Source: Verrucomicrobia bacterium GWF2_51_19
GTDB taxonomy: Bacteria; Verrucomicrobiota; Verrucomicrobiia; Opitutales; UBA12508
Assembly: GCA_001831095.1 (NCBI GenBank)
Contig: MIDP01000011.1
Location: 5,608-69,607 of the forward strand
Direction of reading: 5' to 3'
DNA length: 64,000 nt
Positions 1-64,000 of the stretch are shown here, piece by piece (positions within the stretch are counted from its first letter, which is position 1; each line of letters begins with the position of its first letter). The translations under genes were made by a program, and so were the position numbers. The notes under the pieces were generated by a model. It was not told the DNA's origin and searched no databases. It saw only the letters and a list, made by a program, of their open reading frames with translations.

Positions 1-373
1 TTTCACCTTCTTCCGAAAAATCCGCCCCACCCTCGGCATTGACGATCGATACCGCGTTGCTCTCGAGTGCAATGTTGAATCGGGCCTTAAGCATCTCGCG
101 GAAAAAGGAGCTGGCCGACTTTTTGCTCTTGTGATCGAACTTCGTTTTGTAGAAAAACTGCTCATCCGGGACGATGCCACACACGACGTGCGCATAGTTT
201 GTTGTGGAAAACGGCAAAAGCGCCTTCAGGCCTTCAATAAACTTGGCTGGCTCACTCGGCAACACCTGCAAGGCCTTCACCGTTGGATGGACAAGCTTGT
301 CGACGACGGCAACCCATGCGTGTTCTCGGTAAAAGAGGATGAAGGCGGCATTCTTTTCCAACAATTTATGCAT
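1..373 (-). CDS. hypothetical protein, N-terminal part (gene runs off the left edge)
   Basis: The reverse-strand frame is open from the ATG at 373..371 down to position 2. My manual translation (MHKLLEKNAAFILFYREHAWVAVVDKLVHPTVKAL...) has no stop. It is absent from the ORF track because there is no stop in the window. It competes with the weaker + ORF 131..382. Confidence 0.45.
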   Translation of the reverse strand, partial: MHKLLEKNAAFILFYREHAWVAVVDKLVHPTVKALQVLPSEPAKFIEGLKALLPFSTTNYAHVVCGIVPDEQFFYKTKFDHKSKKSASSFFREMLKARFNIALESNAVSIVNAEGGADFSEEGE

Positions 374-476
374 GTAAGTTAGGACGGTTTGACGCCCTAA
401 ACGTTAACAGCTGCCGTTGGTAAAAACAAGAATAATTATTTACATTGTACACTTTTTTGTTAGGATTTGACGCACT

Positions 477-971
477 ATGCAACTCAGTCCTAAAGTAGAA
501 CGGGTCCTCAATGACCAAATCAATCACGAATTGACAGCCTTTTACGCCTACATGGCCATGGCCGCTTGGTTCGAGCAAACACCTTACAAGGGCTTTTCCA
601 CCTGGATGCAGGCCCAGAGCAAAGAAGAACTCACTCATGCCGACAAGATATTCCATTATATCTCAGAACGCAACGGTTCCATCAAGCTCAAGGAGATTCC
701 ACTAGACGACTACAGCTTCAAGACACCCCTGTCTGTCTTCGAAGCTGCATTGATCCTGGAAGAATCGACGACGGCCGCCATCCACGACGTCTACGAGCTC
801 TCACTCAAGGAGAAAGACTTCGAAACACAAAACTTTCTCAACTGGTTCCTTAAAGAACAAATCGAAGAAGAATCCTCCGTCCGCGATATGATCGATAAGC
901 TCAAGCTCTCCAATGGCAGCCCAAGTGCGCTTATGCACCTGGACAGCGTTGCTGGGAAAAGGCCTCTGTAA
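477..971 (+). CDS. ftnA: ferritin (bacterial non-haem ferritin)
   Basis: 164-aa ORF with a ferritin-like four-helix signature recognised by eye (LNDQINHELTAFYAYMAMAAWF, EELTHADKIF, NWFLKEQIEEE). Confidence 0.9.
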   Translation: MQLSPKVERVLNDQINHELTAFYAYMAMAAWFEQTPYKGFSTWMQAQSKEELTHADKIFHYISERNGSIKLKEIPLDDYSFKTPLSVFEAALILEESTTAAIHDVYELSLKEKDFETQNFLNWFLKEQIEEESSVRDMIDKLKLSNGSPSALMHLDSVAGKRPL

Positions 972-1084
972 AATGGCCTCTAGCTGCGTTCTCCTTGCTT
1001 GGGCTAGGTCACCTACCTCAAGTAGGCTCCCGTCGCCCACGCTCGTCGGGCCTTGCTATAGGCTCATTTGACAAAGGCCTTTGA
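957..1084. repeat. R1 quasi-palindromic intergenic repeat (solo copy)
   Basis: Sequence aaaaggcctctgtaaaatggcctctagc...gccttgctataggctcatttgacaaaggccttt. Clearly homologous to the R1 copies at 7528-7650, 16780-16900, 31562-31675, 32396-32512 and 41772-41895. Its outer arm covers the ferritin stop codon. Confidence 0.85.
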
Positions 1085-1143
1085 AATAGTAGATTTTGAT
1101 ATAATTATAAAAACTAAAAATTTTTCATCCTGAAAAAGTCTTC

Positions 1144-1374
1144 ATGTTCGATATATCTCTCAGCGCATTTTTCGCCCTCTACTTGTCGGCCTTCTTTTTG
1201 GTCGTGTTCGTTCTGCTGCGCTTCTACGAAGCCCGCTCCACGCGCCTCCACCAAATCCAATGCCAAAAGGTACTCTTCTCCTGTACTCACTGCAATTCCC
1301 TCTATACACACTCCTCCACAGAAATCGCCACTTGCCCACATTGTAAGCACAAAAATATTCGCTTACAGTTCTGA
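1144..1374 (+). CDS. small membrane protein with C-terminal CxxC...CxxC zinc-ribbon
   Basis: 76-aa ORF with an N-terminal hydrophobic helix (FFALYLSAFFLVVFVLL) followed by CTHC-x17-CPHC. No family recognised. Confidence 0.4.
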   Translation: MFDISLSAFFALYLSAFFLVVFVLLRFYEARSTRLHQIQCQKVLFSCTHCNSLYTHSSTEIATCPHCKHKNIRLQF

Positions 1375-1575
1375 GTTTCTCGCGTTTCAATGAAGGCAAT
1401 AAGTTCGTTGTCCATCGGAGTTTGCTTCGGTCGAGCACGCCAGTGCACTCCCTTCAGCAAATCCTCGGACGCCTGCTTCTTGCCTCCCTTGAAACGCGAG
1501 AAATAATAAGAAAAGGGCCAGTCGCGTTTGAGTTTTTTAACGGCAGTTAAAAACCTCAAACGCAATAAGTGGGGT

Positions 1576-1627
1576 CTGGGGGCCGCTGCCCCCAGCGGGG
1601 TCCAGGGCGAGGAGCCCTGGGATTTTT
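1576..1627 (+). terminator. tandem GC-rich hairpins followed by a T-run (terminator/attenuator-like)
   Basis: CTGGGGGC-cgct-GCCCCCAG (1576-1595) and CCAGGG-cgaggag-CCCTGG (1602-1620), followed by gATTTTT. Lies 16 nt upstream of the ATG at 1643. Confidence 0.35.
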
Positions 1628-1642
1628 AAAAAATTTCTCATC

Positions 1643-3418
1643 ATGAAATGGAAAACAACAATTCTCTTAATTTTAGCGAACGTACTGGTTTTCGTATGGA
1701 TATACAAGCGTGGGCATTACACGCACGGGGTAAAATCAGACGAATTCGTATTTGCGCACAAGTTGGAATCGGTTGATTGGTTTGAGATTTCCGGAAAGGC
1801 GTTGCCGCAGAAACGCATATTGAAGCGAGACAGGGACGCGTGGTTGTTGGTTGAGCCTGTACAATGGGCGGCAAACAACTTTGCTGTGTTGCAAATTTTG
1901 TCGCAACTACGTTATTTGGAGAAGGAGGTAAGTTTTTCATTGGAAGATATAAAGGCGTCGGGGCAGACGCTTGAAGATTATGGTTTAGCGGAGCCCTCGT
2001 TGATCATTCGTTTTGGCGACCGCGATCATACGTACGAGTTGCGGGTGGGGCAGCCGGCAAAGATTGGGCAACGAATTTACATTTTCGATCCGGAGACGGA
2101 AAATGTTTTAGTTGTCAGTGAGGCGCTGAGAGACAGCTTGTTGGTGGAATTGGCGGCGTTGAGGGATTACCACGTGATTGCGTTGAAGGCGTTTGACATT
2201 CACGCGGTGAAGGTCAAGAAGGATAACCTGGCTGTCTTTTTAGAAAAGTCAAAAGAGCTTTGGGGCTTCATTGCTCCAATACACACAAAGGCGGACACGA
2301 AGGCCCTCGACGGTGTATTGTCTGACATCGCTGAGAGCAAGGCTGAGGCCTTTATCGACGATTACAAAGATCTCGCCGAGTTCGGGCTCGACACACCTGA
2401 AGTCAAAATCACGTTGCAGGGGCCGCATTCCAAAGAGACGCTGTGTTTGGGCAAGCAGGTGCCGGAAAAGAACCTATTTTACGTCAAAAGAGAGGATGCG
2501 CATTCTGTGTTCACGCTGCCGATTCGGTTATTTGCTCGGCTGCTGTCGGCGCAAGAGGCGTTACGGGACTCCCGTATATGGACTTTCAGCCCAGAGCGAT
2601 TAACCCGCATCGAAATTGCTGGCAAAGACAGGAGCGTCTCGCTGCAGAAGCTCGAAAACGGCCCGTGGCAAGTGTTGGCAGAAAACAAGGCTCACATCGC
2701 GGACGAAGAGGGCATGCGTAATCTCATTCTCTCCTTGCAGGGATTAGAAGCCATCCGCTTTGTCAATGATGCGCCATCGGCTGTCGATTTGACGAAGTTG
2801 GGCTTTGATGAGCCGCGCCGCGAAGTTCGGTTGTCGTTTGTGGAAGAGCAAAAGTGGCTGACATTGACGGGAACTGACGAAAATAACGCGCTCTATGCGA
2901 AGACGAAGGACCTCCCCTTTATCTACGAAGTCCGCCGGTGGATTCTTGACGACCTCAGCTTGAATTCGCTGCACTACCGCAACAAGGTTTTGGAAAAGTT
3001 GCCCGAGGCGGCCAAGGTAGAAAAGGTGGAACTCTTGGATCGCGAAAAGCCCATTTTATCTGTCGAGCTGAAGGATGAGACGGCCTTTGAGGCGCCTGCG
3101 GGCTTTTCAGACAAGGAAAAAGAGGCGCTGTTTACGATTGTCGGTAACTTGCACGAAGTGGAGTGCAAGGAGCTTTTGATGGACAGCTTTAAGCCCCAAT
3201 TTGAGCTGGATGCGTCGACGCCCGTGGAGTGGCGTTACAAGCTGATTGCGACGATCTTCTTGCCAGGCAAAGAGGAGCGCGAGCAAAAGGTCTACTTTTT
3301 ATCAGAACGCCTTGGCGGGACTTTCCAAATCGGCGGATCGATCGAAAAACAATTGACTTTCAGCCTCAAACAAGAGTGGATTGATGCACTGGCTGTGTTA
3401 ATAAAAAAATCATTATGA
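1643..3418 (+). CDS. N-terminally membrane-anchored hypothetical protein (possibly DUF4340-like)
   Basis: 591-aa ORF with a signal-anchor ([17 protein letters not shown]). Its stop overlaps the gmd start (ATGA). The family assignment is a tentative recollection. Confidence 0.7.
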
Positions 3419-4428
3419 AAAAAGCACTGATAACAGGTATAACGGGCCAAGACGGGTCGTATTTAGCAGAACTTCTTTTGGAAAAAGGCTATGAGGTTCA
3501 CGGCATCATTCGTCGTGCATCCAACTTCAATACGGCGCGTATCGATCACCTCTATCAGGATCCGCACACCAAAAATAACCACCTTTACCTCCATTACGGC
3601 GATCTCGCCGATGCTGCCAACCTGACCAAGTTGATTTACAACATCCAGCCAGACGAGATTTACCACCTGGGCGCGCAGAGCCACGTTCGCGTATCTTTCG
3701 ACATTCCTGAGTACACGGCGGACGTCGTTGGCCTCGGAACCACGCGTATTTTGGAGGCGATTCGCGATGTCGGTTTTGCGAAAAAGACGCGTTTTTATCA
3801 GGCATCTTCGTCGGAAATGTACGGTAAAGTCATGGAGGTCCCGCAAACGGAGGTAACGCCGTTTTACCCGCGTTCGCCATATGCCTGTGCGAAAGTGTAC
3901 GCTTATCATCTGACTGTTAACTACCGTGAGGCCTACGGGTTGCACGCCAGCAACGGCATATTGTTCAATCACGAGTCTCCAAGAAGGACGGAAACCTTTG
4001 TCACGCGAAAGATCACGCGCGCCGCAACACGCATAAAGGTGGGCTTACAAGAAAAGCTTTACCTCGGTAACCTCAACGCAAAGCGCGACTGGGGCTACGC
4101 GAAGGAGTACGTCGAGGCGATGTGGCTCATTGTGCAACAAGACCAGCCCAACGATTATGTCATCGCGACGAACGAAACACACTCGGTCCGCGAGTTCTGT
4201 GAAGAAGCTTTTGGCCATCTCGGTCTCGATTGGGAACAGTATGTCGAATACGACAAGCATTACGATCGTCCCACCGAGGTCGACCTCCTCATCGGCAATG
4301 CAGCCAAAGCGAAAAAAATCCTCAATTGGGAGCCCCGTGTTCGCTTCAAGGAGCTTGTCGATATTATGGTGAAAGAGGACCTAAAGTTAGCCGAAATCGA
4401 AAAGGCCTACCGCGACATCCGCTCGTAA
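3415..4428 (+). CDS. gmd: GDP-mannose 4,6-dehydratase
   Basis: 337 aa with the canonical N-terminus [39 protein letters not shown] and the SDR YxxxK region (YACAKVYAY). Confidence 0.95.
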
Positions 4429-4467
4429 AGGCTTCTTTTTTGATATAGTTATCACATGCATTTTTGC

Positions 4468-4774
4468 CCTCAATCATTAGCGAAGAACAAGTCATATCGG
4501 TTGAGTTGCCTGTATAGTTGAGGCCTGCATTGTCATGAGTGTTCTAATTTAAATTTCACCAAATGGTGAGAACGCTCTCCTGAATTTTTAATCGGTCCGC
4601 GTCTGCAAGACGCCCTCGATGCGCCGTTAGAGAGCTCGGCGGGTCTATGGAGCCTTTTGTGGCGCACTCCTTCTGCATCCGAGAGCGGCTATGGCTGTAA
4701 AAACAAGAGCTTAAAATGAATTTGTCGCTGTTTTAGATAAAATACTCGGTTATAGTATTTTTATAAAAAGTCAA
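4468..4774 (-). ncRNA. candidate outward transcript H1 (leader X, long tail)
   Basis: Minus-strand TTGACT at 4774..4769, a 14-nt spacer, then TATAAC at 4754..4749. Followed by the conserved core, hairpin GCGTCT-gca-AGACGC (4599-4613), TCACC-attt-GGTGA, and the terminus. Transcription is inferred, not shown. Confidence 0.3.
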
Positions 4775-4971
4775 GCTTTTTCGTAAAAATTTTCGGCGTG
4801 GCGTAATCTTTCATAAGCTTTAAATAATCAACAAGCATAAGCCTCGATTTCCGCATACTGTGCCGCAATTAGACTGTCGGCGTAGCCCAACTGCGTTGAT
4901 GCTGCGTTTGGAGTTGATGTACAGTTACTTTAGGCTCCGAGTACGGCCTCGACGATTTATTACGAAAAAGC

Positions 4972-5195
4972 TTGACTTTTTATTTAAAAAATATAACAGA
5001 CATTAAATATAAAAATTAATATATAAAACTCAACATCAACCTCCATTATTTTTTTAAAATCAGAAAAAGCCGCTCACGTAGTGCAGAAGGAGTGCGCCAC
5101 AAAAGGCTCCATGGACCCGCCGAGCTCTCTAACGGCGCATCCAGGGCGCATCGGAAAACCGATGCGCGATCATAAAATTTCGCTAATGATTGAGG
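4972..5195 (+). ncRNA. candidate outward transcript H2 (leader Y, short tail)
   Basis: TTGACT 4972-4977, 14 nt, TATAAC 4992-4997. Followed by the core and the perfect hairpin GCGCATCGG-aaaa-CCGATGCGC (5146-5167), 13 nt before the terminus. Confidence 0.3.
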
Positions 5196-5295
5196 ATTTT
5201 TGAATCCACTGCTGTTTTTTTGCTTGCGTGTAAAGGTATTGCGAGGCATATTCGTATAAACTGGAATGCAATTCCATTTTTTACGATTTTAAAAT

Positions 5296-6498
5296 ATGTA
5301 CACACGCATACTTACCCGAACCATTCAGAGAGTCAGCAAACAATTCCCTATATTGATGCTTACAGGGCCGCGTCAAGTAGGGAAAACGACACTTTTTGAG
5401 ATGTGTGCCGAAGGGGCTCGCAATTATGTGACGTTGGATGATATGGACGCAAGAAGTCTCGCGCAAAGAGATCCCAAGCTTTTTTTGCAAACGTATACTT
5501 ATCCACTCATCATTGATGAGGTACAATACGCCCCTCAACTGTTCAGTGCCATCAAGATAATTGTCGATCGCGAGAAAAAAAACGGGCTCTTTTGGCTCAC
5601 GGGCTCACAGAAATACGCTCTGATGAAGGGAGTGACGGAGAGCTTGGCGGGTCGCGTCGCAATTTTGGACCTTTTGGGCCTCTCTCAATCGGAGCGAGAG
5701 GGTCGAGACAGTCAGCCTTTTCTTCCGACCAAGAATTGGGTTGAGGCAAACAGGGCTGATGCTCCTTCACTCCAGGACATCTACAAGCGCATTTGGGAGG
5801 GATCTTTCCCGCGAGTGTGTGAAAGCGGCGAGCGAGACATTTTTTATCATTCGTATATTCAGACTTATTTGCAGCGAGATGTTCCCGATGTTTTAGGGGT
5901 TCATAATGCAGTGTCATTTTATAAGTTTTTGAGTGCAATTGCAGCCCGAACTGGGCAAATGCTCAATTACACTGATCTCGCCAGGGATGTCGGTATTGAC
6001 AATAAAACGGCGAAAGCTTGGCTTTCCGTGCTGCAAACATCGGGCTTGGTTTATTTATTGGAGCCGTATTATGCGAATGTGACAAAAAGGCTGATAAAGG
6101 CGCCCAAAATATATTTTTTAGATACGGGCCTGTGTTGTTATTTGACGAAATGGCCAACGCCAGAGTCCCTGGAGGCGGGTGCGATGTCAGGTGCTATTTT
6201 GGAAACGTATCTGTTTATAGAAATACTCAAAAGCTATTGGCACAATGGCCTAGAGGCCCATTTTTACTATTATCGCGACGCCGACAAAAGAGAGATCGAC
6301 CTCCTCATCGACTCCGGTAATATGCTCTATCCTATCGAGTTCAAAAAGACGGCGACCCCCTCTCATACGGCTTCACAACATTTTCATGTCCTTCAACAAC
6401 TGTCAAAAGAGGTGGGGCCTGGAGCTGTTTTATGTTTAGTTGAAAAGGCCATTCCGCTCTCTGAAACCGTGATGGCTATTCCACTTTCCTATTTATAG
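5296..6498 (+). CDS. AAA+ ATPase with C-terminal DUF4143-type domain
   Basis: 400 aa with Walker A LTGPRQVGKTTL and Walker B LIIDEVQ. The overall layout is typical of the AAA_14/DUF4143 ATP-binding proteins. Confidence 0.85.
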   Translation: MYTRILTRTIQRVSKQFPILMLTGPRQVGKTTLFEMCAEGARNYVTLDDMDARSLAQRDPKLFLQTYTYPLIIDEVQYAPQLFSAIKIIVDREKKNGLFWLTGSQKYALMKGVTESLAGRVAILDLLGLSQSEREGRDSQPFLPTKNWVEANRADAPSLQDIYKRIWEGSFPRVCESGERDIFYHSYIQTYLQRDVPDVLGVHNAVSFYKFLSAIAARTGQMLNYTDLARDVGIDNKTAKAWLSVLQTSGLVYLLEPYYANVTKRLIKAPKIYFLDTGLCCYLTKWPTPESLEAGAMSGAILETYLFIEILKSYWHNGLEAHFYYYRDADKREIDLLIDSGNMLYPIEFKKTATPSHTASQHFHVLQQLSKEVGPGAVLCLVEKAIPLSETVMAIPLSYL

Positions 6499-6549
6499 AA
6501 GTGGGCTATCCACGGTTTTGGCATGGAGTGTGCTTAAAAGTATAACGTC

Positions 6550-6930
6550 ATGATCGACGGTTTATACAATCAAGAGGCATACAACGCCGCCAAAAAGATG
6601 ATGGAGTTGGCCGTGCAGAAGCACGAGGCGTATGCGAACAACCTGGCTAATATGGAAACGCCTGGTTACAAGCGGGTTGAGATCGATACAAATTTTCAAT
6701 CAAAGCTCCAAGAGGCGGTCAAAAATGGCGACATCAAGACACTTCAGACACTTCAGCCGAAGTTTGTAAAAGATGTCAAGACGCCGCAAGTGCGCGCCGA
6801 TGGCAACAACGTTGAGTTGGACCGCGAGCTGTTGCACATCAAGCAAAACGCCCTCGAGCACGAATTGGCTGCCAAAGTCATGAGCTCGTCATTGAGTCGG
6901 CTAAAACTCGCCATCAAAGGAAGACAATAA
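6550..6930 (+). CDS. flgB: flagellar basal-body rod protein FlgB
   Basis: 126 aa with the rod-protein N-terminal motif NNLANMETPGYKR. Immediately precedes flgC. Confidence 0.9.
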   Translation: MIDGLYNQEAYNAAKKMMELAVQKHEAYANNLANMETPGYKRVEIDTNFQSKLQEAVKNGDIKTLQTLQPKFVKDVKTPQVRADGNNVELDRELLHIKQNALEHELAAKVMSSSLSRLKLAIKGRQ

Positions 6931-6933
6931 TTT

Positions 6934-7353
6934 ATGAATATAATGCCTGGAATCGAATCCACATCGAGCGCTTTGGCGGCCGAAAAGCTGCGGTTGAATT
7001 TGATCGCGCAAAACATCGCCAACGCGCAGACGACAAAAGACGTCAATGGTCAGGCGTACAAGCGCAAGTATGCTGTCTTTGAGGCCTACATGACGCCGGA
7101 ACAAGCGGCCCCTGGTATCGATACGCAAGGAGTGCGCGTCAGTGGAGTCAAGGAAGACATGACGCCCGGGTTAAAAATTTTCAATCCGCAACACCCGCAT
7201 GCTGACAAAAACGGCATGGTGGAGTACCCCAACGTCCAGTTATCGAACGAGATGGTGGACATGATCATGGCCTCTCGCGCCTACGAAGCCAACCTGAACG
7301 TCGTTAAAACTTCTTATCAGATGGCTCAACAGGCGCTCAATCTTGGCAAGTAA
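6934..7353 (+). CDS. flgC: flagellar basal-body rod protein FlgC
   Basis: 139 aa with NLIAQNIANAQTT and the C-terminal VDMIMASRAYEANLNVVKT motif. Confidence 0.92.
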   Translation: MNIMPGIESTSSALAAEKLRLNLIAQNIANAQTTKDVNGQAYKRKYAVFEAYMTPEQAAPGIDTQGVRVSGVKEDMTPGLKIFNPQHPHADKNGMVEYPNVQLSNEMVDMIMASRAYEANLNVVKTSYQMAQQALNLGK

Positions 7354-7371
7354 CCTGCTTAATAAAGAACT

Positions 7372-7650
7372 ATGCAAAATACCGTGAAAGCTCGTTTCGC
7401 GCTCCGTCGTCTGCCTCACGTACGTCTATGTACGCTACGGCAGCTCGTACTCGCGCAAAGCCAGGCTTTGACGCCATTTTTCACAGCTCTTTATTTATCA
7501 ATGATTTTATATTTTTACAAGAAAGGTAAGACCGCTGCAAAATGCGCCTATAGCCAGGCCCGAGGAGCGAGGGCGACAGGAGCCTACTTAAGGTAGGTGA
7601 CTTAGCCCGAACGACGAGAACGCCGCTAGAGGACATTTTGCAATGGTCTT
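7372..7650 (+). repeat. R2-linker-R1 composite repeat (C1)
   Basis: R2 (atgcaaaataccgtgaaagctcgtttcgcgc...catttttcacag) starts 18 nt after the flgC stop. It is followed by an AT-rich linker and R1 (7528-7650). The track ORF 7372..7596 is its translation. Confidence 0.9.
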
Positions 7651-7659
7651 AAGAATACT

Positions 7660-8079
7660 ATGGACATTGCATCAATCAGTCAAATAACCCCCGATGTCAA
7701 CAAGATCGGGATGGGTTCGTTTGCGCGTGATCTTTTGGGAAGTTTTGAAAAGGCCGATGTGGGCTTTGACCAGGTAATGTCGAAGACAGCCGATGTTGGT
7801 AACGCCCTGGCAAAACCGATTTCGATTGAGGTCAATACAGCCGATGTCAAACAGAAAGCCCCAAGCATTGGTAGTCTCTTTGACGACCTTATTCACTCCG
7901 TTGACGACAAGAGCAAAGAGAGCTCCGAGGCTCTCAAACAGGCTTTCAGCGGGCAATCGTCCAATCTCCACCAGACGATGATCGCCATGCAGGAATCCGA
8001 AGTCGCTTTTACTCTCATGTTGGAAGTCCGCAATAAGCTCGTTGAGGGCTTTCAGGAACTCATGAAGATGAGTGTATAA
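7660..8079 (+). CDS. fliE: flagellar hook-basal body complex protein FliE
   Basis: The C-terminus AMQESEVAFTLMLEVRNKLVEGFQELMKM is typical of FliE. 139 aa is long for FliE, so the true start may be an internal Met. Confidence 0.8.
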   Translation: MDIASISQITPDVNKIGMGSFARDLLGSFEKADVGFDQVMSKTADVGNALAKPISIEVNTADVKQKAPSIGSLFDDLIHSVDDKSKESSEALKQAFSGQSSNLHQTMIAMQESEVAFTLMLEVRNKLVEGFQELMKMSV

Positions 8080-9598
8080 TATGAACTTTTTAGAACAAAT
8101 CAAACAACTGTGGAAGGATCTGGGATTCAATCAAAAGATCTCGATCTTTGTGTCGTTTGTATTCGTTGCAACCTGTATGATTGCACTGTTGATGTGGGCT
8201 GGTAAGCCGCAGATGCAGTTGTTGTACGGCGGAATCGAGTCAAAGGACATGTCGCAGATTGTTACGATGTTGGAATCGCAGAGCATTCCTTACAAGGTTG
8301 GTCCTGGAGGCTCATCGATTTTGGTTCCGCAGGATAAGGTCTATTCTTTGAGAATGGACTTGGCGGCCAAGGGCATTCCAAATGGGGGAGGCGTTGGTTT
8401 TGAGGTTTTTGACAAGAGCAATTTCGGTATCAGCGACTTTGTACAACGGACCAACTACATACGCGCGATTCAGGGTGAGTTGTCGAGGACAATCGCCCAG
8501 TTAAACAGTGTGCGCGAGGCCCGTGTAATGATAGTAATGCCTGAAAACAGGCTGTTGTCGGAGCAATCGAAAATCAAGGCAACGGCGTCTGTCTTTGTCG
8601 ACACGGGTGGAATGACCTTGCGCGAAGACGAGATTAACGCCATTCGCTTTCTCGTTGCCAACGCGGTTGAAGGCCTGAGCGCCAACGACGTTGCAGTGGT
8701 CGACAACAAGGGCAATGTGTTGTCGCAGGAGATGCAGTCCGATGGCACTTTCGGTGCAGCCACGAGCCAATTGCGTTATCGGCGCAACCTCGAAGAGTAT
8801 TTTGCAAAGAAAATAGAGAGCATGTTGTCCCGTATCGTAGGCCCTGGAAATGCCGTGGCACGCGTCTCGGTCGAGGTCGAGACGGACACATCGACTATGG
8901 TAGCTGAAACCTTTGACCCGGAAAGTCAAGTTGTGCGTTCACAGACCGTTACAGAGACGTCGACGAGTACAACGGCGTCTCAGGCCGGCCAAGCTCCTGG
9001 AGTCCAGGCCAACACGCCCGCGGAAACCACTAGCACAGGTACAGGCAACAACAATGCGTCCAAAGAGTCGCAAAAGAACAAGACGATCGCCTACGACATC
9101 AACAAGACGCGTTCAGAGCGCATCCAGGCTCCAGGAGCTATCAAGAGGATGAGTGCCTCGGTCTTTATCGACAAGGCGGCAGAAGTTGCCGGGTCAGAAG
9201 AGCAACTCAAGAAAGTCAAGGTCATGGTTGCCAACGCCCTTGGCCTTCCTTCTGACAGCAAAGACGTCACCATTGAGGCCGTCGCCTTTCACAAGATGGA
9301 AGAAAAGCCCGACAGCATGATGAATTTGCCTGTCCCGCTCGTCCGATGGATGGAGTTGGCCCGCAACTTCATCGCGGTTGGCATTGCGATCGTCATGTTT
9401 GCCGTCTTTCTCCGTCTGCTGAAGAAGAGCAAGCCCGAAAGCTTTTCGCTCGAAATGGTCGACAATGGCCCCAAAATGCTCCTCTCGCAGGAAAATGCAA
9501 CGCGGACGACGCCCGACTTACTCAACGAGCTCATCCGCCAAAAGCCAGAAAACGTAAGCACAGCCCTAAAGGACTGGGTTAACACCAACCAACAATAA
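8072..9598 (+). CDS. fliF: flagellar M-ring protein FliF
   Basis: 508 aa with an N-terminal TM segment, the YscJ/FliF-type region (RTNYIRAIQGELSRTI, REARVMIV) and a C-terminal TM segment. Position between fliE and fliG. Confidence 0.92.
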   Translation: MYNMNFLEQIKQLWKDLGFNQKISIFVSFVFVATCMIALLMWAGKPQMQLLYGGIESKDMSQIVTMLESQSIPYKVGPGGSSILVPQDKVYSLRMDLAAKGIPNGGGVGFEVFDKSNFGISDFVQRTNYIRAIQGELSRTIAQLNSVREARVMIVMPENRLLSEQSKIKATASVFVDTGGMTLREDEINAIRFLVANAVEGLSANDVAVVDNKGNVLSQEMQSDGTFGAATSQLRYRRNLEEYFAKKIESMLSRIVGPGNAVARVSVEVETDTSTMVAETFDPESQVVRSQTVTETSTSTTASQAGQAPGVQANTPAETTSTGTGNNNASKESQKNKTIAYDINKTRSERIQAPGAIKRMSASVFIDKAAEVAGSEEQLKKVKVMVANALGLPSDSKDVTIEAVAFHKMEEKPDSMMNLPVPLVRWMELARNFIAVGIAIVMFAVFLRLLKKSKPESFSLEMVDNGPKMLLSQENATRTTPDLLNELIRQKPENVSTALKDWVNTNQQ

Positions 9599-9604
9599 AA
9601 ACCT

Positions 9605-9826
9605 ATGCAAAATGCCGTGAAAGCTCGTTTCGCGCTCCGCCTCCTGGCTCACGTACCATCGTACGCTACGCCAGCTCGTGCTCGCGCAAAGCCAAGCTTT
9701 GACGTCATTTTTCACAGGTTTTTATGGATCAATGATTTACATTTTATTAGAAAGGTAAGGCCGTTTGAAAATGTACATCAAAACTCGAGTGACGATAACG
9801 CAGCAGACATTTTACAAAGGTCTTAA
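9605..9826 (+). repeat. R2-linker-(degenerate R1) composite repeat (C2)
   Basis: Starts 6 nt after the fliF stop and is homologous to C1. Stem CTGGC...GCCAG replaces the CTGCC...GGCAG of C1. The track ORF 9605..9826 is its translation. Confidence 0.9.
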
Positions 9827-9829
9827 CTT

Positions 9830-10870
9830 ATGGCTGAGAAAAACGCAATTTCAGTAGATAAGGTCAACTACGAGGGCCTCAACCGTCATCAAAAGATGGC
9901 CTACTTCCTCGTGCTCGTTGGGCCAGATTCCGCGGCGCAGATATTAAAAGACTTCGACGATGAAGAAATTGAGACCGTCTGCCGCGAGATTGCCGCTGTC
10001 CGCATCGTCGAGCGCGATATTCAAAGAAAGATCATCGATGAGTTTTCTAGCATCATTGGCGACAGCGTTGGCGGCATTTTAGGGGGATCCGGCTTTGCTC
10101 AAAAGGCGCTGGAAAAGGCCCGAGGAGACTACAAGGCGGCAACGATCATCAGTCATATTGCGCCTGTCGGCAGCACAACTGACTTGATTGAAGAAGTCAG
10201 CGATATGGAGCCGCGGCAGATCTTCAATTTGATGCGCTATGAACAAGCCCAAACGATCGCTTTTCTCATCTCTTACCTCAACCCACAAAAGGCGGCGGAT
10301 GTCATCAGTATGCTGCCCCTAGATGGCCGTGAAGAAGTCGTTGAGCGCATAGGATCTATGGGGAAAACGTCGTCAGCGATGCTCTCTAAAGTCGTCAAGA
10401 CGCTGAAAAAACACATCGTCACCTCGGATCAGCACACCAAGCACATCAGCGGCGGCGTACGCGCAGTGGCAGACCTCCTCAACGTCCTCGACAAAGACAT
10501 CAGCAAGACTCTTTTGGCAAAGATCGAAGAGCGCAACGCTCAATTGGGCTCCGACATCCGCAGAAAGATGTTCAGCTTCGACGACCTCATCCGGATTTCC
10601 GTCCCAGACCTGCAGCGGATTACACGCGAAATCGAGATGGCCGACCTCGTATTGGCTCTCAAATCTGCCAACCAAAGCCTCATGGAACACCTCTTTAAGG
10701 CCGTTTCTAAACGTGCCGCAGAGACCCTCAAGGAAGAACTCGAGCTCCTTGGCCCCGTCAAGTTAAAAGACGTCGAGGCTGCACAGGACCGCATTATTCA
10801 AGTCGTTCGCGGACTAGAAGATAAGGGTGAAATCTCGATAGAATCAGGAGGCGATCGTGTCATCTCTTAA
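9830..10870 (+). CDS. fliG: flagellar motor switch protein FliG
   Basis: 346 aa. The FliG architecture and motifs (MLPLDGREEVVERI, MFSFDDL, EAAQDRIIQVVRGLEDKGEI) were recognised by eye. Confidence 0.93.
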   Translation: MAEKNAISVDKVNYEGLNRHQKMAYFLVLVGPDSAAQILKDFDDEEIETVCREIAAVRIVERDIQRKIIDEFSSIIGDSVGGILGGSGFAQKALEKARGDYKAATIISHIAPVGSTTDLIEEVSDMEPRQIFNLMRYEQAQTIAFLISYLNPQKAADVISMLPLDGREEVVERIGSMGKTSSAMLSKVVKTLKKHIVTSDQHTKHISGGVRAVADLLNVLDKDISKTLLAKIEERNAQLGSDIRRKMFSFDDLIRISVPDLQRITREIEMADLVLALKSANQSLMEHLFKAVSKRAAETLKEELELLGPVKLKDVEAAQDRIIQVVRGLEDKGEISIESGGDRVIS

Positions 10871-10941
10871 ACAATCCACGCCCAAATGCGCCCAAACGCG
10901 CTTAGAACTTCAACAAATGCAGGAGTAGTCACCAGACTTCG

Positions 10942-11559
10942 ATGCGCTCTTTCATCAGGCATTTATTGAGTCAAACCTTGCAGATGACTACTAAAATCAC
11001 ATTTTTTCGGCCATTAAAGTCAGTAGCGCTCACCACTTTTGGGACGGCTGATGTTCCAGAATTACAGGTGAATGAGCGTGAAAGAAAGGCCTATGAGCGA
11101 GGAAAGGCAGAGTCGATGGTAGCCCTACAGGCCCAATTTGAGTCGTTGCGCCGCGCGAGCAGCGAGATGCAAGACAACTTTTTCCGCCGCCTCAACGACG
11201 ATTTTGAGGCCATGGTCAAGGACATCGATATGCGCATTCCCGACCTGCTCATTGGAATGCTCCGCCGTCTCTTGACGCAAGTCCCTGTCGATCGGGCGAT
11301 GTTGGACGGCATTTTGAAAGAGTTGTTGTCAGAAGTATCGGGCGAGGGCGAGCAGTTTACAGTCTTTCTCGCACCCCAAGACCTGCAAACGTTATCGGCA
11401 AATAATGCCGACTTTGCCAAAGATTACCCGCACGTCACCTTTAATGAGGATCATTCGCTGAAATCTGGTGATTGCTTTGTGAAGAGCCGCTTTGGCGTTG
11501 TCGACGGTCGCATCGAAACCAAGATCAACAAACTCACGCGCGAGCTGCATGGCGTATGA
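10942..11559 (+). CDS. fliH: flagellar assembly protein FliH
   Basis: 205 aa with a coiled-coil middle and the FliH C-terminal region (CFVKSRFGVVDGRIETKI). The stop overlaps the fliI start (ATGA). The start could be 10984. Confidence 0.75.
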   Translation: MRSFIRHLLSQTLQMTTKITFFRPLKSVALTTFGTADVPELQVNERERKAYERGKAESMVALQAQFESLRRASSEMQDNFFRRLNDDFEAMVKDIDMRIPDLLIGMLRRLLTQVPVDRAMLDGILKELLSEVSGEGEQFTVFLAPQDLQTLSANNADFAKDYPHVTFNEDHSLKSGDCFVKSRFGVVDGRIETKINKLTRELHGV

Positions 11560-12878
11560 ACCTTCCAGTACAGAAACACCTCGATTGGATACAGACACGT
11601 ATCGATCAGTCAAACCCGATCGAGCGCATTGGTTATGTCTGTGAGGTGGCTGGACTGATTATTGAGTCGAAGGGCCCAGAGGCGTCCTTGGGCGATATCG
11701 TCAACGTCTATTCCAAGCGTAGCGATTTCTTTGTAGAGGCCGAAGTGGTTGGCTTTCGAGACAACCGTGTCCTCCTGATGCCACTTGGCGACATCCGCGA
11801 TATCCACTCGGGATGTCAGGTGGTTGCGTCGTCGAGAGGCGCCCCGATTCCCTGTGGCGACGGCCTCATCGGACGCGTTGTAGACGGTTTTGGACGCCCC
11901 ATAGACGGTTTTGGAAAACTCCGCTGCGAGTACGTTAACGGTCTTCATCGCCACGCGCCAAACCCAATGACGCGCGGACGCATCGAGAAGGCTTTTGAAA
12001 CCGGCGTCAAGGCCATCGACACCTTTAACCCGCTCGGTTGCGGACAGCGCATGGGTATCTTTGCAGGCAGCGGCGTCGGAAAATCAACCCTCTTGGGCAT
12101 GATCGCCCGTGGAGCCGAGGCAGATATCAACGTCATTGCACTCGTCGGCGAGCGCGGCCGTGAGTTGCGCGAATTTATCGAAAATGACCTCGGGCCCGAA
12201 GGCCTGGCCAAATCAGTCGTCGTCGTATCGACATCCGACCAATCAGCGCCCCTCCGCATGCGCGCGGCCTTTGTCGCCACCCGTATCGCCGAGGCCTTCC
12301 GCGACGACGGCAAGAGCGTCCTTCTCCTCATGGACTCCGTTACGCGTTTTGCCATGGCGCAACGAGAAATCGGCCTGGCTGTCGGTGAACCACCCGCCTC
12401 GAGAGGCTACACGCCGTCCGTCTTTTCCATCTTGCCACGCCTTCTGGAACGCTCTGGAATGTCAGATAAAGGCTCCATAACGGCCCTGTACACCGTCCTC
12501 GTCGAAGGCGATGATTTCAACGAGCCTATCTCCGACGCCGTCCGCGGTATCCTCGATGGACACATCATTCTCAGCCGTCAACTCGCTACGGCCAACCATT
12601 TTCCAGCCGTCGACGTCCTCGAGAGCGTAAGTCGCTTGATACGGGCTGTTCTTTCGCCAGAAGAACTCGAAGCCGTATCTTTGGCACGTGACCTGCTAGC
12701 TCTATATCGTAGGAACGAAGACCTCATCACCGTCGGCGCCTACAACAAAGGTAGCAACGCTCGACTCGATTTGGCCATCGATAAACACGCCCTTCTCATG
12801 CAATTTCTCAAACAACGCTTCGATCAGCAGTTCTCTCGCCGGGAAAGCCTCGATCAGCTAAAGAAGTTAATTAAGTGA
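11556..12878 (+). CDS. fliI: flagellum-specific ATPase FliI
   Basis: Walker A GSGVGKST and Walker B LLLMDSVTR. The start was chosen at ATG 11556, which overlaps the fliH stop. The track ORF begins upstream at 11472 within fliH. Confidence 0.93.
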   Translation: MNLPVQKHLDWIQTRIDQSNPIERIGYVCEVAGLIIESKGPEASLGDIVNVYSKRSDFFVEAEVVGFRDNRVLLMPLGDIRDIHSGCQVVASSRGAPIPCGDGLIGRVVDGFGRPIDGFGKLRCEYVNGLHRHAPNPMTRGRIEKAFETGVKAIDTFNPLGCGQRMGIFAGSGVGKSTLLGMIARGAEADINVIALVGERGRELREFIENDLGPEGLAKSVVVVSTSDQSAPLRMRAAFVATRIAEAFRDDGKSVLLLMDSVTRFAMAQREIGLAVGEPPASRGYTPSVFSILPRLLERSGMSDKGSITALYTVLVEGDDFNEPISDAVRGILDGHIILSRQLATANHFPAVDVLESVSRLIRAVLSPEELEAVSLARDLLALYRRNEDLITVGAYNKGSNARLDLAIDKHALLMQFLKQRFDQQFSRRESLDQLKKLIK

Positions 12879-13309
12879 AATTATTTAGATTCAGATTGCA
12901 ATCGATACTGCGACTGCGCGAGGCCGCCCAAGAAAAGGCCCTCGAGCAGTACGGCCTTTCTGTGCGCCAACGCAAGGCCGCCGAGGAACACCTGCGTCTG
13001 AAGGAGGCTAAAATTGTCGAAATCGAGGGGGCAATTCGCGACACCCGCAGCTTTCTCTTCGACCCACAGACGCAGATGGCCTACTCCTACGGCCTCATAG
13101 GCGCCCAGGCCGACAGCGACCTCGCCCAAGCCCAGGTCTTACAGGCCAAACAAGAAGAACAAAAAGCCTTTAACGCTTTTCTCGAAAAGAAAAAAGAGGT
13201 CGATGTTTTTGAAAAACTTCGGAAACGGCAGGTCGCCGAACACTTTCAAGAATCCATCAAATCGGAACAAAAAGAAGCCGAAGATACCTTTAACGCCCGC
13301 AGAAAATGA
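12875..13309 (+). CDS. fliJ: flagellar export chaperone FliJ
   Basis: 144-aa coiled-coil protein (FRFRLQSILRLRE...). Positioned after fliI. GTG start overlaps the fliI stop. Confidence 0.75.
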   Translation: MKLFRFRLQSILRLREAAQEKALEQYGLSVRQRKAAEEHLRLKEAKIVEIEGAIRDTRSFLFDPQTQMAYSYGLIGAQADSDLAQAQVLQAKQEEQKAFNAFLEKKKEVDVFEKLRKRQVAEHFQESIKSEQKEAEDTFNARRK

Positions 13310-13914
13310 AGCTCAACCTCCAGTCTTGGATTGCCGCCATTCTGGCCCTCGTCCTCAACATCGTTGTGACGACCGCCCTGCTATGGGTCCAGCTACCCGG
13401 TATTATGCCCAAAGCGAAACCTCTACCCCCAGACATGCGCACGCCAGGCCTCTTTTGGGACTTCTACGTCCCTGAGCTCGACCGCGTCATGACACACCTA
13501 AAAACCGCCCGCCTCGAGTTCGACAAAAAAGCAGCTATGGTCGATAACGACCAGGCCCGCGTCAATGCCGAAAAGGAAGAGCTCGCCAAACTCAAGGCCG
13601 AAATCATCCGCTACCGTCAAGAGCTCACCGACCGCATCCTCGACGTCAAGGCCTCGGAACAACGAAACCTCAAGTCCCTCGCCGTCACATATGCCGCCAT
13701 CGAGCCCGACTCCGTTGTCAAGATTTTCAACGAAATGGATGACGCCCTCGTCGCCAAAATCATGATCTTTATGCCCCCAGATACCGCTGGCCCCATCTTC
13801 CAGGCCATGGCCACAGCCAAGGATAAAAACGGCAACCCGCTCGCCGACCGCGCTGCCCGCCTATCCGAATATTTACGGCTTAGCCAAACAAAAGAAAAGA
13901 CTAAAACCGAGTGA
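13306..13914 (+). CDS. flagellar protein with MgtE_N/MotE-like domain (YlxF/FlbB-type)
   Basis: 202 aa with an N-terminal TM segment, a coiled coil, and then VVKIFNEMDDALVAKIMIFMPPDTAGPIFQAM. Same position as ylxF in Bacillus-type fla operons. Confidence 0.55.
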   Translation: MKLNLQSWIAAILALVLNIVVTTALLWVQLPGIMPKAKPLPPDMRTPGLFWDFYVPELDRVMTHLKTARLEFDKKAAMVDNDQARVNAEKEELAKLKAEIIRYRQELTDRILDVKASEQRNLKSLAVTYAAIEPDSVVKIFNEMDDALVAKIMIFMPPDTAGPIFQAMATAKDKNGNPLADRAARLSEYLRLSQTKEKTKTE

Positions 13915-13920
13915 CACATT

Positions 13921-15939
13921 ATGGAAATCATAGATATATTGAAAGAAAGGTTTTCAGACAACAACGTGCAGCGGCCGTGCAATTTGCCGATGCCGCAGAA
14001 GGATGGCCTTGAGTTTTCGCTTCCGGACGAGGGCAAGCGGTTTCGATCTGACACAAAGGGTGGGGATTTTCGCCGAGACAATGATCGTGTGCTTGCTCCG
14101 AGAAGTGACGACAGGCGAATGGAACGAGTCGACGATAGGCGTGTCAATCGAGAGAGTGAGGAGCGGTCGCGCGAGGGTAGGGGAGAAGACCTAGAAGAGG
14201 TACCCGAAGAGGTTGCGGAGGAGCCCATGGAGGACGTGGTTGTCGCCGAGCCTGACCTGATGGCCTTGGTTCTCAATATGGCACAGGCAGAGCAGCCTGT
14301 CGAAACGGTGGCACTTGAGGGTGTTACTGAGGACGCTGTGAACGTTGAGGCGAGCACAGAAGAGACGTCAGCGGAGTCGACATTTTCTGACATTTTAGAT
14401 GAAACGGCCAATGCGGATGGGGCGGAAATTGCGGTGATTCCCGAAAAACCGTTGGTAAAGGGTCTGCCGACACGGCCAGTCGACAAGCCCATTGTGCGGC
14501 CGATGCAACGATCAGAGGTATCGAAAGAGGTGCCCGTCACGGAATCATCTGCTGATACCAAGGCAGATGCCGACATTCCAGTTGTTCAGCCGAAAAAGCC
14601 AACTTTTGTGCCGTCAAAGTCATTTGCAAGCCTTGAGCCGAAGATGGCCGCGGCGCCTGTCATTGAGACAGTTGTAGCGGAGACAGCCAAGCCCATTGTG
14701 AACGAGGTGCCCGTTGTTGAGCGTCCAGTGACTCAAGCAAAGCCCGTTACGCCCGTTGTGGAGTTTGCAGACGCTCCATTGGCAGAACTCCATCCAGAGG
14801 CTGAAGCGGTTGCCTTTGAGCCCGTTGTCGTCGATCAAAAGCCGGTTGAACGCCCAGTGGTTCCCGTTGAACGGCATAGGGTTTCAGACAAAGTGCCAGA
14901 GCTACTCAATAAACTGGAAAGCGCCTTGCGTTCGTTTGTGGGAGAAACGGAGCCCGTGATTGAGCCGATAGCAAGCGTCTCAGAGGAGACCCCTGAAGAG
15001 ATTTTAGAACAGTCGCCGCAGACATTTACTGAGCGTGTTGTCAAGTTTACGGAAACACCCAAATTGGCACCTAAGCAGCCTGTAGTCTCTGAAGAGGCGG
15101 CTGATGTCGAGGAGGTGCCAGTCACCTTGAACGAGCGCGACCTCTCTGCTTTGGAAAACAAGGCCATTCGCATCGATAAAAAACAATTTATTCGTGAACA
15201 AGCCACCCAGACGCGGACCGAGTTTCAACGCGAGGAGGCAAAAATTGCCGATACGTACGTTAGGGAAAATCAGACAGCGTTTACGCGACAGTCGGAAACG
15301 GTTGTCCAATACCCTTCTTTAAACGATAAATACAGCTTTGTACGGCCAATTGACAAAGTTGGCACGCGTCCTGCTCAAGGTATAGATGATATGGAGAAAG
15401 CCGCAGATACGAAAACTGTGAATCGGAGTGAAGCACTTGCCTCGAATCAAAGTAACAGTTTTGACCACAGTGATTGGGAGAACACTGCGTATCAAGAACA
15501 AGCGGGAGCTTTCTACAATCGCGAAAAGGAAAGGCGACGTGACTTTCGTTCCGAACAGACGGAAGCCACCAGAGCACAGGCAGTGCTCAATCATACAGGG
15601 GAACAAAACAAGACTGCTCATAGTACAGAAAGTCCGGCATCGGCTTCCGCCCTCGTGGCTGAAGTGATGCCGGCAATTCTGCAGCATCTGGAAAACCTCA
15701 GACGCTCCGGCCGCAATTGGATGAAGGTATCGATCACTCTACCAAACGGCAAGTCGATCAGCCTCCAATTGAGAAACACGGCCAATAACCAAGTCCAGGT
15801 GCGCTTCGGCCAAGAGGCGGCAGAGATTCGGGACAGTCTGTTGTCGGGTTGGACGGAACTCGCCCGCAACGCAGCTAAAAAGGGCCTTTCACTCTCGCGT
15901 CCAGAATTTGAAGACGCCACGAACTCCCTCATGGCTTAA
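13921..15939 (+). CDS. fliK: flagellar hook-length control protein FliK
   Basis: 672 aa. The body is acidic and P/V/E-rich and looks disordered. The C-terminus is a Flg_hook-like domain (ITLPNGKSISLQLRNTANNQVQVRFGQEAAEIRDSL). Position between fliJ/ylxF and flgD. Confidence 0.75.
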   Translation: MEIIDILKERFSDNNVQRPCNLPMPQKDGLEFSLPDEGKRFRSDTKGGDFRRDNDRVLAPRSDDRRMERVDDRRVNRESEERSREGRGEDLEEVPEEVAEEPMEDVVVAEPDLMALVLNMAQAEQPVETVALEGVTEDAVNVEASTEETSAESTFSDILDETANADGAEIAVIPEKPLVKGLPTRPVDKPIVRPMQRSEVSKEVPVTESSADTKADADIPVVQPKKPTFVPSKSFASLEPKMAAAPVIETVVAETAKPIVNEVPVVERPVTQAKPVTPVVEFADAPLAELHPEAEAVAFEPVVVDQKPVERPVVPVERHRVSDKVPELLNKLESALRSFVGETEPVIEPIASVSEETPEEILEQSPQTFTERVVKFTETPKLAPKQPVVSEEAADVEEVPVTLNERDLSALENKAIRIDKKQFIREQATQTRTEFQREEAKIADTYVRENQTAFTRQSETVVQYPSLNDKYSFVRPIDKVGTRPAQGIDDMEKAADTKTVNRSEALASNQSNSFDHSDWENTAYQEQAGAFYNREKERRRDFRSEQTEATRAQAVLNHTGEQNKTAHSTESPASASALVAEVMPAILQHLENLRRSGRNWMKVSITLPNGKSISLQLRNTANNQVQVRFGQEAAEIRDSLLSGWTELARNAAKKGLSLSRPEFEDATNSLMA

Positions 15940-15950
15940 AAAGGCTAATA

Positions 15951-16751
15951 ATGAGTACAGATGTATCAAATCTAGTGGCCTCGAAAACGCCTTATCAGAC
16001 GGGTTCGTCAACGAGTTACCAGCCGTCAACGAGCTCCACGATCACGCCGTATCAGGCCGTCAGCAAGGAACAAACGCTCACTTTTCAACAACAGATGGAT
16101 AAAATCGCCCTAGAAAAGGCATCACTGCTGGATAAGTTGATCAGTGATGGCAAGGGCATAGACAGCTCTTCTACGATGACAGACCAGCAAAGGGCAGAAT
16201 TTTGGAGTAAGCTGGAACAACAGTACAAAGAGCTCGATTGGAAGTATCAAACCGAGCAGGCGAAGATTCAGTCTGCACAGCAAGTCAACACGAGCAAAAT
16301 GACTCGGACGGAAAAAGAAAAGCTAGACTCGCTCTACACGACCGAGGCCGACCGTCAACTGAACATGCAAGACTTTCTCACGTTGATGACAAAACAGCTG
16401 CAATATCAAAACCCGATGGAGCCAATGAGCGACCTATCGTTCATGTCGCAGATGAGCAGCTTTACGTCTCTCGAACAGATGAAAGCGTTGTCGACATCGA
16501 TGGCCTCATTCACCAAGACGCAAAATCAGGCGTCCGCGCAGAGCTATTTGGGCAAGGAGGTCGTCATCAACGCGACTGATAAGCTCTATGCGGGCAGGAC
16601 AGAGGTGGGCATCGTCGAAGAAGTCAGACAATCGAACGCCGGTGATACTTACGTCGTCGTCAACGGCAAGCAATTCCTCTTTAAGGACATTGTCACCGTC
16701 CGCACACCCGTGGCTGCAACGACGGACACAACCACGGAAACCATTGTTTAA
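15951..16751 (+). CDS. flgD: flagellar hook capping/assembly protein FlgD
   Basis: FlgD motif QDFLTLMTKQLQYQNPMEPMSDLSFMSQMSSFTSLEQM. Confidence 0.9.
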   Translation: MSTDVSNLVASKTPYQTGSSTSYQPSTSSTITPYQAVSKEQTLTFQQQMDKIALEKASLLDKLISDGKGIDSSSTMTDQQRAEFWSKLEQQYKELDWKYQTEQAKIQSAQQVNTSKMTRTEKEKLDSLYTTEADRQLNMQDFLTLMTKQLQYQNPMEPMSDLSFMSQMSSFTSLEQMKALSTSMASFTKTQNQASAQSYLGKEVVINATDKLYAGRTEVGIVEEVRQSNAGDTYVVVNGKQFLFKDIVTVRTPVAATTDTTTETIV

Positions 16752-16779
16752 TACTAAAATTTCAAAACATCAAAGATAA

Positions 16780-16900
16780 AGAGCGATTCAAAATGCGCCT
16801 ATAGCAAGGCCCGAGGAATGAGGGCGACGGGAGCCTACTTAAGGTAGGTGACCTAGCCCGAACGACGAGAACGCCGCTAGAGGCCATTTTCAATCGCTCT
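16780..16900. repeat. R1 quasi-palindromic repeat (solo copy between flgD and flgE)
   Basis: Sequence agagcgattcaaaatgcgcctatagcaaggcccgagga...gccgctagaggccattttcaatcgctct. The outer arms are complementary. Confidence 0.9.
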
Positions 16901-16913
16901 TCAGAAAGGGAAT

Positions 16914-17948
16914 ATGGCACTTATAGGATCACTCAATAGCGGCGTCAGCGCACTCAGAAGTTTTTCCAAGGGCATGGAAGTTCTCGGCGACAACGTTGCG
17001 AACGTCAACACGATCGCATTCAAGTCATCCCGCATGGACTACACCACTGGCTTTGGCGACGTTTTGCAACGGTCAACGCCATCTGCCAGCGGTGGTAACG
17101 TCGGTTCGAACTCGACATCATCCCAAGTCGGTAGCGGCGTGCAAATCGGTATGATCTCCGTTAACTTTGCCCAGGGACCGCTCGAAAACACCGGCCGCGT
17201 CACCGACCTTGCCATCGTCAATGAGGGCTTTTTCAAAGTCATCGACTCCGCCAATAACAAGGCGTACGCCACTCGAGCGGGCAACTTGCGTATCGACGAC
17301 CGCGGTTATATCGTCACGGCCAAAGGTTACCGCTTGCAGGGCTTGAAGCAAGACGAAGACTATACCTTGCCGAAATACTCCGTTACGTTGAATTCCGACA
17401 ACGGTCTCGTTTACACGAGAGTTTCATTGGGAGAGGGCCCGCAAAGCGAAGAAATCACCAACTTGCGTGTCAACTTTAATCTCACGATCAATAATACAGG
17501 AACTGGCCTCGGCGGCACGTTGAGCGTTGCTGCAGAGGTTTATGTGCACTATACGGCAGCGGAAATCAAGACTTTGGCGCCGTCACTCGACTCGTACACG
17601 TTCGACACGCGTGGTAACCTCACTTACCTGCTGTCCGACGGTGTGGCCTTTTCACCGTATCAGCTCCTCTTGCTGAAGTTCAGCGATAAACAAGCCCTCC
17701 AGCACGAAGGTGAAGGCCTGTATTCAGGCTTTGATGCGGCGGGTGTCGAAGATTTTAACCGAAGTAACTCGGAGCCGGGAACACACGGTCTGGGATCGGT
17801 CCGCGGTAGCGCCCTGGAGCTGTCGAACGTCGACCTGACGCAACAGTTTGCCAATATCATCACGATTCAACGCAGCTTCCAATCGGCTGCCCGAATCATC
17901 AGCACATCCGACGAAATTCTGAACGAAATCACCAATTTGAAACGATAA
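16914..17948 (+). CDS. flgE: flagellar hook protein FlgE
   Basis: 344 aa with N-terminal LGDNVANVNTIAFKSSR and C-terminal LSNVDLTQQFANIITIQRSFQSAARIISTSDEIL. Follows flgD. Confidence 0.88.
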   Translation: MALIGSLNSGVSALRSFSKGMEVLGDNVANVNTIAFKSSRMDYTTGFGDVLQRSTPSASGGNVGSNSTSSQVGSGVQIGMISVNFAQGPLENTGRVTDLAIVNEGFFKVIDSANNKAYATRAGNLRIDDRGYIVTAKGYRLQGLKQDEDYTLPKYSVTLNSDNGLVYTRVSLGEGPQSEEITNLRVNFNLTINNTGTGLGGTLSVAAEVYVHYTAAEIKTLAPSLDSYTFDTRGNLTYLLSDGVAFSPYQLLLLKFSDKQALQHEGEGLYSGFDAAGVEDFNRSNSEPGTHGLGSVRGSALELSNVDLTQQFANIITIQRSFQSAARIISTSDEILNEITNLKR

Positions 17949-17975
17949 CTTTTCTTCATAGTACAGGTTGATTGG

Positions 17976-18010
17976 AGGCCGCTACAGCGAAAGTTGTGGC
18001 GGCCTTTTTT
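17976..18010 (+). terminator. rho-independent terminator of the flagellar operon
   Basis: AGGCCGCTACA-gcgaaag-TTGTGGCGGCCT followed by TTTTTT, 28 nt after the flgE stop. Confidence 0.8.
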
Positions 18011-18101
18011 GTCTGCTTCGCTGCCTTCGACTTCATTCAGCCTTATATGCTCTTCGCCAAATGTAAATAACGTTTTTGAGGCAGTTTGTACCGTGACTTA
18101 A

Positions 18102-18911
18102 TCAATCTTGTTGAGCGTTTTTCTTAAAAAGGTATTTTTTCATTAGAGATAGTGAAGGGAAGAGGTGCTCAATTGCACATTGTACGTGATTACTGAATAA
18201 CTTCAGGAACGGCTTGCGATACGAAAGAGGCTGTTCGTAAGTTCTCACCCACTCAAACCCGAAGCTCTTAACGAGGTCAATGACTTCCTTATTTGTAAAT
18301 TCACGAACATGGCCGAAGAAAAAAGGTGGCTTGATGGCTTTTTCGTATTGTTGTCTGACCGATTCTCTCGGTTTACTGGCCAGGCCGCTTCCTTTTACAA
18401 AGATAGCAAACAAGCCTGCATACGACCTCAAATCAGGTGTCGTGATGTATAGATATCCTTGAGGGCTAACTTTACGAGTAATGGCATCAAGTGCCTTCAA
18501 AATATTGCCCGATAAGTGTTCGATCAATTCACAGCAGATGACGACATCGTAGGTCTCTTTTTTTGTCGACAAAATACCTTCTTGAATATCACTAGAAGAC
18601 GATTGAGCAATGGCGTGTTTTTGCAAAAAAGCATCATAAGCACTCGTGTCGATATCGCATATTTCAAAAGTTGCCTCTGGAAAGGATTCTTGCAAGGCAC
18701 ATCCCAAGAGAGGTGGCGTTCCAGCAATCTCGAGAATGCTGTCTTTAGGGTTTACGATGGGTTGAATGGCAGCATAATCGCCAAGAGTTCGCCAATAAGT
18801 TGCAGTCAAATAGGCTTTTAACCACTTTTTGTCTCCTGTAAAATCGTTGCAAATCGACGCAATCCATGCATCGATCTTTTGTTGAGGGAAAGGATAGGGC
18901 TTTATTTTCAT
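18102..18911 (-). CDS. class I SAM-dependent methyltransferase
   Basis: 269 aa with motif I ILEIAGTPPLLG and post-I/II DVVICCELIEHL. The start overlaps the stop of the upstream 834-aa gene (ATGA). Confidence 0.8.
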   Translation of the reverse strand: MKIKPYPFPQQKIDAWIASICNDFTGDKKWLKAYLTATYWRTLGDYAAIQPIVNPKDSILEIAGTPPLLGCALQESFPEATFEICDIDTSAYDAFLQKHAIAQSSSSDIQEGILSTKKETYDVVICCELIEHLSGNILKALDAITRKVSPQGYLYITTPDLRSYAGLFAIFVKGSGLASKPRESVRQQYEKAIKPPFFFGHVREFTNKEVIDLVKSFGFEWVRTYEQPLSYRKPFLKLFSNHVQCAIEHLFPSLSLMKKYLFKKNAQQD

Positions 18912-21412
18912 TCAAGAAATACTTTTTGAAATACTGGAGCGTCACCAAAACACTGTTTGCGATAGTTGTAGAGCGGGTCGGTGTCTCTAAACCATTTTTG
19001 GGAAGAACGCCATTCTCTTTCTTTGCCAAGAAGTGCATAGAACGCCGTTAGACGTAAAATATTTGAAGCTCCTTTTGATAATTGATCCAATTGAAGTGGG
19101 TATTTTGAAACATATTGCAACCCTTTCTGCCACAGCGGACCTTCATCAATAAAGGCAGCACTTGTAATCCATGCTAGAAGATTTTGAGCCGACAATGTCT
19201 CTATATTCTCTTGGCGAATGATTGTTTTTGCGAGTGCCGTTTGATTTTGTAATGCCAAAAGGTGCGCTATTCGTGTTGGCAGGGACTCATAATTGCCTTG
19301 CTTAGCTTCTGATAAAACACCTTCTGTCGCCCCATAATTGCGCACGGAAATGAACAACAGCGCTTTTGATACATAAGTCTGAGTGTTGGCGCATTGGGTG
19401 TCAAAGTCGACTTGGAGGACCTCTTGAAGCGCGCTAAAAATCTTTTCCTCGATTGGCTTTAAAGTGTTTTTATATTTAAATAGAGCGGGAAAGAGCTGTT
19501 CGGTTGCAGCCCAAACCGCATTACCTGCGAGGCCGCTTGCCTTTGGATTGGCCTCATAGAGGGCGCGGAGGGCGGTTTTGGCCTTATCGAAGAGGTTTTT
19601 GGCCAAGTAGAAAGAGGGTAATGTGGGTGAGACGATTTTGCGTACAAACCATTCGCGTTCCAGACAGTACAGCACCTTTTCCTCATGGAGAGAGAGGCCC
19701 TGATAGAGGTTGCGCTTTTGAATGGCATCGGCGATTTCGGTATAGAGGCCGTTCGCTCCTGGGAAGTTTTGATAAATGGCATCGATCGACTGTTCAACGA
19801 CCGCCCACTGATTATTGAGGAGCGCGAGGCAGGCTTTCAAAAATTGAGCTTGAGGGCCCTCGTTTTTTTGTACCGATAGAGCGTAGAGTTCAGCCATCTC
19901 TTGTTTGAGCCATTCGACGTCCGGTAAGTGTTTTTGAAGAAAACCATTGGCTGCCGAGAGTCCCATAAACAGCGCAATGCCGACCTGTGCATAGAGCTCG
20001 CCGCGAAAGAGAATGTCTTCGTGCGCGATGGCATCTTTGTTAAACTTCAGCCAGGGCGCATAATGCCGTTGACACAAGTTAAAGTGAATGACCCAAGATG
20101 AATTGCGTTGGGCGTAGAGCGTGTTTCCAGTGTAGTCTTTCAATAATATTTCGACAAATGCGGTGCTCGCGGGTGCCCGTTTCAAGTAATCGAGCAAAAA
20201 GAGGTGAAACGAAAGCCGATAAAAGGGCTGATTGAACGGTCTCTTGATCAACGCCACATCGGTCATGCAGGACTTCCATGATTGAGTAAACAGCCAGAGG
20301 TCGAGGTTGACGTTTTCTGCGCGGTACGTGTTGTGGACCCAGGCACAGCGCTTTTCAGGAATGTCGAGGCTGTCTCCTGTTTCTCTCGCACGCAGGCACG
20401 CTAAAAGGGACTCAATAGACAACGTTTCACGGGGCAAGAGGGCCTTTGTGTCAAAAAGCTGAAAGTCGTTTTTTGACGAATGTTGCGATTCTAGTAACAC
20501 CTTCAGGCGTTCACGAATCGAGAGCTTGTCTTTAGTATTGAAAACATTTTTTGAAAAGTCCAATCCGTGAAGCGTGTTGCGAAAGAGTGAGTATGGGTGC
20601 CAGAAAAAAGACGAAAAAGGCACTTCGCTACGTTTTGCCCACAGGGCTCCTTCGACGGCCCATGTCATGTTTTTACTCAAATTATAAATGGCGCTGGAGG
20701 CTACCATCCGCGCGACAGCCTCTTCCCACGTAACTTTGCCATCCATGAGATCAGCCATGTCGATGACGTCAAAAGCCTCATTGCCCCTTAGCGCGTCAAA
20801 TAGCCGCGTACTGTATTGTCCGTACCAAAAATGCTCTTCGTCAATGTTGTGTTTGTTCTTGTTAAAGAAGTTTTCGATCGAGTAGCTTTCACGTGAATCG
20901 AAGAGCAGACAGGGCTTTTTCGACTCGAAGCTTTTTGAAAGCACCGTGATGTCGTCTGTCGGCAAATAAATAAAGTGTTGAGTAAACGCAAACAGAGCGC
21001 GGAAACAACGAGTACTGTTGCCATTCATTTCAAGTTCTTCCGGAAACAGACTCGTAAAAACGGCATCGGGATAGGCTTGCATTGTGCGTTCTAGAGAGTC
21101 CTCTAAGGTCTGCGGGTGAGTGTCGTAGCTCGTGGCTGACTTTTTCCCTGGCACCTTGTAGACCCTTTCCGGGACAAAGGAAATGACCCAATCGCCTTTG
21201 GCCGATTCCAGGTCCGGCTCCTGCAATAAGGTGTCTACGCGACTGTTCAACCCATGTGCGCGTAGCCAGTCTGCCAGCAAGCTTTTTTGATCGTCAGTCA
21301 ACGTCGGCACAAAGAGCGTTGTTTCGTTGGCGAGCGCCAGCTTTTCAATAAATTTTTGCCAAAAAGGATACGCGTGAACAATCAGGGATTCCGCATCGAG
21401 TAAAATGTGCAT
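18908..21412 (-). CDS. large hypothetical protein (834 aa; helical-repeat-like C-terminal half)
   Basis: Long uninterrupted ORF with normal codon and amino-acid composition. No family motif recognised. Confidence 0.75.
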   Translation of the reverse strand: MHILLDAESLIVHAYPFWQKFIEKLALANETTLFVPTLTDDQKSLLADWLRAHGLNSRVDTLLQEPDLESAKGDWVISFVPERVYKVPGKKSATSYDTHPQTLEDSLERTMQAYPDAVFTSLFPEELEMNGNSTRCFRALFAFTQHFIYLPTDDITVLSKSFESKKPCLLFDSRESYSIENFFNKNKHNIDEEHFWYGQYSTRLFDALRGNEAFDVIDMADLMDGKVTWEEAVARMVASSAIYNLSKNMTWAVEGALWAKRSEVPFSSFFWHPYSLFRNTLHGLDFSKNVFNTKDKLSIRERLKVLLESQHSSKNDFQLFDTKALLPRETLSIESLLACLRARETGDSLDIPEKRCAWVHNTYRAENVNLDLWLFTQSWKSCMTDVALIKRPFNQPFYRLSFHLFLLDYLKRAPASTAFVEILLKDYTGNTLYAQRNSSWVIHFNLCQRHYAPWLKFNKDAIAHEDILFRGELYAQVGIALFMGLSAANGFLQKHLPDVEWLKQEMAELYALSVQKNEGPQAQFLKACLALLNNQWAVVEQSIDAIYQNFPGANGLYTEIADAIQKRNLYQGLSLHEEKVLYCLEREWFVRKIVSPTLPSFYLAKNLFDKAKTALRALYEANPKASGLAGNAVWAATEQLFPALFKYKNTLKPIEEKIFSALQEVLQVDFDTQCANTQTYVSKALLFISVRNYGATEGVLSEAKQGNYESLPTRIAHLLALQNQTALAKTIIRQENIETLSAQNLLAWITSAAFIDEGPLWQKGLQYVSKYPLQLDQLSKGASNILRLTAFYALLGKEREWRSSQKWFRDTDPLYNYRKQCFGDAPVFQKVFLE

Positions 21413-21635
21413 AGCCTACAGTGTAAGTGCTCTCGTCTCAAAGTCAATCGAATCACATAAGACGCCAATTAAATCACTTTTCTTACGCCCGCTCATTGCG
21501 TTGTAAAGTTTCGCCAAAGACTGCACCGCCTGAACTGAATTTTAAAAATGTCTTGGCTTTCTGTTTTTATTCTAAAATATGCATTCTTATGAAAATTAAA
21601 TCTATATCTTTCGTCCACCATTAATAACTGCCCTA

Positions 21636-22271
21636 ATGTCGTTCACTTTGCTTTTTGCCGATAAGGCTTTGAATGATGCAGCGAAGGATGGCAATTTGGA
21701 TGAAGTTAGCAGATTGCTCGAGCCATACAAAGATGATGAGGTCGCGCTCAAGAAATATGTCAATTGGCAGGATGAATACGACAACACCGCGCTGCTGGAG
21801 GCCGCGATGAATGGCCACACAGAGATTGTTGATCTCTTAATTGCAGCCGGTGGGGATCCAAACATTAAGACCAACGACGGCAGCAACGCGCTGATGTTGG
21901 CCGCGTGGTTTGGCAAAATAGATATTGTTAAGCTTTTAATTAAAGCCGCAACGAATCTAGACATTCAGAACGACAACGGCGACACCGCGCTGATGTTGGC
22001 CGCATGGTTTCGCATAACAGAGAAAACAGATATTGTTAAGCTCTTAATTGCTGCCGGAGCGAATCCAAACATTCAGAACAACCACCGCGATACCGCGCTG
22101 AGGTTTCTCGAAGAAGTATGCAAAAACAACACCGACATCATTAATCTCCTCACCAAATACGCAGAAAAGTACAATATCATTATGACATGTGCAAAGAAGC
22201 AGCGGAGGAATTACGCATTACGCTCGACGAAAAAGAGTCGGTCGCAAATCCAGACTCGACGATTTCGTTAG
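21636..22271 (+). CDS. ankyrin-repeat protein
   Basis: At least 4 ANK repeats (NTALLEAAMNGHTEIVDLLIAAGGDPN, SNALMLAAWFGKIDIVKLLIKAATNLD, DTALMLAAW...IVKLLIAAGANPN). The basic tail after residue ~182 looks like out-of-frame read-through. Confidence 0.85.
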   Translation: MSFTLLFADKALNDAAKDGNLDEVSRLLEPYKDDEVALKKYVNWQDEYDNTALLEAAMNGHTEIVDLLIAAGGDPNIKTNDGSNALMLAAWFGKIDIVKLLIKAATNLDIQNDNGDTALMLAAWFRITEKTDIVKLLIAAGANPNIQNNHRDTALRFLEEVCKNNTDIINLLTKYAEKYNIIMTCAKKQRRNYALRSTKKSRSQIQTRRFR

Positions 22272-22648
22272 CCATACGTATTTTATACGCCGCGAAGAAT
22301 GGTGTCATGACGGATGATACAGAGACTGCCGCGAAGAATGGTGTCATGACGGATGATACAGAGACTGCCGCGAAGAATGGTGTCGAGAGTGATGAATTAT
22401 TGGATGCGATCTACTGTCAGAATCAGAATAACGATGATTATAATGACGCACAAAATATCAGCGAAGAAGTGATTAATACGATGAGGCGCTTGATGGAAAC
22501 GGAAACAGAAATAAAAGCAATTACACTTAAGGGTTGGTCCTGGGATAAAATGAACCCTATCTCACCTCTCACACTTTTCTGCGAAGACTTTAAAGACTTT
22601 GAATTCGGAAACGATTCTGACTTCTATATTATTCCAAAAAACACTTAA
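22187..22648 (+). CDS. acidic hypothetical protein with AAKNGVMTDDTET repeats (possibly the frame-shifted C-terminus of the ankyrin gene)
   Basis: 153-aa ORF. Its frame is open from 22145 and overlaps the ankyrin ORF by 85 nt in another frame. Followed by a good terminator at 22678-22710. Confidence 0.55.
   Translation: MCKEAAEELRITLDEKESVANPDSTISLAIRILYAAKNGVMTDDTETAAKNGVMTDDTETAAKNGVESDELLDAIYCQNQNNDDYNDAQNISEEVINTMRRLMETETEIKAITLKGWSWDKMNPISPLTLFCEDFKDFEFGNDSDFYIIPKNT
22289..22394 (+). repeat. 39-bp tandem repeat (2.7 units)
   Basis: gccgcgaagaatggtgtcatgacggatgatacagagact appears twice exactly (22289-22327 and 22328-22366), plus a diverged partial third unit. Confidence 0.95.
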
Positions 22649-22677
22649 GCTATCGGCGATCAACGCAGCTGAACAAA

Positions 22678-22710
22678 GCGTGACTCGGAGAAACTCGTGT
22701 CACGCTTTTT
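22678..22710 (+). terminator. rho-independent terminator
   Basis: GCGTGAC-tcggagaaactcgt-GTCACGC followed by TTTTT. Confidence 0.7.
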
Positions 22711-22818
22711 CCATTCGAGTGTTGCGCTTCATTGTTTAATGGGCGATTGATTGAGGGCTATAGACCATTTTGCATCGATCTTGTTGACTTTTTTTAGAGA
22801 AAACGCTTACTAAGAGCC

Positions 22819-24792
22819 ATGGCCAGGCCAGTAAAGATTCAAGAGACGATGCAGCAATTGCGAGAGGCGATTGCGCATCACGATCGTCTGTATTACAAGG
22901 ACGCTCGACCGGAGATTTCCGATTTCGAATACGATTGTCTGAAGAACGAGCTGGCGTACATGGAAAAGCAATACCAAGAGACCGCGCCCCAGGCGGATTC
23001 CGTTGGCGACGACCGTATTGATGGCTTTCATACTCGCAAGCACCGGAGTCCCATGTTGAGCCTCACAAATTCTTACGATCGAGCGGATGTGTTTGATTTT
23101 GACAGACGATTGCGTGAAGACGGGCTCGCGTTTAGCTATGTCGTGGAGCCGAAGATTGACGGTGTCGCTGTCAGCCTGTGTTATGAACAGGGCCAATTGA
23201 TGCATGCCTTGACGCGCGGTAACGGTGTTGAAGGGGACGATATCACGCAAAATATACACACGATTGCTGGCATTCCAAAAAACTTGATGGCGCCCTTTCC
23301 GGATTTTGTGGAGGTCCGTGGAGAGGTTTACATGACCTTGAAGGACTTTGAGGCGGTCAACGTCAAGCGCGACGAAGATGGCATGCCGCCTTATGCCAAC
23401 CCCCGCAATCTCGCCGCTGGCAGCATCAAGTTGCTCGACTCGCGCGAGACTCGTGAACGTCCGTTGAGGGCCGTTTTTTACTCCGTTGGCGACGACGGGA
23501 ATGGCTTTAAGAGTGAATCGGAGATCTTGGAGGCCCTACATGCCTGGCAGTTACCCGTTTTGGAGCGCTACTGGGTTGCGAACACAATTGAAGCCGCCTG
23601 GGCACACATTGAAGAGCTCGACAAGCTCCGCCATTCTTTTTTGTACAACACCGATGGCGCCGTCCTCAAGGTGAACGAACGCGCCCTGCAGCGTCAATGG
23701 GGACATACTGCCAAAGCGCCCCGGTTTGCCATTGCCTACAAATTTGAGCCTGAGCAAGTCGAGACGCTCTTGGAAAAGATCCACATACAGGTCGGCCGAA
23801 CGGGCGTATTGACTCCCGTTGCGCAGTTGTCACCCGTCTTTCTATCTGGAACAACGGTAGCGCGGGCAACGCTTCACAACGCCGAAGAGATGGCGCGCAA
23901 AGACATCCGTGAGGGCGACACGGTTCTCATTGAAAAAGCTGGCGAAATCATTCCGGCCGTCCTCTCCGTCAACCTCGACAAGCGTCCCAAACTCTCCCAG
24001 CCCTTTGCGTTTCCAAAAACATGCCCGGCCTGCGGTGGCACCGTTAGCCGCGTCGATGGCGAAGTTGCGTGGCGCTGTCTCAACGTCAATTGTCCACCGC
24101 AAATCCGCCGCCGCCTGCTGCACTTTGCCTCGCGCTCAGCCATGGACGTCGAGCACCTCGGCGAAAGTGTCATCGATCAGCTCGTCTCACGCGGCTTTCT
24201 CAAAACGCTTGCTGACATCTACAGCCTGACGTCTACGCAATTGTCGCAGCTCGACGGATTTCGTGAAAAGTCTATCCAAAACCTCCTTGATGCCATCGAG
24301 CGCAGCAAGCACAATGAGCTCTGGCGCCTTCTACATGGCCTTGGAATTCAGTACGTCGGCGCGCAAACAGCCAAGGACCTCGCTTACGCGTTTTCCCTAA
24401 AAGAGCTCACAACGGCCACCGTCGAGGCCCTTTTGCGCGTTAATGGCGTCGGAGAAAAGGTCGCCAACAGCGTCTATCGCTTTTTTCACAACACAGACAA
24501 CCTGGCTCTGCTACAGCAATGGATCGATGCGGGCCTCGATCCACAACGCCCACAACGCAGCTCTGGAGCCCTCACTGGCAAAAAGTTCGTCCTCACAGGA
24601 ACGCTGCCAACGCTCTCCCGTGAGGCCGCCAAAGAGCTGATTGAAAAGGCCGGTGGCGTCGTCTCTGCTTCTCTCAGCGCGAAGACCGACTTTCTCCTCC
24701 TCGGCGACAACCCCGGCTCTAAGCTCGCTCAGGCACAAAAGCTCCAGGTCCCCATTCTTTCCGAGGCAGACCTTTTGAGGCTACTTATTTGA
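22819..24792 (+). CDS. ligA: NAD-dependent DNA ligase LigA
   Basis: 657 aa with the adenylation motif VEPKIDGVAVSL, a Zn-finger (CPACGGTVSRVDGEVAWRCLNVNCP), HhH motifs and a C-terminal BRCT domain (GKKFVLTGTL). Confidence 0.96.
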   Translation: MARPVKIQETMQQLREAIAHHDRLYYKDARPEISDFEYDCLKNELAYMEKQYQETAPQADSVGDDRIDGFHTRKHRSPMLSLTNSYDRADVFDFDRRLREDGLAFSYVVEPKIDGVAVSLCYEQGQLMHALTRGNGVEGDDITQNIHTIAGIPKNLMAPFPDFVEVRGEVYMTLKDFEAVNVKRDEDGMPPYANPRNLAAGSIKLLDSRETRERPLRAVFYSVGDDGNGFKSESEILEALHAWQLPVLERYWVANTIEAAWAHIEELDKLRHSFLYNTDGAVLKVNERALQRQWGHTAKAPRFAIAYKFEPEQVETLLEKIHIQVGRTGVLTPVAQLSPVFLSGTTVARATLHNAEEMARKDIREGDTVLIEKAGEIIPAVLSVNLDKRPKLSQPFAFPKTCPACGGTVSRVDGEVAWRCLNVNCPPQIRRRLLHFASRSAMDVEHLGESVIDQLVSRGFLKTLADIYSLTSTQLSQLDGFREKSIQNLLDAIERSKHNELWRLLHGLGIQYVGAQTAKDLAYAFSLKELTTATVEALLRVNGVGEKVANSVYRFFHNTDNLALLQQWIDAGLDPQRPQRSSGALTGKKFVLTGTLPTLSREAAKELIEKAGGVVSASLSAKTDFLLLGDNPGSKLAQAQKLQVPILSEADLLRLLI

Positions 24793-24804
24793 GGGGAGTG
24801 TGGC

Positions 24805-25189
24805 CCGCAATCATTAGCGACCGCAAAAGTTCACCCGCTGAAAATCAAAAATCATCTGATGTTAACTGGAATTGATGTTTTTTCTGACGGATTATTGGTC
24901 CGCGGTGAATGCGTCCGCAGACATACTAACTGCCTTTAGCTCTGCGTGTGGCAACACGCTCTGGATGCGTATACAGAAGTACTAACTCCTTCCAACTCTC
25001 TGCGTGTGGCAACACGCCCTCGATGCGCCGTTAGAGAGCTCGGCGGGTCTATGGAGCTGTTTGTGGCGCACTCCTTATGCCTCCGAGGGCGGCTTTGGTT
25101 GATTTTTTAAAATATCTGATATTGATTGATATTTAAAATATTCATTTTTTGTATTTAATATCCAGTATAGTTTTTAAATAAAAAGTCAA
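24805..25189 (-). ncRNA. candidate outward transcript H3 (leader Y, two S hairpin modules, tail type Z)
   Basis: Minus-strand TTGACT 25189..25184, 14 nt, TATACT 25169..25164. Followed by the core and two GCGTGT-ggca-ACACGC hairpins (around 24949 and 25004). Transcription is inferred. Confidence 0.3.
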
Positions 25190-25217
25190 GCTTTTTCGCA
25201 ATAAATCGTCGAGGCTA

Positions 25218-25486
25218 CCTCGATCCTTAGCGAAATTTCATTACCGCGCATCGGTTTTCCGATGCTCCCTTGAATGCGCCATTACAAGTACTAACTCCAT
25301 CCAACTCTGCGTGTGTCAACACGCCCTCGATGCGCCGTTAGAGAGCTCGGCGGGTCTATGGAGCCTTTTGTGGCGCACTCCTTCTGCTCTCGGAGGCGGC
25401 TTTGGCTGTAAAAACAAGATATTGGAATGGATTTATCGCTGTTTTAGAAAAAAATCTTCAAATATAGTATTTTTATAAAAAGTCAA
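25218..25486 (-). ncRNA. candidate outward transcript H4 (leader X, short tail)
   Basis: Minus-strand TTGACT 25486..25481, 14 nt, TATATT 25466..25461. Followed by the core, GCGTGT-gtca-ACACGC, and GCGCATCGG-tttt-CCGATGCtC. Confidence 0.3.
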
Positions 25487-25569
25487 GCTTTTTCGTAAAA
25501 ATTTTCGGCGCAGCAGAAGCTCTTTTAATATTTACATAATCAAAAAACAATCTCGATTCACTCATTCTA

Positions 25570-26037
25570 GGCTGCAACGAGCTTATGCGCTGCAACTCGA
25601 CGGCTTCGTTTTCGCACGAAGGGTTGCAATGAGCTTATGCGCTGCAACTCGACGGCTTTGATGCCGCATTCTGGGCTGCAACGAGCTTATGTGCTGCAAC
25701 TCGACGGCTTTGATGCCGCATTCTGGGCTGCAACGAGCTTATGTGCTGCAACTCGACGGCTTCGTTTCCGCACGAAGGGTTGCAATGAGCTTATGCGCTG
25801 CAACTCGACGGCTTTGTTTTCGCACGAAGGGTTGCAATGAGCTTATGCGCTGCAACTCGACGGCTTTGTTTCCGCAGTCTGGGCTGCAACGAGCTTATGT
25901 GCTGCAACTCGACGGCTTCGTTTTCGCACGAATGGTTGCAATGAGCTTATGCGCTGCAACTCGACGGCTTCGTTTTCGCACGAATGGTTGCAATGAGCTT
26001 ATGCGCTGCAACTCGACGGCTTTGATGAAGCGTTGGG
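25570..26037. repeat. 52-bp tandem repeat array, 9 units
   Basis: The units start exactly at 25570, 25622, 25674, 25726, 25778, 25830, 25882, 25934 and 25986. The conserved part is gcaaYgagcttatgYgctgcaactcgacggctt. The ~19-nt variable part occurs in only a few recurring variants (cgttttcgcacgaagggtt and tgatgccgcattctgggct types). Confidence 0.97.
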
Positions 26038-26097
26038 CGTTATATAGCTGTGTATGTCGGCACTGAATCTAGCCTCGACGATTTATTGCGAAAAAGC

Positions 26098-26453
26098 TTG
26101 ACTTTTTGTTTAAAAACTATATTAGACATTAAATACAAAAATTTGAATATTTAAAATCCGATATTTTTAAAAAAATCAGCTAAAGCCGCTCTCGAACACA
26201 GAAAGAGTGCGACAACAAGCGGCTCCCTAGACCCGCCGAGCTCTCTAACGGCGCATCCAGGGCGTGTTGTCACACGCAGAGCTTGAGGGAGTTAGTACTT
26301 CTGGAGACGCATTCACCGCAAACCGGTTAAATTTTTAGGAAAGCGTTTTCACTCTTTTGGTGAAATTTACATTAGAGCACACATGACCATGCAGGCGTCA
26401 ATTAGACAGGCAACGCAACTGATATGACTTATTTTTTTGCTAATGATTGAGGG
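26098..26453 (+). ncRNA. candidate outward transcript H5 (leader Y, long tail)
   Basis: TTGACT 26098-26103, 14 nt, TATATT 26118-26123. Followed by the core, GCGTGT-tgtc-ACACGC, the TCACC/GGTGA hairpin and the terminus. Confidence 0.3.
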
Positions 26454-27630
26454 AAATCACCCTCGTTGTCGAGTATTGCTTCCACCCTGGAAGAGTGGAG
26501 TCGTGCGGCGAAGGTTGCGGATTGAGCCAAAAGGCGTGAGAAACACAATCTTTGAAATGGGCTGGCGTTTCCGGCGGAGGAATCGGCGGGAATTTTGTCC
26601 AAGCGAGTTGAAAGAGTGTATTGGGAAGGACGGCAAAAAAAGTTTTGTAAAAATTCCAACTGTCTTGCTGCGTGAAAGCTTGATGCCAGCCAACTCGTCG
26701 ACACCAATGATTAGCCAGGTAGCATTCGGTCTGGGGAAGAAGGCGGCTGGCATCAAGGAGTATTGCCTCTGGAGCTGGTTCAATGCGATTATCGGTGTCC
26801 AATGGGAGAGCCCAATAGGCCCGGAGCGTATCGAGCGGCCCAAACATGACGAAATCAGAGGGATGATAGAGGAGGTACTTCATAGTGTACGCCTCTGGAA
26901 TGAAGAGCCGTGGGCGATCGGAATATTGATTGAGGGCGTCAAAGAGGTCGGTAAAGAGCGATGGACTCAGCGGAATGAGGTCCGTGCGGACCTTCAACGC
27001 ATGCGACCACCCCAAGGTTTGTGCCTTTTCAAACCCCGCGTGCGTGCTGACAATTTGCAGGTTACGATTGCCCCTGCCAGGCGATGGTTTTCGAGACAGA
27101 ACGATGTCGTCGATCCAGGCGTCTGCAGCCTTAAGTATGTCACAGTCAGCATCTTCCCAGGTTGACAAAATCAACTGTATCCCAGCATAGGTCGTTTTCA
27201 AGTAACGCAACAACAACAACGTTTCTTGCTCAACGGATCCCTGCATAACGATACCACAGTCGGCCGACACCGTTTGAGCCTTTGGGTTTTCCAGCTGAAA
27301 ATACAGGGCGTCGGTCAGCGCTAAATCGACCAAATGGGCGGCATTCAACCTCGGAAATCGCTCTGGAATCGCCCTTTCGATTGCCCCAAGCGCGCCAGAA
27401 AAAATCACTACAACCGTGCCATCACCTTCCGCATACAGTCGTTCGGGAGAACTCACCTCGATAGCACCAACACAGCTGTTCCAAAGCGTCGCATCACTGT
27501 CGACACAATACGCAAGGGGGACATTTACGTCCCCCTTCAGTGCTTCAAATAAAGACCCGACGCCCCAGCCGACAAACTTTTTAGCCGTCTTCAGCGTGGA
27601 TGCTAGCTGTTGGCCTTTTTTACTTTTCAA
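26440..27630 (-). CDS. hypothetical protein, possibly WavE-like LPS/glycan biosynthesis protein
   Basis: 396-aa ORF. The central/C-terminal region (ILSTWEDAD, GNRNLQIVSTHAG, ALKVRTD, YHPSDFVMFG) resembles my recollection of the WavE family (tentative). The last 4 codons and the TAG stop lie inside the A2 terminal repeat. Confidence 0.6.
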   Translation of the reverse strand: MKSKKGQQLASTLKTAKKFVGWGVGSLFEALKGDVNVPLAYCVDSDATLWNSCVGAIEVSSPERLYAEGDGTVVVIFSGALGAIERAIPERFPRLNAAHLVDLALTDALYFQLENPKAQTVSADCGIVMQGSVEQETLLLLRYLKTTYAGIQLILSTWEDADCDILKAADAWIDDIVLSRKPSPGRGNRNLQIVSTHAGFEKAQTLGWSHALKVRTDLIPLSPSLFTDLFDALNQYSDRPRLFIPEAYTMKYLLYHPSDFVMFGPLDTLRAYWALPLDTDNRIEPAPEAILLDASRLLPQTECYLANHWCRRVGWHQAFTQQDSWNFYKTFFAVLPNTLFQLAWTKFPPIPPPETPAHFKDCVSHAFWLNPQPSPHDSTLPGWKQYSTTRVISLNH

Positions 27631-27643
27631 AATGGCCTCTAAC

Positions 27644-28525
27644 TTATTTTTGAGCGGGCGCTTGAGTCGGTTGTTCCGCTGGCTTGGCAGGCTCGGCTAC
27701 GGGTGCAACGACATCCGCTGGCTTGGCAGGCTCGGCTACGGGTGCAACGACATCCGCTGGCTTAGCAACTTCCGCTGGCTTAGCAACTTCCGCTGGCTTA
27801 GCAACTTCCGCTGGCTTAGCAACTTCCGCTGGCTTAGCAACATCCGCTGGCTTAGCAGGCTCGACAACGGGTGTTGCTACCTCGGCGGGCTTCTCAGGAG
27901 CTGCTGTGGTTGGCGCTTCATCCTTAGTTTCAGGCGCAACCGCGATTATCGTTTCAGGCTGGTACAGCTTTTCTACCTCTGCAATGATTTTTATGGAATG
28001 CGTGCCGCAACCCACGATATATTCTTTGTTGCCATTTTTGACGAGCTTGACAAAGGACATTTTTTCGGTCGGTTTGTTGTCTCCAGGCTTGACCCACATG
28101 TACTTGACCCAAGCTTCACCACGGGCGTCCGTCTTAACCTTTCGATTCATCTCGGCGATAAAGTAATTGCCTTTGACGTCCCGAAGCTTGTTAGATTCAC
28201 GTCCTTCGAGCTTTGGCTTGACAGGATGCATGACAAAAAGACCGTCCGGGCTGTGAATCCAAATGTAGGTTCCACTGAAAATGAATGAGCTGTCTTTCCC
28301 TCTGAATTTCGGAAAAGCCGCCTCGCCCTCTTTCTCAATAAGGACCGCGCCCTCTCTCACCTTTTGCGTGATGAGGTCAGCGCTGATGGAGTCATTCTCT
28401 GTCGCGACGCATTTAGCTGAGCTCTCTTCTGCCAGATCATCGACATTGGTAGCCCTGAGGTAGGCAAAAGAGGTTAATCCGAGCAATATAGCTCCGGCCA
28501 ATAAATAAGGTCTGAATTTTTCCAT
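27644..28525 (-). CDS. secreted single-Cache-domain protein with repetitive PAEVAK / PADVVAPVAEPAK C-terminal tail
   Basis: 293 aa with a signal peptide (LLAGAILLGLTSFA). The Cache-like core is FIFSGTYIWIHSPDGLFVMHPVKPKLEGRESNKLRDVKGNYF...EAWVKYMWVKPG. The proline-rich tandem tail is encoded by the repeats at 27676-27861. Confidence 0.75.
   Translation of the reverse strand: MEKFRPYLLAGAILLGLTSFAYLRATNVDDLAEESSAKCVATENDSISADLITQKVREGAVLIEKEGEAAFPKFRGKDSSFIFSGTYIWIHSPDGLFVMHPVKPKLEGRESNKLRDVKGNYFIAEMNRKVKTDARGEAWVKYMWVKPGDNKPTEKMSFVKLVKNGNKEYIVGCGTHSIKIIAEVEKLYQPETIIAVAPETKDEAPTTAAPEKPAEVATPVVEPAKPADVAKPAEVAKPAEVAKPAEVAKPAEVAKPADVVAPVAEPAKPADVVAPVAEPAKPAEQPTQAPAQK
27676..27861. repeat. in-frame coding tandem repeats (2 x 39 bp, then about 6 x 18 bp)
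   Basis: ccgctggcttggcaggctcggctacgggtgcaacgacat appears twice (27676-27753), followed by ccgctggcttagcaactt units from 27754. Confidence 0.95.
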
Positions 28526-28608
28526 AGTACCAAAGGTTGTTGTCTTTCATTGTTAAATCGAAATACAGGAAAGTCAATACAAGAACGATTCACTTGAAAA
28601 CACTTCCA

Positions 28609-28929
28609 TCAATCATTAGCGACATTTTATTACCGCGCATCGGTTTTCCGATGCGCCCTGGATGCGCCTACAGAAGTACTAACTCCCTCCAACTCTGCGT
28701 GTAACAACACGCCCTGGATGTGCTTTGAATCTATCCGCCTACAGCTCTGCGTGTGGCAACACGCCCTGGATGCGCCGTTAGAGAGCTCGGCGGGTCTAGG
28801 GAGCCGTTGGTGGCGCACTCCTTCAGTCTCCGAGAGCGGATTTTGCTGTAAAAAAACAAGATATTTGAATGGATTTGTCGCTGTTTTTAGAAAGGAATCT
28901 TTAAATATAGTATTTTTATAAAAAGTCAA
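28609..28929 (-). ncRNA. candidate outward transcript H6 (leader X, two S modules, short tail)
   Basis: Minus-strand TTGACT 28929..28924, 14 nt, TATATT 28909..28904. Followed by the core, hairpins GCGTGT-ggca-ACACGC and GCGTGT-aaca-ACACGC, and GCGCATCGG-tttt-CCGATGCGC. Confidence 0.3.
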
Positions 28930-29105
28930 GCTTTTTCGTGTTTTTTTTGCGCTGCGGTATAACTGATCTTGGTGCGTAATTCACAAAGAATAATCTCGAT
29001 TCCCGCATACCAGGCCGCAGCCAACTTATACGCTATAGCTCGACGGACTTGATGCTGCATTGGGCGTTATATGCTATGTATGTCGGCCCTGAATTTAGCC
29101 TCGAC
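28609..29105. repeat. A-element copy A3, truncated (one half-unit plus central region, interrupted by A4)
   Basis: Left terminus tCAATCATTAGCGA at 28609-28622. The central region ends ...gaatttagcctcgac at 29105, directly abutting the terminus of A4. The Y-side half-unit is missing. Confidence 0.85.
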
Positions 29106-29468
29106 CTCAATCATTAGCGAAAAATAAGTCATATCGGTTGCGTTGCCTGTCTAATTGACGCCTGTATGGTCATGTGTGCTCTAATGTAAATTTCACCAAA
29201 TGGTGAAAACGCTTTCCTAAAAATTTAACCGGTTTGCGGTGAATGCGTCTCCAGAAGTACTAACTCCCTCAAGCTCTGCGTGTGACAACACGCCCTCGAT
29301 GCGCCGTTAGAGAGCTCGGCGAGTCTAGGGAGCTGTTGGTGTCGCACTCCTTCTGGGCCCGAAAGCGGCTTTGGATGATTTTAAAAAAAATATCGGATAT
29401 TGATGATGATTTTAAATATTCAAATTTTTGTATTTAATATCCAATATGGTTTTTAAACAAAAAGTCAA
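29106..29468 (-). ncRNA. candidate outward transcript H7 (leader Y, long tail)
   Basis: Minus-strand TTGACT 29468..29463, 14 nt, CATATT 29448..29443. Followed by the core, GCGTGT-gaca-ACACGC and the long tail. Confidence 0.3.
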
Positions 29469-29543
29469 GCTTTTTCGCAATAAATCGTCGAGGCTAGATT
29501 CAGTGCCGACATACACAGCTATATAACGCCCAACGCAGCATCA

Positions 29544-29795
29544 AAGCCGTCGAGTTGCAGCGCATAAGCTCATTGCAACCCTTCGTGCGAAAACGAAGCC
29601 GTCGAATTGCAGCGCATAAGCTGCATGTAGCCCAGAATGCGGCATCAAAGCCGTCGAATTGCAGCGCATAAGCTGCATGTAGCCCAGAATGCGGCATCAA
29701 AGCCGTCGAGTTGCAGCGCATAAGCTGCATGTAGCCCAGAATGCGGCATCAAAGCCGTCGAGTTGCAGCGCATAAGCTCGTTGCAGCCCAGAATG
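29544..29795. repeat. 52-bp tandem repeat array, about 5 units (inverted relative to 25570-26037)
   Basis: aagccgtcga(g/a)ttgcagcgcataagc recurs at 29544, 29596, 29648, 29700 and 29752, with exact 52-bp spacing. Three units carry a private variant ctgcatgtagcc. Confidence 0.95.
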
Positions 29796-29873
29796 CGGGA
29801 ATCGAGATTGTTTTTTTGGATTATGTAAATATTAAAAGAGCTTCTGCCGCGCCGAAAATTTTTACGAAAAAGC

Positions 29874-30146
29874 TTGACTTTTTATAAAAATACTATAATC
29901 GAGTATCTTATCTAAAAACAGCGATAAATCAATTCCAATATCTTGTTTTTACAGCCAAAGCCGCTCTCGAAGGCTGAAGGAGTGCGCCACAAAAGGCTCC
30001 CGAGACCCGCCGAGCTCTCTAACGGCGCATCGAGGGCGTGTTGACACACGCAGAGTTGGATGGAGTCAATACTTGTAATGAAATGATGCATCCAGTGCGC
30101 ATCGAAAAACCGATTCGCGGGCAAAAAATTTCGCTAATGATTGAGG
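29874..30146 (+). ncRNA. candidate outward transcript H8 (leader X, short tail)
   Basis: TTGACT 29874-29879, 14 nt, TATAAT 29894-29899. Followed by the core, GCGTGT-tgac-ACACGC, and a degenerate terminal hairpin. Confidence 0.3.
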
Positions 30147-30208
30147 GTGATTCAGCGTTGCTGATTTTTTTATTGACGGGCATGGCAAATAATTGAGTAA
30201 TGCTAAGT

Positions 30209-30358
30209 ATGAAGCAGTTCATTTTACTCTCGATAGCGTTGTTTGTGCTCGTCGGTTGTGCGACGACGGAACAAGAAAATACTGAGGCGCGCAAAAACTC
30301 GACGCTTCCATGGGCAAAGCCGGCGAGTTGGGAAGGCGGCCTCCCGGGACTGCGTTAA
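30209..30358 (+). CDS. small putative lipoprotein (49 aa)
   Basis: Found manually because it is below the track cutoff. Sequence MKQFILLSIALFVLVGCATTEQ..., with a signal peptide and lipobox LVGC. It ends 4 nt before the rsmE ATG. Confidence 0.45.
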   Translation: MKQFILLSIALFVLVGCATTEQENTEARKNSTLPWAKPASWEGGLPGLR

Positions 30359-30362
30359 ACGC

Positions 30363-31067
30363 ATGAACGTTTTTGAACGATCTTTTGGCGAACAGGCAAG
30401 GCTTTCTAGAGAAGAGAGTCATCATTTGGTTCGTGTTTTGAGGGCGCGTGTGGGTGACGCCGTTAATGTCTTAAATGGCGAAGGTGCTGTGGGCGTGGGT
30501 CGGCTGATCGATGCAAGCATTCCGGCCATTATTCGCATTGAAGAACGCAAGCAATACACGCGACCGGAGCCCCAAATCACACTTGGCATCTGCATTCCAA
30601 AGGGCAAGACCTTTGACTCTCTGCTGAAAAAGATCACGGAAATCGGCCTGTTTGACGTTTGCCCATTGCTGTCTGAGCGGACGGAAGTAAAACTCGACGC
30701 CGAAACGTCTGCCAAAAAGGCCGAACATTGGGAGCAGACCTGTATCGAGGCTTGCAAACAGTCATCCAACCCGTTTTTGCCCAAAATTCAAAAACCAAGC
30801 ACCTTGCAATCCTTTTTAGAGGCCTGTGACGCCGATTTAAAGATCGTTGCTAGCCTCGAGCCCGCTAGCCAGCCTCTGCTCGCAACGTTGAGGCCGTCAA
30901 AGCGTGTTGCCATGCTCGTGGGCCCCGAAGGAGACTTTTCTCCAGCCGAATACAGCCAAATCCGGACATGCGGCTTTCTGGCAACTTCTCTGGGCCGTAA
31001 CGTCCTCCGTGTAGAGACGGCAGTTGTCTACGCGTTGTCTGTCATCCACGCCGCGAGTTTGAGGTAA
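30363..31067 (+). CDS. rsmE: 16S rRNA (uracil1498-N3)-methyltransferase RsmE
   Basis: The N-terminal PUA-like region has EESHHLVRVLRARVGDAV, and the C-terminal SPOUT region has VGPEGDFSPAE and LGRNVLRVETA. The start was moved to ATG 30363; the track ORF starts at 30243. Confidence 0.85.
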   Translation: MNVFERSFGEQARLSREESHHLVRVLRARVGDAVNVLNGEGAVGVGRLIDASIPAIIRIEERKQYTRPEPQITLGICIPKGKTFDSLLKKITEIGLFDVCPLLSERTEVKLDAETSAKKAEHWEQTCIEACKQSSNPFLPKIQKPSTLQSFLEACDADLKIVASLEPASQPLLATLRPSKRVAMLVGPEGDFSPAEYSQIRTCGFLATSLGRNVLRVETAVVYALSVIHAASLR

Positions 31068-31195
31068 TTGACAACGGGCTTTTTGAACACTTAAAAGCCC
31101 CTCACGCATTTTTCAACGGCCTTTGATTGGCGACCCGTTTTTTAAAACATTGCTTTTCTTGCTTTTTAGTTAAAAATGAAAGGCCGTCACTTTTT

Positions 31196-31558
31196 ATGCT
31201 TGTCTTATCTGTAGCTCTCGGTGGTGCATTGGGTGCGTTGGCGCGATTGGGCCTGATGCAAGGCCTCCAATCTCTTTTTGGCGGAACGTTTCCTTACGCG
31301 ACGTTTGTCATCAACATTACTGGATCCTTTGCGCTCGGGTTTCTGCTCGAAATCTTTACCTGGACGTGGAACCCGTCTGCCGACACGAAGGCCTTTCTCG
31401 TCACCGGGTTTCTCGGAGCCTTCACCACATTCTCCACGTTCAGCATGGACATCGTCTTTCTCTTGCAAAAACGTGCTATGCTCGAAGCCGCTCTCTACGT
31501 CGCTGGCTCTGTTTTTTTCTCTCTAATAGGGTTTATTGCCGGCATGAAATGCGTCTAA
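31196..31558 (+). CDS. crcB: fluoride ion channel CrcB/FluC
   Basis: GGALGALARL, FPYATFVINITGSFALGF, GFLGAFTTFSTFS. The start was moved to ATG 31196, giving 120 aa. Confidence 0.88.
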   Translation: MLVLSVALGGALGALARLGLMQGLQSLFGGTFPYATFVINITGSFALGFLLEIFTWTWNPSADTKAFLVTGFLGAFTTFSTFSMDIVFLLQKRAMLEAALYVAGSVFFSLIGFIAGMKCV

Positions 31559-31559
31559 A

Positions 31560-31830
31560 AAAAGACCGCTCCAAAATGTCCTATAGCGTCGTTCGGGCTA
31601 AGTCACCTACCTCAAGTACGCTCCTGTCGCCCTCGCTCCTCGGGCCTTGCTATAGACGCATTTTGAAGCGGTCTTATGTCGTTGGTATTCTTTTAGTTAG
31701 ATTAAAGAATGGATACTACTGACTTTGCGCGAGTACGATTCGGCCGTAGTTGCATGGCTATCACTCCGGCTTCGCCAATTTTTTAAAGCGAAACACAAAA
31801 ATGCATGCATTTTTGCGCCGGTCTTTTGTT
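31560..31830 (-). repeat. R2-linker-R1 composite repeat (C3, R2 internally rearranged)
   Basis: On the minus strand it begins immediately after the stop (31829-31831) of ORF 31829..32389. The R1 part is 31562-31675. Confidence 0.85.
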
Positions 31831-32389
31831 AGAGATCTTCGGTTTTCTTCTGTTCTGTAGGTATTCCCGATAGGTCCATTTGGGCGATGAGGAGTATATT
31901 GAGCACGTCCTTGAGGTCGCTGGATTCGCATTCGAGGGCATGGGTCTTTTGGTTGAGCGACATCATCAGTGTTTTGAAGGACGCTGAGAGCTGTTGAGAA
32001 AAGAATTTCAGTTCGCGCTCGACGTTGAAAAAGGACTTCGGTGGATGGATTTCGCATTCCGCATAGGCCTTTTGGATGGGAACCAAGATGTCGGCAGAAA
32101 GTTCGGCTATATCGTGTGAGGCTTGGATGAGGTTTTCGACCGCGTTGATAAACGGTCCCATATTTTGGAGCAAAGATTTGATCCGGATGGACGATTCACG
32201 GATTTGGTCCTTGGTCAATGGGTGAATGCGAACCAATTCATCGCGTTCATCGGCAATTGCTTTCGCTAACAGGGCATCTTTTTCTTTGTCTTCCATGACA
32301 GCTCTCTCCGTTGAGGTTTGATACTGCATACATCGACATGGATAGGGAAAACATAAGCCAAAAGTTCCTCGCGAAATGAGAATTTTCAC
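31829..32389 (-). CDS. hypothetical protein (helical)
   Basis: 186-aa ORF. A likelier start is Met at 32296 (MEDKEKDALLAK...). No family recognised. Confidence 0.55.
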   Translation of the reverse strand: MKILISRGTFGLCFPYPCRCMQYQTSTERAVMEDKEKDALLAKAIADERDELVRIHPLTKDQIRESSIRIKSLLQNMGPFINAVENLIQASHDIAELSADILVPIQKAYAECEIHPPKSFFNVERELKFFSQQLSASFKTLMMSLNQKTHALECESSDLKDVLNILLIAQMDLSGIPTEQKKTEDL

Positions 32390-32395
32390 CTAAAA

Positions 32396-32512
32396 AGACC
32401 GCTTCAAAAGGGTCTCCAGGCCCGAGGAGCGAGGGCGACAGGAGCGTACGTTGGTACGTGACTTAGCCCGAACGACGAGAACGCCGCTAGAGGCCATTTT
32501 CAAGCGGTCTTT
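32396..32512. repeat. R1 quasi-palindromic repeat (solo copy)
   Basis: Sequence aagaccgcttcaaaagggtctccaggcccgaggagcgagggcgacagg...gccgctagaggccattttcaagcggtctt. Lies in the divergent region upstream of lptD. Confidence 0.88.
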
Positions 32513-32560
32513 CTGATTTTGTGCTTTTCTTTCGCTATTTCTGAGTTATATTGAGCAGCG

Positions 32561-34678
32561 GTGAAGACAGCATATATAATATTACTGACGGCCTGTACGC
32601 TCGTTTGGGCAGACGTTCCATCGATCAGTGCCGACGACCCCATTGAGTTCGATGAGGCGACGCAGAGCATGAAGGCGAAAGGTCGGGCGCGCTTGATGCA
32701 CGAAGCGTTTCAGTTGCTCTCTGAAACCATCCAGTTTTACAAGGAGCAAAACCGCATTGAGGCCAAGGGTGACGTCGCCATTGCCGCCAAAGAGATTCGT
32801 CTGATCACACCAGCAGTGTCGTGCGATATGAAAAAGGGCACTATCGATTCCGACACCTTTAGACTTGGCAAATTCCCGTTTTTCGTCGAAGGCAACAACA
32901 TCGATGGCGCCGTCAAGGACCTCCATGCCGATCACGCTACACTCTATTATGGTGAGCCAGACCCCTTTGCCCTCAATATTCGTTCGCGCACGATGGAGCT
33001 CGAGGACCTCAAAATCCTAAAATTGCGCCATTCCGTCCTTCGCATCGGCAAGGTGCCATTCTTCTATCTCCCTTATTATCAGAAAGATATAACAGACGAA
33101 TCAACGGTTCGCTGGAATGGATCGTATGGATTTGACAAGGAATTGGGCAAATACGTGCGCAACGAGGTCCTTTTCAGCTTGGGTCATCCGATCAAGCCAG
33201 GTTTTTTGCTCGATTACTACAGCAAACACGGGTTTATGTACGGTCCTGCGGCTGAGTATAAGGGGAAGGACTTCGATGGATCCCTCTTGACTGGCTATAT
33301 GCGCGACACCGGTAATCGCGGTTCGGATCGCTTTGCTCGACCCATTTCGGAATCGCGTGGCTTTGCGCGTTGGTACCACGTTCAGGGCTTTGGGGAGTCC
33401 ATTGACGCGACGGTAAAAGTCGATTGGTCGAAGGATCAGGAAATTTTGCGTGACTTTCGCCCAAATGAGTTCGACAAAAACCAGTACCCAGACAACTTTG
33501 CCGAGGTCGCCTATCGCGGAGAACAGACGATCGTCTCGGCCTTCACGCGCTTTGCCCCCAACAACTTTCAGCTGATTGAGCAACGTCTGCCGGAAGTGCG
33601 CGTCGATTTCATGCCGTACAAGGTTGGCGAAAGTTCACTCTACCTCGATGGCTTTTTGAGCTACGCCCACTTAAGAGAGCGCCGGCTGCCGTTTGCGGCG
33701 ACCGAAAAGCGCCACTCAGACCGCGTCGACAGCTACATCGGCGCCCGTTACCCACTTGCGCACGGCGATTGGGTAACTTTTACACCCGTTGTCGGCGCCC
33801 GCGTCACCCACTACGCCAACACCTCGACAGAGAAATCCTCATACACTCGCGGCCTTGGTCAGGTCGGCTTTGACCTCAATTGCAAAGGTTACCGCTATTG
33901 GGACTTTTCCAACAAGACCTGGAACATCGATGGCCTCAAACATCGCATTCAGCCATTTCTCTCCTACCGCTATATTCCCAAAGCCAGCCAAGGCAGCGCC
34001 GACATTCCCCAAATCGACCGCGAAAACGACAATGCCAACCGCATCAATTACCCCATTATCGACCTCGAACACCTCCGCAATACCGATGAACTCTACGAAA
34101 TGAACATCCTGCGTTTCGGCGCCACCAACTTCCTCCAGACGCGTTCGGGAATCTTTTCACGCGACCTCGTCAAGCTAGACCTCTTCCAGGACTTCCGTTT
34201 CGCCCGACACAATACCCAAAAGACCTTGTCCGATTTCTACTCCATCTTCAACCTAACGCCTGCGCCCTGGGTCTCCTTCGACTGGAAAAACCGCTATAAT
34301 TGGGAAAGCCACTCTCTCGCCGAGACTCGCACGACAACCACATTTACAGACAGCGATGTCTGGAAGTTGTCGCTCTCCTCAAGCTTTCTTAAAGACAAGA
34401 CTCACGAGTACTCTATTGATGGCAAAATCCGCCTCAGCCTCCGTTACGCCATCAAGGCAAAGCTCACTTACAACGAGCTCGCCAGGCGTGTCACGGACCA
34501 GCGGTACATTTTTGAGGGCCACCTCGGCCGCAATTGGCGCTACGAAATCTACGCCCTCATCCGCCACAACGACTCCCGCAAAACTTCCGAGTACGGCATC
34601 GCGTTTGAGCTCCTTGACCTCCTGTCTTCACGCCAACTCGCACTATATAGTGAAGATAGCAGCAGAAAGGGCAAATAA
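32561..34678 (+). CDS. lptD: LPS-assembly outer-membrane protein LptD (OstA family)
   Basis: 705 aa with a signal peptide, an OstA_N-like N-terminal region and a long aromatic-rich beta-barrel-like C-terminal region. GTG start per the track. Confidence 0.65.
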   Translation: MKTAYIILLTACTLVWADVPSISADDPIEFDEATQSMKAKGRARLMHEAFQLLSETIQFYKEQNRIEAKGDVAIAAKEIRLITPAVSCDMKKGTIDSDTFRLGKFPFFVEGNNIDGAVKDLHADHATLYYGEPDPFALNIRSRTMELEDLKILKLRHSVLRIGKVPFFYLPYYQKDITDESTVRWNGSYGFDKELGKYVRNEVLFSLGHPIKPGFLLDYYSKHGFMYGPAAEYKGKDFDGSLLTGYMRDTGNRGSDRFARPISESRGFARWYHVQGFGESIDATVKVDWSKDQEILRDFRPNEFDKNQYPDNFAEVAYRGEQTIVSAFTRFAPNNFQLIEQRLPEVRVDFMPYKVGESSLYLDGFLSYAHLRERRLPFAATEKRHSDRVDSYIGARYPLAHGDWVTFTPVVGARVTHYANTSTEKSSYTRGLGQVGFDLNCKGYRYWDFSNKTWNIDGLKHRIQPFLSYRYIPKASQGSADIPQIDRENDNANRINYPIIDLEHLRNTDELYEMNILRFGATNFLQTRSGIFSRDLVKLDLFQDFRFARHNTQKTLSDFYSIFNLTPAPWVSFDWKNRYNWESHSLAETRTTTTFTDSDVWKLSLSSSFLKDKTHEYSIDGKIRLSLRYAIKAKLTYNELARRVTDQRYIFEGHLGRNWRYEIYALIRHNDSRKTSEYGIAFELLDLLSSRQLALYSEDSSRKGK

Positions 34679-35433
34679 TGCAGTTGTTGTTTCTAGGAGA
34701 CATCGTTGGGCGCTCAGGTCGTGAGGTTGTCAAAAAGCAGCTCCCGCAGTGGCGCTCAAAGGGGGTTGATTTCGTCTTTGCCAATGGTGAAAACGCCGCC
34801 CACGGCTTTGGCATTACAAAGGGAGTCGCGCACGAACTCCGCGATATGGGTATCGACGCGCTCACGACGGGCAACCACGTCTGGGATCAGCGGTCATTTT
34901 TGCAGGACATCAACGATATTGACTTTGTCTGTCTGCCGGCCAATCTGCCCACACAGCAGCCAGGGAGGCGTCACATGATTGTTGAGCGCAATGGTAAAAG
35001 GGTGGGGCTATTCTGCCTCCTCGGACAGGCCTTTATGGCTGACAAGGTCAGCTGTCCATTCGAGATGGCCTCTAAAAAGGTTGCCGAGCTCGCCCCACTC
35101 TGCGACGCCATTGTCGTCGACTTTCACGCGGAAGCGACGGCCGAAAAAATGGCCCTCGGCTGGCATCTGGACGGCAAAGTCGACCTCATTGTCGGCACGC
35201 ACACCCACATTCCGACAGCCGACGCGCGCCTCTTGCCCAAAGGAACCGCCTACATCACCGACATCGGCATGTGCGGCTCCTACGACTCCATTCTGGGCTT
35301 CAATTACGACACCATTCTTCAAAAAGCCCTAGACGGATTGCCGCGCAAACACACCATTGCCACGGAAAACCTCAAGCTATCGGGCGTTCTAGTGTCGATA
35401 GGAAAACAGAACGCTATACAACTGATTTTTTAA
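34678..35433 (+). CDS. ymdB: YmdB-family metallophosphoesterase (2',3'-cyclic-nucleotide phosphodiesterase)
   Basis: LFLGDIVGRSGR, FANGENAAHGFGIT, TTGNHVWDQ, VDFHAEATAEK and GTHTHIPTAD match the TIGR00282-type pattern. Confidence 0.9.
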   Translation: MQLLFLGDIVGRSGREVVKKQLPQWRSKGVDFVFANGENAAHGFGITKGVAHELRDMGIDALTTGNHVWDQRSFLQDINDIDFVCLPANLPTQQPGRRHMIVERNGKRVGLFCLLGQAFMADKVSCPFEMASKKVAELAPLCDAIVVDFHAEATAEKMALGWHLDGKVDLIVGTHTHIPTADARLLPKGTAYITDIGMCGSYDSILGFNYDTILQKALDGLPRKHTIATENLKLSGVLVSIGKQNAIQLIF

Positions 35434-35436
35434 GCC

Positions 35437-36390
35437 ATGGAACTCGCCAATCTGTTTCCAGAAAGTATTCTCGAGCGGCCAATGCTCGTCGTTGGTCATA
35501 TACGCGCCGATGGTGATGCTATTGGGGCCCAAATCGCACTGTGTCGCGCGCTCAACGCCAAGGGCTTTCGGGCAAAGCTCTTGGTTGATAAAGACATTCC
35601 ACACAAATTCCTGCCATTTATCGGCGACACACCCAACGAGCCAGCCACGTCGTTCTCGTACAGTGGAGAGGCCATTTGCGCAGTTGACTGTGCTGGAAAA
35701 GAGCGCCTGTCGCCATTCTTCGATCAAGCGATCGACGTCAACATCGACCACCACAACCTCAATCCCAAATTCGCCACCCATAACTATGTCCAAACGGCCA
35801 GCTCTACCTGCGAACTCCTCGCCGAGCTCCTCCTCGACGCCCGGTGGCCCATTGACGCCGTGTCGGCAAATGCCCTCTACCTCGGCATCGTCACCGATTC
35901 TGGCCAATTCGTTCACACCGAAACGACTGCAGAGACGCACCGGATAGCCGCAACGTTGGTTGACCTAGGCGCCAAGCCAGAGGCCATTCACGACGTCCTC
36001 TATCAGCACGAATCGCTGCCAACCTACAAGCTCCTACAACGCTTTTTGGACTCCCTCCAGCTCTTTTGTGACGGTTCGCTATGCATCGGCATGCTCTTTC
36101 TTGCAGACTTTGCTGAAACCGGAACGACGCACGCAGCAACCGAAGATTTCGTCAATTATCCGCGATCGATCGACGGTGTAGCCATCTCTGCCTTTATCGA
36201 AGAAACACGCGATGGCACACGAGTCAGCATGCGCGCCCGTCAGCCGTCTGCACGCCTCGATCTCATTGCAAAAAACTTCGGCGGCGGTGGCCACCCATCT
36301 GCAGCTGGCTTTGCATCAAAGTTTTCACCTAACGATGTCGTCCCCGTCCTCGTGAAAGCCCTACAAAGACCGATACAAAATGATTTCTAG
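35437..36390 (+). CDS. nrnA: DHH-family phosphoesterase NrnA (oligoribonuclease/pAp phosphatase)
   Basis: GHIRADGDAIGA, VNIDHHN and GGGGHPSAAGF. Confidence 0.88.
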   Translation: MELANLFPESILERPMLVVGHIRADGDAIGAQIALCRALNAKGFRAKLLVDKDIPHKFLPFIGDTPNEPATSFSYSGEAICAVDCAGKERLSPFFDQAIDVNIDHHNLNPKFATHNYVQTASSTCELLAELLLDARWPIDAVSANALYLGIVTDSGQFVHTETTAETHRIAATLVDLGAKPEAIHDVLYQHESLPTYKLLQRFLDSLQLFCDGSLCIGMLFLADFAETGTTHAATEDFVNYPRSIDGVAISAFIEETRDGTRVSMRARQPSARLDLIAKNFGGGGHPSAAGFASKFSPNDVVPVLVKALQRPIQNDF

Positions 36391-36575
36391 CGGCGTTCTT
36401 CCCGCAGGCGCTTTATGTCGTTGTTATTCATCTAGTTAGCTCAAAGACCTGGGCGAAATGGATGCAAAAATGTGGCTTTGCGCGAGTACGATCTGCCGTA
36501 GCGTACATAAACGTACGTGAGGCAGTCGACGGAGAGCGAAACGCATTTTGGCGCCATTTCACCCAGGTCTTTGGG
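36385..36575 (-). repeat. R2-linker-(R1 remnant) composite repeat (C4)
   Basis: On the minus strand it starts directly after the stop (36576-36578) of ORF 36576..37310. The R1 remnant tctagcggcgttct contains the nrnA stop codon. Confidence 0.85.
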
Positions 36576-37310
36576 TTAAAACGTCATTTCGAGCTCAAAC
36601 AAGTCTACGCTGAATGGAGCGATTTTACGGCCCTCTTCGGCGGCAGGCGATAGGCGGCAATGCAACGATTCGGGTGTTGCTGTATGCGCGTAGAAATGCA
36701 CATTTTGCGACAAGGGCCAATTGACTTCAATGCCGTCTTCTTCATTCAGAGAGCGGCACCGCACACGACTTTCCTTAAACTGGCCAAAGGTGTGATTCAA
36801 GGTGTCAACGGGGAAGTCGACCTGCTTGGCGAGTGCTTGCTCGAGGCATTTCCGCGCCGGTACGTTCAGGACATAGTGGGCCTGTGTCGTCTGTTCGAGC
36901 CAAGGAATGGCCCATTGAAAGTTCCATTGCGGATGCCAATACAGCGTCCGCTCCGTCCGGTTATCGAGCTCCAGGCGCGCCTTCAATGAGAATTCGTTGA
37001 AATCATAGGTCAGCGTGCAGAGGCAACGCTCGCCACGTTTTTCCAACCGACATTGACGCTCCGTGAGATGCAAGACTTGAAAGGTTTCGGGAAACTGGCA
37101 TTCGGTGCAAAAGTCTGCCCACAGGCCATTGTTGTGGCCATTTTCATGAAAAAATAACACGTCCCGCGTCTGTGTATTGCCGAGCAGGAGGTGCCAATTC
37201 AACAAGTGGCCCGTCTTCAAATGCACTATAAAGCGCGAGGGCCCACGTTCGATCGTCGCAAGGTCTGTATGCATGACACCCATTCGAGCACGTTTTGGAG
37301 ATTTATTCAA
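36576..37310 (-). CDS. hypothetical protein
   Basis: 244-aa ORF with ordinary composition. No family recognised. The start lies 31 nt from the left terminus of A5. Confidence 0.6.
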   Translation of the reverse strand: MNKSPKRARMGVMHTDLATIERGPSRFIVHLKTGHLLNWHLLLGNTQTRDVLFFHENGHNNGLWADFCTECQFPETFQVLHLTERQCRLEKRGERCLCTLTYDFNEFSLKARLELDNRTERTLYWHPQWNFQWAIPWLEQTTQAHYVLNVPARKCLEQALAKQVDFPVDTLNHTFGQFKESRVRCRSLNEEDGIEVNWPLSQNVHFYAHTATPESLHCRLSPAAEEGRKIAPFSVDLFELEMTF

Positions 37311-37340
37311 CTTCTTATTGATTGTGGTTCAAATCACAAT

Positions 37341-37657
37341 AATCATTAGCGAAAAACAAGTCATACCGACCGCTTCCCATTTCTAATTGAGGCTTACATG
37401 GTCATGTGTGCTCTAATTTAAATTTCACCAAATGGTGAAATCGACTTCCTGAATTTTTAACCGGTCCGCGTCTGCAAGACTCCCTCGATGCGCCATTGGA
37501 GAGATTGACGGATCTATGGAGCCGTTTGTGGCGCACTCCTTCTGTATCCGAGAGCGGCTTTGGCTGATTTTTTAAAAAATATTGGATATTGATGAGGGTT
37601 TTAAATATTTATTTTTTTGTATTTAATGTCTAATATAGTTTTAAAACAAAAAGTCAA
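37341..37657 (-). ncRNA. candidate outward transcript H9 (leader Y, long tail, diverged core)
   Basis: Minus-strand TTGACT 37657..37652, 14 nt, TATATT 37637..37632. The core carries several substitutions, including a compensatory G-C to A-T change in the CGCCG/CGGCG stem. Confidence 0.3.
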
Positions 37658-37906
37658 GCTTTTTCGCAATAAATCAGAGATACCAGATTCATAGTCGAAA
37701 GGCACAATGCCATAACGCCCAACGCAGCATCAAAGTCGTCGAGTTGCAGCACATAAGCTCGTTGCAGCCCGGCGTGCGGAAACAAAGCTGTCTAGCTATA
37801 ACGCCCAAGCTAGTTGCAGCCTAGTACAAGAGAATCGAGATTGTTTTTGTGGATTATGTAAATATTAAAAGAGCTTTTGCCTCGCCGAAAATTTTTACGA
37901 AAAAGC

Positions 37907-38171
37907 TTGACTTTTTATAAAAATACTATAGTCGAGTATTTTATCTAAAAACAGCGACAAATCCATTTCAAGCTCTTGTTTTTACAGCCATAGCCGCTCT
38001 CGGATGTAGAAGGAGTGCGCCATCAAAGGCTTCCTAGACCCGCCGAGCTCTCTAACGGCGCATCGAGGGCGTGTTGACACACGCAGAGTTGGATGGAGTT
38101 GGTACTTGTAATGGCGCATTCAAGGGAGCATCGGAAAACCGATGCGCGGTAATAAAATTTCGCTAATGATT
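37907..38171 (+). ncRNA. candidate outward transcript H10 (leader X, short tail)
   Basis: TTGACT 37907-37912, 14 nt, TATAGT 37927-37932. Followed by the core, GCGTGT-tgac-ACACGC, and the hairpin GaGCATCGG-aaaa-CCGATGCGC. Confidence 0.3.
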
Positions 38172-38415
38172 GTGGTTCAAATCACAACAATGCATTGAAT
38201 ATGGGGATTGTTTTTGTTGACAATAACGTTTCTATTTTTACTCTGCCTTCTTGAGTTAAGTGCTTGTGTCGCATCTTTTTACATTACATCTCCGCTCGCT
38301 ACCACTCTTTTCGTCCGAGTGTTGCACTTCATTGTTTAATTGGCGTGAGGTACATGCGGTACGTGACTTAGCTCGAACGACGAGAGCGCCGCTACCAATT
38401 TTGCCAATGTCTTTT

Positions 38416-39378
38416 TTATGTTAGGAAGTTGTAGAGCTTCCGTGTCATCACCTCAGCCGTAGCGTTTTTGAGAATGTAGGCATAGCCTCTTTCTGCAATG
38501 GCCTGCCGTTCTTCTGGATGGGCTAAATAATAGCGAATTTTGTCTTCTAAATCTTTACCGCCCTCAGAGCAGACGACGCCGTCAAGGAGGCCTTTTTCGG
38601 ACTCGGGAATGCGGTCCGTGATCAGAAACCCCTTACAGGCGAGCACTTCGATGATGCGCAGATTGAGGGCCCCCATATTGACGCTGTCTTGGAGCGTAAA
38701 GTTCAAATTGACGCGCGTGTTGCTGTAAAGAATGGGCACTTTATCTTGGTCAATCTTGCCTGTGGCGATTTTCGCCAACTTGCGCTGATACGATTTTCGC
38801 CAAAAGAGAAAGGTATTTTTTAGTTTTTTCCTCAAACTCCAGCGCTTCCAGTTGCCAAAAAGCCCCAATTTAAACTGGGTTGCAGGCATGAGATAAAGCG
38901 TTGTCCGCTCTTCGCCCTTGATGTCGTTGCCAACATAGGAACAGTCGAACGCGTATGCCGGATCGGCTGCACGCGGATAAAAGTGTTCGGTATCTACTCC
39001 GAAAGGCAAATAGATGGCAGGTTCCGGTCTTTGAAGCGATTGGTGCAAATGCAGAAGGGATTCGGCGTGAAAGAGGTAGCCGTCAAAATGCATATTGTAG
39101 AGGCTTTGCAGGACATTATGGCCGCCGTCGCCCATGCCATTTTGCAGGTAAAAGATGTGTTTTTTCGCCCAGGCGTGGTTGGGGACCACAATGTTCATGT
39201 AAATCATGACGTCGAGTGGCTCTTGAGGCAAGTGATCGGGCGCGTACAAATCGGCCTCTACGCCCGGGTAGCGATTGAGGTATTTGATGCACGACAGGCT
39301 CAAAAGCTCTTCGCCAATCACATTGCGTTTGGCGTCCAATGATCCACGATTCCATGCTAGGCAAAATCCAATTTTCAT
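38416..39378 (-). CDS. glycosyltransferase, CgeB/Glyco_trans_1_2-like
   Basis: The C-terminal region LNLRIIEVLACKGFLITDR...LEDKIRYYLAHPEERQAIAERGY resembles the CgeB-type GT domain. The start was moved to ATG 39378 (MKIGFCLAW), 4 nt after the cysS stop. The track start at 39474 would overlap cysS. Confidence 0.7.
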   Translation of the reverse strand: MKIGFCLAWNRGSLDAKRNVIGEELLSLSCIKYLNRYPGVEADLYAPDHLPQEPLDVMIYMNIVVPNHAWAKKHIFYLQNGMGDGGHNVLQSLYNMHFDGYLFHAESLLHLHQSLQRPEPAIYLPFGVDTEHFYPRAADPAYAFDCSYVGNDIKGEERTTLYLMPATQFKLGLFGNWKRWSLRKKLKNTFLFWRKSYQRKLAKIATGKIDQDKVPILYSNTRVNLNFTLQDSVNMGALNLRIIEVLACKGFLITDRIPESEKGLLDGVVCSEGGKDLEDKIRYYLAHPEERQAIAERGYAYILKNATAEVMTRKLYNFLT

Positions 39379-39382
39379 TTTA

Positions 39383-40768
39383 TTAAAGTTTGACAAGATT
39401 AAATGAATCCTTGCCGTCGAGCATTTGCCAGCCGAGGGACTGGATTTGGGCGCGGAGGGAGTCCGCGAGGGCAAAGTCTTTTGCTTGTTTGGCTTGCCAG
39501 CGTTGGTGAGCGAGTTGGAGGACGGCTTCCGGGGCAGATTGAGGGGCTGCCATCTTGAATCCGAAGAGAAAGAGCAGGGCGCGGAATTCGTGGATTAAGC
39601 CAGGAGTGTCGAGGTCCACTTGAGGCAGAGAGGAGAATAGCTCGCCGAGTGCCTGTGGTGTGTTCATGTCATTTTGAATGGCTTCCCAGGTGGGCTTAAA
39701 GACGTTCCACTGTGTAAACGGAAATGTGGGTGAGGTGTTGATTTGGGAGAGCTCTGTCCGCGTATGTTCAAGTAGCTTGTGGGCAAACTTCTCAATGCGT
39801 GACAGCGCACTTTGAGCGGCGCCCAGGCTGTCGAGCGTGAAGTTGAGCGGCTGCGAATAATGGCCGGAGAGCAACAGATAGCGCACAGAGTCTGTGGAAA
39901 AGCCTTGTTTTTCAAGATCTTCGAGCGTATAGAGGTTGCCGAGGCTCTTTGACATTTTCTTGCCATCAACCGTCAGGTGAGTCGTGTGAAACCAATGCCG
40001 GACAAAGGGCTTGCCCGTGGCACCTTCGGACTGGGCGATTTCGTTTTCGTGGTGCGGGAAAATGAGGTCGATGCCGCCGCCGTGGAGGTTAAAGGTTTCG
40101 CCGAGGTAATGCATGGACATAGCGCTGCACTCGATGTGCCAGCCGGGGCGTCCTTTTCCCCATGGACTTTCCCAAAAAACGTCACCGTCGTCAGCCTTGT
40201 GCGCCTTCCAGAGGGCAAAATCGCGGACGTTATCGCGGTCGTACTCGTCGACGTCGTTGACGTGGCCAGCGCTGTTCGTCGACTGCGTCCGGAGATTTTC
40301 CGGGCTAAGTTGGGTGAGTTTACCATAATCCTTGTAGGCGGCAACGCGGAAGTAGACAGAGCCATTCTCTACGTACGCCAGGCCGCGTTCGATCAATTTT
40401 TGAATCAGCTGAATCTGCTGAACGATGTGGTCCGTCGCGCGCGGTTGCTGGTGCGGCGAGAGCAGGTTGAGCTTGTTGCAGTCGTCGAGGAAGCGCTGCG
40501 TCCATTGCTCGGTAAACTTTTTGAGAGACAGGCCCGCTTGCTGTGAGCGCAGAATGGTCTTGTCATCGACGTCTGTGATGTTGCGCACGTGGACGGGCGC
40601 GTAACCAGCGAGTTCGAGGGCTCTGCGGAGGACATCTTGCAAAATAAAGGTCCGGAAGTTCCCAATGTGCGCCGGGCCATAGACCGTTGGACCGCAGCAA
40701 TAAAAGCCAAAGGGCTTTTCCCTGGAAAGTTCCTTGATCTGCCGCGTCAATGTGTCCTTCAAAAACAT
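39383..40768 (-). CDS. cysS: cysteine--tRNA ligase
   Basis: Class I HIGH motif (PAHIGNFRT) and KMSKS motif (KMSKSLGN). 461 aa. Confidence 0.96.
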
Positions 40769-40914
40769 GCCTCAGAGTACATCAACCGAGCCAAAAAAGT
40801 CAAGTTTTAGCGCCCGGCGATTTCACAAAATCAAACCTTAACGATCGAGCAGAAACCTCACTCTAAGGGTGCAAAACGTTGCACTTCATTGTTTCACTGA
40901 CGACGGTGAGCGAA

Positions 40915-41883
40915 CTAATACATTGTCACTTCGGACTTCTGCATGAGGAAGCGGCGGATTTCGGGAATGGTGTCTTCAACGGCGTCGTCGAGGACGTAGT
41001 GGCCAGCGTACTCGTAAATAATTGTTTTGGCGTTTGGGAAAAAGGACTGCCAGCGCTTGAGAAAGACCTTCGTAAAGCAGAAGTCGAGCCCTCCCCAGAG
41101 AATGAGAATGGACTTGTGTTGCAGCAGCCAGAGCGTCTCTTCGATCTTTGTGATCGTGTCGTAGCTGCGGTGGTTTGGAGTGAGCGGGATGTCTTTAATA
41201 AAATTCCAGATGGCGACGCGGTTGCGCCAGCTGTCGTAGGGAAACAGGTAACCGCGCTTTTCTTCGGCTGTCAGGCCTCGTGGAGCTGCCATGGATGTTG
41301 CCATTCTCGCAAACAGATTGAATCCGCGGACCAAGATTGGACCCAAAATGGGCGTTTTGCACAACAGAATGCGGAAAGGAATGGCCGTCGAGTGAAAAGC
41401 AGCCGTGTTGAGAATGACGAGGCTCTTCAACCGAGCTGGCCAACGTTGCGCGATGGCCATGCCGATAGCCCCACCCCAATCGTGGACGACGAGGTGGTAG
41501 TGCTTGATGTTCAGCGATTCTAAAAGCTCTATCGTGCGTTCGATGTGCTGATCCAGCGTGTAGAGGTCCTCTTGTGGCTTGTCGGAAAGGCCGCAGCCGA
41601 GGTGGTCCGGGACGATGCAGCGGTAATATTTTTTGAGCTCTTTAACGAGATTGCGGTAATAAAACGACCACGTCGGGTTTCCATGAAGCATGACAACGAC
41701 CTCGCCATGGCCTTCATCCAAGTAATGGAGGCGATAGCCAGTGCCTTTAAGCCTGTAGTAATGACTCTCGAAAGACCATTGCAAAATGTCACACGGCGTT
41801 CTCGTCGTTCGGGCTAAGTCACGTACCAACGTACGCTCCTGTCGCCCTCGCTTCTCGGGCCTTGCTATAGAGCCATTTTGCAA
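40915..41883 (-). CDS. alpha/beta hydrolase, haloalkane-dehalogenase-like (OleB-like)
   Basis: MLHGNPTWSFYYRNL and VVHDWGGAIGMA (Asp nucleophile). The first ~37 codons of the track ORF are the translation of repeat C5, so the true start may be TTG 41784. Confidence 0.8.
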   Translation of the reverse strand: MQNGSIARPEKRGRQERTLVRDLARTTRTPCDILQWSFESHYYRLKGTGYRLHYLDEGHGEVVVMLHGNPTWSFYYRNLVKELKKYYRCIVPDHLGCGLSDKPQEDLYTLDQHIERTIELLESLNIKHYHLVVHDWGGAIGMAIAQRWPARLKSLVILNTAAFHSTAIPFRILLCKTPILGPILVRGFNLFARMATSMAAPRGLTAEEKRGYLFPYDSWRNRVAIWNFIKDIPLTPNHRSYDTITKIEETLWLLQHKSILILWGGLDFCFTKVFLKRWQSFFPNAKTIIYEYAGHYVLDDAVEDTIPEIRRFLMQKSEVTMY

Positions 41884-42032
41884 CGGTCTTTCCTTTCGTG
41901 TAAGTTGTTAATGCGCAAAAGACCTATGATAAATGTTCTCAAAGTTTGACTTTGCGCGAACACAACCTGGCGTAGCGTACATAGACGTACTTGAGACAGT
42001 CGTCGCAGAGAAAAACGAGCTTTCACGGCATT
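41772..42032 (-). repeat. R2-linker-R1 composite repeat (C5)
   Basis: On the minus strand R2 begins inside the last 5 codons of the OleA-like gene and supplies its TGA (42025..42023). The R1 part is 41772-41895. Confidence 0.9.
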
Positions 42033-43081
42033 TTGCATAAATCTCTTCCAGGAAAGTATTCTAGCGCCAACATGAGTGAGCTGAGTCCGCTGCCAATGCC
42101 GAGCAGGGCGATCTTTTCGCTGACATCGAGGGCCTTCGATTCGAGTGATTTGGCCAGCGTAATGGGCAGAGAAGCCGACCCGATGTTGCCCAGGAGGGTG
42201 AATGTCGAAAAGTCTTTGGAAATGTCGAGTGAGAGGGCCTCGTAGAGGCGCCTGAGGTGCTGCTTGCCGACCTGGTGGCAGATGATGCGTGACGGCGTCA
42301 ATTCATTCCAGCCAGATGTCTTTTTAAACTTGTTCCAAGCTCGTTTGGCGACCTGTATGCCAGCCTCCAGTAGTTCCTCTGCGTGCGTCTGCATGGCGAG
42401 GCCATCCTCGTCGCTCCCCTCGCAGAGATCATTGACACTCGTATCGGTCTCGACGCAGGCATTTAGAATCGACAGGGCCGGCTTTGGGGCTAAATCTTTG
42501 TGTGTGATCATGGCCGCAACGGCGCCTGCCCCAATGGTCAAATTGGCGAAAAACGGCTTGATTTGCTTGCGCGAAAGGTGAGGCTTGAGGAGCTCTTTAA
42601 GCGTCCACTCCTGTAATGGCCGGCCATTTTCTCCAGAAACGATCAGCGCCGACTGGATTTGGCCACTCTCGATCATGCCAGCCGCGAGCACCATGGCGTT
42701 TAAAAAGCCCAAACAGGCGTTGGAGACGTCGAGGATTTGCGTGCGGCTCGTCAATTGCAGGTTTTTGTGGACATAGGCGGCCGTTGATGGCTCGACGCGA
42801 TCGCGGCAAACAGACGCATTGATGAGCATGTCAACCTTGTCCCGAGAGACGCCACTGATGTCAAACAGCTTTTCGGCGGCCAGAGAGGCGGCCTTCGACG
42901 GCTTCAACGACTTTGGCCAAAATCGGCGCTCGAGAATGCCCGTCATGAGCTCCAATCGCCCAAATGGCAACTTCAAACGCTCATAGAGCGGCGCCAACAC
43001 CATTTCGACGGCGGCTGATGTCCACGTCTCCGCTGGCAACTCATAGGCAATGGATTCAATGACTACATTTAAAAACTTCAT
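42023..43081 (-). CDS. 3-oxoacyl-ACP synthase III family thiolase, OleA-like
   Basis: Active-site Cys context VSNACLGFLNAM, His context ICHQVGKQH, and Asn context LGNIGSASLPITL...IALLGIGSGLSS. The start was chosen at ATG 43081 (MKFLNVVIESIAYELP), which overlaps the fabI end by 26 nt. Confidence 0.8.
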   Translation of the reverse strand: MKFLNVVIESIAYELPAETWTSAAVEMVLAPLYERLKLPFGRLELMTGILERRFWPKSLKPSKAASLAAEKLFDISGVSRDKVDMLINASVCRDRVEPSTAAYVHKNLQLTSRTQILDVSNACLGFLNAMVLAAGMIESGQIQSALIVSGENGRPLQEWTLKELLKPHLSRKQIKPFFANLTIGAGAVAAMITHKDLAPKPALSILNACVETDTSVNDLCEGSDEDGLAMQTHAEELLEAGIQVAKRAWNKFKKTSGWNELTPSRIICHQVGKQHLRRLYEALSLDISKDFSTFTLLGNIGSASLPITLAKSLESKALDVSEKIALLGIGSGLSSLMLALEYFPGRDLCKMP

Positions 43082-43856
43082 GATTGAAAGCGGAGACGAC
43101 GGTTTTGTCGAAATAGTTGATGTCCATTCCGGCGTTGACGACGATGGCCTGTGCGTTGATGCCACTGGAGGCGGTGCTCAGGAGAAAGAGGGCGGTTTTG
43201 GCAACCTCTTCGGTCTGGACAGCTTTTTTGCGAAACGTCAGCTGCTCTGCAAAGAGGTAGTTGTCCAAAAAGCCGGGAATGCCTGCCGACGCGCTCGTCT
43301 TGAGCGGGCCAGCGTTGACGGTGTTGAAGCGGACACGTGTGTCGGCGCTGAAAGACTGGGCTAAAAAGCGTATGCAGCTGTCGAGGGCGGCCTTCACTGG
43401 GGCCATGTAGCCGTAACTTTCGGCCGTCACTTGCGATGAGATGCCAATGGCGACCACGGAGGCATCGGGATTTAGGAGCGGCTTGAGAGCGTTGCTGACT
43501 TCGACCAATGAAAAGGCTGAAATCTGCATGGCTTGGAGGAAATCGCGGCGTGGCGTCTCGTGGAACGGCTTACCCGTGTAGTTGGCAAACGCGATGGAAT
43601 GCACAATGCCATCGAGTGGGCCAACGTTGTCCCTTATCGAATGCGCCAAAGAGGCGACATCGGCCTCCTTTTCGACGTCGCAAACGAAGAGCGGCTCTGT
43701 GACCTTTCCCAAGAGCGACTTTAGGCGTTCCTCAGAGCGCACACTGTAGGCAACACGCGCCCCTGCAGCCATCAATAAGTGCCCGATGGCCCATGCTACG
43801 CTCTTCCGATTGGCCAAGCCCATGACCAGGAAAGTTTTGCCCTCTAACGCTAACAT
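43056..43856 (-). CDS. fabI: enoyl-[acyl-carrier-protein] reductase FabI
   Basis: 266 aa with an N-terminal Rossmann region GKTFLVMGLANRKSVAWAI and an overall FabI-type SDR layout (YGYMAPVKAAL). Confidence 0.88.
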   Translation of the reverse strand: MLALEGKTFLVMGLANRKSVAWAIGHLLMAAGARVAYSVRSEERLKSLLGKVTEPLFVCDVEKEADVASLAHSIRDNVGPLDGIVHSIAFANYTGKPFHETPRRDFLQAMQISAFSLVEVSNALKPLLNPDASVVAIGISSQVTAESYGYMAPVKAALDSCIRFLAQSFSADTRVRFNTVNAGPLKTSASAGIPGFLDNYLFAEQLTFRKKAVQTEEVAKTALFLLSTASSGINAQAIVVNAGMDINYFDKTVVSAFNHEVFKCSH

Positions 43857-43879
43857 ATTTATTAAAACCGATGCCCATG

Positions 43880-44088
43880 GCCCACCGCGCTCTCGTCGTT
43901 CGGGCCTTGCCGTTCATTGTTTCAACAGTCTTACTTCTTGTAAGTTGTTCATTTGCAAAGACCGATGTAAAAATGGATGTAAAAATGTGGCTTTGCGCGA
44001 GTACGATCTGCCGTAGCGTACATAGAGGTACGTGAGGCAGACGGCGCAGCGCGAAACGCATTTTTGCGCCATTTTACATTGGTCTTAT
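43880..44088 (-). repeat. R2-linker-(R1 remnant) composite repeat (C6)
   Basis: On the minus strand it starts directly after the fabZ stop (44088-44090). The R1 part has an internal deletion. Confidence 0.85.
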
Positions 44089-44525
44089 TATTCGTTATTA
44101 ACTAGAGCCAGTGCAAAGTCAACGGTCAAAACAGTCTTTTTATCTTTTTCGATGCGTCCAGAGAGAAAGAAAAACTGTCCAACCGTCTCCTTGAGCTCGA
44201 CAGACATCGTGACGGTTTCGCCCGGGAGAACTCTGCGCTTGAATCGACTGTCCTGAATGCGAGACAAAATGGGTGTTTTGCCAGACAAACCATCGCCTTG
44301 AGCCTTCAAGCGCTCAACGAGCAGGATGGCTGCCGTCTGAAACACGCTCTCGCACATGAGGACGCCGGGAAGGATCGGATTTTCTGGATAGTGGCCGCGG
44401 AAAAAGTCCTCATCTGCCCTCCAGGTCTTCTCGGTGAGAATCGTTGTTTCGGTCATCTCCAGAACCCGATCGACAAAGAGAAATGGCTCTCTATGGGGGA
44501 TGTATGCTTTTATATCAAGACTCAT
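44088..44525 (-). CDS. fabZ: 3-hydroxyacyl-ACP dehydratase FabZ
   Basis: IPHREPFLFVDRV and FFRGHYPENPILPGVLMCES. Confidence 0.92.
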   Translation of the reverse strand: MSLDIKAYIPHREPFLFVDRVLEMTETTILTEKTWRADEDFFRGHYPENPILPGVLMCESVFQTAAILLVERLKAQGDGLSGKTPILSRIQDSRFKRRVLPGETVTMSVELKETVGQFFFLSGRIEKDKKTVLTVDFALALVNNE

Positions 44526-47307
44526 GGTGCTCCCCGTTGGCTTGTGGAAATCTCAGGACCATACGCGTGTACTTGCCGGCTGCCGATTCGCACCAGATTT
44601 CGCCCTTGATCGCCTGCATCGCGCTTTTGCAGAAGGATAGACCTAGGCCTGTGCCGCTGTTTTCGAGCGTTGTAAACTTTTCAAAAATGTACTCCGCGTA
44701 GCGTGGATCGAGGCCAATAGCGTCATCTTCGACGTAGAGATAGTGGTAGCGCTCATGCGACTCGGCCCAAATCTTGATCCGACCTTTGCCGGCAGACTGG
44801 ATGGCCTTGAGGGCGTTTTTGATGAGGTTTTGCAACGTGTGAATGAGAATAATCTCGTTGCCCAAGAAAGAAAGTGCCGGAATGGCGTTGATTTTCAACA
44901 AGGCGCGTTCCTTGTCTGTCTTGAAGGGGAAGGTCTCGAGGGCCTGTTGAACACAATTATCGAGTGTCAGCCGCTTGGTTTCGAGCGTCAGGCGCTTGGA
45001 GCCCTTAATGTTGTCGAGCAATAGCCGAATCGCCTGTTCGGTGTTGTGCGTGATCTGCATTTGTTGCTCGAGGTTGCGGAGTGACTTTTCCAAAGTAAGG
45101 CGGAGCTCGGCTGTCTCTCCACGTCCGACCGTTTCCAGGAGCTGCTTGGTCTGCTGGGCAATCATACTGATGGCCGCTGTAGGCGTTTGAAACTCGTGGG
45201 CGACCGTTCCAGCCATCGACTCCGCTGACTCCAGACGGCCCGCCTCGCGTTCCTGCTTTTTGCGTGAAAAGATCATGCCAGCCGTCAAACTGAACAGCGC
45301 CATGTAGAAAAAGAGGTGTAGGTCCTCTGGTGGAATGTTTTTAAAGAGTGGCACAGACGTGGTTCCAGTCGGCGCAAAGCGTTCAGCGATGTCATGGACG
45401 TAATAGCCCAGGGCCGATCCTACCAGCGTCAATCCCAGAAAATAGCGCCAATCGACCAGCAGCACGAGAAACAACAGCGCCAACACGACACTCAACAGTG
45501 CCTTGAGAGACGCCCCCGTGTCGAGAATGTTGTAAGTTACCATGAATGGCAGCCCAAACATCAGCGAAAAATGCCAAAATAGCGGCCACCAGCGCCACAA
45601 CGATTGCGGCCATTTCTCACGCAACATCGCCATCATCGCGAGCGCACCCGCAAAAATACGAATCGTCATCCACACATCGTAGTGTGTTTCCGTCCGCTCC
45701 CACATAAAAAACGGCGTCACGATGATCAGAAACATGAAAATCGCGTAAACGGCGCTCTGTTCGCCATAATTTTTGACCGAGCGCTCCGAGGCCGATCGCA
45801 GGTTTTCGAGTGTCGGCAAGTAGGCATTAAACTTCAGGCTCCAATATTGGCGCTTGCGGGAAACGGTCTTGCGGAAGTCGTTGCTACCGCAGTACAGGAC
45901 CTTGCCAACGAGCTTTTTCCAGCACCAGCGCGGCAGATTCCACCAATTAAAAAATAGCAATGCGTTGAATAACATGCCAGGCAAGAGGGGGTCCCAGGAA
46001 TAATTTGGCGTGATATACCTCTTCCAGAAAAAGACCAAGACCGCCCCACCGATGGCCGCCAAAAAGAGTCGGTAGGTCTTTGCCTTATATCCCATCAATG
46101 TCGCCAATAGCGGAGGCACCATAATCGGCATCCAGAAGGTCTTTGCGTGCAAAACAATGTCCATTAAGTGCTTCAACTCGAGCGACATGTAAATGCCCAA
46201 CAAGCCAATTACGACCGAAAATAAACGCGTCACTAGCACCTCTTGCTTTTCTGAAAACTTCTTCTTTTTTATTGGCTGCAGAACGTCGTGAATGAAGGCG
46301 ATGCAGCCGGCGTTCAATTGTGAGTCCGCGCTCGACATGATAACCGCTATAATACCCGCCATACAGAGTCCACGCATGCCGATGGGTACAAAGTTGTTGA
46401 TGAGGTATGGAAACGTCATGTCTGAATTGAGCTGCGGGTTGAGGACGAGCGCAATCAAGCCTAATAGCCCCGCGAGCATGACCATCGGGAATTCCATAAA
46501 GCCGCTGATGCGAAAGGCACGTTTAGCCTGGTCACCGTTTTTGGCCATCAGCAGACGTTGCATAATGCCTGGGTGCATGCTGGGTATGCAGAAAACAAAG
46601 AGAACTGGAAAGTATTGTCGCCATGTCGCGGTGTCGGCTACCAACTTCAGGTGATTCGGGTAGTTCGCCTTCAACTTGGCTATCAGACCATCCAGCATGC
46701 CGACTGATTGTAGGCTGTCACCGCAGAGAATGGGAATGGCTATCAGCATTATCGCGAATTGAAAGACGTCCGTAAACGTGACTGATCGCACACCGCCAAA
46801 GGCCGTGTAAAAGATGACGATGCCAAACCCAATGAAAATACCGTAGAGCGGCGATACTCCCAAAATAAACTGCGAAACATACCCTATGGCCCCAATCTGC
46901 GCGCCTACCAGGCCGCTCGTGTAGAGAAAAGAGGTTATGCCAGTCAAGACCTGCGCCCCCTTCCCATAGACCGCGCCCATGACTTCACCTGCGGAAATTG
47001 CGTTGGCGTAGCTCTTGAAGTTGGGTGTCAGAAATTCGGACACAAACAGCATTGCAAACCCGTGCGATGCCCTCACAAAAACAAATAACAAGCCGGTTGT
47101 GAACGCCTTTTGCGCGGTCCCCGTCAGGTTGTCTCCACTGATAATCGTCGCGTAAATAGTCGCAACGAGCACGATCGTCGAGAATTCCTTGTTTCCCACA
47201 GCGTATTCCCGGACGTTTCGGATGTTTCTGCCCTTGATGTAGCCAATCCAGAGCGTTATCAACAAATAAATGCCGACAATTGTTATATCAATAGGATGTA
47301 AGTTCAT
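44515..47307 (-). CDS. sodium:solute symporter (SSS) domain fused to sensor histidine kinase
   Basis: 930 aa. The N-terminal ~480 aa is a multi-TM SSS-like region, followed by extra TM segments. H-box HEFQTPTAAI; the ATPase G-boxes are in the C-terminal region (ENSGTGLGLSFCKS). No response regulator is adjacent. Confidence 0.8.
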   Translation of the reverse strand: MNLHPIDITIVGIYLLITLWIGYIKGRNIRNVREYAVGNKEFSTIVLVATIYATIISGDNLTGTAQKAFTTGLLFVFVRASHGFAMLFVSEFLTPNFKSYANAISAGEVMGAVYGKGAQVLTGITSFLYTSGLVGAQIGAIGYVSQFILGVSPLYGIFIGFGIVIFYTAFGGVRSVTFTDVFQFAIMLIAIPILCGDSLQSVGMLDGLIAKLKANYPNHLKLVADTATWRQYFPVLFVFCIPSMHPGIMQRLLMAKNGDQAKRAFRISGFMEFPMVMLAGLLGLIALVLNPQLNSDMTFPYLINNFVPIGMRGLCMAGIIAVIMSSADSQLNAGCIAFIHDVLQPIKKKKFSEKQEVLVTRLFSVVIGLLGIYMSLELKHLMDIVLHAKTFWMPIMVPPLLATLMGYKAKTYRLFLAAIGGAVLVFFWKRYITPNYSWDPLLPGMLFNALLFFNWWNLPRWCWKKLVGKVLYCGSNDFRKTVSRKRQYWSLKFNAYLPTLENLRSASERSVKNYGEQSAVYAIFMFLIIVTPFFMWERTETHYDVWMTIRIFAGALAMMAMLREKWPQSLWRWWPLFWHFSLMFGLPFMVTYNILDTGASLKALLSVVLALLFLVLLVDWRYFLGLTLVGSALGYYVHDIAERFAPTGTTSVPLFKNIPPEDLHLFFYMALFSLTAGMIFSRKKQEREAGRLESAESMAGTVAHEFQTPTAAISMIAQQTKQLLETVGRGETAELRLTLEKSLRNLEQQMQITHNTEQAIRLLLDNIKGSKRLTLETKRLTLDNCVQQALETFPFKTDKERALLKINAIPALSFLGNEIILIHTLQNLIKNALKAIQSAGKGRIKIWAESHERYHYLYVEDDAIGLDPRYAEYIFEKFTTLENSGTGLGLSFCKSAMQAIKGEIWCESAAGKYTRMVLRFPQANGEHHES

Positions 47308-47388
47308 TCTTTTGCTCGATTAAAAAATCACCTTACGAATATTTTAACAAAAAAGCAAGGAAATATTTTTTTGGGGGTTCGCCAATTA

Positions 47389-47481
47389 CCTCAATCATTA
47401 GCGAAATTTTATTACTGCGCATCGGTTTTCCGATGTGCTCTGGAATTAAACCTCACACTCCGCGTGTGACAACACCCCCTG
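47389..47481 (-). repeat. A-element terminal fragment
   Basis: CCTCAATCATTAGCGA (47389-47404), GCGCATCGG-tttt-CCGATGtGC, and a degenerate S hairpin. Homology then breaks into an R2 remnant. Confidence 0.85.
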
Positions 47482-47499
47482 AAAGGTCTAGAGAGTCGT

Positions 47500-47557
47500 T
47501 CCGACGCGAGCCGACAAGCCTCGCGAAACACATTTTTGCGCTATTTTGCACTGGTTT
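47500..47557 (-). repeat. R2 5-prime fragment
   Basis: The minus-strand sequence aaaaccagtgcaaaatagcgcaaaaatgtgtttcgcgagg begins right after the pntAA stop (47558-47560). Confidence 0.75.
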
Positions 47558-48679
47558 TTAGTGAAACTTTTCGTGGACGACATTGCCGTTGTGCGTAATC
47601 AGACACTGTTTGAGGAAGTCATCCGATGGCGAAAGGTTAACCTGTTTGGTTTCCTTGGACCAAAAATGTTCAAGGAAGTTGGTAAGGTTGGATGAAAACA
47701 TCTGCGTGGCGTGATTAGGGAGGTTGCCCTCGGCATTTCCGATACCGAGAATGCGGACGCCGTTTGGCAGTGTAACGACTTCGTTGAGCCGAGAGCCTTC
47801 GACGTTGCCACCGCTTTCGACGGCGAGGTCGATGACGATGGATCCCGTTTGCATGACGTCGAGCATGGCCCGTGTGATGAGTGTTGGCGCCTTTCTGCCA
47901 AAAACCTTGGCAGTCGTGATGACGACGTCTGATTGCGAGCAAACCTTTGCCATGGCGTCACGTTGCTTTTGGATCTGTTCGGGCGTGAGCTGTTGTGCGT
48001 AACCCTGGGCGGTTTGGCCAGTGTCGCCGAGATCGATCTTCACAAAACGGGCGCCTAGAGACTTCACTTGCTCTTCGACGACCGACCGTGTATCAAAGGC
48101 TTCGACGCGCGCCCCGAGGCGTTTGGCTGTCGCAATGGCCTGCAGCCCAGCTACACCGACGCCGACAATGAAATATCGAGCTGGTTGGAGCGTTCCAGCG
48201 GGTGTCATCATCATGGGCAGCACCTTATTGAGTTCTGTGGCGGAACGGAGGACGGCGTAATAGCCAGCGAGGTTGGCCTGCGAGCTGAGGACGTCCATCT
48301 TTTGAGCCAAGGTTGTTCGCGGAATCATCTCCAAACTGACGGCCGAAATCTTTGCTGCAGCCAAGGCCTGCAATAGTTCTTTCTCATTAAATGGGTCCAA
48401 AAAGCTGAGTTGCCACGTACCAGGCTGCATCAGGGCTATGTCTTCATGGCTCGGCTTGTTGATGCGCAAAACGACGTTGGCCGCTCTTAGGGCTTCCGCG
48501 CGGCTTGAGCAGACAACGGCCCCCATGGCCTCGTAAGCGGCGTCAGGGAAGTCGCTCTTCGCTCCCAATCCCGCTTCAATAGAGACCTCCAATCCTAGGA
48601 CTTTGAGTTTTTTAACACCCTGAGGGTCCAACGCGGCCCGCGTCTCCTGACCCATTTCTTTTGGAACAAATACGTGCAT
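47558..48679 (-). CDS. pntAA: NAD(P) transhydrogenase subunit alpha part 1 (PntAA)
   Basis: 373 aa with IEAGLGAKSDFPDAAYEAMGA, MDVLSSQANLAGY, VGVGVAGLQAIATAKRLGARVEAFD and VIDLAVESGGN. No pntAB or pntB is adjacent. Confidence 0.85.
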   Translation of the reverse strand: MHVFVPKEMGQETRAALDPQGVKKLKVLGLEVSIEAGLGAKSDFPDAAYEAMGAVVCSSRAEALRAANVVLRINKPSHEDIALMQPGTWQLSFLDPFNEKELLQALAAAKISAVSLEMIPRTTLAQKMDVLSSQANLAGYYAVLRSATELNKVLPMMMTPAGTLQPARYFIVGVGVAGLQAIATAKRLGARVEAFDTRSVVEEQVKSLGARFVKIDLGDTGQTAQGYAQQLTPEQIQKQRDAMAKVCSQSDVVITTAKVFGRKAPTLITRAMLDVMQTGSIVIDLAVESGGNVEGSRLNEVVTLPNGVRILGIGNAEGNLPNHATQMFSSNLTNFLEHFWSKETKQVNLSPSDDFLKQCLITHNGNVVHEKFH

Positions 48680-48704
48680 ACAGCTAAAAAGTTACCATCT
48701 TTTT

Positions 48705-48878
48705 TGAAAATGCAAAGCAAAATCATCTGATGTTAAATTGTATTGATGTTTTTTCACAGCCAAAGCCGCTCTCGGATGTAGAAGGAGTGCGCCACAAACA
48801 GCTCCATAGACCCGCCGAGCTCTTCCGGGGCGCATCGGAAAACCGATGCGCAGTAATAAAATTTCGTTAAGGATTGAG
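48705..48878 (+). repeat. A-element fragment (Z segment, core, short tail, degenerate terminus)
   Basis: Sequence aaaatcatctgatgttaaattgtattgatgtttttt, then the core (ccgctctcggatgtagaaggagtgcgccac...), then GCGCATCGG-aaaa-CCGATGCGC, then tcgTtaAGgattgag. There is no TTGACT box. Confidence 0.85.
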
Positions 48879-49048
48879 TGTAATATGGTTCTTGAAGCAT
48901 TCCGCATTGCCTTTTAGAAAAGATTGGCCAATATTTGCTTTTGTTTGGAAGGAATATCTTTTCAAATAAACGCAAAATAAATGTGGGCAGGGCCTGTTTG
49001 TCATGCCGAGTGGGTCAAGGGGCGAGAAACCCACAGTTAAGGAGATTT

Positions 49049-50149
49049 ATGCTATATCGGTTGGCAGAATATGAACACCTATGGGGGCCCTTAAGGCTCT
49101 TTCGGTACTTGACGTTTCGGAGCTTTTTAGCGATGTTAACGGCCTTGTTGGTGACCTTCGTGGTGGCGCCGATTTTGTTTCGTTGGCTGAGGCAAAAGAA
49201 GCTGGAACAGGTATTTCGGGAAAAGTCGGAGGTGCGGGAGTTAGCTGACTTACACGCGTCGAAAAAGCACACGCCGACGATGGGTGGGCTGGCGATTTTT
49301 GCTGGCGTGGTGGTTTCGACCTTGTTGTGGACGGACTTTAATGTCTACGTGGGCTGCAGTTTGTTTGTTTATGCGTACTTGACGTTGATGGGGTTTGCGG
49401 ACGACTACCTCAAGGTTTTCAAGAAGAACACGAAGGGCTTGCCGGGCTACCTCAAGTTGATTTTGCAGGCCGTTCTGTGTTTTATTGTCTTGTGGATGCT
49501 CTTTGGGAACGCCTCCAGCGTCGTCGAGATGGGGCAAATTTGGGTGCCTTTTCTGAAGGCTCCGGTTTTGATAAACGCGTCGATTGGCCTGCTCTTTGCC
49601 TTTCTCTTTTTAATTTTGGCTGGCTCGAGCAACGCGATCAACCTGACAGACGGCATTGATGGGCTGGCGATTGGCTGTACGATTGCTGCCGCGCTGACCT
49701 ATGCGATTTTTGCCTACATTGCAGGAAACGTTATTATCGCCAACTACCTCTCGGTGGGCTACGTGCCAGGGGCGGGCGAATTGACGATTATTTGCGTGAG
49801 TTTGGTTGGATCGGGACTGGCCTTTCTATGGTACAATGCGCACCCGGCGGAGGTCTTTATGGGGGACACCGGTTCGCTAGCGCTCGGCGGGCTGATCGGC
49901 ATCATCGCCTTTCTCGTGCAGCAGCCACTGACGCTGATTCTCGTTGGAGGCGTCTTCGTGATGGAGGCCGTTTCAGTGATTTTGCAAGTAGGCTCTTTCA
50001 AGCTGACGCACAAGCGCATTTTCAAGATGGCGCCGATTCACCATCATTTTGAGCTCAAGGGCTTGTCGGAGATCAAGGTAGTCATTCGCTTTTGGATTTT
50101 GGCCTTGTTGTTTGCCTTGATTGGCCTGGCGACGCTTAAGTTGCATTGA
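49049..50149 (+). CDS. mraY: phospho-N-acetylmuramoyl-pentapeptide transferase MraY
   Basis: Multi-TM protein with GFADDYLKV, NAINLTDGIDGLA and MGDTGSLALGG. The start was chosen at ATG 49049, with AAGGAG 5 nt upstream. The track ORF starts at 48935. Confidence 0.95.
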   Translation: MLYRLAEYEHLWGPLRLFRYLTFRSFLAMLTALLVTFVVAPILFRWLRQKKLEQVFREKSEVRELADLHASKKHTPTMGGLAIFAGVVVSTLLWTDFNVYVGCSLFVYAYLTLMGFADDYLKVFKKNTKGLPGYLKLILQAVLCFIVLWMLFGNASSVVEMGQIWVPFLKAPVLINASIGLLFAFLFLILAGSSNAINLTDGIDGLAIGCTIAAALTYAIFAYIAGNVIIANYLSVGYVPGAGELTIICVSLVGSGLAFLWYNAHPAEVFMGDTGSLALGGLIGIIAFLVQQPLTLILVGGVFVMEAVSVILQVGSFKLTHKRIFKMAPIHHHFELKGLSEIKVVIRFWILALLFALIGLATLKLH

Positions 50150-50152
50150 TCT

Positions 50153-52681
50153 ATGCTGGTCTTATCAGAAAATTTTGATGCATGCTGGTCTTCAACGCTC
50201 CTGCCATGGTTCTATGAGGCGCGACATGCGTTGCTTGAGGGTCGGCCGTCGATTGTAGTGGTGCCGTACCAGACGACCGCTCAGTTTCTCAAAGAGAGGC
50301 TGCTGGAGGCGCACCTTTCGACCCTCGGCATTCATTTCTGGACGCCCAAACAACTGCGATCTTTTTTGTGGGAGCACGTTGGGAAGACGGCCCGCATTGC
50401 ACGTCGGAGAGACCTACAATTTTGGCTATCGTGTGTTGCTGAAGAGCAGGACAACGTCTTTGCAGAGGGCTGCCGTCGCGACACGGAGAGTTTTTTAAAC
50501 GCGTGGATGGAGTTAGATGCCAGCGAAAACACGCTTGATCTCGATGGCTTCGCAGATATCGACAACGCCTTGCGAGCCGCATTGGAGCGTCAAGGGCTGG
50601 TCACTGTGGCGGAAAGTCAGCGTCAGCTCACGCAGATCGAGACAAGGCCAATTCATCGGCTGTTGTGCTATGGGTTTTCGGAGAAGAACAAGGAGTTTTT
50701 GATGCTCCTGATCGCCGGTGTACGGGCGTCAACGGAGGCTCACCTGGTCTTCCTGAAGGCCTTTGACGATTCCGCCTGGGAGCGTGCCTTGGGGCGTTTT
50801 TTTGGCCAGCCGACGCTCTTAGAGCAGCGCGGTCCGTTGCGAGACTTTGCCGAGAGCCTCTACGTCAAAGACGCTCAGCCGGTCGAGCGTCCGCCGCTCC
50901 TCTTGTGCGCCGAAAACACACAGGCCGAGGCGGACATCATTGTGCAGACCTTGTTTGAAAAGGGCGTTGGCCGCGTCGGTATTGTTTTTCCAGACAAGTC
51001 GCTCGCCCTGACGCGCGAAGTGGCCCTGCGACTTGAGCGAGCAGGCATACCGCACTCCAACACGATTGGCTATGCGGTTACAGCTGTGTTTGCGGAAAAG
51101 CTGAAGGCCTGGATCCGCCTGCAGAGCGAGCAGACGATCGATGCCTGGCTGCATTATGCCAAAACCCTCAACGTCCCACAAGCCTTTGAAAAGGAGCTCC
51201 AAAAGGCCTACAAGCACACCTTTTCGGAGCGCCTGGACGTATTGTGTTCGTTTGCGCATGTCCAGATTTCGTTGATTCCAGGCCGCGATTCCTTTAAGCG
51301 CTTTTGGGAAACGGCTAAAAAGCACCTTCTGGTGTGCGCCCTCGACGCCGACACATTACAAATGGCCGATGCTGAGGCCGCCAACCTGCTCGAAACACGT
51401 CTGTCCAGGCACCATTTTCTCTTTTGGCTCGAACAACAGGTGTTTGAAAAAGAAAAGGTCCGCGGCGAGATCGGCCGGAAGCCCTTTGCGCACTGTTTCT
51501 TGATTAGCGCTGACGAGGCTGTCCTGCAGTCCTGGGACACGCTTATTCTGGCCCATTGCAACAAGGGTAGCTGGCCAAACGACTCGGAGCCCTGGGGTTT
51601 TCTCGACAACGCAACCATAGACTCCCTCAACGCGCGTTCCAGGCGAGAAGGACGCCCCTATGTCATTTCCAGCGGCCTCGACTGCGAGCGCATCGACCGG
51701 TCGACATTTCTCTCGCTCTGCTCATTGCCGCAATCGCTGGTGATCACTTACGCGAAAAAGAACAACGCCCTCGACGCCGACAGCCTGTCGCTATCGCCCT
51801 TTCTTTCCGCTTCAAAGCTCACTCCCCAATCGCGTAGACTGACGTTTCTGCGACCATCAACGTCTACAACAGCATTTACCCATACAACTCGCACCTATTC
51901 TCTCGACAAGCCCTTTAACTCTTTCAACGTGGCGCTATCAGCCAAGGTATGGGAAGAGGTATTCTCTCGCCCTTCACAGGTCTGGTTCTTTTCTATCCTC
52001 AAGCTTCCAAAGCCCTTTACAGGCGTCGAAAACTGGGAACGAATGGCCCTCGGCGAGTGGATACACGATTGGATCGCCCTTACGCCAGGCATACAGTCCA
52101 AGCCCAGCCATTCAGATTGGTTGAAGTCGATTGAAACCAAGGCCCTCAAGCGGCGGTCTGAGGTGGAGCGCGCTTACGCAGCTTCACGCGCAACGCTGCC
52201 AGAATATTGGCTCTGGCAGTGGCAAGAAAGCTTACAAAAAGTTAAGAAGCTCGCCGCGACGCTTGCCGACACGTCCTTTCGATCATGCGCCTCAGAATAC
52301 GCCATTGAAGGCTCCGTTGAGGGCATCCCGATTCGTGGACGCATCGATTTTCTCTACGGCGATTTAGAAAGCAACTGGGATCAGGCCGACGTGACGGTCG
52401 TCGACTTCAAGACCGGCAGCGATGCCCCCCTCAAGCTCTCCCAGATCGAATGCGGCACGGGACTGCAATTGGCCCTCTACGCGTTTCTGTTGCGCGAAAA
52501 GGGAGTCCAACGCCCCTCAGCCAGCATCCTAAAGCCCGAAGGCTCCCTATCGCCCCTCCCCTTCACAGATCGCCTCTCGATCCTCGACCGCATGAAGGCC
52601 ATCACTCTCTCCGGCACTCTCGGCCCCACACCCACCGAAAACACCGAACACGAGCTCTACCCACTGTGTTATCGCATTTAA
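50153..52681 (+). CDS. AddB/RecB-like PD-(D/E)XK nuclease family protein
   Basis: 842 aa with the C-terminal nuclease motif IRGRIDFLYGD...VTVVDFKTGS...LQLALYAFLL. The N-terminus has no obvious Walker A. No AddA/UvrD-like partner is adjacent. Confidence 0.6.
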   Translation: MLVLSENFDACWSSTLLPWFYEARHALLEGRPSIVVVPYQTTAQFLKERLLEAHLSTLGIHFWTPKQLRSFLWEHVGKTARIARRRDLQFWLSCVAEEQDNVFAEGCRRDTESFLNAWMELDASENTLDLDGFADIDNALRAALERQGLVTVAESQRQLTQIETRPIHRLLCYGFSEKNKEFLMLLIAGVRASTEAHLVFLKAFDDSAWERALGRFFGQPTLLEQRGPLRDFAESLYVKDAQPVERPPLLLCAENTQAEADIIVQTLFEKGVGRVGIVFPDKSLALTREVALRLERAGIPHSNTIGYAVTAVFAEKLKAWIRLQSEQTIDAWLHYAKTLNVPQAFEKELQKAYKHTFSERLDVLCSFAHVQISLIPGRDSFKRFWETAKKHLLVCALDADTLQMADAEAANLLETRLSRHHFLFWLEQQVFEKEKVRGEIGRKPFAHCFLISADEAVLQSWDTLILAHCNKGSWPNDSEPWGFLDNATIDSLNARSRREGRPYVISSGLDCERIDRSTFLSLCSLPQSLVITYAKKNNALDADSLSLSPFLSASKLTPQSRRLTFLRPSTSTTAFTHTTRTYSLDKPFNSFNVALSAKVWEEVFSRPSQVWFFSILKLPKPFTGVENWERMALGEWIHDWIALTPGIQSKPSHSDWLKSIETKALKRRSEVERAYAASRATLPEYWLWQWQESLQKVKKLAATLADTSFRSCASEYAIEGSVEGIPIRGRIDFLYGDLESNWDQADVTVVDFKTGSDAPLKLSQIECGTGLQLALYAFLLREKGVQRPSASILKPEGSLSPLPFTDRLSILDRMKAITLSGTLGPTPTENTEHELYPLCYRI

Positions 52682-52791
52682 GTCGTTTCCCTCAACGCGC
52701 CAGACGCCAGAAAGCCATCTATTCGGTAAATTTGTAAAGTCAATTTAACAAAAATACGGTAAATTTGTAAAGTGTTGGCGATCTTATGTCT

Positions 52792-54993
52792 TCAGCTGAG
52801 GTCCACGGGGTCGACATCAAAGACGTCTATAACGTCTGGATCGGAGGTGAACTTGGAGCGGATGGCGAGGATTTTTTGCAGCGTTTGGGAGACGTTTGGC
52901 GTGAAATACCAGACGTGGACACGGTAAAAGTCTTTGATTTTCTCGAGCGGTGCGGGCGCTGGGCCACGGATTTCGATCTTCTCTGGCAGGGACGCCTCCA
53001 ACGTACGCACCCACTGTTCCGCAACAAAGGTAACCTTTTCCTGATTGTGACCGCGAAAGAGGTGGCGAATGAGGTGACGGAACGGCGGGTAATGAAATTC
53101 CTTGCGCTGTTCGAGTTCTTGTTCGAGAAAGCCGTCAAAGTCGCTGCGCTTGGCGAACTGAATGGGATCGCTGTAGGGCGTACAGGTCTGGATGACGACC
53201 TCTCCCGCCTTGTCTCCACGACCCGATCGACCCGCGACCTGCACAATCAGCTGAAAGGTGCGCTCGGCGGCGCGAAAGTCCGGCATTTTCAGTGAAATAT
53301 CGGCATCGACGAGGCCAACCAACGTGACATTGGGAAAGTCGAGGCCCTTTGCGATCATCTGTGTACCGATGAGAATGTCGATTTTGCCAGCGCGGAAGTC
53401 GGCGAGGGTCTTGCGGAGGGCATCCTTTTGCGTGCTGTCGGTGTCGACTCGGACAACCCTAGCCTTGGGCAACATCTTTTGGACGACGTCCTCGACTTTT
53501 TGTGTCCCAAAGCCGCGCCAACGGATCTTGTCCGAAGCGCACTGCGGGCAGCACTGGGGCGCACGTTCCGAAAAGCCGCAAATGTGGCATTTTTGGAGGT
53601 CGTCTTGGCGGTGAAAGGTCAGGGCGACGCTGCAACACGGGCAAGTCGCGACAAACCCGCAATCGGGGCAGAGCAGGCTCGTCGAATAGCCGCGGCGGTT
53701 GATAAAGAGAATCGATTGCTCTTTGCGTTCAAAGCGGTCAAAGAGCTTGCTGGCGAGCGTCCTGGAAAGGAGCGCCGCATTTTTAAGCCGCTCCATCTTC
53801 ATGTCTACAATGTGAATCAGCGGCATTTGGCGATCGTCGACGCGCTTGGTTAGGCGATTCAGGCAATAGTCTTTGTGTTTGACGTTGTACAGCGATTCAA
53901 GGGATGGCGTCGCGGAGCCGAGAATGCAGACAGCCTTGTTGAGGTAGGCTCGGTAAACGGCGATGTCGCGGCCATGATAACGCGGGTTTTCGGATTGCTT
54001 GTAGGCGGGCTCGTGCTCCTCGTCGACGATGACGAGCTTGATGTTCTTGAGGGGCGCAAAAATGGCTGAACGAGCGCCAACCACCACCGACGACTTCCCT
54101 GTAGCCAACGCATGCCAGGCGTCAAAGCGTTCTCCGTTAGACAGAGAGCTGTGCCAGACGACCGATGATAGCCCGTGCAGCTCCAATCGCGATTGTAAGC
54201 GTCCAACCGTCTGCGGCGTCAAGGCAACTTCTGGCACCAAAAAAACCACGTCGCCACCCATCTCCAAAACACGGTGGATCGCCCGCAAGTAAATTTCCGT
54301 CTTCCCCGAGCCAGTAACGCCATGCAACAAGTGTGTCCTATAAACACCCGCATCCAGACTACTAAAAATCGAGTCGAGCGCCGTCTCTTGTTCGTGCATC
54401 AGGCGAAGAGGCGTGTGGGCCGCCACGCGTTCACTGTTGGCCGCCTCGTCCACGTAAGGGTTGCGGTCCACCGAACGCTCGGTCTCTAAAAACAGCCCCT
54501 TCTCCACCAAGGCCCGCAAAATACCCTCGCCGATACCCCTCTCATGGACCAACGCCGACTTCACCAACGGACCGCCCAGAAGCGCTTGATAGGCCTCTGC
54601 TTGACGCGGCGCTCGTCGTTGCAAGACCTCCAGTTCGGCCTCCGTCAACACTTTCGTGATCGACAGCACCTTTTCATAGCGGAAACGGCCCTCTTGACGC
54701 ACTACCGCCGGTATGATCGTCTCAAACACTGAGTCCAGCGAACACGCGTAATAACGTTGCATCCAGTAGGCCATCGAAAGGGTGTCCGGCGTCACTACAG
54801 GCCAATCGTAGACAACGGCGTTGACCGACTTCAGACGACTCGGGGCGTCCGGCGCCGTCTCCACCACAATGCCCAAACACTCCCGATTCCGTAAGGGTAC
54901 CTTTACCAGCGTCCCAAACGGCAACGCGCGCTCAAAGGTGTAGCTCAAGCGGCGATCAAGGCCCGTCAAAGGCTGTACCGTCACGATGCTCAT
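52792..54993 (-). CDS. priA: primosomal protein N' (PriA helicase)
   Basis: GVTGSGKTEIYL, DEEHE and the Cys-rich Zn motifs (CPDCGFVATCPCC...CHICG...CPQC). The start was chosen at ATG 54993, overlapping the lgt stop (ATGA). The track start is 55005. Confidence 0.95.
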   Translation of the reverse strand: MSIVTVQPLTGLDRRLSYTFERALPFGTLVKVPLRNRECLGIVVETAPDAPSRLKSVNAVVYDWPVVTPDTLSMAYWMQRYYACSLDSVFETIIPAVVRQEGRFRYEKVLSITKVLTEAELEVLQRRAPRQAEAYQALLGGPLVKSALVHERGIGEGILRALVEKGLFLETERSVDRNPYVDEAANSERVAAHTPLRLMHEQETALDSIFSSLDAGVYRTHLLHGVTGSGKTEIYLRAIHRVLEMGGDVVFLVPEVALTPQTVGRLQSRLELHGLSSVVWHSSLSNGERFDAWHALATGKSSVVVGARSAIFAPLKNIKLVIVDEEHEPAYKQSENPRYHGRDIAVYRAYLNKAVCILGSATPSLESLYNVKHKDYCLNRLTKRVDDRQMPLIHIVDMKMERLKNAALLSRTLASKLFDRFERKEQSILFINRRGYSTSLLCPDCGFVATCPCCSVALTFHRQDDLQKCHICGFSERAPQCCPQCASDKIRWRGFGTQKVEDVVQKMLPKARVVRVDTDSTQKDALRKTLADFRAGKIDILIGTQMIAKGLDFPNVTLVGLVDADISLKMPDFRAAERTFQLIVQVAGRSGRGDKAGEVVIQTCTPYSDPIQFAKRSDFDGFLEQELEQRKEFHYPPFRHLIRHLFRGHNQEKVTFVAEQWVRTLEASLPEKIEIRGPAPAPLEKIKDFYRVHVWYFTPNVSQTLQKILAIRSKFTSDPDVIDVFDVDPVDLS

Positions 54994-55814
54994 ACCGCCT
55001 TCCAACGCGCCCGCAATACCAAATAAAGGCCAAATATCAGCGAAAATAACGAGTAAAATTGCCCCCGCGTCAGGCCGATAATCAGCGCCGCGTCGGGCTC
55101 ACGGAAACATTCCACCACGATTCGCGCCACCGAATAAAGTATAAAGAACTCGCCAATCAACTGCCCGGGCCGCTCTTTGATTACCCGTGTTCGCCAAAAC
55201 CGCCACTGCAAATACACAAACGGAATTAGTCCCTCCAGGATCGCCTCGTAGAGCTGCGACGGGTGCCTCGGAGAAATCAACGCTAGCGGCGTCCCCGGCA
55301 TGCTGTTTGGGAAAATCACCGCCCAGCTAACATCCGTCACACGCCCCCATAACTCCCCATTCACGAAATTCGCTATCCGCCCAAAAAATAACCCCGGCGT
55401 CGCCACCGTACCCAAAATGTCTCCTAAAAAGAAAATACTGTACCCGTACTTCTTCGAAAACCATAGCAACACCACCGCTACCCCCAAAATCCCCCCGTGA
55501 CTCGACATCCCACTGATCCCGCCATCCCAAAATTTGAAAAAAATCCACGGCTCCTTCATGAAATGTAAAAAATCATAAAATATCAAATACCCCAATCGCC
55601 CCCCGACCAATACCCCAACCACTAAGGCCGATAATAACTCTCCCTCCACCTCCTTCGTCCACCCCACTCTGCCTTCCCTCCGATACCAACCCAACAACCC
55701 CCAGCCCACTAAAAATCCCACCAAGTACGCCACCCCATACCAACGTATACCACTTATCACAAAATATTCCGGAAATTTTATCAGAAATGGATCTATATTA
55801 TGTATATAATGCAT
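54990..55814 (-). CDS. lgt: prolipoprotein diacylglyceryl transferase
   Basis: 274-aa multi-TM protein with IRWYGVAYLVGF, GGRLGY, GRIANFVNGELWG and HPSQLYEA. Confidence 0.93.
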   Translation of the reverse strand: MHYIHNIDPFLIKFPEYFVISGIRWYGVAYLVGFLVGWGLLGWYRREGRVGWTKEVEGELLSALVVGVLVGGRLGYLIFYDFLHFMKEPWIFFKFWDGGISGMSSHGGILGVAVVLLWFSKKYGYSIFFLGDILGTVATPGLFFGRIANFVNGELWGRVTDVSWAVIFPNSMPGTPLALISPRHPSQLYEAILEGLIPFVYLQWRFWRTRVIKERPGQLIGEFFILYSVARIVVECFREPDAALIIGLTRGQFYSLFSLIFGLYLVLRARWKAV

Positions 55815-55880
55815 GGGTGTAGATGGAAAAACCTTTTTTGAAAAAAAGGCTTCTCCAAACCTCTTCCAAAAAACTTTTTA

Positions 55881-55919
55881 GCGAAACAACAAAAGGCGTA
55901 CCGCCTTTTGTTATTTCGC
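55881..55919 (-). terminator. long near-perfect hairpin downstream of glyA (possible bidirectional terminator)
   Basis: GCGAAACAACAAAAGGCG-tac-CGCCTTTTGTTATTTCGC (18-bp stem, 1 mismatch). U-rich flanks on both strands. Confidence 0.5.
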
Positions 55920-55982
55920 AATAAAAGTGTTTGGCGGAGGAGTTTGAGGAACCACTTTTATTCTATAAAAGGGGTTTCTCAA

Positions 55983-57227
55983 TTAATAGGGTAAGGGATA
56001 TTTAGAAGTAAGGGATTGAACGAGAGGGATAGCAGATTCTGGGGAGGAGTTGAGGGTGAGGGAGATCGCTTGGGCGACGGTATCCATATCGGACTCGGTG
56101 AATCCGCGTGAAGTGACGGCTGGGGAGCCGAGGCGGATGCCGCTGGCGAGGAATGGGCTACGGGTTTCGCCGGGGATGGTATTGCGGTTGGTTGTGATGC
56201 GGGCGAGGTCGAGTTTATCTTGGGCCTCTTTGCCGGTGAGGTCGGGGTGGGACTTGCGGAGGTCGATGAGGAGGAGGTGGTTATCGGTGCCGCCGCTGAC
56301 GACAGAAAAGCCGCGTTGGGAGAGTCCTCGGGCGAGGGAGCTGGCGTTGAGGACGACCTGCTGCATATATTGGCGGAAAGAATCTTTCTGAGCTTCGTGG
56401 AAGCAGACGGCCTTAGCGGCGATGACGTGCATGAGGGGTCCGCCCTGGGTGCCGGGGAAGATGGATGCGTCGATTTGTTTGGCAAAAATTTCGCGGCAGA
56501 GAATGAGTCCGCTGCGCGGTCCACGTAGGGTCTTATGGGTAGTGGTTGTGACGAAGTCGGCGTGGGGAATGGGCGATGGATGAAGTCCGGTAGCGACGAG
56601 GCCGGCGATGTGGGCAATATCGGCCATGAGGAGGGCATTGACAGCTTTAGCGATTTTGCCCATGCGCGCGAAGTCGATGGTGCGTGGGTAGGCGGAGGCG
56701 CCGACGGTGATTAATTTCGGATGATGTTCTTTGGCGAGGGACTCGAGTTGGTCGTAATCGATGCGACCTGTCTCGACGTTGACGCCGTAATGGACAACTT
56801 TATAGAGGTGACCGCTGATATTTTTCGGGTGACCGTGAGTGAGGTGGCCGCCGTCCTGGAGGCTCATGGTGAGAATGGTATCACCGGGCTCCAAAAACGC
56901 GTTGTAAACAGCGACGTTTGCCTGTGTTCCCGAGTGAGGCTGGACATTTGCGTGTTCGGCTCCGAAGAGGGCCTTGGCTCTGTCGATGGCGAGCTGTTCA
57001 ACGACATCGACGTTCTGACAGCCGCCGTAGTAGCGTCGCTTCGGGTATCCTTCGGCGTACTTGTTGGTCAAGACGCTTCCCGTGGCCTCCAAGATAGCCG
57101 GTAAGGTAAAGTTCTCTGACGCAATCAGTTCGATATGATCTTCCTGTCGGCGAATTTCTGCCTGAATGGCCTGAAAAATTTCCGGATCCAACTCCTCCAA
57201 CGTTGCATTGTTTAAGTAACCCTTCAT
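55983..57227 (-). CDS. glyA: serine hydroxymethyltransferase
   Basis: [18 protein letters not shown] and [14 protein letters not shown] (PLP lysine). The start was chosen at ATG 57227 ([12 protein letters not shown]), giving 414 aa. Confidence 0.96.
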
Positions 57228-57267
57228 AAGGGTTATCTTTTTATTATCATGAGTCAACAACGTCAAG

Positions 57268-57837
57268 TCATAAGCGCGCGATAAACTGGGCCAAGTTGGC
57301 GAGCGATTGATTGAAGGCCCGGACGACGGATGGAGCATCTTTGGTATTACAGGGGATATCGAAGGCGATGTACTGCCACGTTTGCGTCTTTTGTTGCAGG
57401 CAGACGTTTGCCCGGACGACGACTTTTTGTGCGTTTTGGTCGGGAATGAATTCCAAGAACTGGATAGAAATCAGATTTTTCTGAGTCTCCGCGTTGGCGT
57501 ACTGGTAGGAACAGACTGGGACGTTGGGCCGGAGGGCGTGGAGGTTTTCCATGAGGACGCGGCGGACGGCTGCGGAGAGGGGCTCGCTCCAGCGTTGAAA
57601 CTCGTGAAAGGCGACGCGTGAATCGGTGCCAAGGACGGCGATTTTGGGGTTATTGGCGTACTCGGGCAGGTCGATGCGGCCGAGAACAAGGGCTTCACCG
57701 TCGTCGCGGCTGACGGCATTTAGAGGCGTCGATTCCAGCTGGTAGCATTGCGATGGGTCGCGCTGAGCCTTGAAGTTAAAGCAGCCCGAGAGGAGTAAAC
57801 AAATGAGCGAAAGGAGTTTGAGATGGTTTTTTTTCAT
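57268..57837 (-). CDS. PqiC/YmbA-like ABC-transport auxiliary lipoprotein
   Basis: Lipobox LLLSGC and an ABC_trans_aux-like body ([14 protein letters not shown]...[17 protein letters not shown]). The start was moved to 57837 because upstream codons are R2-repeat sequence. Confidence 0.7.
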
Positions 57838-57847
57838 AAAAGTCATT

Positions 57848-57903
57848 CGTGAGGCCGTCGGGTGAAGCGCGAAACGAGTTTTCACGCGATTTTGAAGCGT
57901 CGC
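57848..57903 (-). repeat. R2 5-prime fragment
   Basis: The minus-strand sequence gcgacgcttcaaaatcgcgtgaaaactcgtttcgcgcttcac starts right after the MCE-gene stop (57904-57906). Confidence 0.75.
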
Positions 57904-58872
57904 TCATGGCATCGGTTTGCCGGCTAGAAGAGCACTGGGATTACGTTCCAGAAAGTCAGCGAGGCTACGAACGGCTCTAGCGGCCTCGCGGATGGATGAG
58001 AGGGCCTGTTCGAGTTCTGAACCGACAGCTGCGTTTGGAGAGAAAGTATTTTCGAGGCTGCCAAAGACGCGTTTAGCCTGGTCGAGGACGGTGTTCATTT
58101 TCTGAGAGAGGGTGGCCAATTCTGTTTGGGCGCTTGAGGAGAGTTTGTCCATGTTGGTGATGGCGCTGCGCAGGGCGGGAGATTTTAGGACTTCGTTAAA
58201 GGACTCACCGGCCTCGAGGAAGGTGCTGTTGATTTTGGCAAAATCGACCTCTTTGAGGCCGCCATCGAGGGTTTTGGCGATGGACTCCATACGGCGACCG
58301 ATGCCTGGCCAATTGATGTGGTTGAGCTTTTCGAGAATATCGGAGAGAGATTTCCAGATTTCACCGAGGTCGGAGGCGATGGTAGGAATGCGGAGGTAGC
58401 CCATACGGCGGCGGACATCGGTGTCTTCGATGGTGTTAGAAAAATAGTCGAGTTCGATAAAGAGGCGGCCAGTGACGTAGCTTTGGTAAGTCAATTTGGC
58501 GCGCAGGCCCTTGTTGATTTGAGCTAGAAGGATCTCTTCGTTGCCGAGATTGAAGACATTGCCCTTGTCGGTCTTGAGGGCGGACTTTTCGATTTCGATC
58601 AAAACGGGGGTGGAGCCTAGAGAATCTTGTTTGTTGAAGTGCAGCAAGATGGCGCTGACTTCGCCGATGCGGACGCCGCGAAACTTGACGGGGGCGCCGA
58701 CCTCGAGGCCGTTAATGGACGTTGAAAAGTTGAGGAGAAAGTGTTCTTTTTTTGAGAAAAAGCGGCCCGACCCCAAGACAATTAGGGCAAGTATCAGCAG
58801 CCCGAGCGCTCCAATAATGAAAACACCGATCAGGGTGGGTTGGACTCTTCTAGAAGCGTTGTCTTGCATTGG
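57904..58872 (-). CDS. MlaD/PqiB-type MCE-domain protein
   Basis: TM anchor (LIGVFIIGALGLLILALIVL) followed by the MCE domain (INGLEVGAPVKFRGVRIGEVSAI). The start was chosen at Met 58872; the track ORF extends to 59025. Confidence 0.8.
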   Translation of the reverse strand, partial: PMQDNASRRVQPTLIGVFIIGALGLLILALIVLGSGRFFSKKEHFLLNFSTSINGLEVGAPVKFRGVRIGEVSAILLHFNKQDSLGSTPVLIEIEKSALKTDKGNVFNLGNEEILLAQINKGLRAKLTYQSYVTGRLFIELDYFSNTIEDTDVRRRMGYLRIPTIASDLGEIWKSLSDILEKLNHINWPGIGRRMESIAKTLDGGLKEVDFAKINSTFLEAGESFNEVLKSPALRSAITNMDKLSSSAQTELATLSQKMNTVLDQAKRVFGSLENTFSPNAAVGSELEQALSSIREAARAVRSLADFLERNPSALLAGKPMP

Positions 58873-59034
58873 TCTTTTCAAAGAATACAAGAAAAGCGCC
58901 CCCAAGGTCAACATAGAAATGCGGAAGCACTTTTGGCCCTCGATCCTCAGTGACCGATACCTCTGTTTCATGCCGCCAGAATTGATATACAAGTGTGAAA
59001 ACGAAGTTTCACACCCTTTCCGCAAATGATCTTT

Positions 59035-59430
59035 TTAGCGCTTGGAGAACTGGAAGCGTTTACGTGCGCCTGGCTGACCGGACTTCTTACGTTCTTTCAT
59101 GCGTGAGTCACGCGTGAGGTGGCCTTGTTTTTTGAGGGCTGAACGCAATTCGCCGTCCATAGACTGGAGGGCACGAGCGATACCGTGTGCAATGGCGCCG
59201 CTCTGGCCGGAGTTGCCTCCGCCCTTAACATTGACAGAGACATCGACAGAATCCTTCATTTCAACCGTCTTTAACGGGGCAGTCGCCTCATTGATCCAAG
59301 ACTCCGATTGATTGTATTCAGCAATCGCGCGGTCATTGACGACAATTTTGCCGCTTCCTTTAGACAGGCGAACGCGGGCAACGGACGTCTTGCGACGACC
59401 TGTACCGAGAAATTCATCAGATTTTTTCAT
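59035..59430 (-). CDS. rpsI: 30S ribosomal protein S9
   Basis: GTGRRKTSVARV and the C-terminal PGARKRFQFSKR. Confidence 0.97.
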   Translation of the reverse strand: MKKSDEFLGTGRRKTSVARVRLSKGSGKIVVNDRAIAEYNQSESWINEATAPLKTVEMKDSVDVSVNVKGGGNSGQSGAIAHGIARALQSMDGELRSALKKQGHLTRDSRMKERKKSGQPGARKRFQFSKR

Positions 59431-59433
59431 AGA

Positions 59434-59862
59434 TTAGGCTTGAAAGGATTCGGGTTGTTGAGCGGAATGCGGGTGCTCTTCGCCGGCATAAATTTTCAGC
59501 TTTTTCAGCATAGCGGAGGAGAGACGATTTTTTGGCAACATACCTTTGACGGCGTGTTCGATGATAAACTCTGGGCGTCTTTTGCGGAAGTCGGCGAGCG
59601 AGACGTGTTTAGCACCGCCCATATAACCCGAGTAGAACATATAAGACTTCTGTTCTTCCTTCTTGCCGGTCACTTTGACCTTTTCGGCGTTGATGACGAC
59701 GACGCAATCACCTGTGTCGACGTGCGGCGTGTATATTGTCTTATGACGGCCGCGGAGAAGATTGGCGATTTTGACGGCCAATCGACCTAATACCTGGTCT
59801 TTGGCGTCGATTAAAAGCCATTTCCGCTGGACCGTTTCGTTCTTTGCTAAAGTCGTTTTCAT
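59434..59862 (-). CDS. rplM: 50S ribosomal protein L13
   Basis: [27 protein letters not shown] and GMLPKNRL. Confidence 0.97.
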
Positions 59863-59981
59863 GTTGAAGCCTTGAACGCTAAACCGATAATCACTCTTGT
59901 CAAATAAATTTTTTCGGAAATTGTATGTTTTTGTTACGTTTTTTGAATGTTCGTAAAATTATACAAATAAATACAGCAGTC

Positions 59982-60449
59982 TTAATAATAACGATAAACA
60001 GTAAATTCTGAATTTTTCTGCAGTACCTCTTTCGTTGAAAAGAATGCCTCGAATGGAGGGAAATAAGTATCGCCGTCGACGTTTTTGTGTACACGTGTCA
60101 AAAAGAGCTCTGAACAGTGCGGCAACGCTGACCTGTAGACCTCCGCACCTCCGCAGATCCAAAGAGGCTGGCTTCGGGGCATTGCGAGTGCCATTTCAAG
60201 GCTAGAAAATGTCTTCACTCCCGAGAAGGACCACGCTGACTGCGTCGTGAGCACCCACGTCTCGCGCCCCGAAAGGACTTTTCCAATCGATTCCAAGGTC
60301 TTGCGACCCATCAGCAAAATCCCTCCCTGTGTACAGGTCTTAAACCAACGCAGGTCTTCGGGCAAATGCCACGGAATGCGGCCCTGATGCCCCATGACAT
60401 TGTTTTCCGACACGGCCACGATCATTGCTATTTTAGGAACGCTTGACAT
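59982..60449 (-). CDS. folA: dihydrofolate reductase
   Basis: IAMIVAVSENNVMGHQGRIPWHLPEDLRWFK and LLMGRKTLESIG. The start was chosen at Met 60449 to avoid overlapping parA. Confidence 0.9.
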   Translation of the reverse strand: MSSVPKIAMIVAVSENNVMGHQGRIPWHLPEDLRWFKTCTQGGILLMGRKTLESIGKVLSGRETWVLTTQSAWSFSGVKTFSSLEMALAMPRSQPLWICGGAEVYRSALPHCSELFLTRVHKNVDGDTYFPPFEAFFSTKEVLQKNSEFTVYRYY

Positions 60450-60486
60450 ATTGACAATTACAGAAAATCTAAATACAAATTTGCAC

Positions 60487-61269
60487 ATGACAACTCTTTT
60501 CACCATAGCGAATCAAAAAGGCGGCGTTGGCAAAACCACCACGGCGATCAATTTAGCTGTTGCATTGGCCAGGAAAAAGATTCGGACCCTGCTCATCGAC
60601 CTCGACCCTCAAGGAAACGCGACCAGCGGCCTCGGATTTGATCGCGAAGAGGGCAAGAGTCTTTACCGCCCGCTCCACGGCGAAGGCAACGCGCGGGACT
60701 TCGTTCTGCACTCACGCGAACCGCTCCTGGACCTCATTCCGTCTGAGACAGACCTGTCGGCCATCGAGTTCGAACTGGGCCAAAAAAGCGACCCACTCAC
60801 ACAGCTCAAGCGTTGCATAGAGCCCCTTCGGAGGGCTGATTACAGCGTGATTCTCATCGATTGTCCGCCCTCCATGGGCATTCTCTCGATGAACAGCCTC
60901 GTCGCGGCGGATGCGCTTCTAGTCGCCCTTCAATGCGAATACCTGGCAATGGAAGGCTTGAGTCAGATTCTTAAAATCGTTGAAAAAGTCAAACAGGGTC
61001 CCAATCATAACCTGAAGGTGGGCGGCATTCTCATGACGATGTTCGATATTCGGACCAACCTGTCTACACAAGTCGTTGAGGACGTCAAAAAGCACTTTCC
61101 GGCCCTCATCTTTAAAACGGTCATTCCGCGTTCGGTCCGCCTCAGTGAAGCCCCGAGCTTCGGTCAGTCGATCTTCGAATACGACCCTGTCAGCAGTGGC
61201 GCAAAAGCCTACATGCAGTTCACCAAAGAAGTGATCCGTCGATTTCAATTAACCCTTGGAGCTCTATGA
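60487..61269 (+). CDS. parA: ParA/Soj-family chromosome-partitioning ATPase
   Basis: Deviant Walker A NQKGGVGKTTTAINLA and DLDPQGNAT. The start was chosen at ATG 60487. The stop overlaps the rnc start. Confidence 0.9.
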   Translation: MTTLFTIANQKGGVGKTTTAINLAVALARKKIRTLLIDLDPQGNATSGLGFDREEGKSLYRPLHGEGNARDFVLHSREPLLDLIPSETDLSAIEFELGQKSDPLTQLKRCIEPLRRADYSVILIDCPPSMGILSMNSLVAADALLVALQCEYLAMEGLSQILKIVEKVKQGPNHNLKVGGILMTMFDIRTNLSTQVVEDVKKHFPALIFKTVIPRSVRLSEAPSFGQSIFEYDPVSSGAKAYMQFTKEVIRRFQLTLGAL

Positions 61270-62021
61270 AAAGGCTTTTTCAGTCAAAAAGCATCCCAGC
61301 GGCCCCAAGCGTTGAAGAAACGGCACACCGGACATTGCAACAGAGAAAATTAGAGCGTTTTCAAAAGCGCATCGGGTATGTATTTAAAAACCCAAGGCTG
61401 GCTGAAGAGGCGCTCTTGCACCCCTCCTACGCCAAGCAAATGGGCCTGGAAAACAACAACCAACGTCTCGAATTCCTGGGTGACGCCGTTCTGTCGGCCG
61501 TTCTAGCAGAAGCCCTCTTCAAGACTTATCCTGATGAACGCGAAGGGTTTCTCGCTCGCGCCAAGTCGGCACTCGGCAAAGGCACCTTTTTGGCCGAAAT
61601 CGCGACAAAACGAAAGTTTAAAGACTTTGTCTTCGTCAGCAAAAAGGAGCGCGAAGTCGATGGCCACAAACGCGAGTCCACACTCGAAGACGCCCTGGAA
61701 TCGCTCATCGGTGCCATCTTTCTCGACTCCGATTACGAAGCGACACGGGCCGTCGTTCTAGAGTGGCTGGGCAAGCTCGACAAGACGCTAAAATCGGTCC
61801 TTCAAGAAGACAATCCAAAGGGACGCCTCCAAGAGCTTTTCCCGCCCTCCAGCAACGATCTCGAATACGTCATAGACAAGACCAAGGGCGACGCCCATGA
61901 GCGCATCTATTACATGTCTGTCTCCATCAACGGAAAAGTTATGGGCACCGGCAAGGGTCCTTCTAAAAAGAAGGCGGAAGAAGAAGCCGCTTCAAATGCC
62001 TTGCGTAAAATGAAGCTTTAG
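61266..62021 (+). CDS. rnc: ribonuclease III
   Basis: Signature ERLEFLGDAVL, catalytic EDALESLIGAIFLD, and a C-terminal dsRBD (KGRLQEL...GPSKKKAEEEAA). Confidence 0.95.
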   Translation: MKRLFQSKSIPAAPSVEETAHRTLQQRKLERFQKRIGYVFKNPRLAEEALLHPSYAKQMGLENNNQRLEFLGDAVLSAVLAEALFKTYPDEREGFLARAKSALGKGTFLAEIATKRKFKDFVFVSKKEREVDGHKRESTLEDALESLIGAIFLDSDYEATRAVVLEWLGKLDKTLKSVLQEDNPKGRLQELFPPSSNDLEYVIDKTKGDAHERIYYMSVSINGKVMGTGKGPSKKKAEEEAASNALRKMKL

Positions 62022-62038
62022 TTAAAATAAGACCCACA

Positions 62039-63268
62039 ATGCCCTGGTACCTCTATTTAGCTCTCAAAAACCTCTTTCCATCGAAGCGGAAAGTGTCGTT
62101 TTTTTCGGTTATCTCGATTGTGGGTGTCGCGTTGGGGGTGATGGTTTTGTTGATTGTGCAGAGCGTGATGAACGGCCTTGGCAAAGAGACGCGTGACAAG
62201 ATTGTCGCCACAGACGGCCACATACGCGTGAGGGCGCCCTACGTCATGTACGACACGGCCCGCCTCTTTGATCTTTTGAAAAAGCAGCCGAACGTTGCTG
62301 GCGTTGCGCCGTATTGCGAGGGAATGGTGATGCTTCAATGCGGAGATCGCGTTGATTTTCCAGTCATTCGCGGAATCGATAGGCAGCTCGAAGGCTCTGT
62401 AACGCACCTGGAGCCGTTTTTCGTGCAGGGAACGCTTCAAAACCTCGACGACGATTCCATTTTCATCTCGGCCGAACTCTCGCGACGATTGGGGATTTAC
62501 ATCGGGGCGACTGTCGAACTCTACTCTCCACTACTGATTCAAAGCATTAAGGCAGACAGTCTTCCACTCCCCAGAGAGGTGACCGTTGCCGGCGTCTTCA
62601 AGACGGGCTGGAACGAGATCGACAACAACACAATCTTTTGCACGCTGCAGCTCACGCAAGACCTTTACGGCATGTCCCATGGTATCCACGGCTTTCACCT
62701 GCGAATCGCACCAGGGGCCAACGTCACAGACGTGGCTCGTGCGATAAACCACAAACTCGTCATGCCGCTTCACGCCACCACTTGGCTGGAAAACAACCGC
62801 GATCTCCTCTTTCTGCTCCAATTGGAAAAGACAACGATGTTTTTCGTGATCTTGTTTATCGTGATCGTCGCCTCGTTTTCCATCTCGAGCTCGCTGATGC
62901 TTTCTGTCGTCCGCAAGACACGCGAAGTTGGCCTGCTTTCAGCCCTGGGTGGGCAAATGTGGCAGATCGGCACACTCTTTTGTCTACAGGGAGTCCTCAT
63001 CGGAATCTTTGGCCTCCTTCTCGGCTTTGGAGGCGGCATACTCGCCCTCACCTTCCGGGAAAATATCATGCAAGCCCTCATGGCCGTCACGCACAGTCGC
63101 GACGCCTTTTTGGAATTTTACCAATTTTCGCGCATGCCTGTCGAATATACGTCCTCGGACTTCATTTTTATCAGCGTCTTCTGCCTGCTATTGGCGACCT
63201 TGGCTGGCCTGATTCCAGCATTGCGCGCGGCAAAACTCAACCCATCGGAGGCCCTACGCAGTGAATGA
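62039..63268 (+). CDS. lolE: lipoprotein-releasing ABC transporter permease LolC/LolE
   Basis: 409 aa with MacB/FtsX topology: TM1, a large periplasmic domain, then 3 C-terminal TM segments. Overlaps lolD. Confidence 0.85.
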   Translation: MPWYLYLALKNLFPSKRKVSFFSVISIVGVALGVMVLLIVQSVMNGLGKETRDKIVATDGHIRVRAPYVMYDTARLFDLLKKQPNVAGVAPYCEGMVMLQCGDRVDFPVIRGIDRQLEGSVTHLEPFFVQGTLQNLDDDSIFISAELSRRLGIYIGATVELYSPLLIQSIKADSLPLPREVTVAGVFKTGWNEIDNNTIFCTLQLTQDLYGMSHGIHGFHLRIAPGANVTDVARAINHKLVMPLHATTWLENNRDLLFLLQLEKTTMFFVILFIVIVASFSISSSLMLSVVRKTREVGLLSALGGQMWQIGTLFCLQGVLIGIFGLLLGFGGGILALTFRENIMQALMAVTHSRDAFLEFYQFSRMPVEYTSSDFIFISVFCLLLATLAGLIPALRAAKLNPSEALRSE

Positions 63269-63959
63269 GCCCGCTAAAGTCCTAGAAGTTTGTAAGCTCG
63301 TCAAGTCTTACCACTCGCTCAGCGGCGACGTTCGCGTACTGCGCGGCATCCATTTTACGCTCTTTGGCGGCGACACGGTCAGCATTCGGGGCGAGTCTGG
63401 ATGCGGCAAAACGACCCTCCTCAACAGCCTCTCTCTCCTCGACAAGCCCGACAGCGGTGAAGTTTTCTGGCGAGACGTTGAGTATGCATCCAAGGGCAAC
63501 GACCGCATCGCCAAACAGCGCGCCCACTTCATCGGTTTTATCTTCCAATTCCACTACCTAGTTCCCGAATTGACGGTTCTGGAAAACGTTCTCCTGGCGG
63601 TGAGGATCGGCGGTGAACGCGTCACAACTGCCAAAAAAAGGTTAGCCCGCGACCTCCTAACGCGCGTCGGCCTTCAAAAGCGAATGGATGCCCTGCCATT
63701 CTCGCTTTCCGGGGGAGAGGCGCAACGGGTAGCGATCGCCCGGGCCCTCATCAACCAACCACCGCTGATCATCGCCGACGAGCCCACTGGCAACCTCGAC
63801 GAAGACACCGCCGAGTCCATCTTTTCGCTCCTGATGTCCCTCTGCGAAGAACACGGCACCAGCCTCATTCTCGTCACACACAATCCCAACTTTGCCCAAC
63901 GCACGCGCCGTCAGTTCTCTCTCCACCACGGCAAACTCGAAGAAATCACAGGTACCTGA
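63261..63959 (+). CDS. lolD: lipoprotein-releasing ABC transporter ATP-binding protein LolD
   Basis: Walker A GESGCGKTTLLN, signature LSGGEAQRVAIARAL and Walker B LIIADEPTGNLD. Confidence 0.92.
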   Translation: MNEPAKVLEVCKLVKSYHSLSGDVRVLRGIHFTLFGGDTVSIRGESGCGKTTLLNSLSLLDKPDSGEVFWRDVEYASKGNDRIAKQRAHFIGFIFQFHYLVPELTVLENVLLAVRIGGERVTTAKKRLARDLLTRVGLQKRMDALPFSLSGGEAQRVAIARALINQPPLIIADEPTGNLDEDTAESIFSLLMSLCEEHGTSLILVTHNPNFAQRTRRQFSLHHGKLEEITGT

Positions 63960-64000
63960 TGCAAAAATAGCGCCAAAATGCGTTTCGCGATATTTCTAAT
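63959..64000 (+). repeat. R2 5-prime part (runs off the right edge)
   Basis: atgcaaaaatagcgccaaaatgcgtttcgcg begins at the lolD TGA. Confidence 0.7.

Follow-up and report, generated by a model that had tools for sequence, protein, structure and literature searches.

The repeats R1 and R2 belong, as two sub-families, to a single lineage-specific family of quasi-palindromic, non-coding repeats of about 125 nt, found in an uncultured Verrucomicrobium related to the Opitutales, the MAG “Verrucomicrobia bacterium GWF2_51_19”. R2 abuts stop codons, R1 lies just ahead of start codons, and the two are paired head to head. They look like an unusually long and unusually precisely placed version of the known REP/BIME or MITE repeats, which backs the proposal of a preliminary description of this DNA that a REP/BIME-like or MITE-like palindromic family is located at gene ends.

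Structure and abundance of the repeats

The copies in the window, that is, the whole stretch of 64,000 nt that was analysed, were located by self-BLAST, exact patterns and family HMMs (Table 1), and all previously listed copies were recovered in this way. An exact-pattern search of the window identified six right halves of R2 and six cores of R1, while none is expected by chance. The identities of the genes in the window are backed by Pfam. The flagellar operon is interrupted by three elements, as already noted in the preliminary description, between flgC and fliE, fliF and fliG, and flgD and flgE.

The units are 122-129 nt long. R1 and R2 show mutual homology in inverted orientation, their HMMs cross-match on opposite strands, and the apical GCGTAC..GTACGTGA is common to both. 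R2 and R1 are joined head to head into a dimer, R2-spacer-R1, which is the basic unit and occupies entire intergenic spacers. In 16 dimers, the spacer is a linker of 25-66 nt, which is AT-rich and semi-conserved among copies and is of the types ..ATTAACAACTTACAAGAAAGG.. and ..AATCTAACTAAATGAATACCAACGACAT.. Wherever an R1 follows an R2 ahead of the next gene, the two match in orientation, with a single exception. The outer termini are AAGACC at the 5' end of R2 and GGTCTT(A) at the 3' end of R1, with a GGTCT-TA terminus in 57% of the R1 copies. The terminal inverted repeats, AAGACCnnnnCAAAATG / CATTTTGnnnnGGTCTT, differ and co-vary from copy to copy.

A census of about 0.5 Mb of additional contigs, which were chosen as carriers of the same repeat families, gave 185 non-redundant copies of R1 and R2, at a density of about one copy per 3 kb. 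The copies diverge from each other down to approximately 79% identity, with the complementarity of the arms retained, and they decay by internal deletion. In the assemblies, contigs break at the repeats, as exemplified by a gap of Ns within the R1 of GCA_003530575.1.

No previously described family was recognized among them. The Rfam covariance models gave no match at the gathering score in the window and none at E<=1 in the segment 7300-7700. A search with the R2 pattern of a set of species-representative genomes, from which the source genome is absent, produced a chance match in Hymenobacter only, and matches in metagenomes (L004, L014, L036, L054 and L055) were likewise dismissed as chance matches. 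Identity with the REPs of Opitutus terrae was rejected, as the two have no sequence in common. We also rejected a conserved small ORF: most R2 copies are open from an ATG at position 6 or 13, but the end of the frame is unconserved and indels between copies shift it. The repeats do attract false ORF calls, such as “genes” of 73-74 amino acids inside the elements of locus L064.

Table 1. Copies of R1 and R2 in the window. [quoted passage not shown]
Feature	Position	Strand	Basis	Distance (nt)	Context
R1 solo, full	958..1081	-	HMM		3' end antisense over last 14 nt of ferritin-like ORF 477-971
R2 full copy (C1)	7366..7491	+	HMM, 126.7 bits	+12	flgC stop 7351-7353; hairpin -43.5 kcal/mol as sense RNA, -59 as antisense RNA
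AT-rich linker, R2 to R1	7492..7527	+	Sequence read
R1 full copy	7528..7651	+	HMM, 129.1 bits		3' GGTCTTA 8 nt ahead of fliE ATG (7660); fold -55.2 kcal/mol
R2 full copy (C2)	9600..9722	+	HMM	0	Begins on base following fliF stop TAA (9596-9598)
R1, internally deleted	9760..9824	+	5' arm plus model positions 79-123; HMM fragment 9784-9824		3' end 5 nt ahead of fliG ATG (9830)
R1 solo, full	16779..16901	+	HMM		flgD stop 16751; flgE ATG 16914, 12 nt downstream
R1 of dimer, convergent genes	31561..31675	-	HMM		3' end 2 nt from stop of ORF 31127-31558 (+)
R2 degenerate, partner of R1 31561..31675	~31705..31825	-	HMM	~+4	AAGACC past stop of 186-aa gene (31829-32389, -)
R1 solo, divergent intergenic region	32395..32512	+	HMM
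R1 3' fragment	36365..36400	-	HMM		ORF 35437-36390 (+) terminates within, antisense (stop -26)
R2 full copy	36444..36570	-	HMM	+5	Past stop of 244-aa gene (36576-37310, -)
R1 3' fragment	38350..38413	+	HMM		3' end 2 nt from stop of gene 38416-39396 (-)
R1 full, of dimer	41771..41890	-	HMM		Downstream of oleA-like gene
R2 full copy	41919..42044	-	HMM	-22	oleA-like ORF enters 22 nt; its stop is R2's own TGA (CCGtgaAAGC, 42023-42025)
R1, internally deleted	~43870..43950	-	Sequence reading, sub-threshold for HMM		Ends just ahead of next-gene ATG (43856)
R2 full copy	43958..44085	-	HMM	+2	Past fabZ stop (44088-44090)
R2 5' fragment	47506..47556	-	HMM	0	Directly past pntAA stop (47558-47560); fused to another repeat family
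R2 5' half	57841..57896	-	HMM	0	Whole spacer from MlaD/MCE-like stop (57904-57906) to next ATG
R2 5' fragment	63958..63990	+	HMM	-7	Overlaps lolD-like stop (63957-63959); truncated by window end

R2 adjoins stop codons and R1 adjoins start codons

For each distance to a stop codon, counting began at the codon's final base and ended at the first base of the terminal AGACC. The preliminary description had placed all nine R2 copies of the window near the stop of a gene on the same strand, and this was confirmed for 9/9 copies, with re-measured distances of -22 to +12 nt. Across the family, the R2 5' end is located within this same range of a co-oriented stop in 66 of 93 copies, with a mode of 0-1 nt. 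Of the 88 non-redundant 5' ends with a called neighbour, 72 (82%) point toward a stop, 66 of which at -22 to +12 nt, and 16 toward a start. Hence, the placement rule holds in the additional 0.5 Mb or so of contigs, with these 16/88 copies as exceptions, and the term “strictly” stop-adjacent fails outside the window.

At the joint, TAA or TGA often shares its final A with the start of AAGACC, and TAA is enriched at R2 junctions (38/49, versus 44% genome-wide). Seven ORFs terminate at the TGA of R2 itself, 22 nt inside the element. R2 also adjoins the 3' ends of tRNA genes. In copies away from stop codons, TA or TAA precedes the outer end in about half.

R1 follows a mirror-image rule on the start side, which was absent from the preliminary description. 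Its 3' end (GGTCTTA) either precedes a real start codon by 0-13 nt, with a mode of 3, or coincides with the stop of a convergent gene. The N-termini behind R1 read as Ffh, ATP synthase gamma, RecN, YchF and RpiB. Only 18% of the genes have an SD-like motif. There are 21 copies among 64 that are placed in the opposite sense. The characterization of the repeats as 3'-end elements is incomplete in view of this rule for R1 and of the dimer, which spans the distance from stop to start.

Tight spacers were rejected as the cause of the flush placement by an analysis of roomy spacers, in which 50 nt or more of other DNA remain beyond the far end of the element, although part of this DNA consists of degenerate R1 or of another repeat. 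In such spacers, R2 is flush with the stop in 39/42 cases versus 2.7 expected, and R1 is flush in 23/30 versus 3.5 expected.

The orientation is similarly biased. Between tandem genes, 63 R2 copies are co-oriented and 12 anti-oriented (p=1.7e-9), and another 22 are located in convergent and five in divergent spacers; for R1, the corresponding numbers between tandem genes are 38 and 8. Together with the flush placement, these counts uphold the earlier suggestion that the orientation rule goes beyond neutral placement. Along the window, the R2 strands follow the order +,+,-,-,-,-,-,-,+, with at least two switches in the 64 kb, each with the local gene, and R2 is present on both strands within many 10-kb loci. 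Since its orientation flips with the local gene direction in the window and in single loci, it is tied to the genes and not to replication, and the replication strand was rejected as its source.

The same switches argue against the idea that the repeats are IS200/IS605-derived, palindrome-associated elements in the lagging-strand template, with the co-orientation as a by-product of gene-strand bias. Such elements would have hairpin ends, one end joined to a short motif and no target-site duplication, as seen here, but the strand of R2 always changes with the local gene and both strands are used in many loci. Furthermore, no TnpA was found by the weak tests applied to 0.58 Mb, which is a part of the genome. 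We consider this origin extremely improbable.

Folding, covariation and signals at the RNA level

The hairpins fold far better than shuffled sequence, with z-scores of -4.4 to -10. In 52/53 copies of R2, the antisense RNA folds better than the sense RNA. The reverse holds for R1 in 42/43 copies, and its G-U pairs are on the sense strand. The interior of R1 is better conserved than the stems are. A CTAC motif (GTAG on the other strand) lies inside R2, beside the apex, in 52/53 copies; in R1, its place is taken by GGAG. The long variants of R2 contain a multi-hairpin insert of approximately 95 nt exactly at the CTAC/GTAG point.

The covariation between the arms is strong. As many as 97.6% of the stem cells are paired, compensatory changes occur in 17/36 pairs of R2 and 21/31 pairs of R1, and there are 165 double-change cells versus about 15 one-sided or wobble cells. 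The swap from CTGCC/GGCAG to CTGGC/GCCAG between C1 and C2, on which the stem covariation was originally based, is real and recurs in the family, with CG in 36 copies and GC in 15. Because the changes are almost all Watson-Crick and R2 is weaker as sense RNA, the covariation is genuine but no proof of function at the mRNA level. The pattern fits the maintenance of palindromes at the DNA level as well as selection on the RNA.

A role as terminators, one of those initially put forward, was not borne out by the sequence. The base of the stem is A-U rich (AAAGACC/GGUCUUU), followed by at most TTT with no U-tract beyond, a consensus scan gave no intrinsic terminator at the element ends, and the counts were near the shuffle expectation. 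Two outward promoters were rejected as general features: the TTGACG in R2 is not followed by a consistent -10 box, and the TTACAA(N17)AAAAAT across the spacer and the R1 arm is present in some spacer types only, with many of the regions upstream of R1 being unrelated. A refolding switch between R2 and R1 was rejected as well, as the variable stem tetranucleotides are common to the partners in 0/9.

Insertion and mobility

The nearest relatives, with FliG proteins that are 64% and 61% identical, have spacers of 9-66 nt at the same three flagellar junctions, and neither R1 nor R2 is present there. Judged from the sequences, these short, element-free spacers show that R1 and R2 are secondary insertions. 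Orthologues of the window genes were not identified in the fetched loci. Other assemblies of the organism, which are 99.7-100% identical, contain no element indels and no polymorphism between empty and filled sites, so mobility is inferred rather than shown. No RAYT, IS200-type or other transposase was found in 0.58 Mb, a part of the genome, by tblastn with RayT and IS200 queries and by a motif scan, both of which are weak tests. Nor was there any high-identity multi-copy ORF among the 519 predicted proteins from part of the genome, which is also a weak test.

An insertion by other means would be that of a classical MITE which a DDE transposase of the IS630/Tc1-like or IS5-like kind mobilizes, with TA or TAA as the target. 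In that case, the stop codon would be regenerated on insertion and other insertions purged. This hypothesis is consistent with the terminal inverted repeats, the TA or TAA ahead of the outer end in about half of the non-stop copies, the GGTCT-TA ends of R1 and the enrichment of TAA at the junctions. The size and the lack of coding capacity suit it as well, and TA ends are typical of bacterial MITEs (PMC2229807). However, a target-site duplication was not found, with no excess of matching 2-9-mers at any offset in 49 R2 copies, 40 R1 copies and 16 dimers. The terminal repeats vary and co-vary rather than being conserved for a transposase, one end per unit is flush with the genes despite the symmetric ends, and no parent IS with these ends was seen among the 519 proteins. 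An extra assumption is also needed for the orientation bias. We find a MITE of this type rather doubtful.

Origin and possible roles

On balance, we lean towards the interpretation that the repeats represent a new, long REP/BIME-like (or MITE-like) family, in which the R2-spacer-R1 dimer is joined to gene boundaries. They are predicted to be co-transcribed with their neighbours because they are located inside operons. The dimer would be built as a BIME or REPIN with far longer arms, and its outer ends, AAGACC... and ...GGTCTT, would attach to the gene boundaries. It may propagate as non-autonomous mobile DNA without duplication of the target site, either through HUH/RAYT-like single-strand cleavage, to which the invariant GTAG next to the R2 apex may point, or through some other mechanism. 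The joining site would be A/T-rich, TA(A), and selection would retain only those copies and orientations that spare the flanking genes. As RNA, the elements would most likely act like REPs, ERIC or Correia elements. R2 would be a putative 3' hairpin with a protective or attenuating effect on the message upstream of it. R1 would be a putative self-contained hairpin in the leader, with the start codon left unpaired, in an organism where Shine-Dalgarno sequences are seldom used.

The REP/BIME-like interpretation has weak points. A preference for TA(A) combined with selection does not by itself explain why the TAA of the stop codon is chosen over other TAAs in roomy spacers, nor does it explain the abutment on tRNA ends. 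Moreover, the units are three to five times as long as a REP, and GTAG is internal rather than terminal. No short DNA target accounts for a placement at gene boundaries with a precision of 0-3 nt. It is conceivable, though unlikely, that the elements are placed or retained at gene boundaries as such, including stops, starts and tRNA ends. One option is that the expression machinery directs the integration, for instance into DNA that becomes single-stranded at the ends of translation or transcription units; the co-orientation with genes would be accounted for in this way. In the other option, the dimer would be a genome-wide punctuation cassette that sets the 3' and 5' ends of mRNAs, and the expression of the neighbours would depend on hairpins being opened by ribosomes, with little use of Shine-Dalgarno sequences.

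The dimer could be a domesticated intercistronic cassette that acts as RNA, although we regard this as unlikely. R2 at the stop and R1 at the start may be processing or stability signals, such as sites for RNase III or RNase E, a hairpin that protects the 3' end and one in the 5' leader. Alternatively, they may form a ribosome-sensitive device, in which the terminating ribosome melts the outer stem of R2 and the initiating ribosome needs the outer stem of R1 to be open. Under both variants, the elements would couple or set how the neighbouring genes are expressed, in a bacterium with rare use of Shine-Dalgarno sequences. The location of both outer ends inside the ribosome footprint of the stop and start, the orientation with transcription rather than replication, the scarcity of SD-like motifs and the tolerance of essential genes to an R1 at 3 nt from the ATG are all in agreement with such a cassette, as are the better sense fold, the sense-strand G-U pairs and the conserved interior of R1. 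There are also precedents in the orientation-dependent effects of ERIC and Correia elements via RNase E or RNase III (PMC2229807) and in an RNA-unfolding model of translational coupling (PMC12548453). However, R2 folds worse in the sense direction, the compensation is Watson-Crick with few wobble intermediates, and R2 is also located next to tRNA genes, which are untranslated. The placement is opposite in 16/88 R2 and 21/64 R1 copies, the partners' stem tetranucleotides argue against a designed switch, there is no match to an Rfam family, and the same operons run without the elements in the relatives.

Small palindromic repeats are common, and the cause of their siting, as well as whether they are parasites or regulators, is still debated. 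The R1/R2 family is an unusually clean case in that its mirror-image sub-families mark stops and starts within a few bases, including those of essential genes and of the flagellar operon, and this siting has persisted over about 20% sequence divergence with the pairing of the arms retained. If the placement is due to the insertion mechanism, it would point to a means by which mobile DNA senses gene ends. Selection as the cause would instead show that long hairpins are tolerated or used at translation stops and starts in a bacterium that rarely uses Shine-Dalgarno sequences.

Comparison with known repeats

In published REP families, such as those of P. entomophila and S. wittichii, most copies lie no more than 20 bp from an ORF 3' end, and the dimers, which contain a spacer, are head-to-head or tail-to-tail, so proximity to ORF 3' ends in general has already been described (PMC3733652). 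REPs serve as 3'-UTR stabilisers and attenuators (bioRxiv 10.64898/2026.03.23.713779). R1 and R2 are similar to REPs, BIMEs and REPINs in that they are extragenic imperfect palindromes in hundreds of copies, mainly in tandem and convergent spacers near ORF 3' ends. They also form inverted dimers with a semi-conserved spacer and no target-site duplication, and have sub-families with alternative complementary stems. However, they are about 125 nt long with stems of about 55 bp, compared to 20-40 nt for a REP, a size that is matched by the apical 5-bp hairpin alone. REP hairpins carry a conserved tetranucleotide tag at one end, which is GTAG or CGTC according to the super-family; R2, unlike R1, has a conserved GTAG by a hairpin, but this lies inside the element, beside the apex. 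A gene for RAYT, the Y1/HUH transposase that is associated with REPs, was not found in the sampled 0.58 Mb by the weak tests used. The R2 and R1 partners have distinct preferences, for stops and starts, and their placement is far sharper (0-3 nt). The relative Opitutus terrae is rich in REPs, which are unrelated in sequence to R1 and R2.

The Correia/NEMIS, ERIC/IRU, YPAL and RUP elements are 100-170 nt long and, like R1 and R2, have terminal inverted repeats and fold into one long stem-loop from the 5' to the 3' end. Such MITEs are also intergenic, co-transcribed (as predicted for R1 and R2) and occasionally read into by ORFs, and ERIC has orientation-dependent effects on mRNA (PMC2229807). 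They differ from R1 and R2 in that they usually have a target-site duplication and conserved repeats that match an IS, while R1 and R2 have co-varying arms and no duplication. None has been reported to lie flush on stop and start codons as a fixed stop-to-start dimer.

The VCR/attC sites of Vibrio are imperfect palindromes of about 125 nt, which directly follow ORFs, are co-oriented with them, conserve structure over sequence and are strand-asymmetric. By analogy, R1 and R2 could be DNA-level sites, either hairpin recombination sites of this kind or sites at gene ends that are bound or cleaved by gyrase or nucleoid proteins. The Watson-Crick compensation and the consistently “better” strand would suit a recognition of single-stranded DNA. 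However, the termini are AAGACC/GGTCTT and not the RYYYAAC/GTTRRRY of attC cores, no integrase was seen, and the genes on either side belong to core housekeeping operons, which occur on both strands and are conserved in order, rather than to an array of promoterless cassettes by an integrase. A role of this type therefore appears very improbable.

The MIRUs of mycobacteria, reportedly described by Supply et al. in 1997, are said to be intra-operon repeats that are oriented with transcription and overlap the flanking stop and start codons with their ends. R1 and R2 too are located inside operons, follow the direction of transcription and have their ends at stop and start codons. In contrast to these hairpins, MIRUs are direct tandem units of 46-101 bp with a small coupling ORF, and while an open frame is present through R2, its end is not conserved.

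Repeat copies, sample and gene calls

All copies listed in the preliminary description were recovered by self-BLAST, exact patterns and family HMMs, along with a few extra fragments, while 0 exact R2 or R1 patterns are expected by chance. Their neighbours were identified with Pfam as FlgC, FliE, FliF, FliG, FlgD and FlgE, and further as a KAS-III/OleA-like enzyme, FabZ, PntAA, an MlaD-like protein and an ABC ATPase. A scan of species-representative genomes gave a chance match only. A metagenome scan with the R2 pattern yielded 61 loci, 56 of which (~0.5 Mb) came from two assemblies and hold the same repeat families as the window, including its other large repeats. The window itself corresponds to the MAG 'Verrucomicrobia bacterium GWF2_51_19', and a third assembly of this organism is 99.7% identical to it. 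HMMs for R1 and R2 were built on the window plus loci, and 112 R2 and 73 R1 copies were left after duplicate contexts had been taken out. Genes were called with a hexamer model trained on data from the window and loci, and in the flagellar region these calls agree with those of the database. In the public calls, 73-74-aa "genes" are placed wholly within R2-R1 dimers (L064 10430-10654 and 12663-12884), and in a second assembly of the organism R1 is interrupted by an N-gap (L002, about position 10630). The repeats are therefore a source of both annotation and assembly artefacts.

In the flgC-fliE spacer, R2 and R1 fold far more stably than shuffled sequence (z -4.4 to -10), and they have the ends AAGACC-nnnn-CAAAATG and CATTTTG-nnnn-GGTCTT in common.

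Coordinates of repeats and associated features in the window and in the additional loci (L numbers)
Feature	Position	Description
flgC-fliE spacer	7354-7659	306 nt; two long hairpin-forming units with an AT-rich spacer between them
R2	7366-7491	5' start AAAGAACTATGCAAAATACCGTGAAAGC, 3' finish GCTTTGACGCCATTTTTCACAGCTCTTT
R1	7528-7651	5' start TAAGACCGCTGCAAAATG, 3' finish CATTTTGCAATGGTCTTA
Long R2 variant	L041 1530-1715; L026 1137-1325	at least five further copies (...TTTCGCGCCGGGGGCA...); also flush with stop codons
R2/R1 junctions at tRNAs (Lys, Leu, Asp, Arg)	L024 5165-5240; L041 3588-3674; L007 4660-4672; L013 986-1067	
Second, larger repeat family	window 4465-5195	~730-nt palindrome of palindromes
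Related copies of the larger family	24895-26452; 28612-30146; 37329-38175; 47390-47480; 48751-48879	also in L023, L052, L061, L030, L013
Tandem arrays in the larger family	25573-26022; 29538-29798	52-nt period; 8.7 and 5 copies; 89% matches
AAA_14/DUF4143 ATPase gene	window 5296-6498	seven paralogues: L006, L010, L017, L031 (two), L048, L060
Tandem repeats of 18 and 39 nt	window 27636-27923	inside ORF 27644-28525(-); 98% matches

Placement and orientation of R2 and R1

The rule that R2 begins at stop codons holds beyond the window. The stop codon of a co-oriented gene is faced by 72 of the 93 R2 copies that retain their 5' end, and in 66 of these 72 the distance between it and the terminal AGACC is -22 to +12 nt, sharply peaked at 0-1 nt. 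Negative distances represent ORFs that run into R2 and end at its own TGA, TAG or TAA; the same internal TGA, located 22 nt inside R2, ends seven ORFs. The 3' end of R2 is flush with nothing. Two copies start 0-1 nt after the 3' ends of tRNA-Lys and tRNA-Leu genes, and an R2-like fragment begins 5 nt downstream of tRNA-Asp. TAA is the stop codon next to R2 in 38 of 49 cases, compared with 44% genome-wide, and TAG is nearly missing among the adjoining stops. In the modal junctions, TAA-AGACC and TGA-AGACC, one A serves both as the final base of the stop and as the opening base of AAGACC, and TA or TAA also precedes about half of the copies located away from stops. The joint is thus partly sequence-dependent. 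The 5' end of tRNA-Arg(CCT) is directly joined to an R1 truncated at model position 88; the tRNA genes have canonical TTGACA-type -35 boxes, and T-runs directly 3' of the tRNA.

R1 is the mirror image of R2, with a free 5' end and a gene-flush 3' end (GGTCTTA or GGTCTTT) that lies 0-13 nt upstream of ATG codons, with a mode of 3. The proteins encoded downstream start with what look like signal peptides or the usual N-termini of Ffh, ATP synthase gamma, RecN, YchF and RpiB. At convergent genes, the 3' end of R1 is on the stop codon in 19 of 21 cases. The iterated HMMs of R1 and R2 match each other's copies on the opposite strand, and the apical GCGTAC..GTACGTGA is common to both, so that they are inverted homologues with an identical "gene-seeking" end. 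With a single exception, every R1 located between an R2 and the following gene has the same arrangement, and downstream of many seemingly solo R2 copies there is in fact the spacer with an R1 that has lost internal sequence. The elements thus form a head-to-head dimer, R2-spacer-R1, as a unit spanning from stop codon to start codon.

The orientation rule was also borne out, with 63 co-oriented R2 copies versus 12 in tandem gene pairs (p=1.7e-9), and 38 versus 8 for R1 (p=9e-6). The orientation of R2 tracks gene direction both in the window (+,+,-,-,-,-,-,-,+) and within single 10-kb loci, and since it switches with the genes in the window and loci, a replication-strand rule is excluded. In roomy spacers, defined as those with 50 nt or more of DNA other than R1 or R2 on the far side of the element, R2 was flush in 39 of 42, where uniform placement predicts 2.7, and 23 of 30 R1 copies lay no more than 13 nt from an ORF boundary (3.5 expected); these expectations are somewhat too low because part of that DNA consists of degenerate repeats. 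Unambiguous cases, in which the sequence downstream is unrelated, are flush nonetheless.

Insertion into the flagellar operon

The operon flgB-flgC-fliE-fliF-fliG...flgD-flgE was compared with those of the two closest reachable relatives, whose FliG proteins are 64% and 61% identical. The flgC-fliE junction is 22 and 41 nt in the first and second relative and 306 nt in the window, the fliF-fliG junction 42, 9 and 231 nt, and the flgD-flgE junction 51, 66 and 162 nt, respectively. No R1 or R2 HMM matches were found in the flagellar operon of either relative. The comparison shows that the R2 and R1 elements are insertions. A 45-nt in-frame indel in FlgD (window 15951-16751, 266 aa; L064 19009-19854, 281 aa) separates two assemblies of the organism that are otherwise 99.7% identical.

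Covariation, folding and functional candidates

Identity among the copies is only ~79%, yet 97.6% of the stem cells are paired. Double changes were found in 17 of 36 R2 pairs and 21 of 31 R1 pairs, a covariation that no shuffle reached, and slid registers drop to 24-47% paired. The stem covariation noted in the preliminary description is thus real. Compensation is mostly double Watson-Crick (165 cells versus ~15 one-sided or wobble) and includes transversion swaps such as CG/GC and UA/GC. Stem pairing is maintained, and given this type of compensation and the pairing kept despite divergence, arm-to-arm correction at the DNA level fits at least as well as mRNA selection. Template switching at quasi-palindromes, a process established in E. 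coli, would be an example. The sense RNA of R2 folds worse than the antisense in 52 of 53 copies (means -57.9 versus -69.4 kcal/mol), and that of R1 is the better fold in 42 of 43, a strand asymmetry that is inherited with the repeat family.

Next to the apical hairpin of R2, 52 of 53 copies retain CTAC, which reads GTAG on the opposite strand. In REPs, GTAG serves as the RAYT cleavage tag (PMC3733652), and by analogy the R2 motif is a lead to a possible link with RAYT cleavage. No transposase was seen within 0.58 Mb, and no target-site duplication of 2-9 nt was detectable for R2, R1 or the dimers. In a long R2 variant, a multi-hairpin insert of ~95 nt occupies precisely the CTAC point, directly 5' of the invariant GCTACGG, and turns the apex into a string of five small hairpins (GGGGGCAGCGGCCCCC, GGATGC..GCATCC, CCACTTTTAAAAGTGG and others).

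The proposed terminator role was not upheld: the base of the stem is rich in A-U, no more than TTT comes after it, and a terminator scan gave nothing at element ends. Candidate promoter hexamers are present in some spacers and are not general. An open frame with an ATG near its start runs through R2, and its end and frame are not conserved. A refolding relay between R2 and R1 was also rejected, as the variable stem tetranucleotides are not common to partner copies. Shine-Dalgarno-like motifs, scored at -18 to -5 for ATG-start genes in the window and loci, are rare (18% of genes, 13% of those behind an element). Even at 3 nt from the ATG, an R1 hairpin thus removes no needed Shine-Dalgarno motif; at essential genes, R1 still has to suit initiation.

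Other repeats

Members of the larger repeat family fill whole intergenic regions that lack a long ORF. They end in CCCTCAATCATTAGCGAA / TTCGCTAATGATTGAGG and contain inner inverted blocks such as GGCGCACTCCTTCTGC and TATAAAAAGTCAAGCTTTTTCG; in one case, the copy directly adjoins the 5' arm of an R2 (47506-47556). The two arrays with a 52-nt period are mutual reverse complements and lack unique spacers, so they are not CRISPR-like. The AAA_14/DUF4143 ATPase genes are the largest paralogue group in the sample (~29% identity), and the window copy directly adjoins the large palindromic repeat. The ORF with the 18- and 39-nt repeats is a repetitive protein-coding stretch.

Comparison with known repeat systems

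The pattern is real, statistically strong and richer than first reported. None of the mechanisms tested explains how one end of the unit is placed so precisely at stops, starts and tRNA ends, and they likewise leave the gene-linked orientation unaccounted for.

The closest known system is REP/BIME/REPIN. REP super-families are located mostly between tandem and convergent genes, at most 20 bp from ORF 3' ends, form dimers, either head-to-head or tail-to-tail, whose spacers are conserved or variable, include sub-families with alternative complementary stems, and are abundant in the relative Opitutus terrae (PMC3733652). However, the comparison with REP families suggested in the preliminary description, made with the O. 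terrae REPs, gave no sequence similarity. R2 and R1 also differ from REPs in unit length (~125 nt versus 20-40), in the sharpness of placement and in the separate preferences of the dimer partners, one for stops and the other for starts, and R2 differs in the position of GTAG. DDE-type MITEs (Correia, ERIC, RUP) are similar in size, terminal repeats and co-transcription, but make target duplications, of which none was found here. Integron attC/VCR sites are similar in position and length, but R2 and R1 lack their core sites and context. MIRUs have a similar stop/start overlap and orientation rule, but are direct repeats.

REPs serve as 3'-UTR stabilisers and partial terminators (bioRxiv 10.64898/2026.03.23.713779), and the effects of ERIC are orientation-dependent (PMC2229807). 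For R2 and R1, an RNA-level function and a mobilising enzyme are putative. The elements are most aptly classed as a new, long type of REP/BIME-like (or MITE-like) palindromic repeat, carried by an uncultured Verrucomicrobium.

Follow-up and report, generated by a model that had tools for sequence, protein, structure and literature searches.

What is a repeat that occurs at seven loci of one chromosomal stretch, is bounded by inverted repeats and holds no gene of its own? The question is raised by 64 kb of DNA (the window, meaning the whole stretch analysed) from the uncultured groundwater MAG 'Verrucomicrobia bacterium GWF2_51_19', for which an earlier note had offered a non-autonomous transposon, a multicopy RNA locus, or both. 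We propose that these repeats, here called A-elements, very probably belong to one family of non-autonomous ('passenger') DNA transposons in this uncultured groundwater Verrucomicrobium.

The A-element family and its anatomy

The seven loci that the earlier note had assigned to one inverted-repeat-bounded family of ~5 kb were recovered with small boundary shifts, as judged from an arm HMM and from counts of termini and boxes. The HMM gave 10 full matches and one partial match over the window, all at these loci and none elsewhere in it. The window contains 11 arms, 12 termini, 10 exact 19-nt boxes and two 52-nt tandem arrays, A-element sequence amounting to 5020 nt (7.8% of the window). Boundaries were redrawn with the 16-bp termini, with shifts of 1 nt in places (Table 1). 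Further copies lie on ~30 other contigs of the same population, and the census that had been suggested comes to 49 distinct arms for the window and these contigs together. The copies are intergenic and differ from each other by 5–20%; no pair among them is >95% identical, which gives no sign of recent activity. Independent assemblies (ENA, JGI, NCBI MAG, Logan) recover the same copies with the same flanks, so the copies are not assembly artefacts. The family is without a match in Rfam, plasmids, phages or the literature, and it is one not described before that lacks a gene of its own.

The only ORF of at least 120 aa inside any copy is a translation of tandem repeats (25689–26066), and no conserved reading frame was seen in the arms or centre when these, small ORFs included, were read by eye, in agreement with the earlier view that the copies hold no credible ORF. 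No transposase or autonomous copy with A-element termini was found in the window or in ~0.45 Mb of related contigs, and 205 kb of the host genome contain no other repeat of at least 450 bp as a candidate parent. That the window has no transposase, as had been stated, holds for most of its larger ORFs, those at ~9.8–12.9 kb being left out; within the same scope, the genes examined (neighbours of the copies and other window genes) are ordinary chromosomal genes.

Intact A-elements (n = 14) measure 726–1235 bp, and all 14 have one long and one short end together with one X and one Y leader. The tail types, hairpin modules and leaders were all found as first described. The long tail (~150 nt) carries the hairpin TTTCACC-AAAT-GGTGAAA, and the short tail (~45 nt) carries the G+C hairpin GCGCATCGG-TTTT-CCGATGCGC. 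The hairpin module, ~55 nt in length and ending in CCTSGATGCGCC, is present 0–2 times per arm in the window and 0–3 times at other loci; its stems are kept while its loops vary, and one stem variant is compensated (GCGTGT..ACACGC versus GCGTCT..AGACGC). The cores form an inverted pair of ~55 nt each (~110 nt with the adjoining common sequence), and the block between them is asymmetric, consisting of the Y leader, the 19-nt box, a unique Y flank, n copies of a 52-nt minisatellite, a unique X flank, the box and the X leader. Only the terminus, hairpin modules, core and box are common to both arms. The 'foldback mirror' of the earlier note therefore stands for these four parts, but not for the tails (long/short) and leaders (X/Y), which in every element are of two different types.

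The leaders are conserved far less well than the core and the box. The box, AAAAAGTCAAGCTTTTT(CG), occurs 10 times in the window, each time exact over 19 nt; its divergence per site is 1.9% versus 5.2% for the termini, and it is exact in 36 of 47 arms versus 23 of 47 for the termini. That the box is better conserved than the termini is puzzling.

Table 1. A-element loci in the window, with their parts and flanks (coordinates of the window; (-), reverse orientation).
Feature	Coordinates	Strand	Parts and flanks
A1, complete element, 728 bp	4468..5195	.	TIR 4468-4483; long-tail hairpins 4554-4571, 4599-4613; core 4618-4672; Y leader; box 4765-4783; centre 4784-4962; box 4963-4981 (-); X leader; core 5087-5141 (-); short-tail hairpin 5146-5167; TIR 5180-5195 (-); flanking 8-mers ATTTTTGC 4460-4467 and ATTTTTGA 5196-5203, 7/8 identical
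Solo X-type arm, third tail type; abuts next element	24805..25217	+	TIR 24805-24820 (CCGCAATCATTAGCGA); modules 24944-24959, 25002-25017; core 25022-25076; X leader; box 25180-25198; final letters ...CGTCGAGGCTA
Complete element, 1235 bp	25218..26452	.	TIR 25218-25233; short-tail hairpin 25246-25267; module 25309-25324; core 25329-25383; Y leader; box 25477-25495; centre with 52-nt array 25573-26022 (8.7 copies); box 26089-26107 (-); X leader; core 26202-26257 (-); module 26262-26277; long tail; TIR 26437-26452 (-); no target-site duplication
Truncated element (Y arm and part of centre), X arm missing; abuts A4	28607..29104	+	TIR 28607-28622; short-tail hairpin 28635-28656; modules 28697-28712, 28749-28764; core 28769-28823; Y leader; box 28920-28938; centre up to ...TAGCCTCGAC
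A4, complete element, 1042 bp, centre inverted relative to A1	29105..30146	.	TIR 29105-29120; long tail, hairpin 29191-29208; module 29278-29293; core 29298-29352; X leader; box 29459-29477; centre with 52-nt array 29538-29798 (5 copies); box 29865-29883 (-); Y leader; core 29977-30031 (-); module 30036-30051; short-tail hairpin 30097-30118; TIR 30131-30146 (-)
A5, complete element, 839 bp	37337..38175	.	Degenerate TIR 37337-37352; long-tail hairpins 37423-37440, 37468-37482; core 37487-37541; X leader; box 37648-37666; centre; box 37898-37916 (-); Y leader; core 38010-38064 (-); module 38069-38084; short-tail hairpin 38126-38147; TIR 38160-38175 (-); direct repeat TTCAAATCA at 37328-37336 and 38176-38184
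Fragment F1	47389..47481	+	TIR 47389-47404; short-tail hairpin 47417-47438; decayed module 47462-47477
Alanine dehydrogenase gene	47558-48679		Between F1 and F2, which face each other
Fragment F2	48701..48879	-	Partial leader-like segment (also in third tail type); post-core; core 48782-48836, fused to short-tail hairpin 48830-48851; decayed TIR 48864-48879

Probable insertion of the copies and recombination between them

The terminal inverted repeat of 16 bp, CCTCAATCATTAGCGA, is found at both ends of the 14 intact elements and on many fragments. With up to two mismatches, the terminus CTCAATCATTAGCGA has 11 matches in the window against 0.12 expected, a number reached by none of 100 shuffles, and a twelfth end, degenerate, lies at 37337. 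Target-site duplications of 8–9 bp were found at 12 of 22 paired ends. The flanking bases are at least 8/10 identical at 8 of the 22, compared with 0.4% of mismatched partner pairs taken as a control, and when an offset of 1 nt is allowed, a direct repeat of 8–11 bp is present at 12. Mismatches in these repeats occur at the outermost positions only, which fits a 16-bp TIR with an 8–9 bp duplication. About half of the paired ends have no duplication, among them those of the compound copies in 24805–30146 and of each of the four mini-derivatives.

Two copies lie inside other short repeats, the uninterrupted sister repeats of which represent paralogous empty sites. On contig L009, a copy splits a short terminator-like repeat and has TTTTATTC(C) on both sides; the same repeat is unbroken (...TTTTATTCC...) on L012, L039 and L044 and at 55906–55978 of the window. 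On L017, a copy splits another repeat with duplication of CTTTCTAG, and this repeat is intact at 7592–7642 of the window and on L038, L016 and L041. The target-site duplications and the two paralogous empty sites back the non-autonomous transposon among the options first offered. No allelic empty site was seen between assemblies, and presence/absence polymorphism, which the earlier note had named as a possible check on mobility, did not appear: occupancy is the same in all independent assemblies. The sole differing contig, L002, was probably joined chimerically at a repeat copy, because its context changes within a box and then matches contig L037.

Relative to the unlike ends, the centre takes its two orientations in a ratio of 7:7 among the 14 intact elements (long with X, 7; long with Y, 7), which points to recombination within the inverted ~55–110-nt cores. 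Core identity stays at 0.89–0.90 across the tail and leader types, as it should if exchange takes place in the core. There are also deletion derivatives of 43–184 bp, solo TIRs and solo arms. The reshuffling of modules between copies, already described in the earlier note, is supported.

We propose the following mechanism. A trans-acting transposase, probably a DDE enzyme, would bind the termini, and insertion by a staggered cut of 8–9 bp would generate the target-site duplications. After or between transpositions, the copies may undergo recombination, each internally or with another copy, in the core and module sequence that they have in common, as the pattern of combinations suggests. Such recombination would flip the central block relative to the ends, change the module number, yield solo arms as well as truncated and abutting copies, and erase the duplications at about half of the sites, and slippage could alter the number of 52-nt repeats. 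The near-invariant box and the conserved core are most simply regarded as putative cis-acting protein-binding sites for propagation, for example sites of the transposase or of a host bending protein.

Other readings of the box, the cores and the copies

The better-kept box counts against the transposon reading, because sequence needed for transposition only should not outlast the termini. Could the A-element be more than a passive passenger? The box and inverted cores would then be functional parts of a mobile cassette, which might be a flippable transposable switch or promoter-terminator unit, or the template of an element-encoded RNA for its own mobilisation. Post-insertion selection on the copies would account for a box that has kept its sequence better than the termini; we nevertheless regard this extension as unlikely.

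Another possibility is that each arm is a small-RNA gene made up of a promoter in or close to the box, then the AT-rich leader, core and hairpin modules, and finally the tail hairpin as terminator, so that the element spreads RNA genes or the RNA helps the element move. The box contains TTGACT, and each leader type has TATA(A/T)T 14 nt downstream of it; read outward, the tail hairpins resemble terminators, and the preserved stems of the modules, their compensated variant and the strong conservation of core and box over the leaders would all suit such genes. However, there is no Rfam match at gathering or E-value thresholds, in keeping with the earlier note, which did not recognise the core as tRNA, tmRNA, RNase P, SRP or 6S. 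The fold of an arm is no better than that of shuffled sequence, whichever direction is taken (z = -0.70 and -1.28), and RNAalifold gives only -10 to -15 kcal/mol for 46 distinct cores, with no covariation (covariance term positive) and just a single short stem. Base changes in the core stem, like those in the short-tail hairpin, lack compensation, the TTGACT-N14-TATAAT spacing is outside the sigma-70 range with no promoter found at the box by a promoter scan, and no covariation links the hypervariable post-core segments of an element's two arms (p = 0.09). Among the tests of structure, the compensated module variant alone gave a positive sign. There is no sign of an RNA gene encoded by the A-elements; the proposed multicopy RNA locus is left without support, and we consider it quite unlikely that the arms are such genes.

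It is also very unlikely that the copies serve the host as mobile regulatory or invertible cassettes, in which the central block between the inverted cores would be a recombinase-flipped switch (inverton), or the box a selected host-factor or promoter site, with the copies acting as promoters, terminators or nucleoid-protein sites. The 7:7 orientation of the centre, the conservation of the box above the termini with all 10 window boxes exact, and the presence of copies in every type of intergenic space would accord with this. Yet both orientations are seen only between different copies. Independent assemblies show the same arrangement at four sites (A1, A5, the F1/F2 pair and the A2–A4 interval), orientation having been compared base by base only at A1 and gene spacing being unchanged at the others. 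The cores within one element are no more alike than those of different elements (identity 0.81 versus 0.83), which makes it unlikely that flipping or gene conversion is frequent. None of the copies has a recombinase gene next to it, and because both leaders carry the same box and TATA-like motif, inversion would not obviously alter the output.

Host palindromic mosaics of the REP/BIME kind, propagated by a REP-associated tyrosine transposase or simply through recombination, and not by a TIR transposase of the cut- or copy-and-paste type, would likewise be modular, hairpin-rich and intergenic; this genome is rich in other REP-like families, and many A-element copies are without duplications. 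This explanation is highly improbable given the 16-bp TIRs, the 8–9 bp duplications and the precise interruption of other repeats, none of them REP/BIME traits, together with units 10–30 times longer than REPs (0.7–1.2 kb) and no IS200/IS605-like gene seen among the genes examined. Finally, repeats made or multiplied by metagenome mis-assembly or binning can be practically dismissed: contigs of other assemblies do stop inside A-elements and L002 does change context, but the agreement of independent assemblies and copies that differ by 5–20%, each with individual flanking duplications, speak against it.

As a transposon family, the A-elements are a well-documented case from a phylum (Verrucomicrobia) and a habitat (aquifer groundwater) with almost none described. 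They make up ~8% of 64 kb of chromosome, every short-read assembly of the organism is broken by them, and their copies are a natural record of how copies recombine. The box conserved above the termini is a testable oddity, being either a required cis site for a transposase or host factor or a sign that copies are useful to the cell. With the consensus, MAGs of the lineage can be masked or scaffolded and the missing transposase can be sought.

Comparison with known systems

Invertible DNA segments (Mu G / P1 C and fimS-type invertons) are bounded by inverted repeats of 10–35 nt and occur in both orientations. The A-elements resemble them in having a segment between inverted repeats in both orientations (between copies), but differ in their ~55–110-nt repeats, in having neither an adjacent recombinase nor a gene or recognisable promoter to switch, and in showing no orientation polymorphism at the locus compared (A1). 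The eukaryotic foldback (FB) transposons have long inverted arms made almost wholly of tandem subrepeats around a variable centre, many copies being ORF-less and arm recombination frequent. Inverted arms with internal repeats around a variable centre and no ORF are likewise found in A-elements, whose arms, however, have only terminus, modules, core and box in common, differ in tail and leader, and reside in a bacterial host.

The BOX elements of Streptococcus pneumoniae (boxA, boxB × n, boxC) and the enterobacterial BIMEs (REP plus linker motifs) are hairpin-rich, intergenic and built from few modules of variable number and order; REP/BIME units are short (20–40 bp) palindromes without TIRs or duplications and are associated with RAYT genes. 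A-elements are modular, hairpin-rich, intergenic mosaics too, but with defined TIRs, 8–9 bp duplications, precise interruption of other repeats and much longer modules, and there is no sequence similarity between them as judged from Rfam, plasmid and phage searches only. Correia/NEMIS elements of Neisseria are counted among the bacterial MITEs and have the general features of that group.

Bacterial MITEs (e.g. MITEAba12 of Acinetobacter), like the A-elements, have no transposase gene, TIRs of ~16 bp, duplications of fixed length and many intergenic copies, and mobilisation in trans by a co-resident parent IS is presumed (PMC6382973). Their size is usually ~50–600 bp (PMC6382973), and in the strict sense of the term intact A-elements (726–1235 bp) are too large, only the 43–184 bp deletion derivatives being in range. 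Further differences are that no parent IS was identified in the sequence searched, that the ends are unlike and the centre lies in both orientations, and that the conserved interior is elaborate, with hairpin modules, inverted cores, an invariant box and a minisatellite. The A-element is too large and too structured for a classic MITE, and with its unlike ends, either-way centre, variable hairpin modules and minisatellite, its architecture widens the picture of what a bacterial MITE can be.

Occurrence of the A family

The A-elements, modular repeats bounded by inverted repeats, are real and constitute a new family. The 15-nt terminus CTCAATCATTAGCGA was matched 11 times in the window at no more than two mismatches, against 0.12 expected, a count reached by none of 100 shuffles. 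The box AAAAAGTCAAGCTTTTT occurs 10 times in the window, all 10 being exact across 19 nt (AAAAAGTCAAGCTTTTTCG). An arm profile spanning core, leader and box gave 10 full matches and one partial match in the window, none of them outside the seven loci recognised in the earlier note, so that both these loci and the modular family are borne out; tails, hairpins, modules, cores and leaders match the description given there. In total the family takes up 5020 nt (7.8%) of the window; two copies have tandem arrays of 52-nt units at their centres, 8.7 and 5 units long.

The DNA ligase gene (LigA) directly upstream of the 24805–30146 interval is identical to OHE74051.1 of GWF2_51_19, a groundwater MAG assigned by one paper to 'order 1' of the phylum (PMC6920513). 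The same sequence was found in ENA, JGI, NCBI-MAG and Logan assemblies, several contigs of which end within the first A-element. Scanning metagenome contigs for a pattern made of both conserved core ends gave 37 loci, about 30 of which are real copies, all from three JGI datasets and apparently one population; window and metagenome loci combined yield 49 distinct arms. Viral contigs gave no match to the core pattern, and a genome-collection scan with a 21-nt core gave a single match at chance level, in a coding region of Chloroflexia. Nothing similar to whole copies was found by BLASTN in plasmid and phage collections, and a full-text literature search for the terminus and box sequences returned one match, which was unrelated.

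Coordinates of A copies and other repeats (L numbers, loci on other metagenome contigs, mostly of the same population)
Feature	Window	Other contigs	Remark
A1	4468-5195
A2	in 24805-26452
A4	29105-30146
A5	37337-38175
F1, F2	47389-47481, 48701-48879
A arm and second terminus		L056:863-1110	~6 kb upstream of window start; arm ends at terminus 1069-1083; second, outward-facing terminus 12 nt on (1096)
Relative of module and core		L008:7380-7437; L044:300-420	divergent
REP-like family	957-1082, 7360-7655, 9587-9773, 16741-16906, 31560-31712, 32394-32513, 36443-36572, 41770-42039, 43900-44096		intergenic
Terminator-like short repeat	55826-55978	L012:3768-3866; L039:3875-3933; L044:553-611
B repeat (GTTTCTATTTTTA..CATTGTTTAATTGGCG)	38200-38340	L002:12806-12935 (= L037)	~125 bp; window copy adjoins A5
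Coding tandem repeats	27675-27857, 22289-22384		in frame

Termini, target duplications and interrupted sites

For 22 non-redundant pairs of facing termini, the 12 bases outside each terminus were compared. At least 8 of 10 flanking bases are identical in 8 of the 22 pairs, as opposed to 0.4% of 2000 mismatched partner pairs, and a direct repeat of 8–11 bp is present in 12 when a one-base offset is allowed. A5 carries TTCAAATCA on either flank, and A1 has ATTTTTGC on one side and ATTTTTGA on the other. Just outside the 15-mer, the left-hand base is nearly always C and the right-hand base G irrespective of the flank, and mismatches between flank copies are confined to these outermost positions. 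The simplest reading would therefore be a 16-bp terminal inverted repeat (TIR), CCTCAATCATTAGCGA, with a target duplication of 8 bp, sometimes 9 bp.

Empty sites were reconstructed in silico and then searched for, and two copies supplied the classical proof of insertion. The L009 copy sits within a short terminator-like repeat and is flanked on each side by TTTTATTC(C); the repeat is uninterrupted (...TTTTATTCC-ATAAAA...) in L012, L039, L044 and at window positions 55906–55978. The L017 copy sits within a second repeat family, where CTTTCTAG is duplicated, and its target repeat is intact at window positions 7592–7642 and in L038, L016 and L041. Jointly, the TIRs, the fixed-length duplications and the precise interruption of other sequences mark the A-elements as a DNA transposon that moves or moved, in support of one of the options of the earlier note. 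From the same pattern we infer an enzyme of the DDE class.

Presence/absence polymorphism was sought between assemblies at A1, A5, the F1/F2 fragments and the Cache/WavE interval; none was found, occupancy being identical throughout. L002 was discounted as evidence of strain polymorphism: this contig (ENA ERZ27254744 k141_638636; L002:12389 onward) is identical to the window until it reaches the first arm's box, within which it changes over to a different copy, matching the separate L037 contig from there on. It is probably a chimera, joined by the assembler through the repeat; in other assemblies the contigs just stop within the elements.

Several other repeats share this genome. At least one REP-like family, distinct from the A family, has members of 100–280 bp at 75–90% identity, each having an extended, imperfect palindrome (such as CGCGCTCCGTCG...GTACGCTACGGCAGCTCGTACTCGCG) as well as the stretch ...CGAACGACGAGAACGCCGCTAGAGG...; it is into one of these members that the L017 copy is inserted. 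The terminator-like repeat, AAAAGTGTTTT..GGGAAGGTCCGGAAACCCC-TTTTATTCCATAAAA-GGGTTTCC, lies in many intergenic regions, forms an inverted pair in the window and provided the paralogous empty site with which the L009 copy was compared. In L002/L037 the B repeat is lodged in an A-element's long tail, flanked by TTTAAAAAA and TTTTTAAAT, and hence looks like a second small mobile element inserted into an A copy. As to coding tandem repeats, the Cache-domain protein gene has 39-nt and 18-nt units (2.4 and 5.8 copies), and the ORF downstream of the ankyrin-repeat gene has 2.5 copies of a 39-nt unit, 100% identical.

Architecture, recombination and coding content

In each of the 14 intact elements one tail is long and the other short, and one leader is of type X and the other of type Y. 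In arriving at this count, five automatic tail calls (L017 right, L038 left and right, A5 left, and A2 right, which has no match to the long-tail hairpin) and two leader calls (L017 right, A2 right) were amended by eye. The mirror structure described earlier thus holds only in so far as the two inverted arms are partly alike; with heterotypic tails and leaders the element is not a mirror. The central block is rigid and asymmetric, running Y leader, box, Y flank, 52-nt units, X flank, box and X leader, and the long end is joined to its X side in seven elements and to its Y side in the other seven. The two orientation states appear to differ by an inverted centre or, what amounts to the same, by exchanged ends.

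Core identity is 0.89–0.90 whether the arms compared have like or unlike tails, or like or unlike leaders, which indicates that exchange happens in the shared core and module sequence. The post-core segment, on the other hand, tracks leader type, with an identity of 0.82 for like and 0.69 for unlike leaders. Cores from one element resemble each other no more closely than cores from different elements do (0.81 versus 0.83), concerted evolution of the pair was not found, and the hypervariable post-core segment showed no significant covariation from arm to arm (p = 0.09). At A1, the sole site compared base by base, orientation is equal in two assemblies. Given this and the cores being no more alike, flipping is an evolutionary event rather than a visible switch.

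The same core/module recombination would account for the module number of 0–3, solo arms (24805–25217), truncated copies (28607–29104), abutting copies, solo termini and deletion derivatives down to 43 bp, and would erase the duplications at about half of the sites. Module number and the 7:7 ratio of long-X to long-Y elements agree with the module reshuffling proposed before. Copies abut end to end at L056, window 29104/29105, L032:5570/5580 and L039:7929/7950. The 24805–30146 interval, whose outer ends have no duplication, is accordingly two compound clusters on either side of two ordinary genes.

Two further arrangements were seen. An alanine dehydrogenase gene (47558–48679, minus strand) lies between two decayed inverted A ends (47389–48879), both of the short-tail type, with an inverted repeat 5 nt longer (ATTAC/GTAAT) and no duplication; the arrangement looks like a composite but may be two unrelated remnants. 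The relative of the hairpin module and core in L008 and L044 retains the outer parts GATGCGCC ... GTGGCGCACTCCTT around a different 36-nt interior (CCATAAAGAGGTCAACGGAATCAAGAGATGCCATCT), has no box or terminus close by, and adjoins a 58-nt tandem duplication.

The A-element is non-autonomous. The sole ORF of at least 120 aa within any copy is a translation of tandem repeats, in line with the view that no copy holds a credible ORF. The genes beside or between copies encode GDP-mannose dehydratase, a DUF4143 ATPase, LigA, a WavE-like protein, a Cache-domain protein, RsmE, alanine dehydrogenase, DnaB, BamA, Nuo subunits, a Mur ligase and others. Pfam searches of the genes adjoining or between termini and of other window genes, the larger ORFs at ~9.8–12.9 kb excepted, gave housekeeping matches bar one HNH protein beside a solo terminus, and no transposase, as had been stated for the window. 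In 205 kb of the GWF2_51_19 genome the A-elements are the only repeats of at least 450 bp, and no parent element with a transposase was found in the ~0.45 Mb sampled. The HNH protein is a 329-aa ORF (L039:313-1373) with a weak HNH-endonuclease match (E 9e-6); it directly adjoins a solo terminus at 1359 (GTCAATCATTAGCGA), whose inner sequence resembles none of the A tails.

Constraint on the arms and comparison with known elements

Within leader types, nucleotide diversity is 0.014–0.020 in the box, 0.08–0.12 in the core, 0.14–0.22 in the leaders and 0.21–0.26 in the post-core segment. Among 47 arms ascertained by the core alone, the 19-nt box is exact in 36 (1.9% divergence per site) and the 16-nt terminus in 23 (5.2%). 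Some of this conservation reflects constraint on lineages that kept transposing; the box nonetheless outlives the termini, which a site needed for transposition alone should not do. Each arm has two to five occurrences of the motif CCTSGATGCGCC, and A-elements show a ten-fold enrichment of ATGCGC, a pattern suggestive of subterminal protein-binding repeats. We regard box and core as candidate cis-acting protein sites, for the transposase or for a DNA-bending host factor.

That they are instead a promoter, a switch or an RNA is improbable, even for the three together. The promoter scan gave no match at the box, whose TTGACT is separated by 14 nt from the closest TATAAT-like hexamer, too short a spacing for a sigma-70 promoter. 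The multicopy RNA locus considered in the earlier note is without support. No Rfam family was matched in the whole window at the gathering threshold, only two chance-level matches appeared on 24700–30250 at E ≤ 5 (STnc150, with 23 bits for a cut-off of 60, and snoU36a), and no tRNA or tmRNA was found in the window, consistent with the core not having been recognised as a known RNA. Relative to dinucleotide shuffles, a whole arm folds with z = −0.70 outward and −1.28 inward. For 46 distinct cores RNAalifold gave −10 and −15 kcal/mol on the two strands with one 6–7 bp stem (TGCGCC/GGCGCA), its covariance term was positive and no covariation was seen; substitutions in this stem and in the short-tail hairpin are uncompensated, and per-copy folds of the post-core segment gave nothing convincing. 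Selection at the level of the single strand or the palindrome does seem to act on the small module hairpin: its stem is kept with a variable loop (GGCA, GTCA, GACA, AACA), and another type of stem carries a compensated change (GCGTGT..ACACGC versus GCGTCT..AGACGC), albeit as a single event. An integron attC (GTTAGAG mismatches GTTRRRY and the partner site is absent), an iteron-type origin (poor fit), a type III antitoxin repeat (no toxin gene), CRISPR (no unique spacers) and an IHF site at the box (only 7 of 9 specified positions) were all dropped.

As a DNA transposon, the A-element resembles bacterial MITEs in being non-coding, with TIRs and duplications and many intergenic copies, presumably mobilised in trans; however, it measures 0.73–1.24 kb whereas MITEs are defined at ~50–600 bp (PMC6382973), and it has no known parent IS. 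In its modularity it is reminiscent of the BOX elements of pneumococci and the BIMEs of enterobacteria, which lack the TIRs and duplications of A-elements. Eukaryotic foldback elements likewise have two inverted arms, but those of the A-element are alike only in part. Invertible segments share the reversible centre, yet A-elements have neither a recombinase nor single-locus polymorphism. Duplications of 8–9 bp fit several IS families, among them IS256, ISL3, IS66, IS6, IS1595 and IS1, and assignment of A-elements to any one of them would take the transposase itself. The A-element is best classed as a non-autonomous transposon of unusual size and elaborate modularity. Its class of mechanism is familiar; what stands out is its architecture, how densely it occurs in a phylum that is undersampled, and its over-conserved box.

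Follow-up and report, generated by a model that had tools for sequence, protein, structure and literature searches.

A Likely MITE-Like Repeat Family with a Copy-Number-Variable 52-bp Tandem Module in a Groundwater Verrucomicrobia Bacterium

The BOX elements of pneumococci are MITE-like composite repeats of the form boxA-(45-bp boxB)n-boxC, in which the boxB module is present in 1–17 units and varies between strains (PMC3049150, PMC1315331). In both Streptococcus pneumoniae and S. suis, BOX copies cluster and insert into one another, and slippage or unequal crossover has been put forward to account for changes in their length (PMC3049150, PMC1315331, PMC10969869). Within a 64,000-nt stretch of the genome of Verrucomicrobia bacterium GWF2_51_19 from Rifle groundwater (hereafter the window), we noted a repeat family for which BOX elements are the closest known analogue. 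The analogy is one of function only, that is, the family would work like BOX without being a member of it. Both are dispersed composite repeats with inverted-repeat ends and a tandem central module (45 bp in BOX, 52 bp here), the count of which varies between loci and strains. The present family, however, occurs in an unrelated host phylum, is set apart by its organisation rather than by a sequence comparison with BOX, is much larger (0.73–1.2 kb), and shows clear 8–10-bp target duplications, which are not evident in BOX. Unlike BOX, it also carries two near-invariant 19-bp boxes that flank the array, and no stable hairpins are predicted for its units.

Other described systems share parts of this organisation. 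Correia elements (CREE) of Neisseria are MITEs that carry promoters directed outwards, and they can bring about inversions as well as changes in expression (PMC10969869). The parallel with the present MITE-like family lies in MITE-borne promoters (putative in our case) and in MITE-mediated inversion, whereas CREE are about 100–155 bp long, have TA target duplications, and contain no internal tandem array. The BIME-2 clusters (REP/palindromic units) of E. coli are built of hairpin-forming units bound by IHF and gyrase; like the present family, they are intergenic mosaics containing a variable number of tandem iterations of a motif pair, but they are without TIR or target-duplication boundaries. 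The MIRU-VNTRs of Mycobacterium are intergenic minisatellites of ~50 bp that are scattered over the genome and polymorphic in copy number. The arrays described here resemble them in all of these respects, including a unit of about 50 bp, but MIRUs have no TIR or target-duplication bounds, lie within operons, and contain small overlapping ORFs.

Each element in the family is ordered as TIR, modular hairpin-rich arm, 19-bp box, Y flank, (52-bp unit)n, X flank, 19-bp box, arm, and TIR. The TIR is 17 bp long (CCTCAATCATTAGCGAA), and the window contains 12 matches to it where 0.22 are expected, arranged as inverted pairs. Direct repeats of 7–10 bp flank eight of the nine simple complete copies (e.g., GTTCGTTGCC, GTCTTACAAG, GTAAAGACGC, and GGCATACTA), and it is from these target-site duplications only that we infer the mobility of the element. 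Full copies measure 728–1,235 bp, while variants of 45 bp and 180 bp share the same TIRs. MITEs are usually shorter than ~0.5 kb, making elements of 730–1,235 bp large for the class. Two complete MITE-like copies carry the longer arrays of the window, A2R (25218–26452, reverse strand, with both boxes located and TIR matches at 25218 and 26436–26452) and A4 (29105–30146, forward strand, with perfect TIRs at 29105 and 30130–30146). The two are inverted relative to each other and align as inverted-repeat pairs (I1, I3, and I12) at 88–95%; in their target-site duplications they are exceptions, pairing with each other after inversion, as described below. Further copies are A1 (4468–5195, 728 bp), the centre of which is one degenerate stretch of unit length and which is flanked by the repeat ATTTTTG, and A5 (37337–38175, 839 bp), with two units.

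No transposase gene was found inside the elements, the sole ORF of at least 80 aa within any copy being that of the array, which has no Pfam match, and no autonomous IS or transposase with a matching TIR was found in the window or in the further loci analysed. One TIR pair (47389/48879) was considered as a candidate autonomous IS and ruled out, the enclosed gene being an alanine dehydrogenase. Around this gene (47558–48679) we noted partial MITE ends, comprising a TIR and hairpin (47389–47480) on one side and an arm core and TIR (48720–48879) on the other, which may be the remnant of another rearrangement. Given this architecture, we consider it likely that the arrays form the middle part, variable in copy number, of a non-autonomous, MITE-like transposable repeat specific to this lineage, a modular MITE organised like BOX and with the 52-bp units as an internal minisatellite.

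Some members depart from the common form. A 45-bp miniature at L091 8446–8490 consists of two TIRs only, and a 180-bp miniature at L115 5579–5758 consists of TIRs, one 52-bp unit, and one hairpin, without the 19-mer boxes. The A5 copy is flanked by an unusually long 16-bp direct repeat, GTGGTTCAAATCACAA (37321–37340 and 38169–38188), which misfits the 8–10-bp duplication of the other copies, and the TIR on its left side has the altered sequence CAATAATCATTAGCG. Tandem duplication is also seen in the arms, where the module GAGGGCGTGTTGNCACACGCAGAG…TACTT… is duplicated one to three times (e.g., 24895–25030, 28648–28775, and L125 3145–3625) and has a hairpin that exists in alternative, compensated versions, GCGTGT…ACACGC and GCGTCT…AGACGC. 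A search for structured RNA in the conserved arm core found a covarying helix on neither strand.

The two long arrays had been noticed previously as exact 52-bp tandem arrays of nine units and five inverted units. The arrays are real and exceed chance expectation by a wide margin, and both counts were borne out. Tandem Repeats Finder placed the first array at 25573–26022 (period 52, 8.7 copies, 89% matches, 0% indels) and the second at 29538–29798 (period 52, 5.0 copies, 89% matches), while a profile search built from the units returned nine units on the reverse strand at 25558–26024 and five on the forward strand at 29542–29801. Together with the unit listing, these place the nine-unit array of A2R at about 25558–26037 on the reverse strand, a count that comes from the window assembly only, as short-read contigs enter the array from either side and none span it. 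The opposite orientation of the two arrays is also seen as inverted-repeat pairs I1 and I4–I7. "Exact" holds for the period, which is free of indels, but not for the unit sequence, which matches at ~89%.

The variants that had been described as coupled across unit boundaries are real and resolve into three unit types, here termed alpha, beta, and gamma. The A4 array reads alpha, gamma, gamma, gamma, beta, while that of A2R is a three-unit higher-order repeat, (alpha alpha beta)(alpha alpha beta)(beta alpha beta), which is the reason for a second period of 156 bp (3.0 copies, 92% matches by Tandem Repeats Finder) and which points to growth of the A2R array by duplication of blocks. The other copies in the window hold one or two units, in keeping with the preliminary description: two in A5 (37731–37827), one in A3 (29000–29046), and, in the centre of A1, a single unit-length remnant too degenerate for the unit profile.

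Across 58 distinct units, the consensus reads cAAaGCCGTCGAG-nnnnn-GCgcATAAGCT-nnnT-gCAGCC-caGnaTGCggnaa, in which the blocks AAAGCCGTCGAG, ATAAGCT, CAGCC, and TGCGG are conserved while adjoining positions vary freely, a pattern that could reflect binding-site constraint. The TGCAAC-based repeats proposed previously fared less well. Both the inverted form, GTTGCA-N14-TGCAAC, and the direct form, GCTGCAAC-N10-GCTGCAAC, do occur in the A2R and A4 arrays; however, the former is limited to units of the alpha type in A2R and A4 and is missing from the units of other copies, and the motifs are not conserved across the family. Single-strand folding of the units was no better than that of shuffled sequences (z −0.6 to +0.5), and a hairpin or cruciform reading was ruled out on these equal folding energies.

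One reading of the arrays is that they code for protein, with a 125-aa ORF (25689–26066) specifying a 52-residue-repeat protein. This ORF stays open through seven units, and phmmer matched it to nine library proteins with E-values up to 0.001. Its openness, however, follows from the 156-bp higher-order repeat; it has no Pfam match, the A4 and L050 arrays carry stops in all six frames, and changes of a single 52-bp unit would shift the frame. Three inspected library matches furthermore look like three-frame translations of tandem DNA, and for P0012 the DNA level confirms a 55-bp, 71-copy satellite. We therefore regard a coding role as almost certainly false. The earlier argument against a repeat protein, that 52 is not a multiple of three, reached the right conclusion but was incomplete, given an ORF open through seven units. 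The highest-ranking protein "homologue" of this ORF proves to be a gene called across a 55-bp, 71-copy satellite on an unrelated long-read contig (L143 653–4574), a case that illustrates how tandem DNA arrays enter protein databases as spurious repeat proteins.

The alternation of a ~28-bp constant part with a ~24-bp variable part could also suggest that the array is CRISPR-like, or is transcribed and processed to small RNAs in some other way. The variable parts are, however, three recurring variants rather than unique spacers, and no Cas protein was found among the 27 window ORFs scanned against Pfam; the earlier judgement that the arrays are not CRISPR was correct. Both boxes face outwards and have the array upstream of them, the units fold no better than shuffles, and the unit belongs to a MITE. 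Rfam returned no match at gathering thresholds, and a weak STnc150 match in E-value mode (E = 0.069) was taken as chance. On this evidence, a CRISPR-like or small-RNA array is extremely unlikely.

Unit number varied both between loci and between assemblies of the same locus. Box-to-box distances in 18 copies were 195–199, 243–250, 295–303, 315, 377, 406, and 612, with 354 in L139, and fit 198+52n except for 315 and 377. By profile search, the elements hold 1, 2, 3, 5, at least 5 (at a contig end), or 9 units. The A4 array has five units in the window and, exactly, in two other assemblies (L140 and L141), compared with four in L139, where the four-unit junction is absent from the five-unit sequence. 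In the A2R array, L002 joins unit 4 straight to unit 6, the window's unit 5 being missing, and both L003 and L139 carry a variant base at 25820 marking the unit 4–6 junction, consistent with L002. These single-unit differences come from short-read assemblies, in which assembly error is possible in principle. As read from such assemblies, the 52-bp arrays are VNTRs (minisatellites) with a copy number that is polymorphic within one population. The earlier reading of the arrays as expansion-prone satellites is supported, with differing unit numbers among the copies and single-unit differences at both arrays.

The lengths themselves could be assembly artefacts, a reading to which some of the contigs lend weight. 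Four of the six ligA-bearing contigs stop inside the nine-unit array, and contig L001 is probably chimeric at a shared box. Against this, two independent assemblies match the five-unit array base for base, independent contigs recover units 1–4 of the long array from the left side and units 6–9 from the right side, and other loci hold arrays of three, five, and at least five units; we thus consider artefactual lengths very unlikely. Contig L001 (ERZ27254744 k141_638636, 8380–10555) was also considered as a strain variant and ruled out. It matches the window up to 25207 and then reads as locus L132, switching at the shared 19-mer box into an L132-like central region and arms; the repeat probably gave rise to a chimera during assembly.

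Other tandem repeats of the host genome likewise differ between assemblies. The Cache-domain gene (27644–28525) contains in-frame 39-bp and 18-bp tandem repeats at 27675–27857, and its product, depending on the 18-bp repeat, measures 293 aa (window and L139), 287 aa (L141), or 275 aa (L140), so that the population is polymorphic for a coding VNTR. An ORF without a Pfam match (22187–22648) contains a perfect tandem repeat of 39 bp (2.5 copies, 22289–22384), which appears one unit shorter in L001.

Under the modular-MITE reading that we prefer, units would be gained and lost through unequal homologous recombination or replication slippage between units, and the two neighbouring inverted copies, A2R and A4, would have expanded to nine and five units, respectively. 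The array would have no dedicated function of its own. Structurally, each further unit of 52 bp (~5 helical turns) widens the gap between the two boxes and extends the homology available for recombination.

That array-bearing copies do recombine is seen in A2R and A4 themselves, which, as long inverted homologies, have recombined and inverted the ~3.9-kb segment between them. This segment contains the Cache-domain gene, the WavE-like gene, and half of an older element. The flanks of A2R and A4 find no match within either copy; rather, the pairing is across copies. The target-site duplication TCGAGGCTA occurs on the forward strand at 25209–25217 and, now inverted, as its reverse complement at 29096–29104; such an inverted pair is what an inversion between the two copies leaves behind. 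In line with this pairing, the left flank of A2R (…GTCGAGGCTA) matches the reverse complement of the left flank of A4. A second insertion left the duplication GGTGATTTC on the reverse strand at 26453–26461, within the last codons of the WavE-like gene, and this pairs with GGTGATTCA on the forward strand, which is followed by the displaced gene end, GTG ATT CAG CGT TGC TGA, and a terminator hairpin; the whole stretch covers 30146–30175, with the gene end and hairpin at 30147–30175.

The effect on the WavE-like gene (26440–27630, reverse strand) is that its final three codons and stop (LNH*) come from the MITE TIR, while its probable original in-frame last codons and intrinsic terminator lie beyond A4, 3.7 kb away and on the other strand. 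The displaced terminator is made up of the hairpin TCAGCGTTGCTGA and a T-run, with a terminator-like site at 30152–30164. The closest homologue of the WavE-like product is only 39% identical.

The older element, E0, is likewise split. Its Y half, A2L (24805–25217, reverse strand), ends in TCGAGGCTA and abuts the TIR of A2R, while its X half, A3 (28607–29104, forward strand), carries the single 52-bp unit noted above. When A2L was joined to the reverse complement of 28607–29095 and compared to the intact copy L082, one HSP ran across the junction (87.6% over 597 nt). The cross-copy pairing of the duplications, the split element, and the displaced terminator together show that the segment was inverted by recombination. 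The simplest history is one of three steps, in which one copy would have gone into E0, a second copy into the 3′ end of the WavE-like gene, and recombination between the two would then have flipped the intervening segment. With the ancestral order restored, every gene from 21636 to 36390 falls on a single strand. All assemblies spanning the short (A4) array show the present orientation, and among them we found no evidence of ongoing switching of the segment. The arrays had been listed as a possible recombination substrate, which in a wider sense they are, given that the copies bearing them recombined and flipped the segment between them.

The most conserved parts of the centre lie outside the array. 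The X-side 19-mer box, CGAAAAAGCTTGACTTTTT (25477–25495, reverse strand), comprises a −35-like hexamer, TTGACT, followed only 14 nt on by a TATAAT-like hexamer (TATA(A/T)T), and its mirror image forms the Y-side box at 26089–26107 on the forward strand. Every one of the ten half-elements in the window has the box. When 16 copies were aligned, the 19-mer boxes proved near-invariant and the first unit was the least conserved stretch of the centre, suggesting that the 52-bp units are under weaker constraint than the flanks and the boxes. Although these had been called promoter-like boxes, a consensus promoter scan did not call them as promoters; the near-invariant 19-mer stands, while "promoter-like" is a label and not a result. 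A role for the boxes as promoters of neighbouring genes was considered and is unsupported, with ten flanking genes pointing away from and ten towards the element, a balance expected from random intergenic insertion and not from a dedicated promoter cassette.

The placement of the array exactly between these two boxes nonetheless bears on another reading, in which the units are binding sites for a regulator, nucleoid protein, or transposase that controls or insulates the flanking boxes, with copy number tuning occupancy or spacing in ~5-turn steps. Conserved sub-blocks within otherwise variable units would fit this, as would a unit of 52 bp, or ~4.95 helical turns at 10.5 bp per turn. The units are, however, less conserved than the flanks and boxes, and the TGCAAC motifs that had been put forward earlier are not conserved. 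Unit number ranges from one to nine with no pattern tied to neighbouring genes (ten away, ten towards), no candidate binder is encoded beside the elements, and the boxes themselves were not called as promoters. Weighing these points, we regard a protein-binding role as unlikely. More speculative, and rather less probable still, is a mobile cassette with two outward-facing control boxes, in which the units would bind a transposase-derived or host protein, unit number, changing in ~5-turn steps, would set the activity or coupling of the boxes, and expanded arrays would be hotspots for inversion of genes between two copies. If true, this would amount to a transposable, copy-number-tunable bidirectional regulator.

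The geometry of the arrays had also been likened to iterons or partition centromeres. The sopC locus of F, parC of R1, and plasmid iterons are single loci beside par or rep genes, with a protein-binding inverted repeat in each unit. The present arrays share with them head-to-tail repeats in regular helical phase, but their units are scattered as parts of a transposable repeat, lack par/rep context, and have no conserved inverted repeat. A sopC-like or parC-like role in replication or segregation would be in keeping with the head-to-tail arrangement, the near-integral helical period, and an adjoining AT-rich segment. It is at odds with the presence of units in 20 or more dispersed, TIR- and target-duplication-bounded copies, with an inverted repeat confined to one unit variant, and with the lack of similarity between the element and plasmid or phage records. 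The genes neighbouring the array-bearing copies, LigA, the WavE-like gene, the Cache-domain gene, and RsmE, include none of the rep or par type. The sole ParA-like ORF (60394–61269) is 34 kb away, with no ParB, and has no link to the arrays, for which it had been named as a speculative candidate binder. An iteron or centromere function is therefore exceedingly improbable, and the likeness put forward in the preliminary description is not sustained. The ORF itself encodes a ParA/MinD-like ATPase and lies between a dihydrofolate reductase gene (reverse strand) and RNase III.

Beyond the window, which holds at least five copies, the family is carried by at least 19 further contigs of the host organism, identified in a metagenome scan with the arm motif (BLAST-filtered) and all from data sets Ga0209417 and Ga0154578. 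The units are spread over 20 or more chromosomal sites bounded by TIRs and target-site duplications. A scan of the reference genome collection with the 19-mer box gave single chance matches in unrelated MAGs only, and scans of the viral collection with the unit and with the arm motif gave no match.

The host genome is unusually rich in interspersed repeats. Besides the MITE, and unrelated to it, at least one other family of repeats (GGGCTAGGTCACCTACC… / …CCCGAACGACGAGAACGCCGCTAGAGG) is scattered between genes, with repeats at 1001–1069, 7528–7655, 16779–16906, 31595–31663, 32453–32511, 38358–38416, and 41810–41878, and also at 36456–36571, 41930–42045, and 43971–44086.

These findings remove a false lead, the arrays being neither iteron, centromere, nor CRISPR-like locus. 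They point instead to a repeat family not found in the databases searched, a large modular MITE family from an uncultivated Verrucomicrobia lineage that is organised like pneumococcal BOX. Element sites account for breaks in the short-read assemblies of the host organism, and the arrays are ready VNTR markers that could track strains of the host population in the aquifer. The family visibly reshapes the genome that carries it, through nested insertions, the replacement of a gene 3′ end by TIR sequence, and an inversion of ~3.9 kb.

Follow-up and report, generated by a model that had tools for sequence, protein, structure and literature searches.

The segment at positions 29,874-30,146 of the window, by which we mean the whole 64,000-nt stretch analyzed here, is a single arm (H8) of a repeated, non-coding mobile element in the Opitutae MAG GWF2_51_19. 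The window is otherwise ordinary chromosome, with ligA, cysS, priA, glyA, rsmE and genes for flagella and fatty-acid synthesis. The repeat family to which H8 belongs covers about 8% of it, and a gene start is faced by four of the eight element ends. H8 can be divided into the following parts.

29865..29883, + strand: invariant box CGAAAAAGCTTGACTTTTT, 19 nt, with TTGACT at 29874-29879; about 100% conserved in 44-45 copies
29894..29899, + strand: -10-like hexamer TATAAT, 14 nt past TTGACT; the spacing is invariant and non-canonical for the host
29900..29955, + strand: X-type leader, AT-rich, with an A/U hairpin AAAAACAG...CTTGTTTTT
29956..30035, + strand: conserved core, consisting of AGCCGC, a hypervariable segment of 11-13 nt and GAAGGAGTGCGCCAC..GACCCGCCGAGCTCTCTAACGGCGCATC; conserved in sequence, covariation absent
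30008-30012 / 30023-30027, + strand: core stem CGCCG/CGGCG
30036..30096, + strand: M module, with the hairpin GCGTGT-TGAC-ACACGC at its start (30036-30051); 0-2 tandem copies per arm
30097..30146, + strand: short tail, with an imperfect hairpin GCGCATCG-AAAAA-CGATTCGC followed by the terminal inverted repeat (TIR)
30129-30146, + strand: TIR TTTCGCTAATGATTGAGG, which closes H8

Alignment of the ten half-units in the window and of one boxless fragment (48700-48879) brought out a common plan, namely box, leader of type X or Y, core, optional modules, tail and terminus. The core is followed by zero, one or two copies of the 56-58-nt module M and then by a short or a long tail, the sub-modules of the latter being duplicated in some copies. 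A canonical element is made of one X arm and one Y arm, inverted around a centre. The members of the family in the window are listed below.

4468..5195, both strands: element A, X arm H1 (-, long tail) and Y arm H2 (+, short tail); flanking duplication ATTTTTG(C/A)
24806..26455, both strands: composite B, with solo Y arm H3 (-), X arm H4 (-), 52-nt repeats and Y arm H5 (+)
25518-26089: 52-nt repeat tract of B, about 9.5 copies
28610..29104, - strand: truncated element C1, X arm H6 with two M modules and a partial centre; abuts the left terminus of C2
29105..30146, both strands: full element C2, Y arm H7 (-, long tail), repeat centre and X arm H8 (+)
29521-29832: 52-nt tandem-repeat centre of C2
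37337..38175, both strands: element D, made up of H9 (Y arm, -, long tail) and H10 (X arm, +, short tail), with the 19-bp direct repeat ATTGTGGTTCAAATCACAA as its flanks
47389..47470, - strand: fragment with terminus and short tail
48700..48879, + strand: boxless arm fragment with core, short tail and terminus

Two of these loci are compound: in B, a solo Y arm abuts the terminus of another arm, and in C, a truncated X arm with its centre abuts a full element. Part of the B arrangement may represent population variation or misassembly, since one independent assembly departs from the window downstream of 25207 and another agrees with it.

The distances between facing boxes (185-189, 233-240, 285-293, 367, 396 and 602 bp) approximate 185 + n x 52, with n from 0 to 8, because the centre carries 0-8 copies of a 52-nt tandem repeat; the canonical build would be two inverted arms flanking a centre of such a length. 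Both leader types, X and Y, are found with either tail, short or long, which suggests that the arms have been reshuffled, presumably through recombination between the inverted cores. The junctions between modules have GCGCATC(C/G)AGGGCG in common, a plausible slippage site, and short direct repeats, GCGCATCSAGGGCG for example, may let the modules grow and shrink by slippage. The enrichment of GCGCAT merely reflects the repeat units.

Along the arms, conservation sets in sharply some 10 nt before the box and extends downstream, the centre being variable; the core is much more conserved than the neighboring segments. A reading frame stays open across the core on the antisense strand; since its variable codons alter the amino acid and 1-nt indels are present, we rejected a coding role by inspection.

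Mobility and distribution of the family

The elements of the window and those at 14 loci are bounded by TIRs of 16-18 bp, with CCTCAATCATTAGCGAAA at the left end and its complement at the right (in short form, CCTCAATCATTAGCGA and TCGCTAATGATTGAGG for the two bounds). When the 8 nt outside each end were compared, six of the 16 end pairs proved identical at all eight positions (TTTTATTC, TAAAGACG, GCATACTA, TCTTACAA, AAGTCAAA and GCAAGTTC), as against none of 240 non-cognate pairings used as a control. Partial duplications were found in further pairs (two at 7/8, including element A, one at 6/8 and one duplication of 9 bp). The composites B, C and D have no clean 8-bp duplication, D being flanked instead by its 19-bp direct repeat.

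The elements contain no conserved open reading frame, and their module lengths are not multiples of three. No transposase, mobility or recombinase domain was detected in the scanned ORFs of the window, which include all those adjoining elements, or in the scanned ORFs of the other loci; no transposase lies beside the solo termini in these loci. An HNH-like ORF in one of them (L020), considered as a possible partner, turned out to encode a secreted toxin-like protein. Likewise, we found no autonomous insertion sequence with matching TIRs in 211 kb of the GWF2_51_19 genome or among the TIR matches in GTDB.

GWF2_51_19 further contains mini-elements (45 and 180 bp) and a one-armed element of 454 bp bounded by the family TIR, the last with a perfect target duplication. 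Since the TIR can bound elements that have no box, it is the TIR that determines mobility, and box and core are interior content. TIRs, a target duplication of fixed length, the absence of a transposase ORF and dispersal in many copies are all traits of MITEs; size is not, as full elements measure 728-1650 bp, MITEs usually stay below about 500 bp, and only the derivatives (45, 180 and 454 bp) are that small. The family is thus a new one within a known kind, that of non-autonomous DNA transposons; it is specific to its lineage and resembles MITEs, although its members are large (0.45-1.65 kb). These elements may be moved in trans by a DDE-type transposase whose gene lies elsewhere, none having been found in the 211 kb. 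Their size and their long, highly conserved interior are atypical for MITEs, and a purely selfish model offers no explanation for the strong conservation of the core sequence.

At least about 46 arm copies are spread over many contigs of this single Opitutae genome, and the box recurs in about 35 copies besides the ten of the window. Searches with a degenerate core pattern, one that recovers all 11 copies of the window, gave no match in 185,579 GTDB species representatives and none in viral contigs, and a blastn search of plasmids with the whole of element D (37338-38176) was equally negative. In JGI metagenome data the pattern matched 18 loci, with flanking genes from this same MAG, so that the roughly 46 distinct arms are all paralogues within one genome. 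The TIR pattern, which had no match in viral contigs, was found in GTDB in one related Opitutia MAG (JAYPDO01), along with three presumably fortuitous matches. In JAYPDO01 it occurs at two contig ends, bounding an unrelated element of about 250 bp without a box. A literature search for the TIR sequence returned nothing relevant. No empty site could be obtained from other assemblies, because all of these break inside the repeats.

The box and the promoter question

An earlier note on this DNA had listed ten boxes in the window, with their positions and strands, and had proposed that each half-unit is an outward-firing transcription unit encoding a hairpin-rich RNA that ends at the element terminus. 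We recovered all ten boxes as listed: the 15-nt heart AAAGCTTGACTTTTT occurs ten times without a mismatch, 0.36 occurrences being expected from shuffled sequences. In every case TTGACT is followed, after 14 nt, by a TATAAT-like hexamer (TATATT four times, TATAAC twice, and TATAAT, TATACT, CATATT and TATAGT once each), and every box points at the nearest TCGCTAATGATTGAGG terminus. The spacer keeps its 14 nt even though the X and Y spacers differ at several positions, again in agreement with the note.

Within the copies, the pattern of variation sets the box apart. We split the variants of all copies, those of the window included, into private mutations, whose rate is close to 1% per site throughout (0.5-0.7% in the box), and variants shared at the level of subfamilies, which amount to 0-0.5% in the box as opposed to 4-37% elsewhere. 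Such invariance across all propagating subfamilies implies a functional cis element that the family needs, and the box probably functions as an outward promoter, of an unusual type, or as a site for protein binding, as far as can be read from sequence. The hexamer is less tightly conserved (T.83, A.94, T.89, A.91, W, T.77 in the 35 further copies), and the constancy of the box goes well beyond the needs of a -35 element. Furthermore, the box carries an imperfect palindrome, AAAAAG-N5-CTTTTT. The positions directly after the hexamer are variable.

TTGACT coincides with the -35 consensus of the host, as seen upstream of cysS (40803), at 21447 and in a tRNA promoter. The host-like promoters recognized in the 211 kb include that of cysS (TTGACT-N18-TACTCT, then ATG), that of the gene starting at 21412 and that of a tRNA gene in locus L015 (TTGACT-N16-TAGATT). 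An eleventh match to the heart of the box, with one mismatch, falls at 40808 and is the cysS promoter itself. We took a census of TTGAC(A/T)-Nx-TAnWnT outside the boxes: matches peak at x = 16-18 (5, 4 and 4), and the other lengths average about 1.5 each. Two matches were found at x = 14, close to this background, so that the N14 geometry is not enriched outside the boxes.

A standard sigma-70 scan did not call the box. Its hexamers are near consensus, but its spacer is always 14 nt rather than 17 +/- 1-2 nt, and the promoter guess is weakened because host-like promoters use spacers of 16-18 nt. The proposal of an outward transcription unit thus holds in part. The half-units are indeed oriented, running from an invariant promoter-like box to the true terminus of a mobile element, and the -35 motif is the host consensus; the spacer, on the other hand, lies outside the host range. 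Our best guess is that the box would recruit host RNA polymerase, in view of its TTGACT, of the A and T tracts that it has in common with the cysS promoter and of the TATAAT-like hexamer that follows. It might then act as an outward promoter of unusual geometry, or as a poised or weak one, with a read-out transcript that would be unstructured, as at many IS and MITE ends.

RNA structure downstream of the box

The earlier note had also seen signs of selection on secondary structure in the sequence downstream of the box, a claim that comparison with controls did not support. Relative to dinucleotide shuffles, the folding energies of whole arms are ordinary, with z values of -0.76 and -0.26 for the sense strand and -0.91 and -0.79 for the antisense strand. 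For 45 cores, RNAalifold gave a consensus of -9.1 kcal/mol with a covariation term of -0.49, and just one cell out of 720 was compensatory; a pair-count covariation score of 0.139 compares with 0.144 +/- 0.006 for shuffled alignments. Alignments of M, the short tail and the long tail, built from the copies beyond the window, contained no compensatory cell in the outward (sense) strand. The only hairpins in these modules are three small ones with invariant stems (GCGTGT/ACACGC, ATCGG/CCGAT and TTCACC/GGTGAA). Stems are either invariant or decaying without compensation. Variable columns of the C>T and G>A types are equal in number (14 and 13), which means that neither strand is favored.

The individual stems cited in the note fared differently. 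The hairpin GCGTGT-NNNN-ACACGC is present in nine copies in the window with varying loops, as described. Its variant GCGTCT, interpreted as a compensatory flip in H1 and H9, is a real pattern, although the H9 copy is mismatched (GAGTCT/AGACGC). Across 40 copies, window included, we counted 25 GCGTGT-TGNC-ACACGC and 15 GCGTCT-TGC-AGACGC alleles and no intermediates; as each allele is perfectly linked to its own downstream module, the flip counts as one event. Being strand-symmetric, it would fit a DNA hairpin equally well. In the core stem CGCCG/CGGCG, the change from G-C to A-T does occur in H9, but in that single copy and without covariation; in other copies the changes yield G-U pairs (11 and 5 copies) or outright mismatches (5). 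Hence, both substitutions that had been claimed as compensatory are single events, and in the larger alignment (45 cores and the modules) stem substitutions are essentially not compensatory. Finally, the 9-bp hairpin near the short-tail terminus is perfect in H2, H6 and the fragment at 48821, whereas it has one mismatch in H4 and H10 and two in H8, none of them compensated.

A search of Rfam 15 gave no hit at the gathering score, and at E<=1 only STnc150 appeared, with 23 bits against a threshold of 60. In keeping with the note, no canonical terminator was found at the element ends. The long tail contains a weak terminator-like hairpin, and a T7-bearing host hairpin is located just outside the end of H8 (30152-30175).

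The resemblance to transposon-end guide RNAs, raised in the note by analogy, found no backing. TnpB, IscB and IS110 recombinase domains were absent from the scanned ORFs of the window (all element-adjoining ones included) and of the other loci. In the copies outside the window, the hypervariable segment is unrelated to its own flank, the mean longest match being 4.26 nt as compared with 4.20 +/- 0.12 nt in shuffled pairings; no Rfam family and no covariation speak for it either. A specific structured RNA is unlikely, and the local hairpins, conserved as sequence motifs, could equally act at the level of DNA.

Competing readings and known relatives

The best overall explanation, to which we assign a probability of roughly 70%, is that H8 is a transposon arm whose box is a needed cis element, at a guess an outward promoter, and that a structured RNA is unlikely. 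The box could instead be a DNA site for a protein (the transposase, for which it might serve as a subterminal or internal binding site or an enhancer, a nucleoid protein of the host or a repressor) and no promoter at all, the TATA-like hexamer being simply part of a conserved AT-rich stretch. We regard this as possible but clearly less probable. All 19 positions of the box are essentially invariant, as compared with 77-94% for the hexamer, its inverted repeat would suit a protein site, its spacing is wrong for sigma-70, and constancy between subfamilies is what one would expect of a site needed for propagation. The box and the long-tail terminus also weakly share ATT(A)GCGAAAAA. However, this similarity to the TIR is marginal once multiple tests are considered (best p = 0.018 over eight comparisons), and we discarded on these grounds the idea that the box is an internal copy of the TIR. 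Moreover, elements with the same TIR exist without a box, so that an end can be defined in its absence. The distance from box to element end is 230-400 bp, and a TTGACT placed between A and T tracts has the look of a real host promoter, that of cysS.

A more specific proposal, close to that of the earlier note, makes each arm a small-RNA gene spread by the transposon, with an active outward promoter and a functional, hairpin-rich RNA of 190-350 nt, antisense or guide-like, that would extend to the element end or past it in the manner of TnpB/IscB omega-RNAs or IS10 RNA-OUT. The fixed geometry of box and hexamer in two leader types, the abrupt onset of conservation just 5' of the box next to a variable centre, the variable positions past the hexamer (as at a start site), the conservation of the core far above its neighbors, the stems kept while a loop base varies, with two stem alleles and no intermediates, and the fact that most changes in the CGCCG stem yield G-U in the outward sense would all agree with it. 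Nevertheless, we consider it unlikely. The spacer has 14 nt against 16-18 in the host, fold z values range from -0.26 to -0.91 with the antisense folding equally well, covariation equals that of shuffles, the other module hairpins are invariant or decay uncompensated, and substitutions have no strand bias. Nor is there an Rfam family even at E<=1, a terminator at the end, a match between variable segment and flank, or a nuclease or recombinase partner among the scanned neighboring ORFs, and TIRs with target duplications are unlike the style of IS200/IS605 or IS110. A related version, which appears quite unlikely, keeps the box as a real outward promoter of 14-nt geometry (using a special sigma factor or activator, perhaps) and supposes an arm RNA that is conserved in sequence, largely unstructured and needed for the spread or control of the element. 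Such an RNA could inhibit the unseen transposase, in an antisense or multicopy manner, or be guide-like, reading across the end. The element would then be a MITE that spreads a gene for a regulatory RNA, present in two copies. Least credible, and in our judgment highly improbable, is a DNA switch in which the inverted arms flank an invertible or recombining centre and boxes and cores are the recombination sites. The inverted-repeat arms, the variable centre and the joining of X and Y leaders to either tail are what core inversion would give, but an outward box stands on both sides in either orientation, so that inversion alters nothing obvious. Besides, no invertase or recombinase gene is present among the scanned neighboring ORFs, and ordinary homologous recombination accounts for the shuffling.

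Returning to the transposon arm with a needed cis element, by analogy its closest known counterparts are, on the one hand, outward-promoter MITEs and, on the other, modular repeats like pneumococcal BOX. To the MITEs belong MITEAba12 of Acinetobacter (PMC6382973) and, in Neisseria, the Correia elements (CREE/NEMIS), both with promoter elements directed outward. Like these, the present elements are non-coding, have TIRs and target duplications, occur in many intergenic copies and would be mobilized in trans; RNA hairpins stemming from inverted repeats may be counted as a further likeness. In contrast, they are 3-10 times longer and have no sequence similarity to either, their promoter is putative, and their box sits 230-400 bp inside each end and not in the TIR. 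Further differences are their pair of long inverted arms, the tandem repeats in the centre and the target duplication, 8 bp as against TA in Correia elements.

Pneumococcal BOX elements reportedly comprise boxA, a variable number of boxB and boxC, are intergenic and are predicted to form hairpins when transcribed. The two families resemble each other, by description, in being modular repeats with an internal tandem module of about 45-58 nt in variable number. BOX elements, however, are not known to have a clear TIR or target duplication, nor a conserved promoter box, and they belong to unrelated organisms.

Promoters within a transposon that fire toward the nearest end are also known from IS10 (RNA-OUT, transcribed from pOUT) and from the outward -35 hexamers at IS ends. 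These promoters sit at most some tens of bp from the end, are normally spaced and are part of elements that encode a transposase. RNA-OUT is antisense to the transposase mRNA, whereas no such target is known for the present arms. The omega-RNAs of TnpB and IscB and the bridge RNA of IS110 are non-coding RNAs beside a transposon end, oriented toward or across it, and the likeness is one of analogy only. Those families have a nuclease or recombinase gene, a structure supported by covariation and Rfam models, none of which was found here, and they lack the architecture of TIRs and 8-bp duplications that characterizes the present elements.

Two features stand without an explanation, namely the invariance of the box and the strong conservation of the core. 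Irrespective of how the box works, its invariance is a clean signal that interior sequence counts for a non-autonomous element, as the TIRs do. Should the box be silent, this is still a repeat family that breaks every assembly of the MAG and could be mis-annotated as small-RNA genes. If it fires, dozens of outward promoters would be scattered over a small genome, and a transposon family would be rewiring transcription in a poorly known phylum.

Alanine dehydrogenase and elements sharing the TIR

The gene for alanine dehydrogenase (47558-48679, − strand; window segment 47389-48879) has on one side a left terminus (47392) accompanied by a fragment of short tail, and on the other an arm fragment with a right terminus at its end (48876). 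Because these two termini flank it, the gene is "inside" a segment with TIRs at its ends. This segment lacks an 8-bp duplication, and could have arisen by capture of the gene, as a composite or by rearrangement.

The Opitutia MAG JAYPDO01 holds a different non-coding element of ~250 bp, whose terminal repeats, CCTCAATCATTAGGGAA ... TTTCGCTAATGATTGAGG, are the same as those of the arm elements and whose right end lies ~35 nt from an outward TTGACTT. The two JAYPDO01 contigs, L024 and L025, terminate in this element. Minimal derivatives with the same TIR were also found at three other loci of the GWF2_51_19 genome.

Elements sharing the TIR of the arm elements
L024 1-55 and L025 801-1049, ~250-bp JAYPDO01 element
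L011 8446-8493, 45-bp pair of back-to-back termini
L014 5579-5758, 180 bp, one centre-type unit, without box
L004 1236-1689, 454 bp, one-armed, with a perfect 8-bp duplication

Flanking repeats and assembly differences

The direct repeat that bounds element D, ATTGTGGTTCAAATCACAA (window 37318-37340 and 38168-38190), is perfect and 19 bp long, not 8 bp, and a similar repeat of 17 bp, ATTTAGCGTAATAGGTC, stands on both sides of an element at 7930-8700 of locus L020. L020 also encodes (313-1302, − strand), downstream of a degenerate terminus-like sequence, a secreted 329-aa protein with two HNH-like motifs (HHIIP..WWN); judged by its appearance, this is a toxin or nuclease rather than a transposase.

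Every assembly of the GWF2_51_19 MAG breaks inside arm elements. After arm H3 of element B, the ENA assembly k141_638636 continues into a normal centre and an X arm, not into the terminus of H4, whereas the JGI contig Ga0209417_1002177 is consistent with the window arrangement; the divergence runs from window 25207 and L027 6389 onward. Either the strains differ here or the repeats were misassembled.

Host promoters and a terminator-like hairpin

TTGACT-N16-18-TAnnnT with very short leaders appears to be the host promoter pattern: for cysS, 6 nt separate the −10 hexamer from the ATG, and in L015 the putative promoter of a tRNA gene reads TTGACT-N16-TAGATT.

Host-like promoters and hairpin
Window 40768-40808 (−), host-like promoter
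Window 21412-21447 (−), host-like promoter
L015 3060-3117 (−), host-like promoter
Window 30152-30175 (+), terminator-like hairpin TCAGC-GTT-GCTGA followed by T7

The hairpin stands 6 nt beyond element C's right terminus; the intergenic region there is divergent, and no + strand gene ends in it.

Other repeat families

A second family, unrelated to the arm elements, has units of ~120-130 bp with inverted ends AAGACC...GGTCTT and occurs in two subtypes, one containing GGTAGGTGACTTAGCCCGAACGACGAGAACGCCGCTAGAGG. These repeats are probably another MITE family, and their presence besides the arm elements makes the genome very repeat-rich. Additional repeated segments of ~140-230 bp have inserted within arms or adjoining them; one example, ...CACGTGTTGCACTTCGTACTTGAACTTGC, is immediately 5' of an X box.

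Repeats
AAGACC...GGTCTT family, window 7350-7660, 16779-16906, 32330-32511, 36456-36571, 38358-38416, 41930-42045 and 43971-44086; L007 10300-10440
~140-230-bp segments, L005 1-225; L021 14385-14472 (−); L014 about 4560-4800 (−); L018 590-730; window 38230-38350

Inside the ORF of a Cache-domain protein (27644-28525, − strand), the 18-nt unit ACTTCCGCTGGCTTAGCA is repeated in tandem about 8 times (window 27732-27875), which would encode a hexapeptide repeat. The DNA between genes forms a mosaic to which several repeat families contribute.
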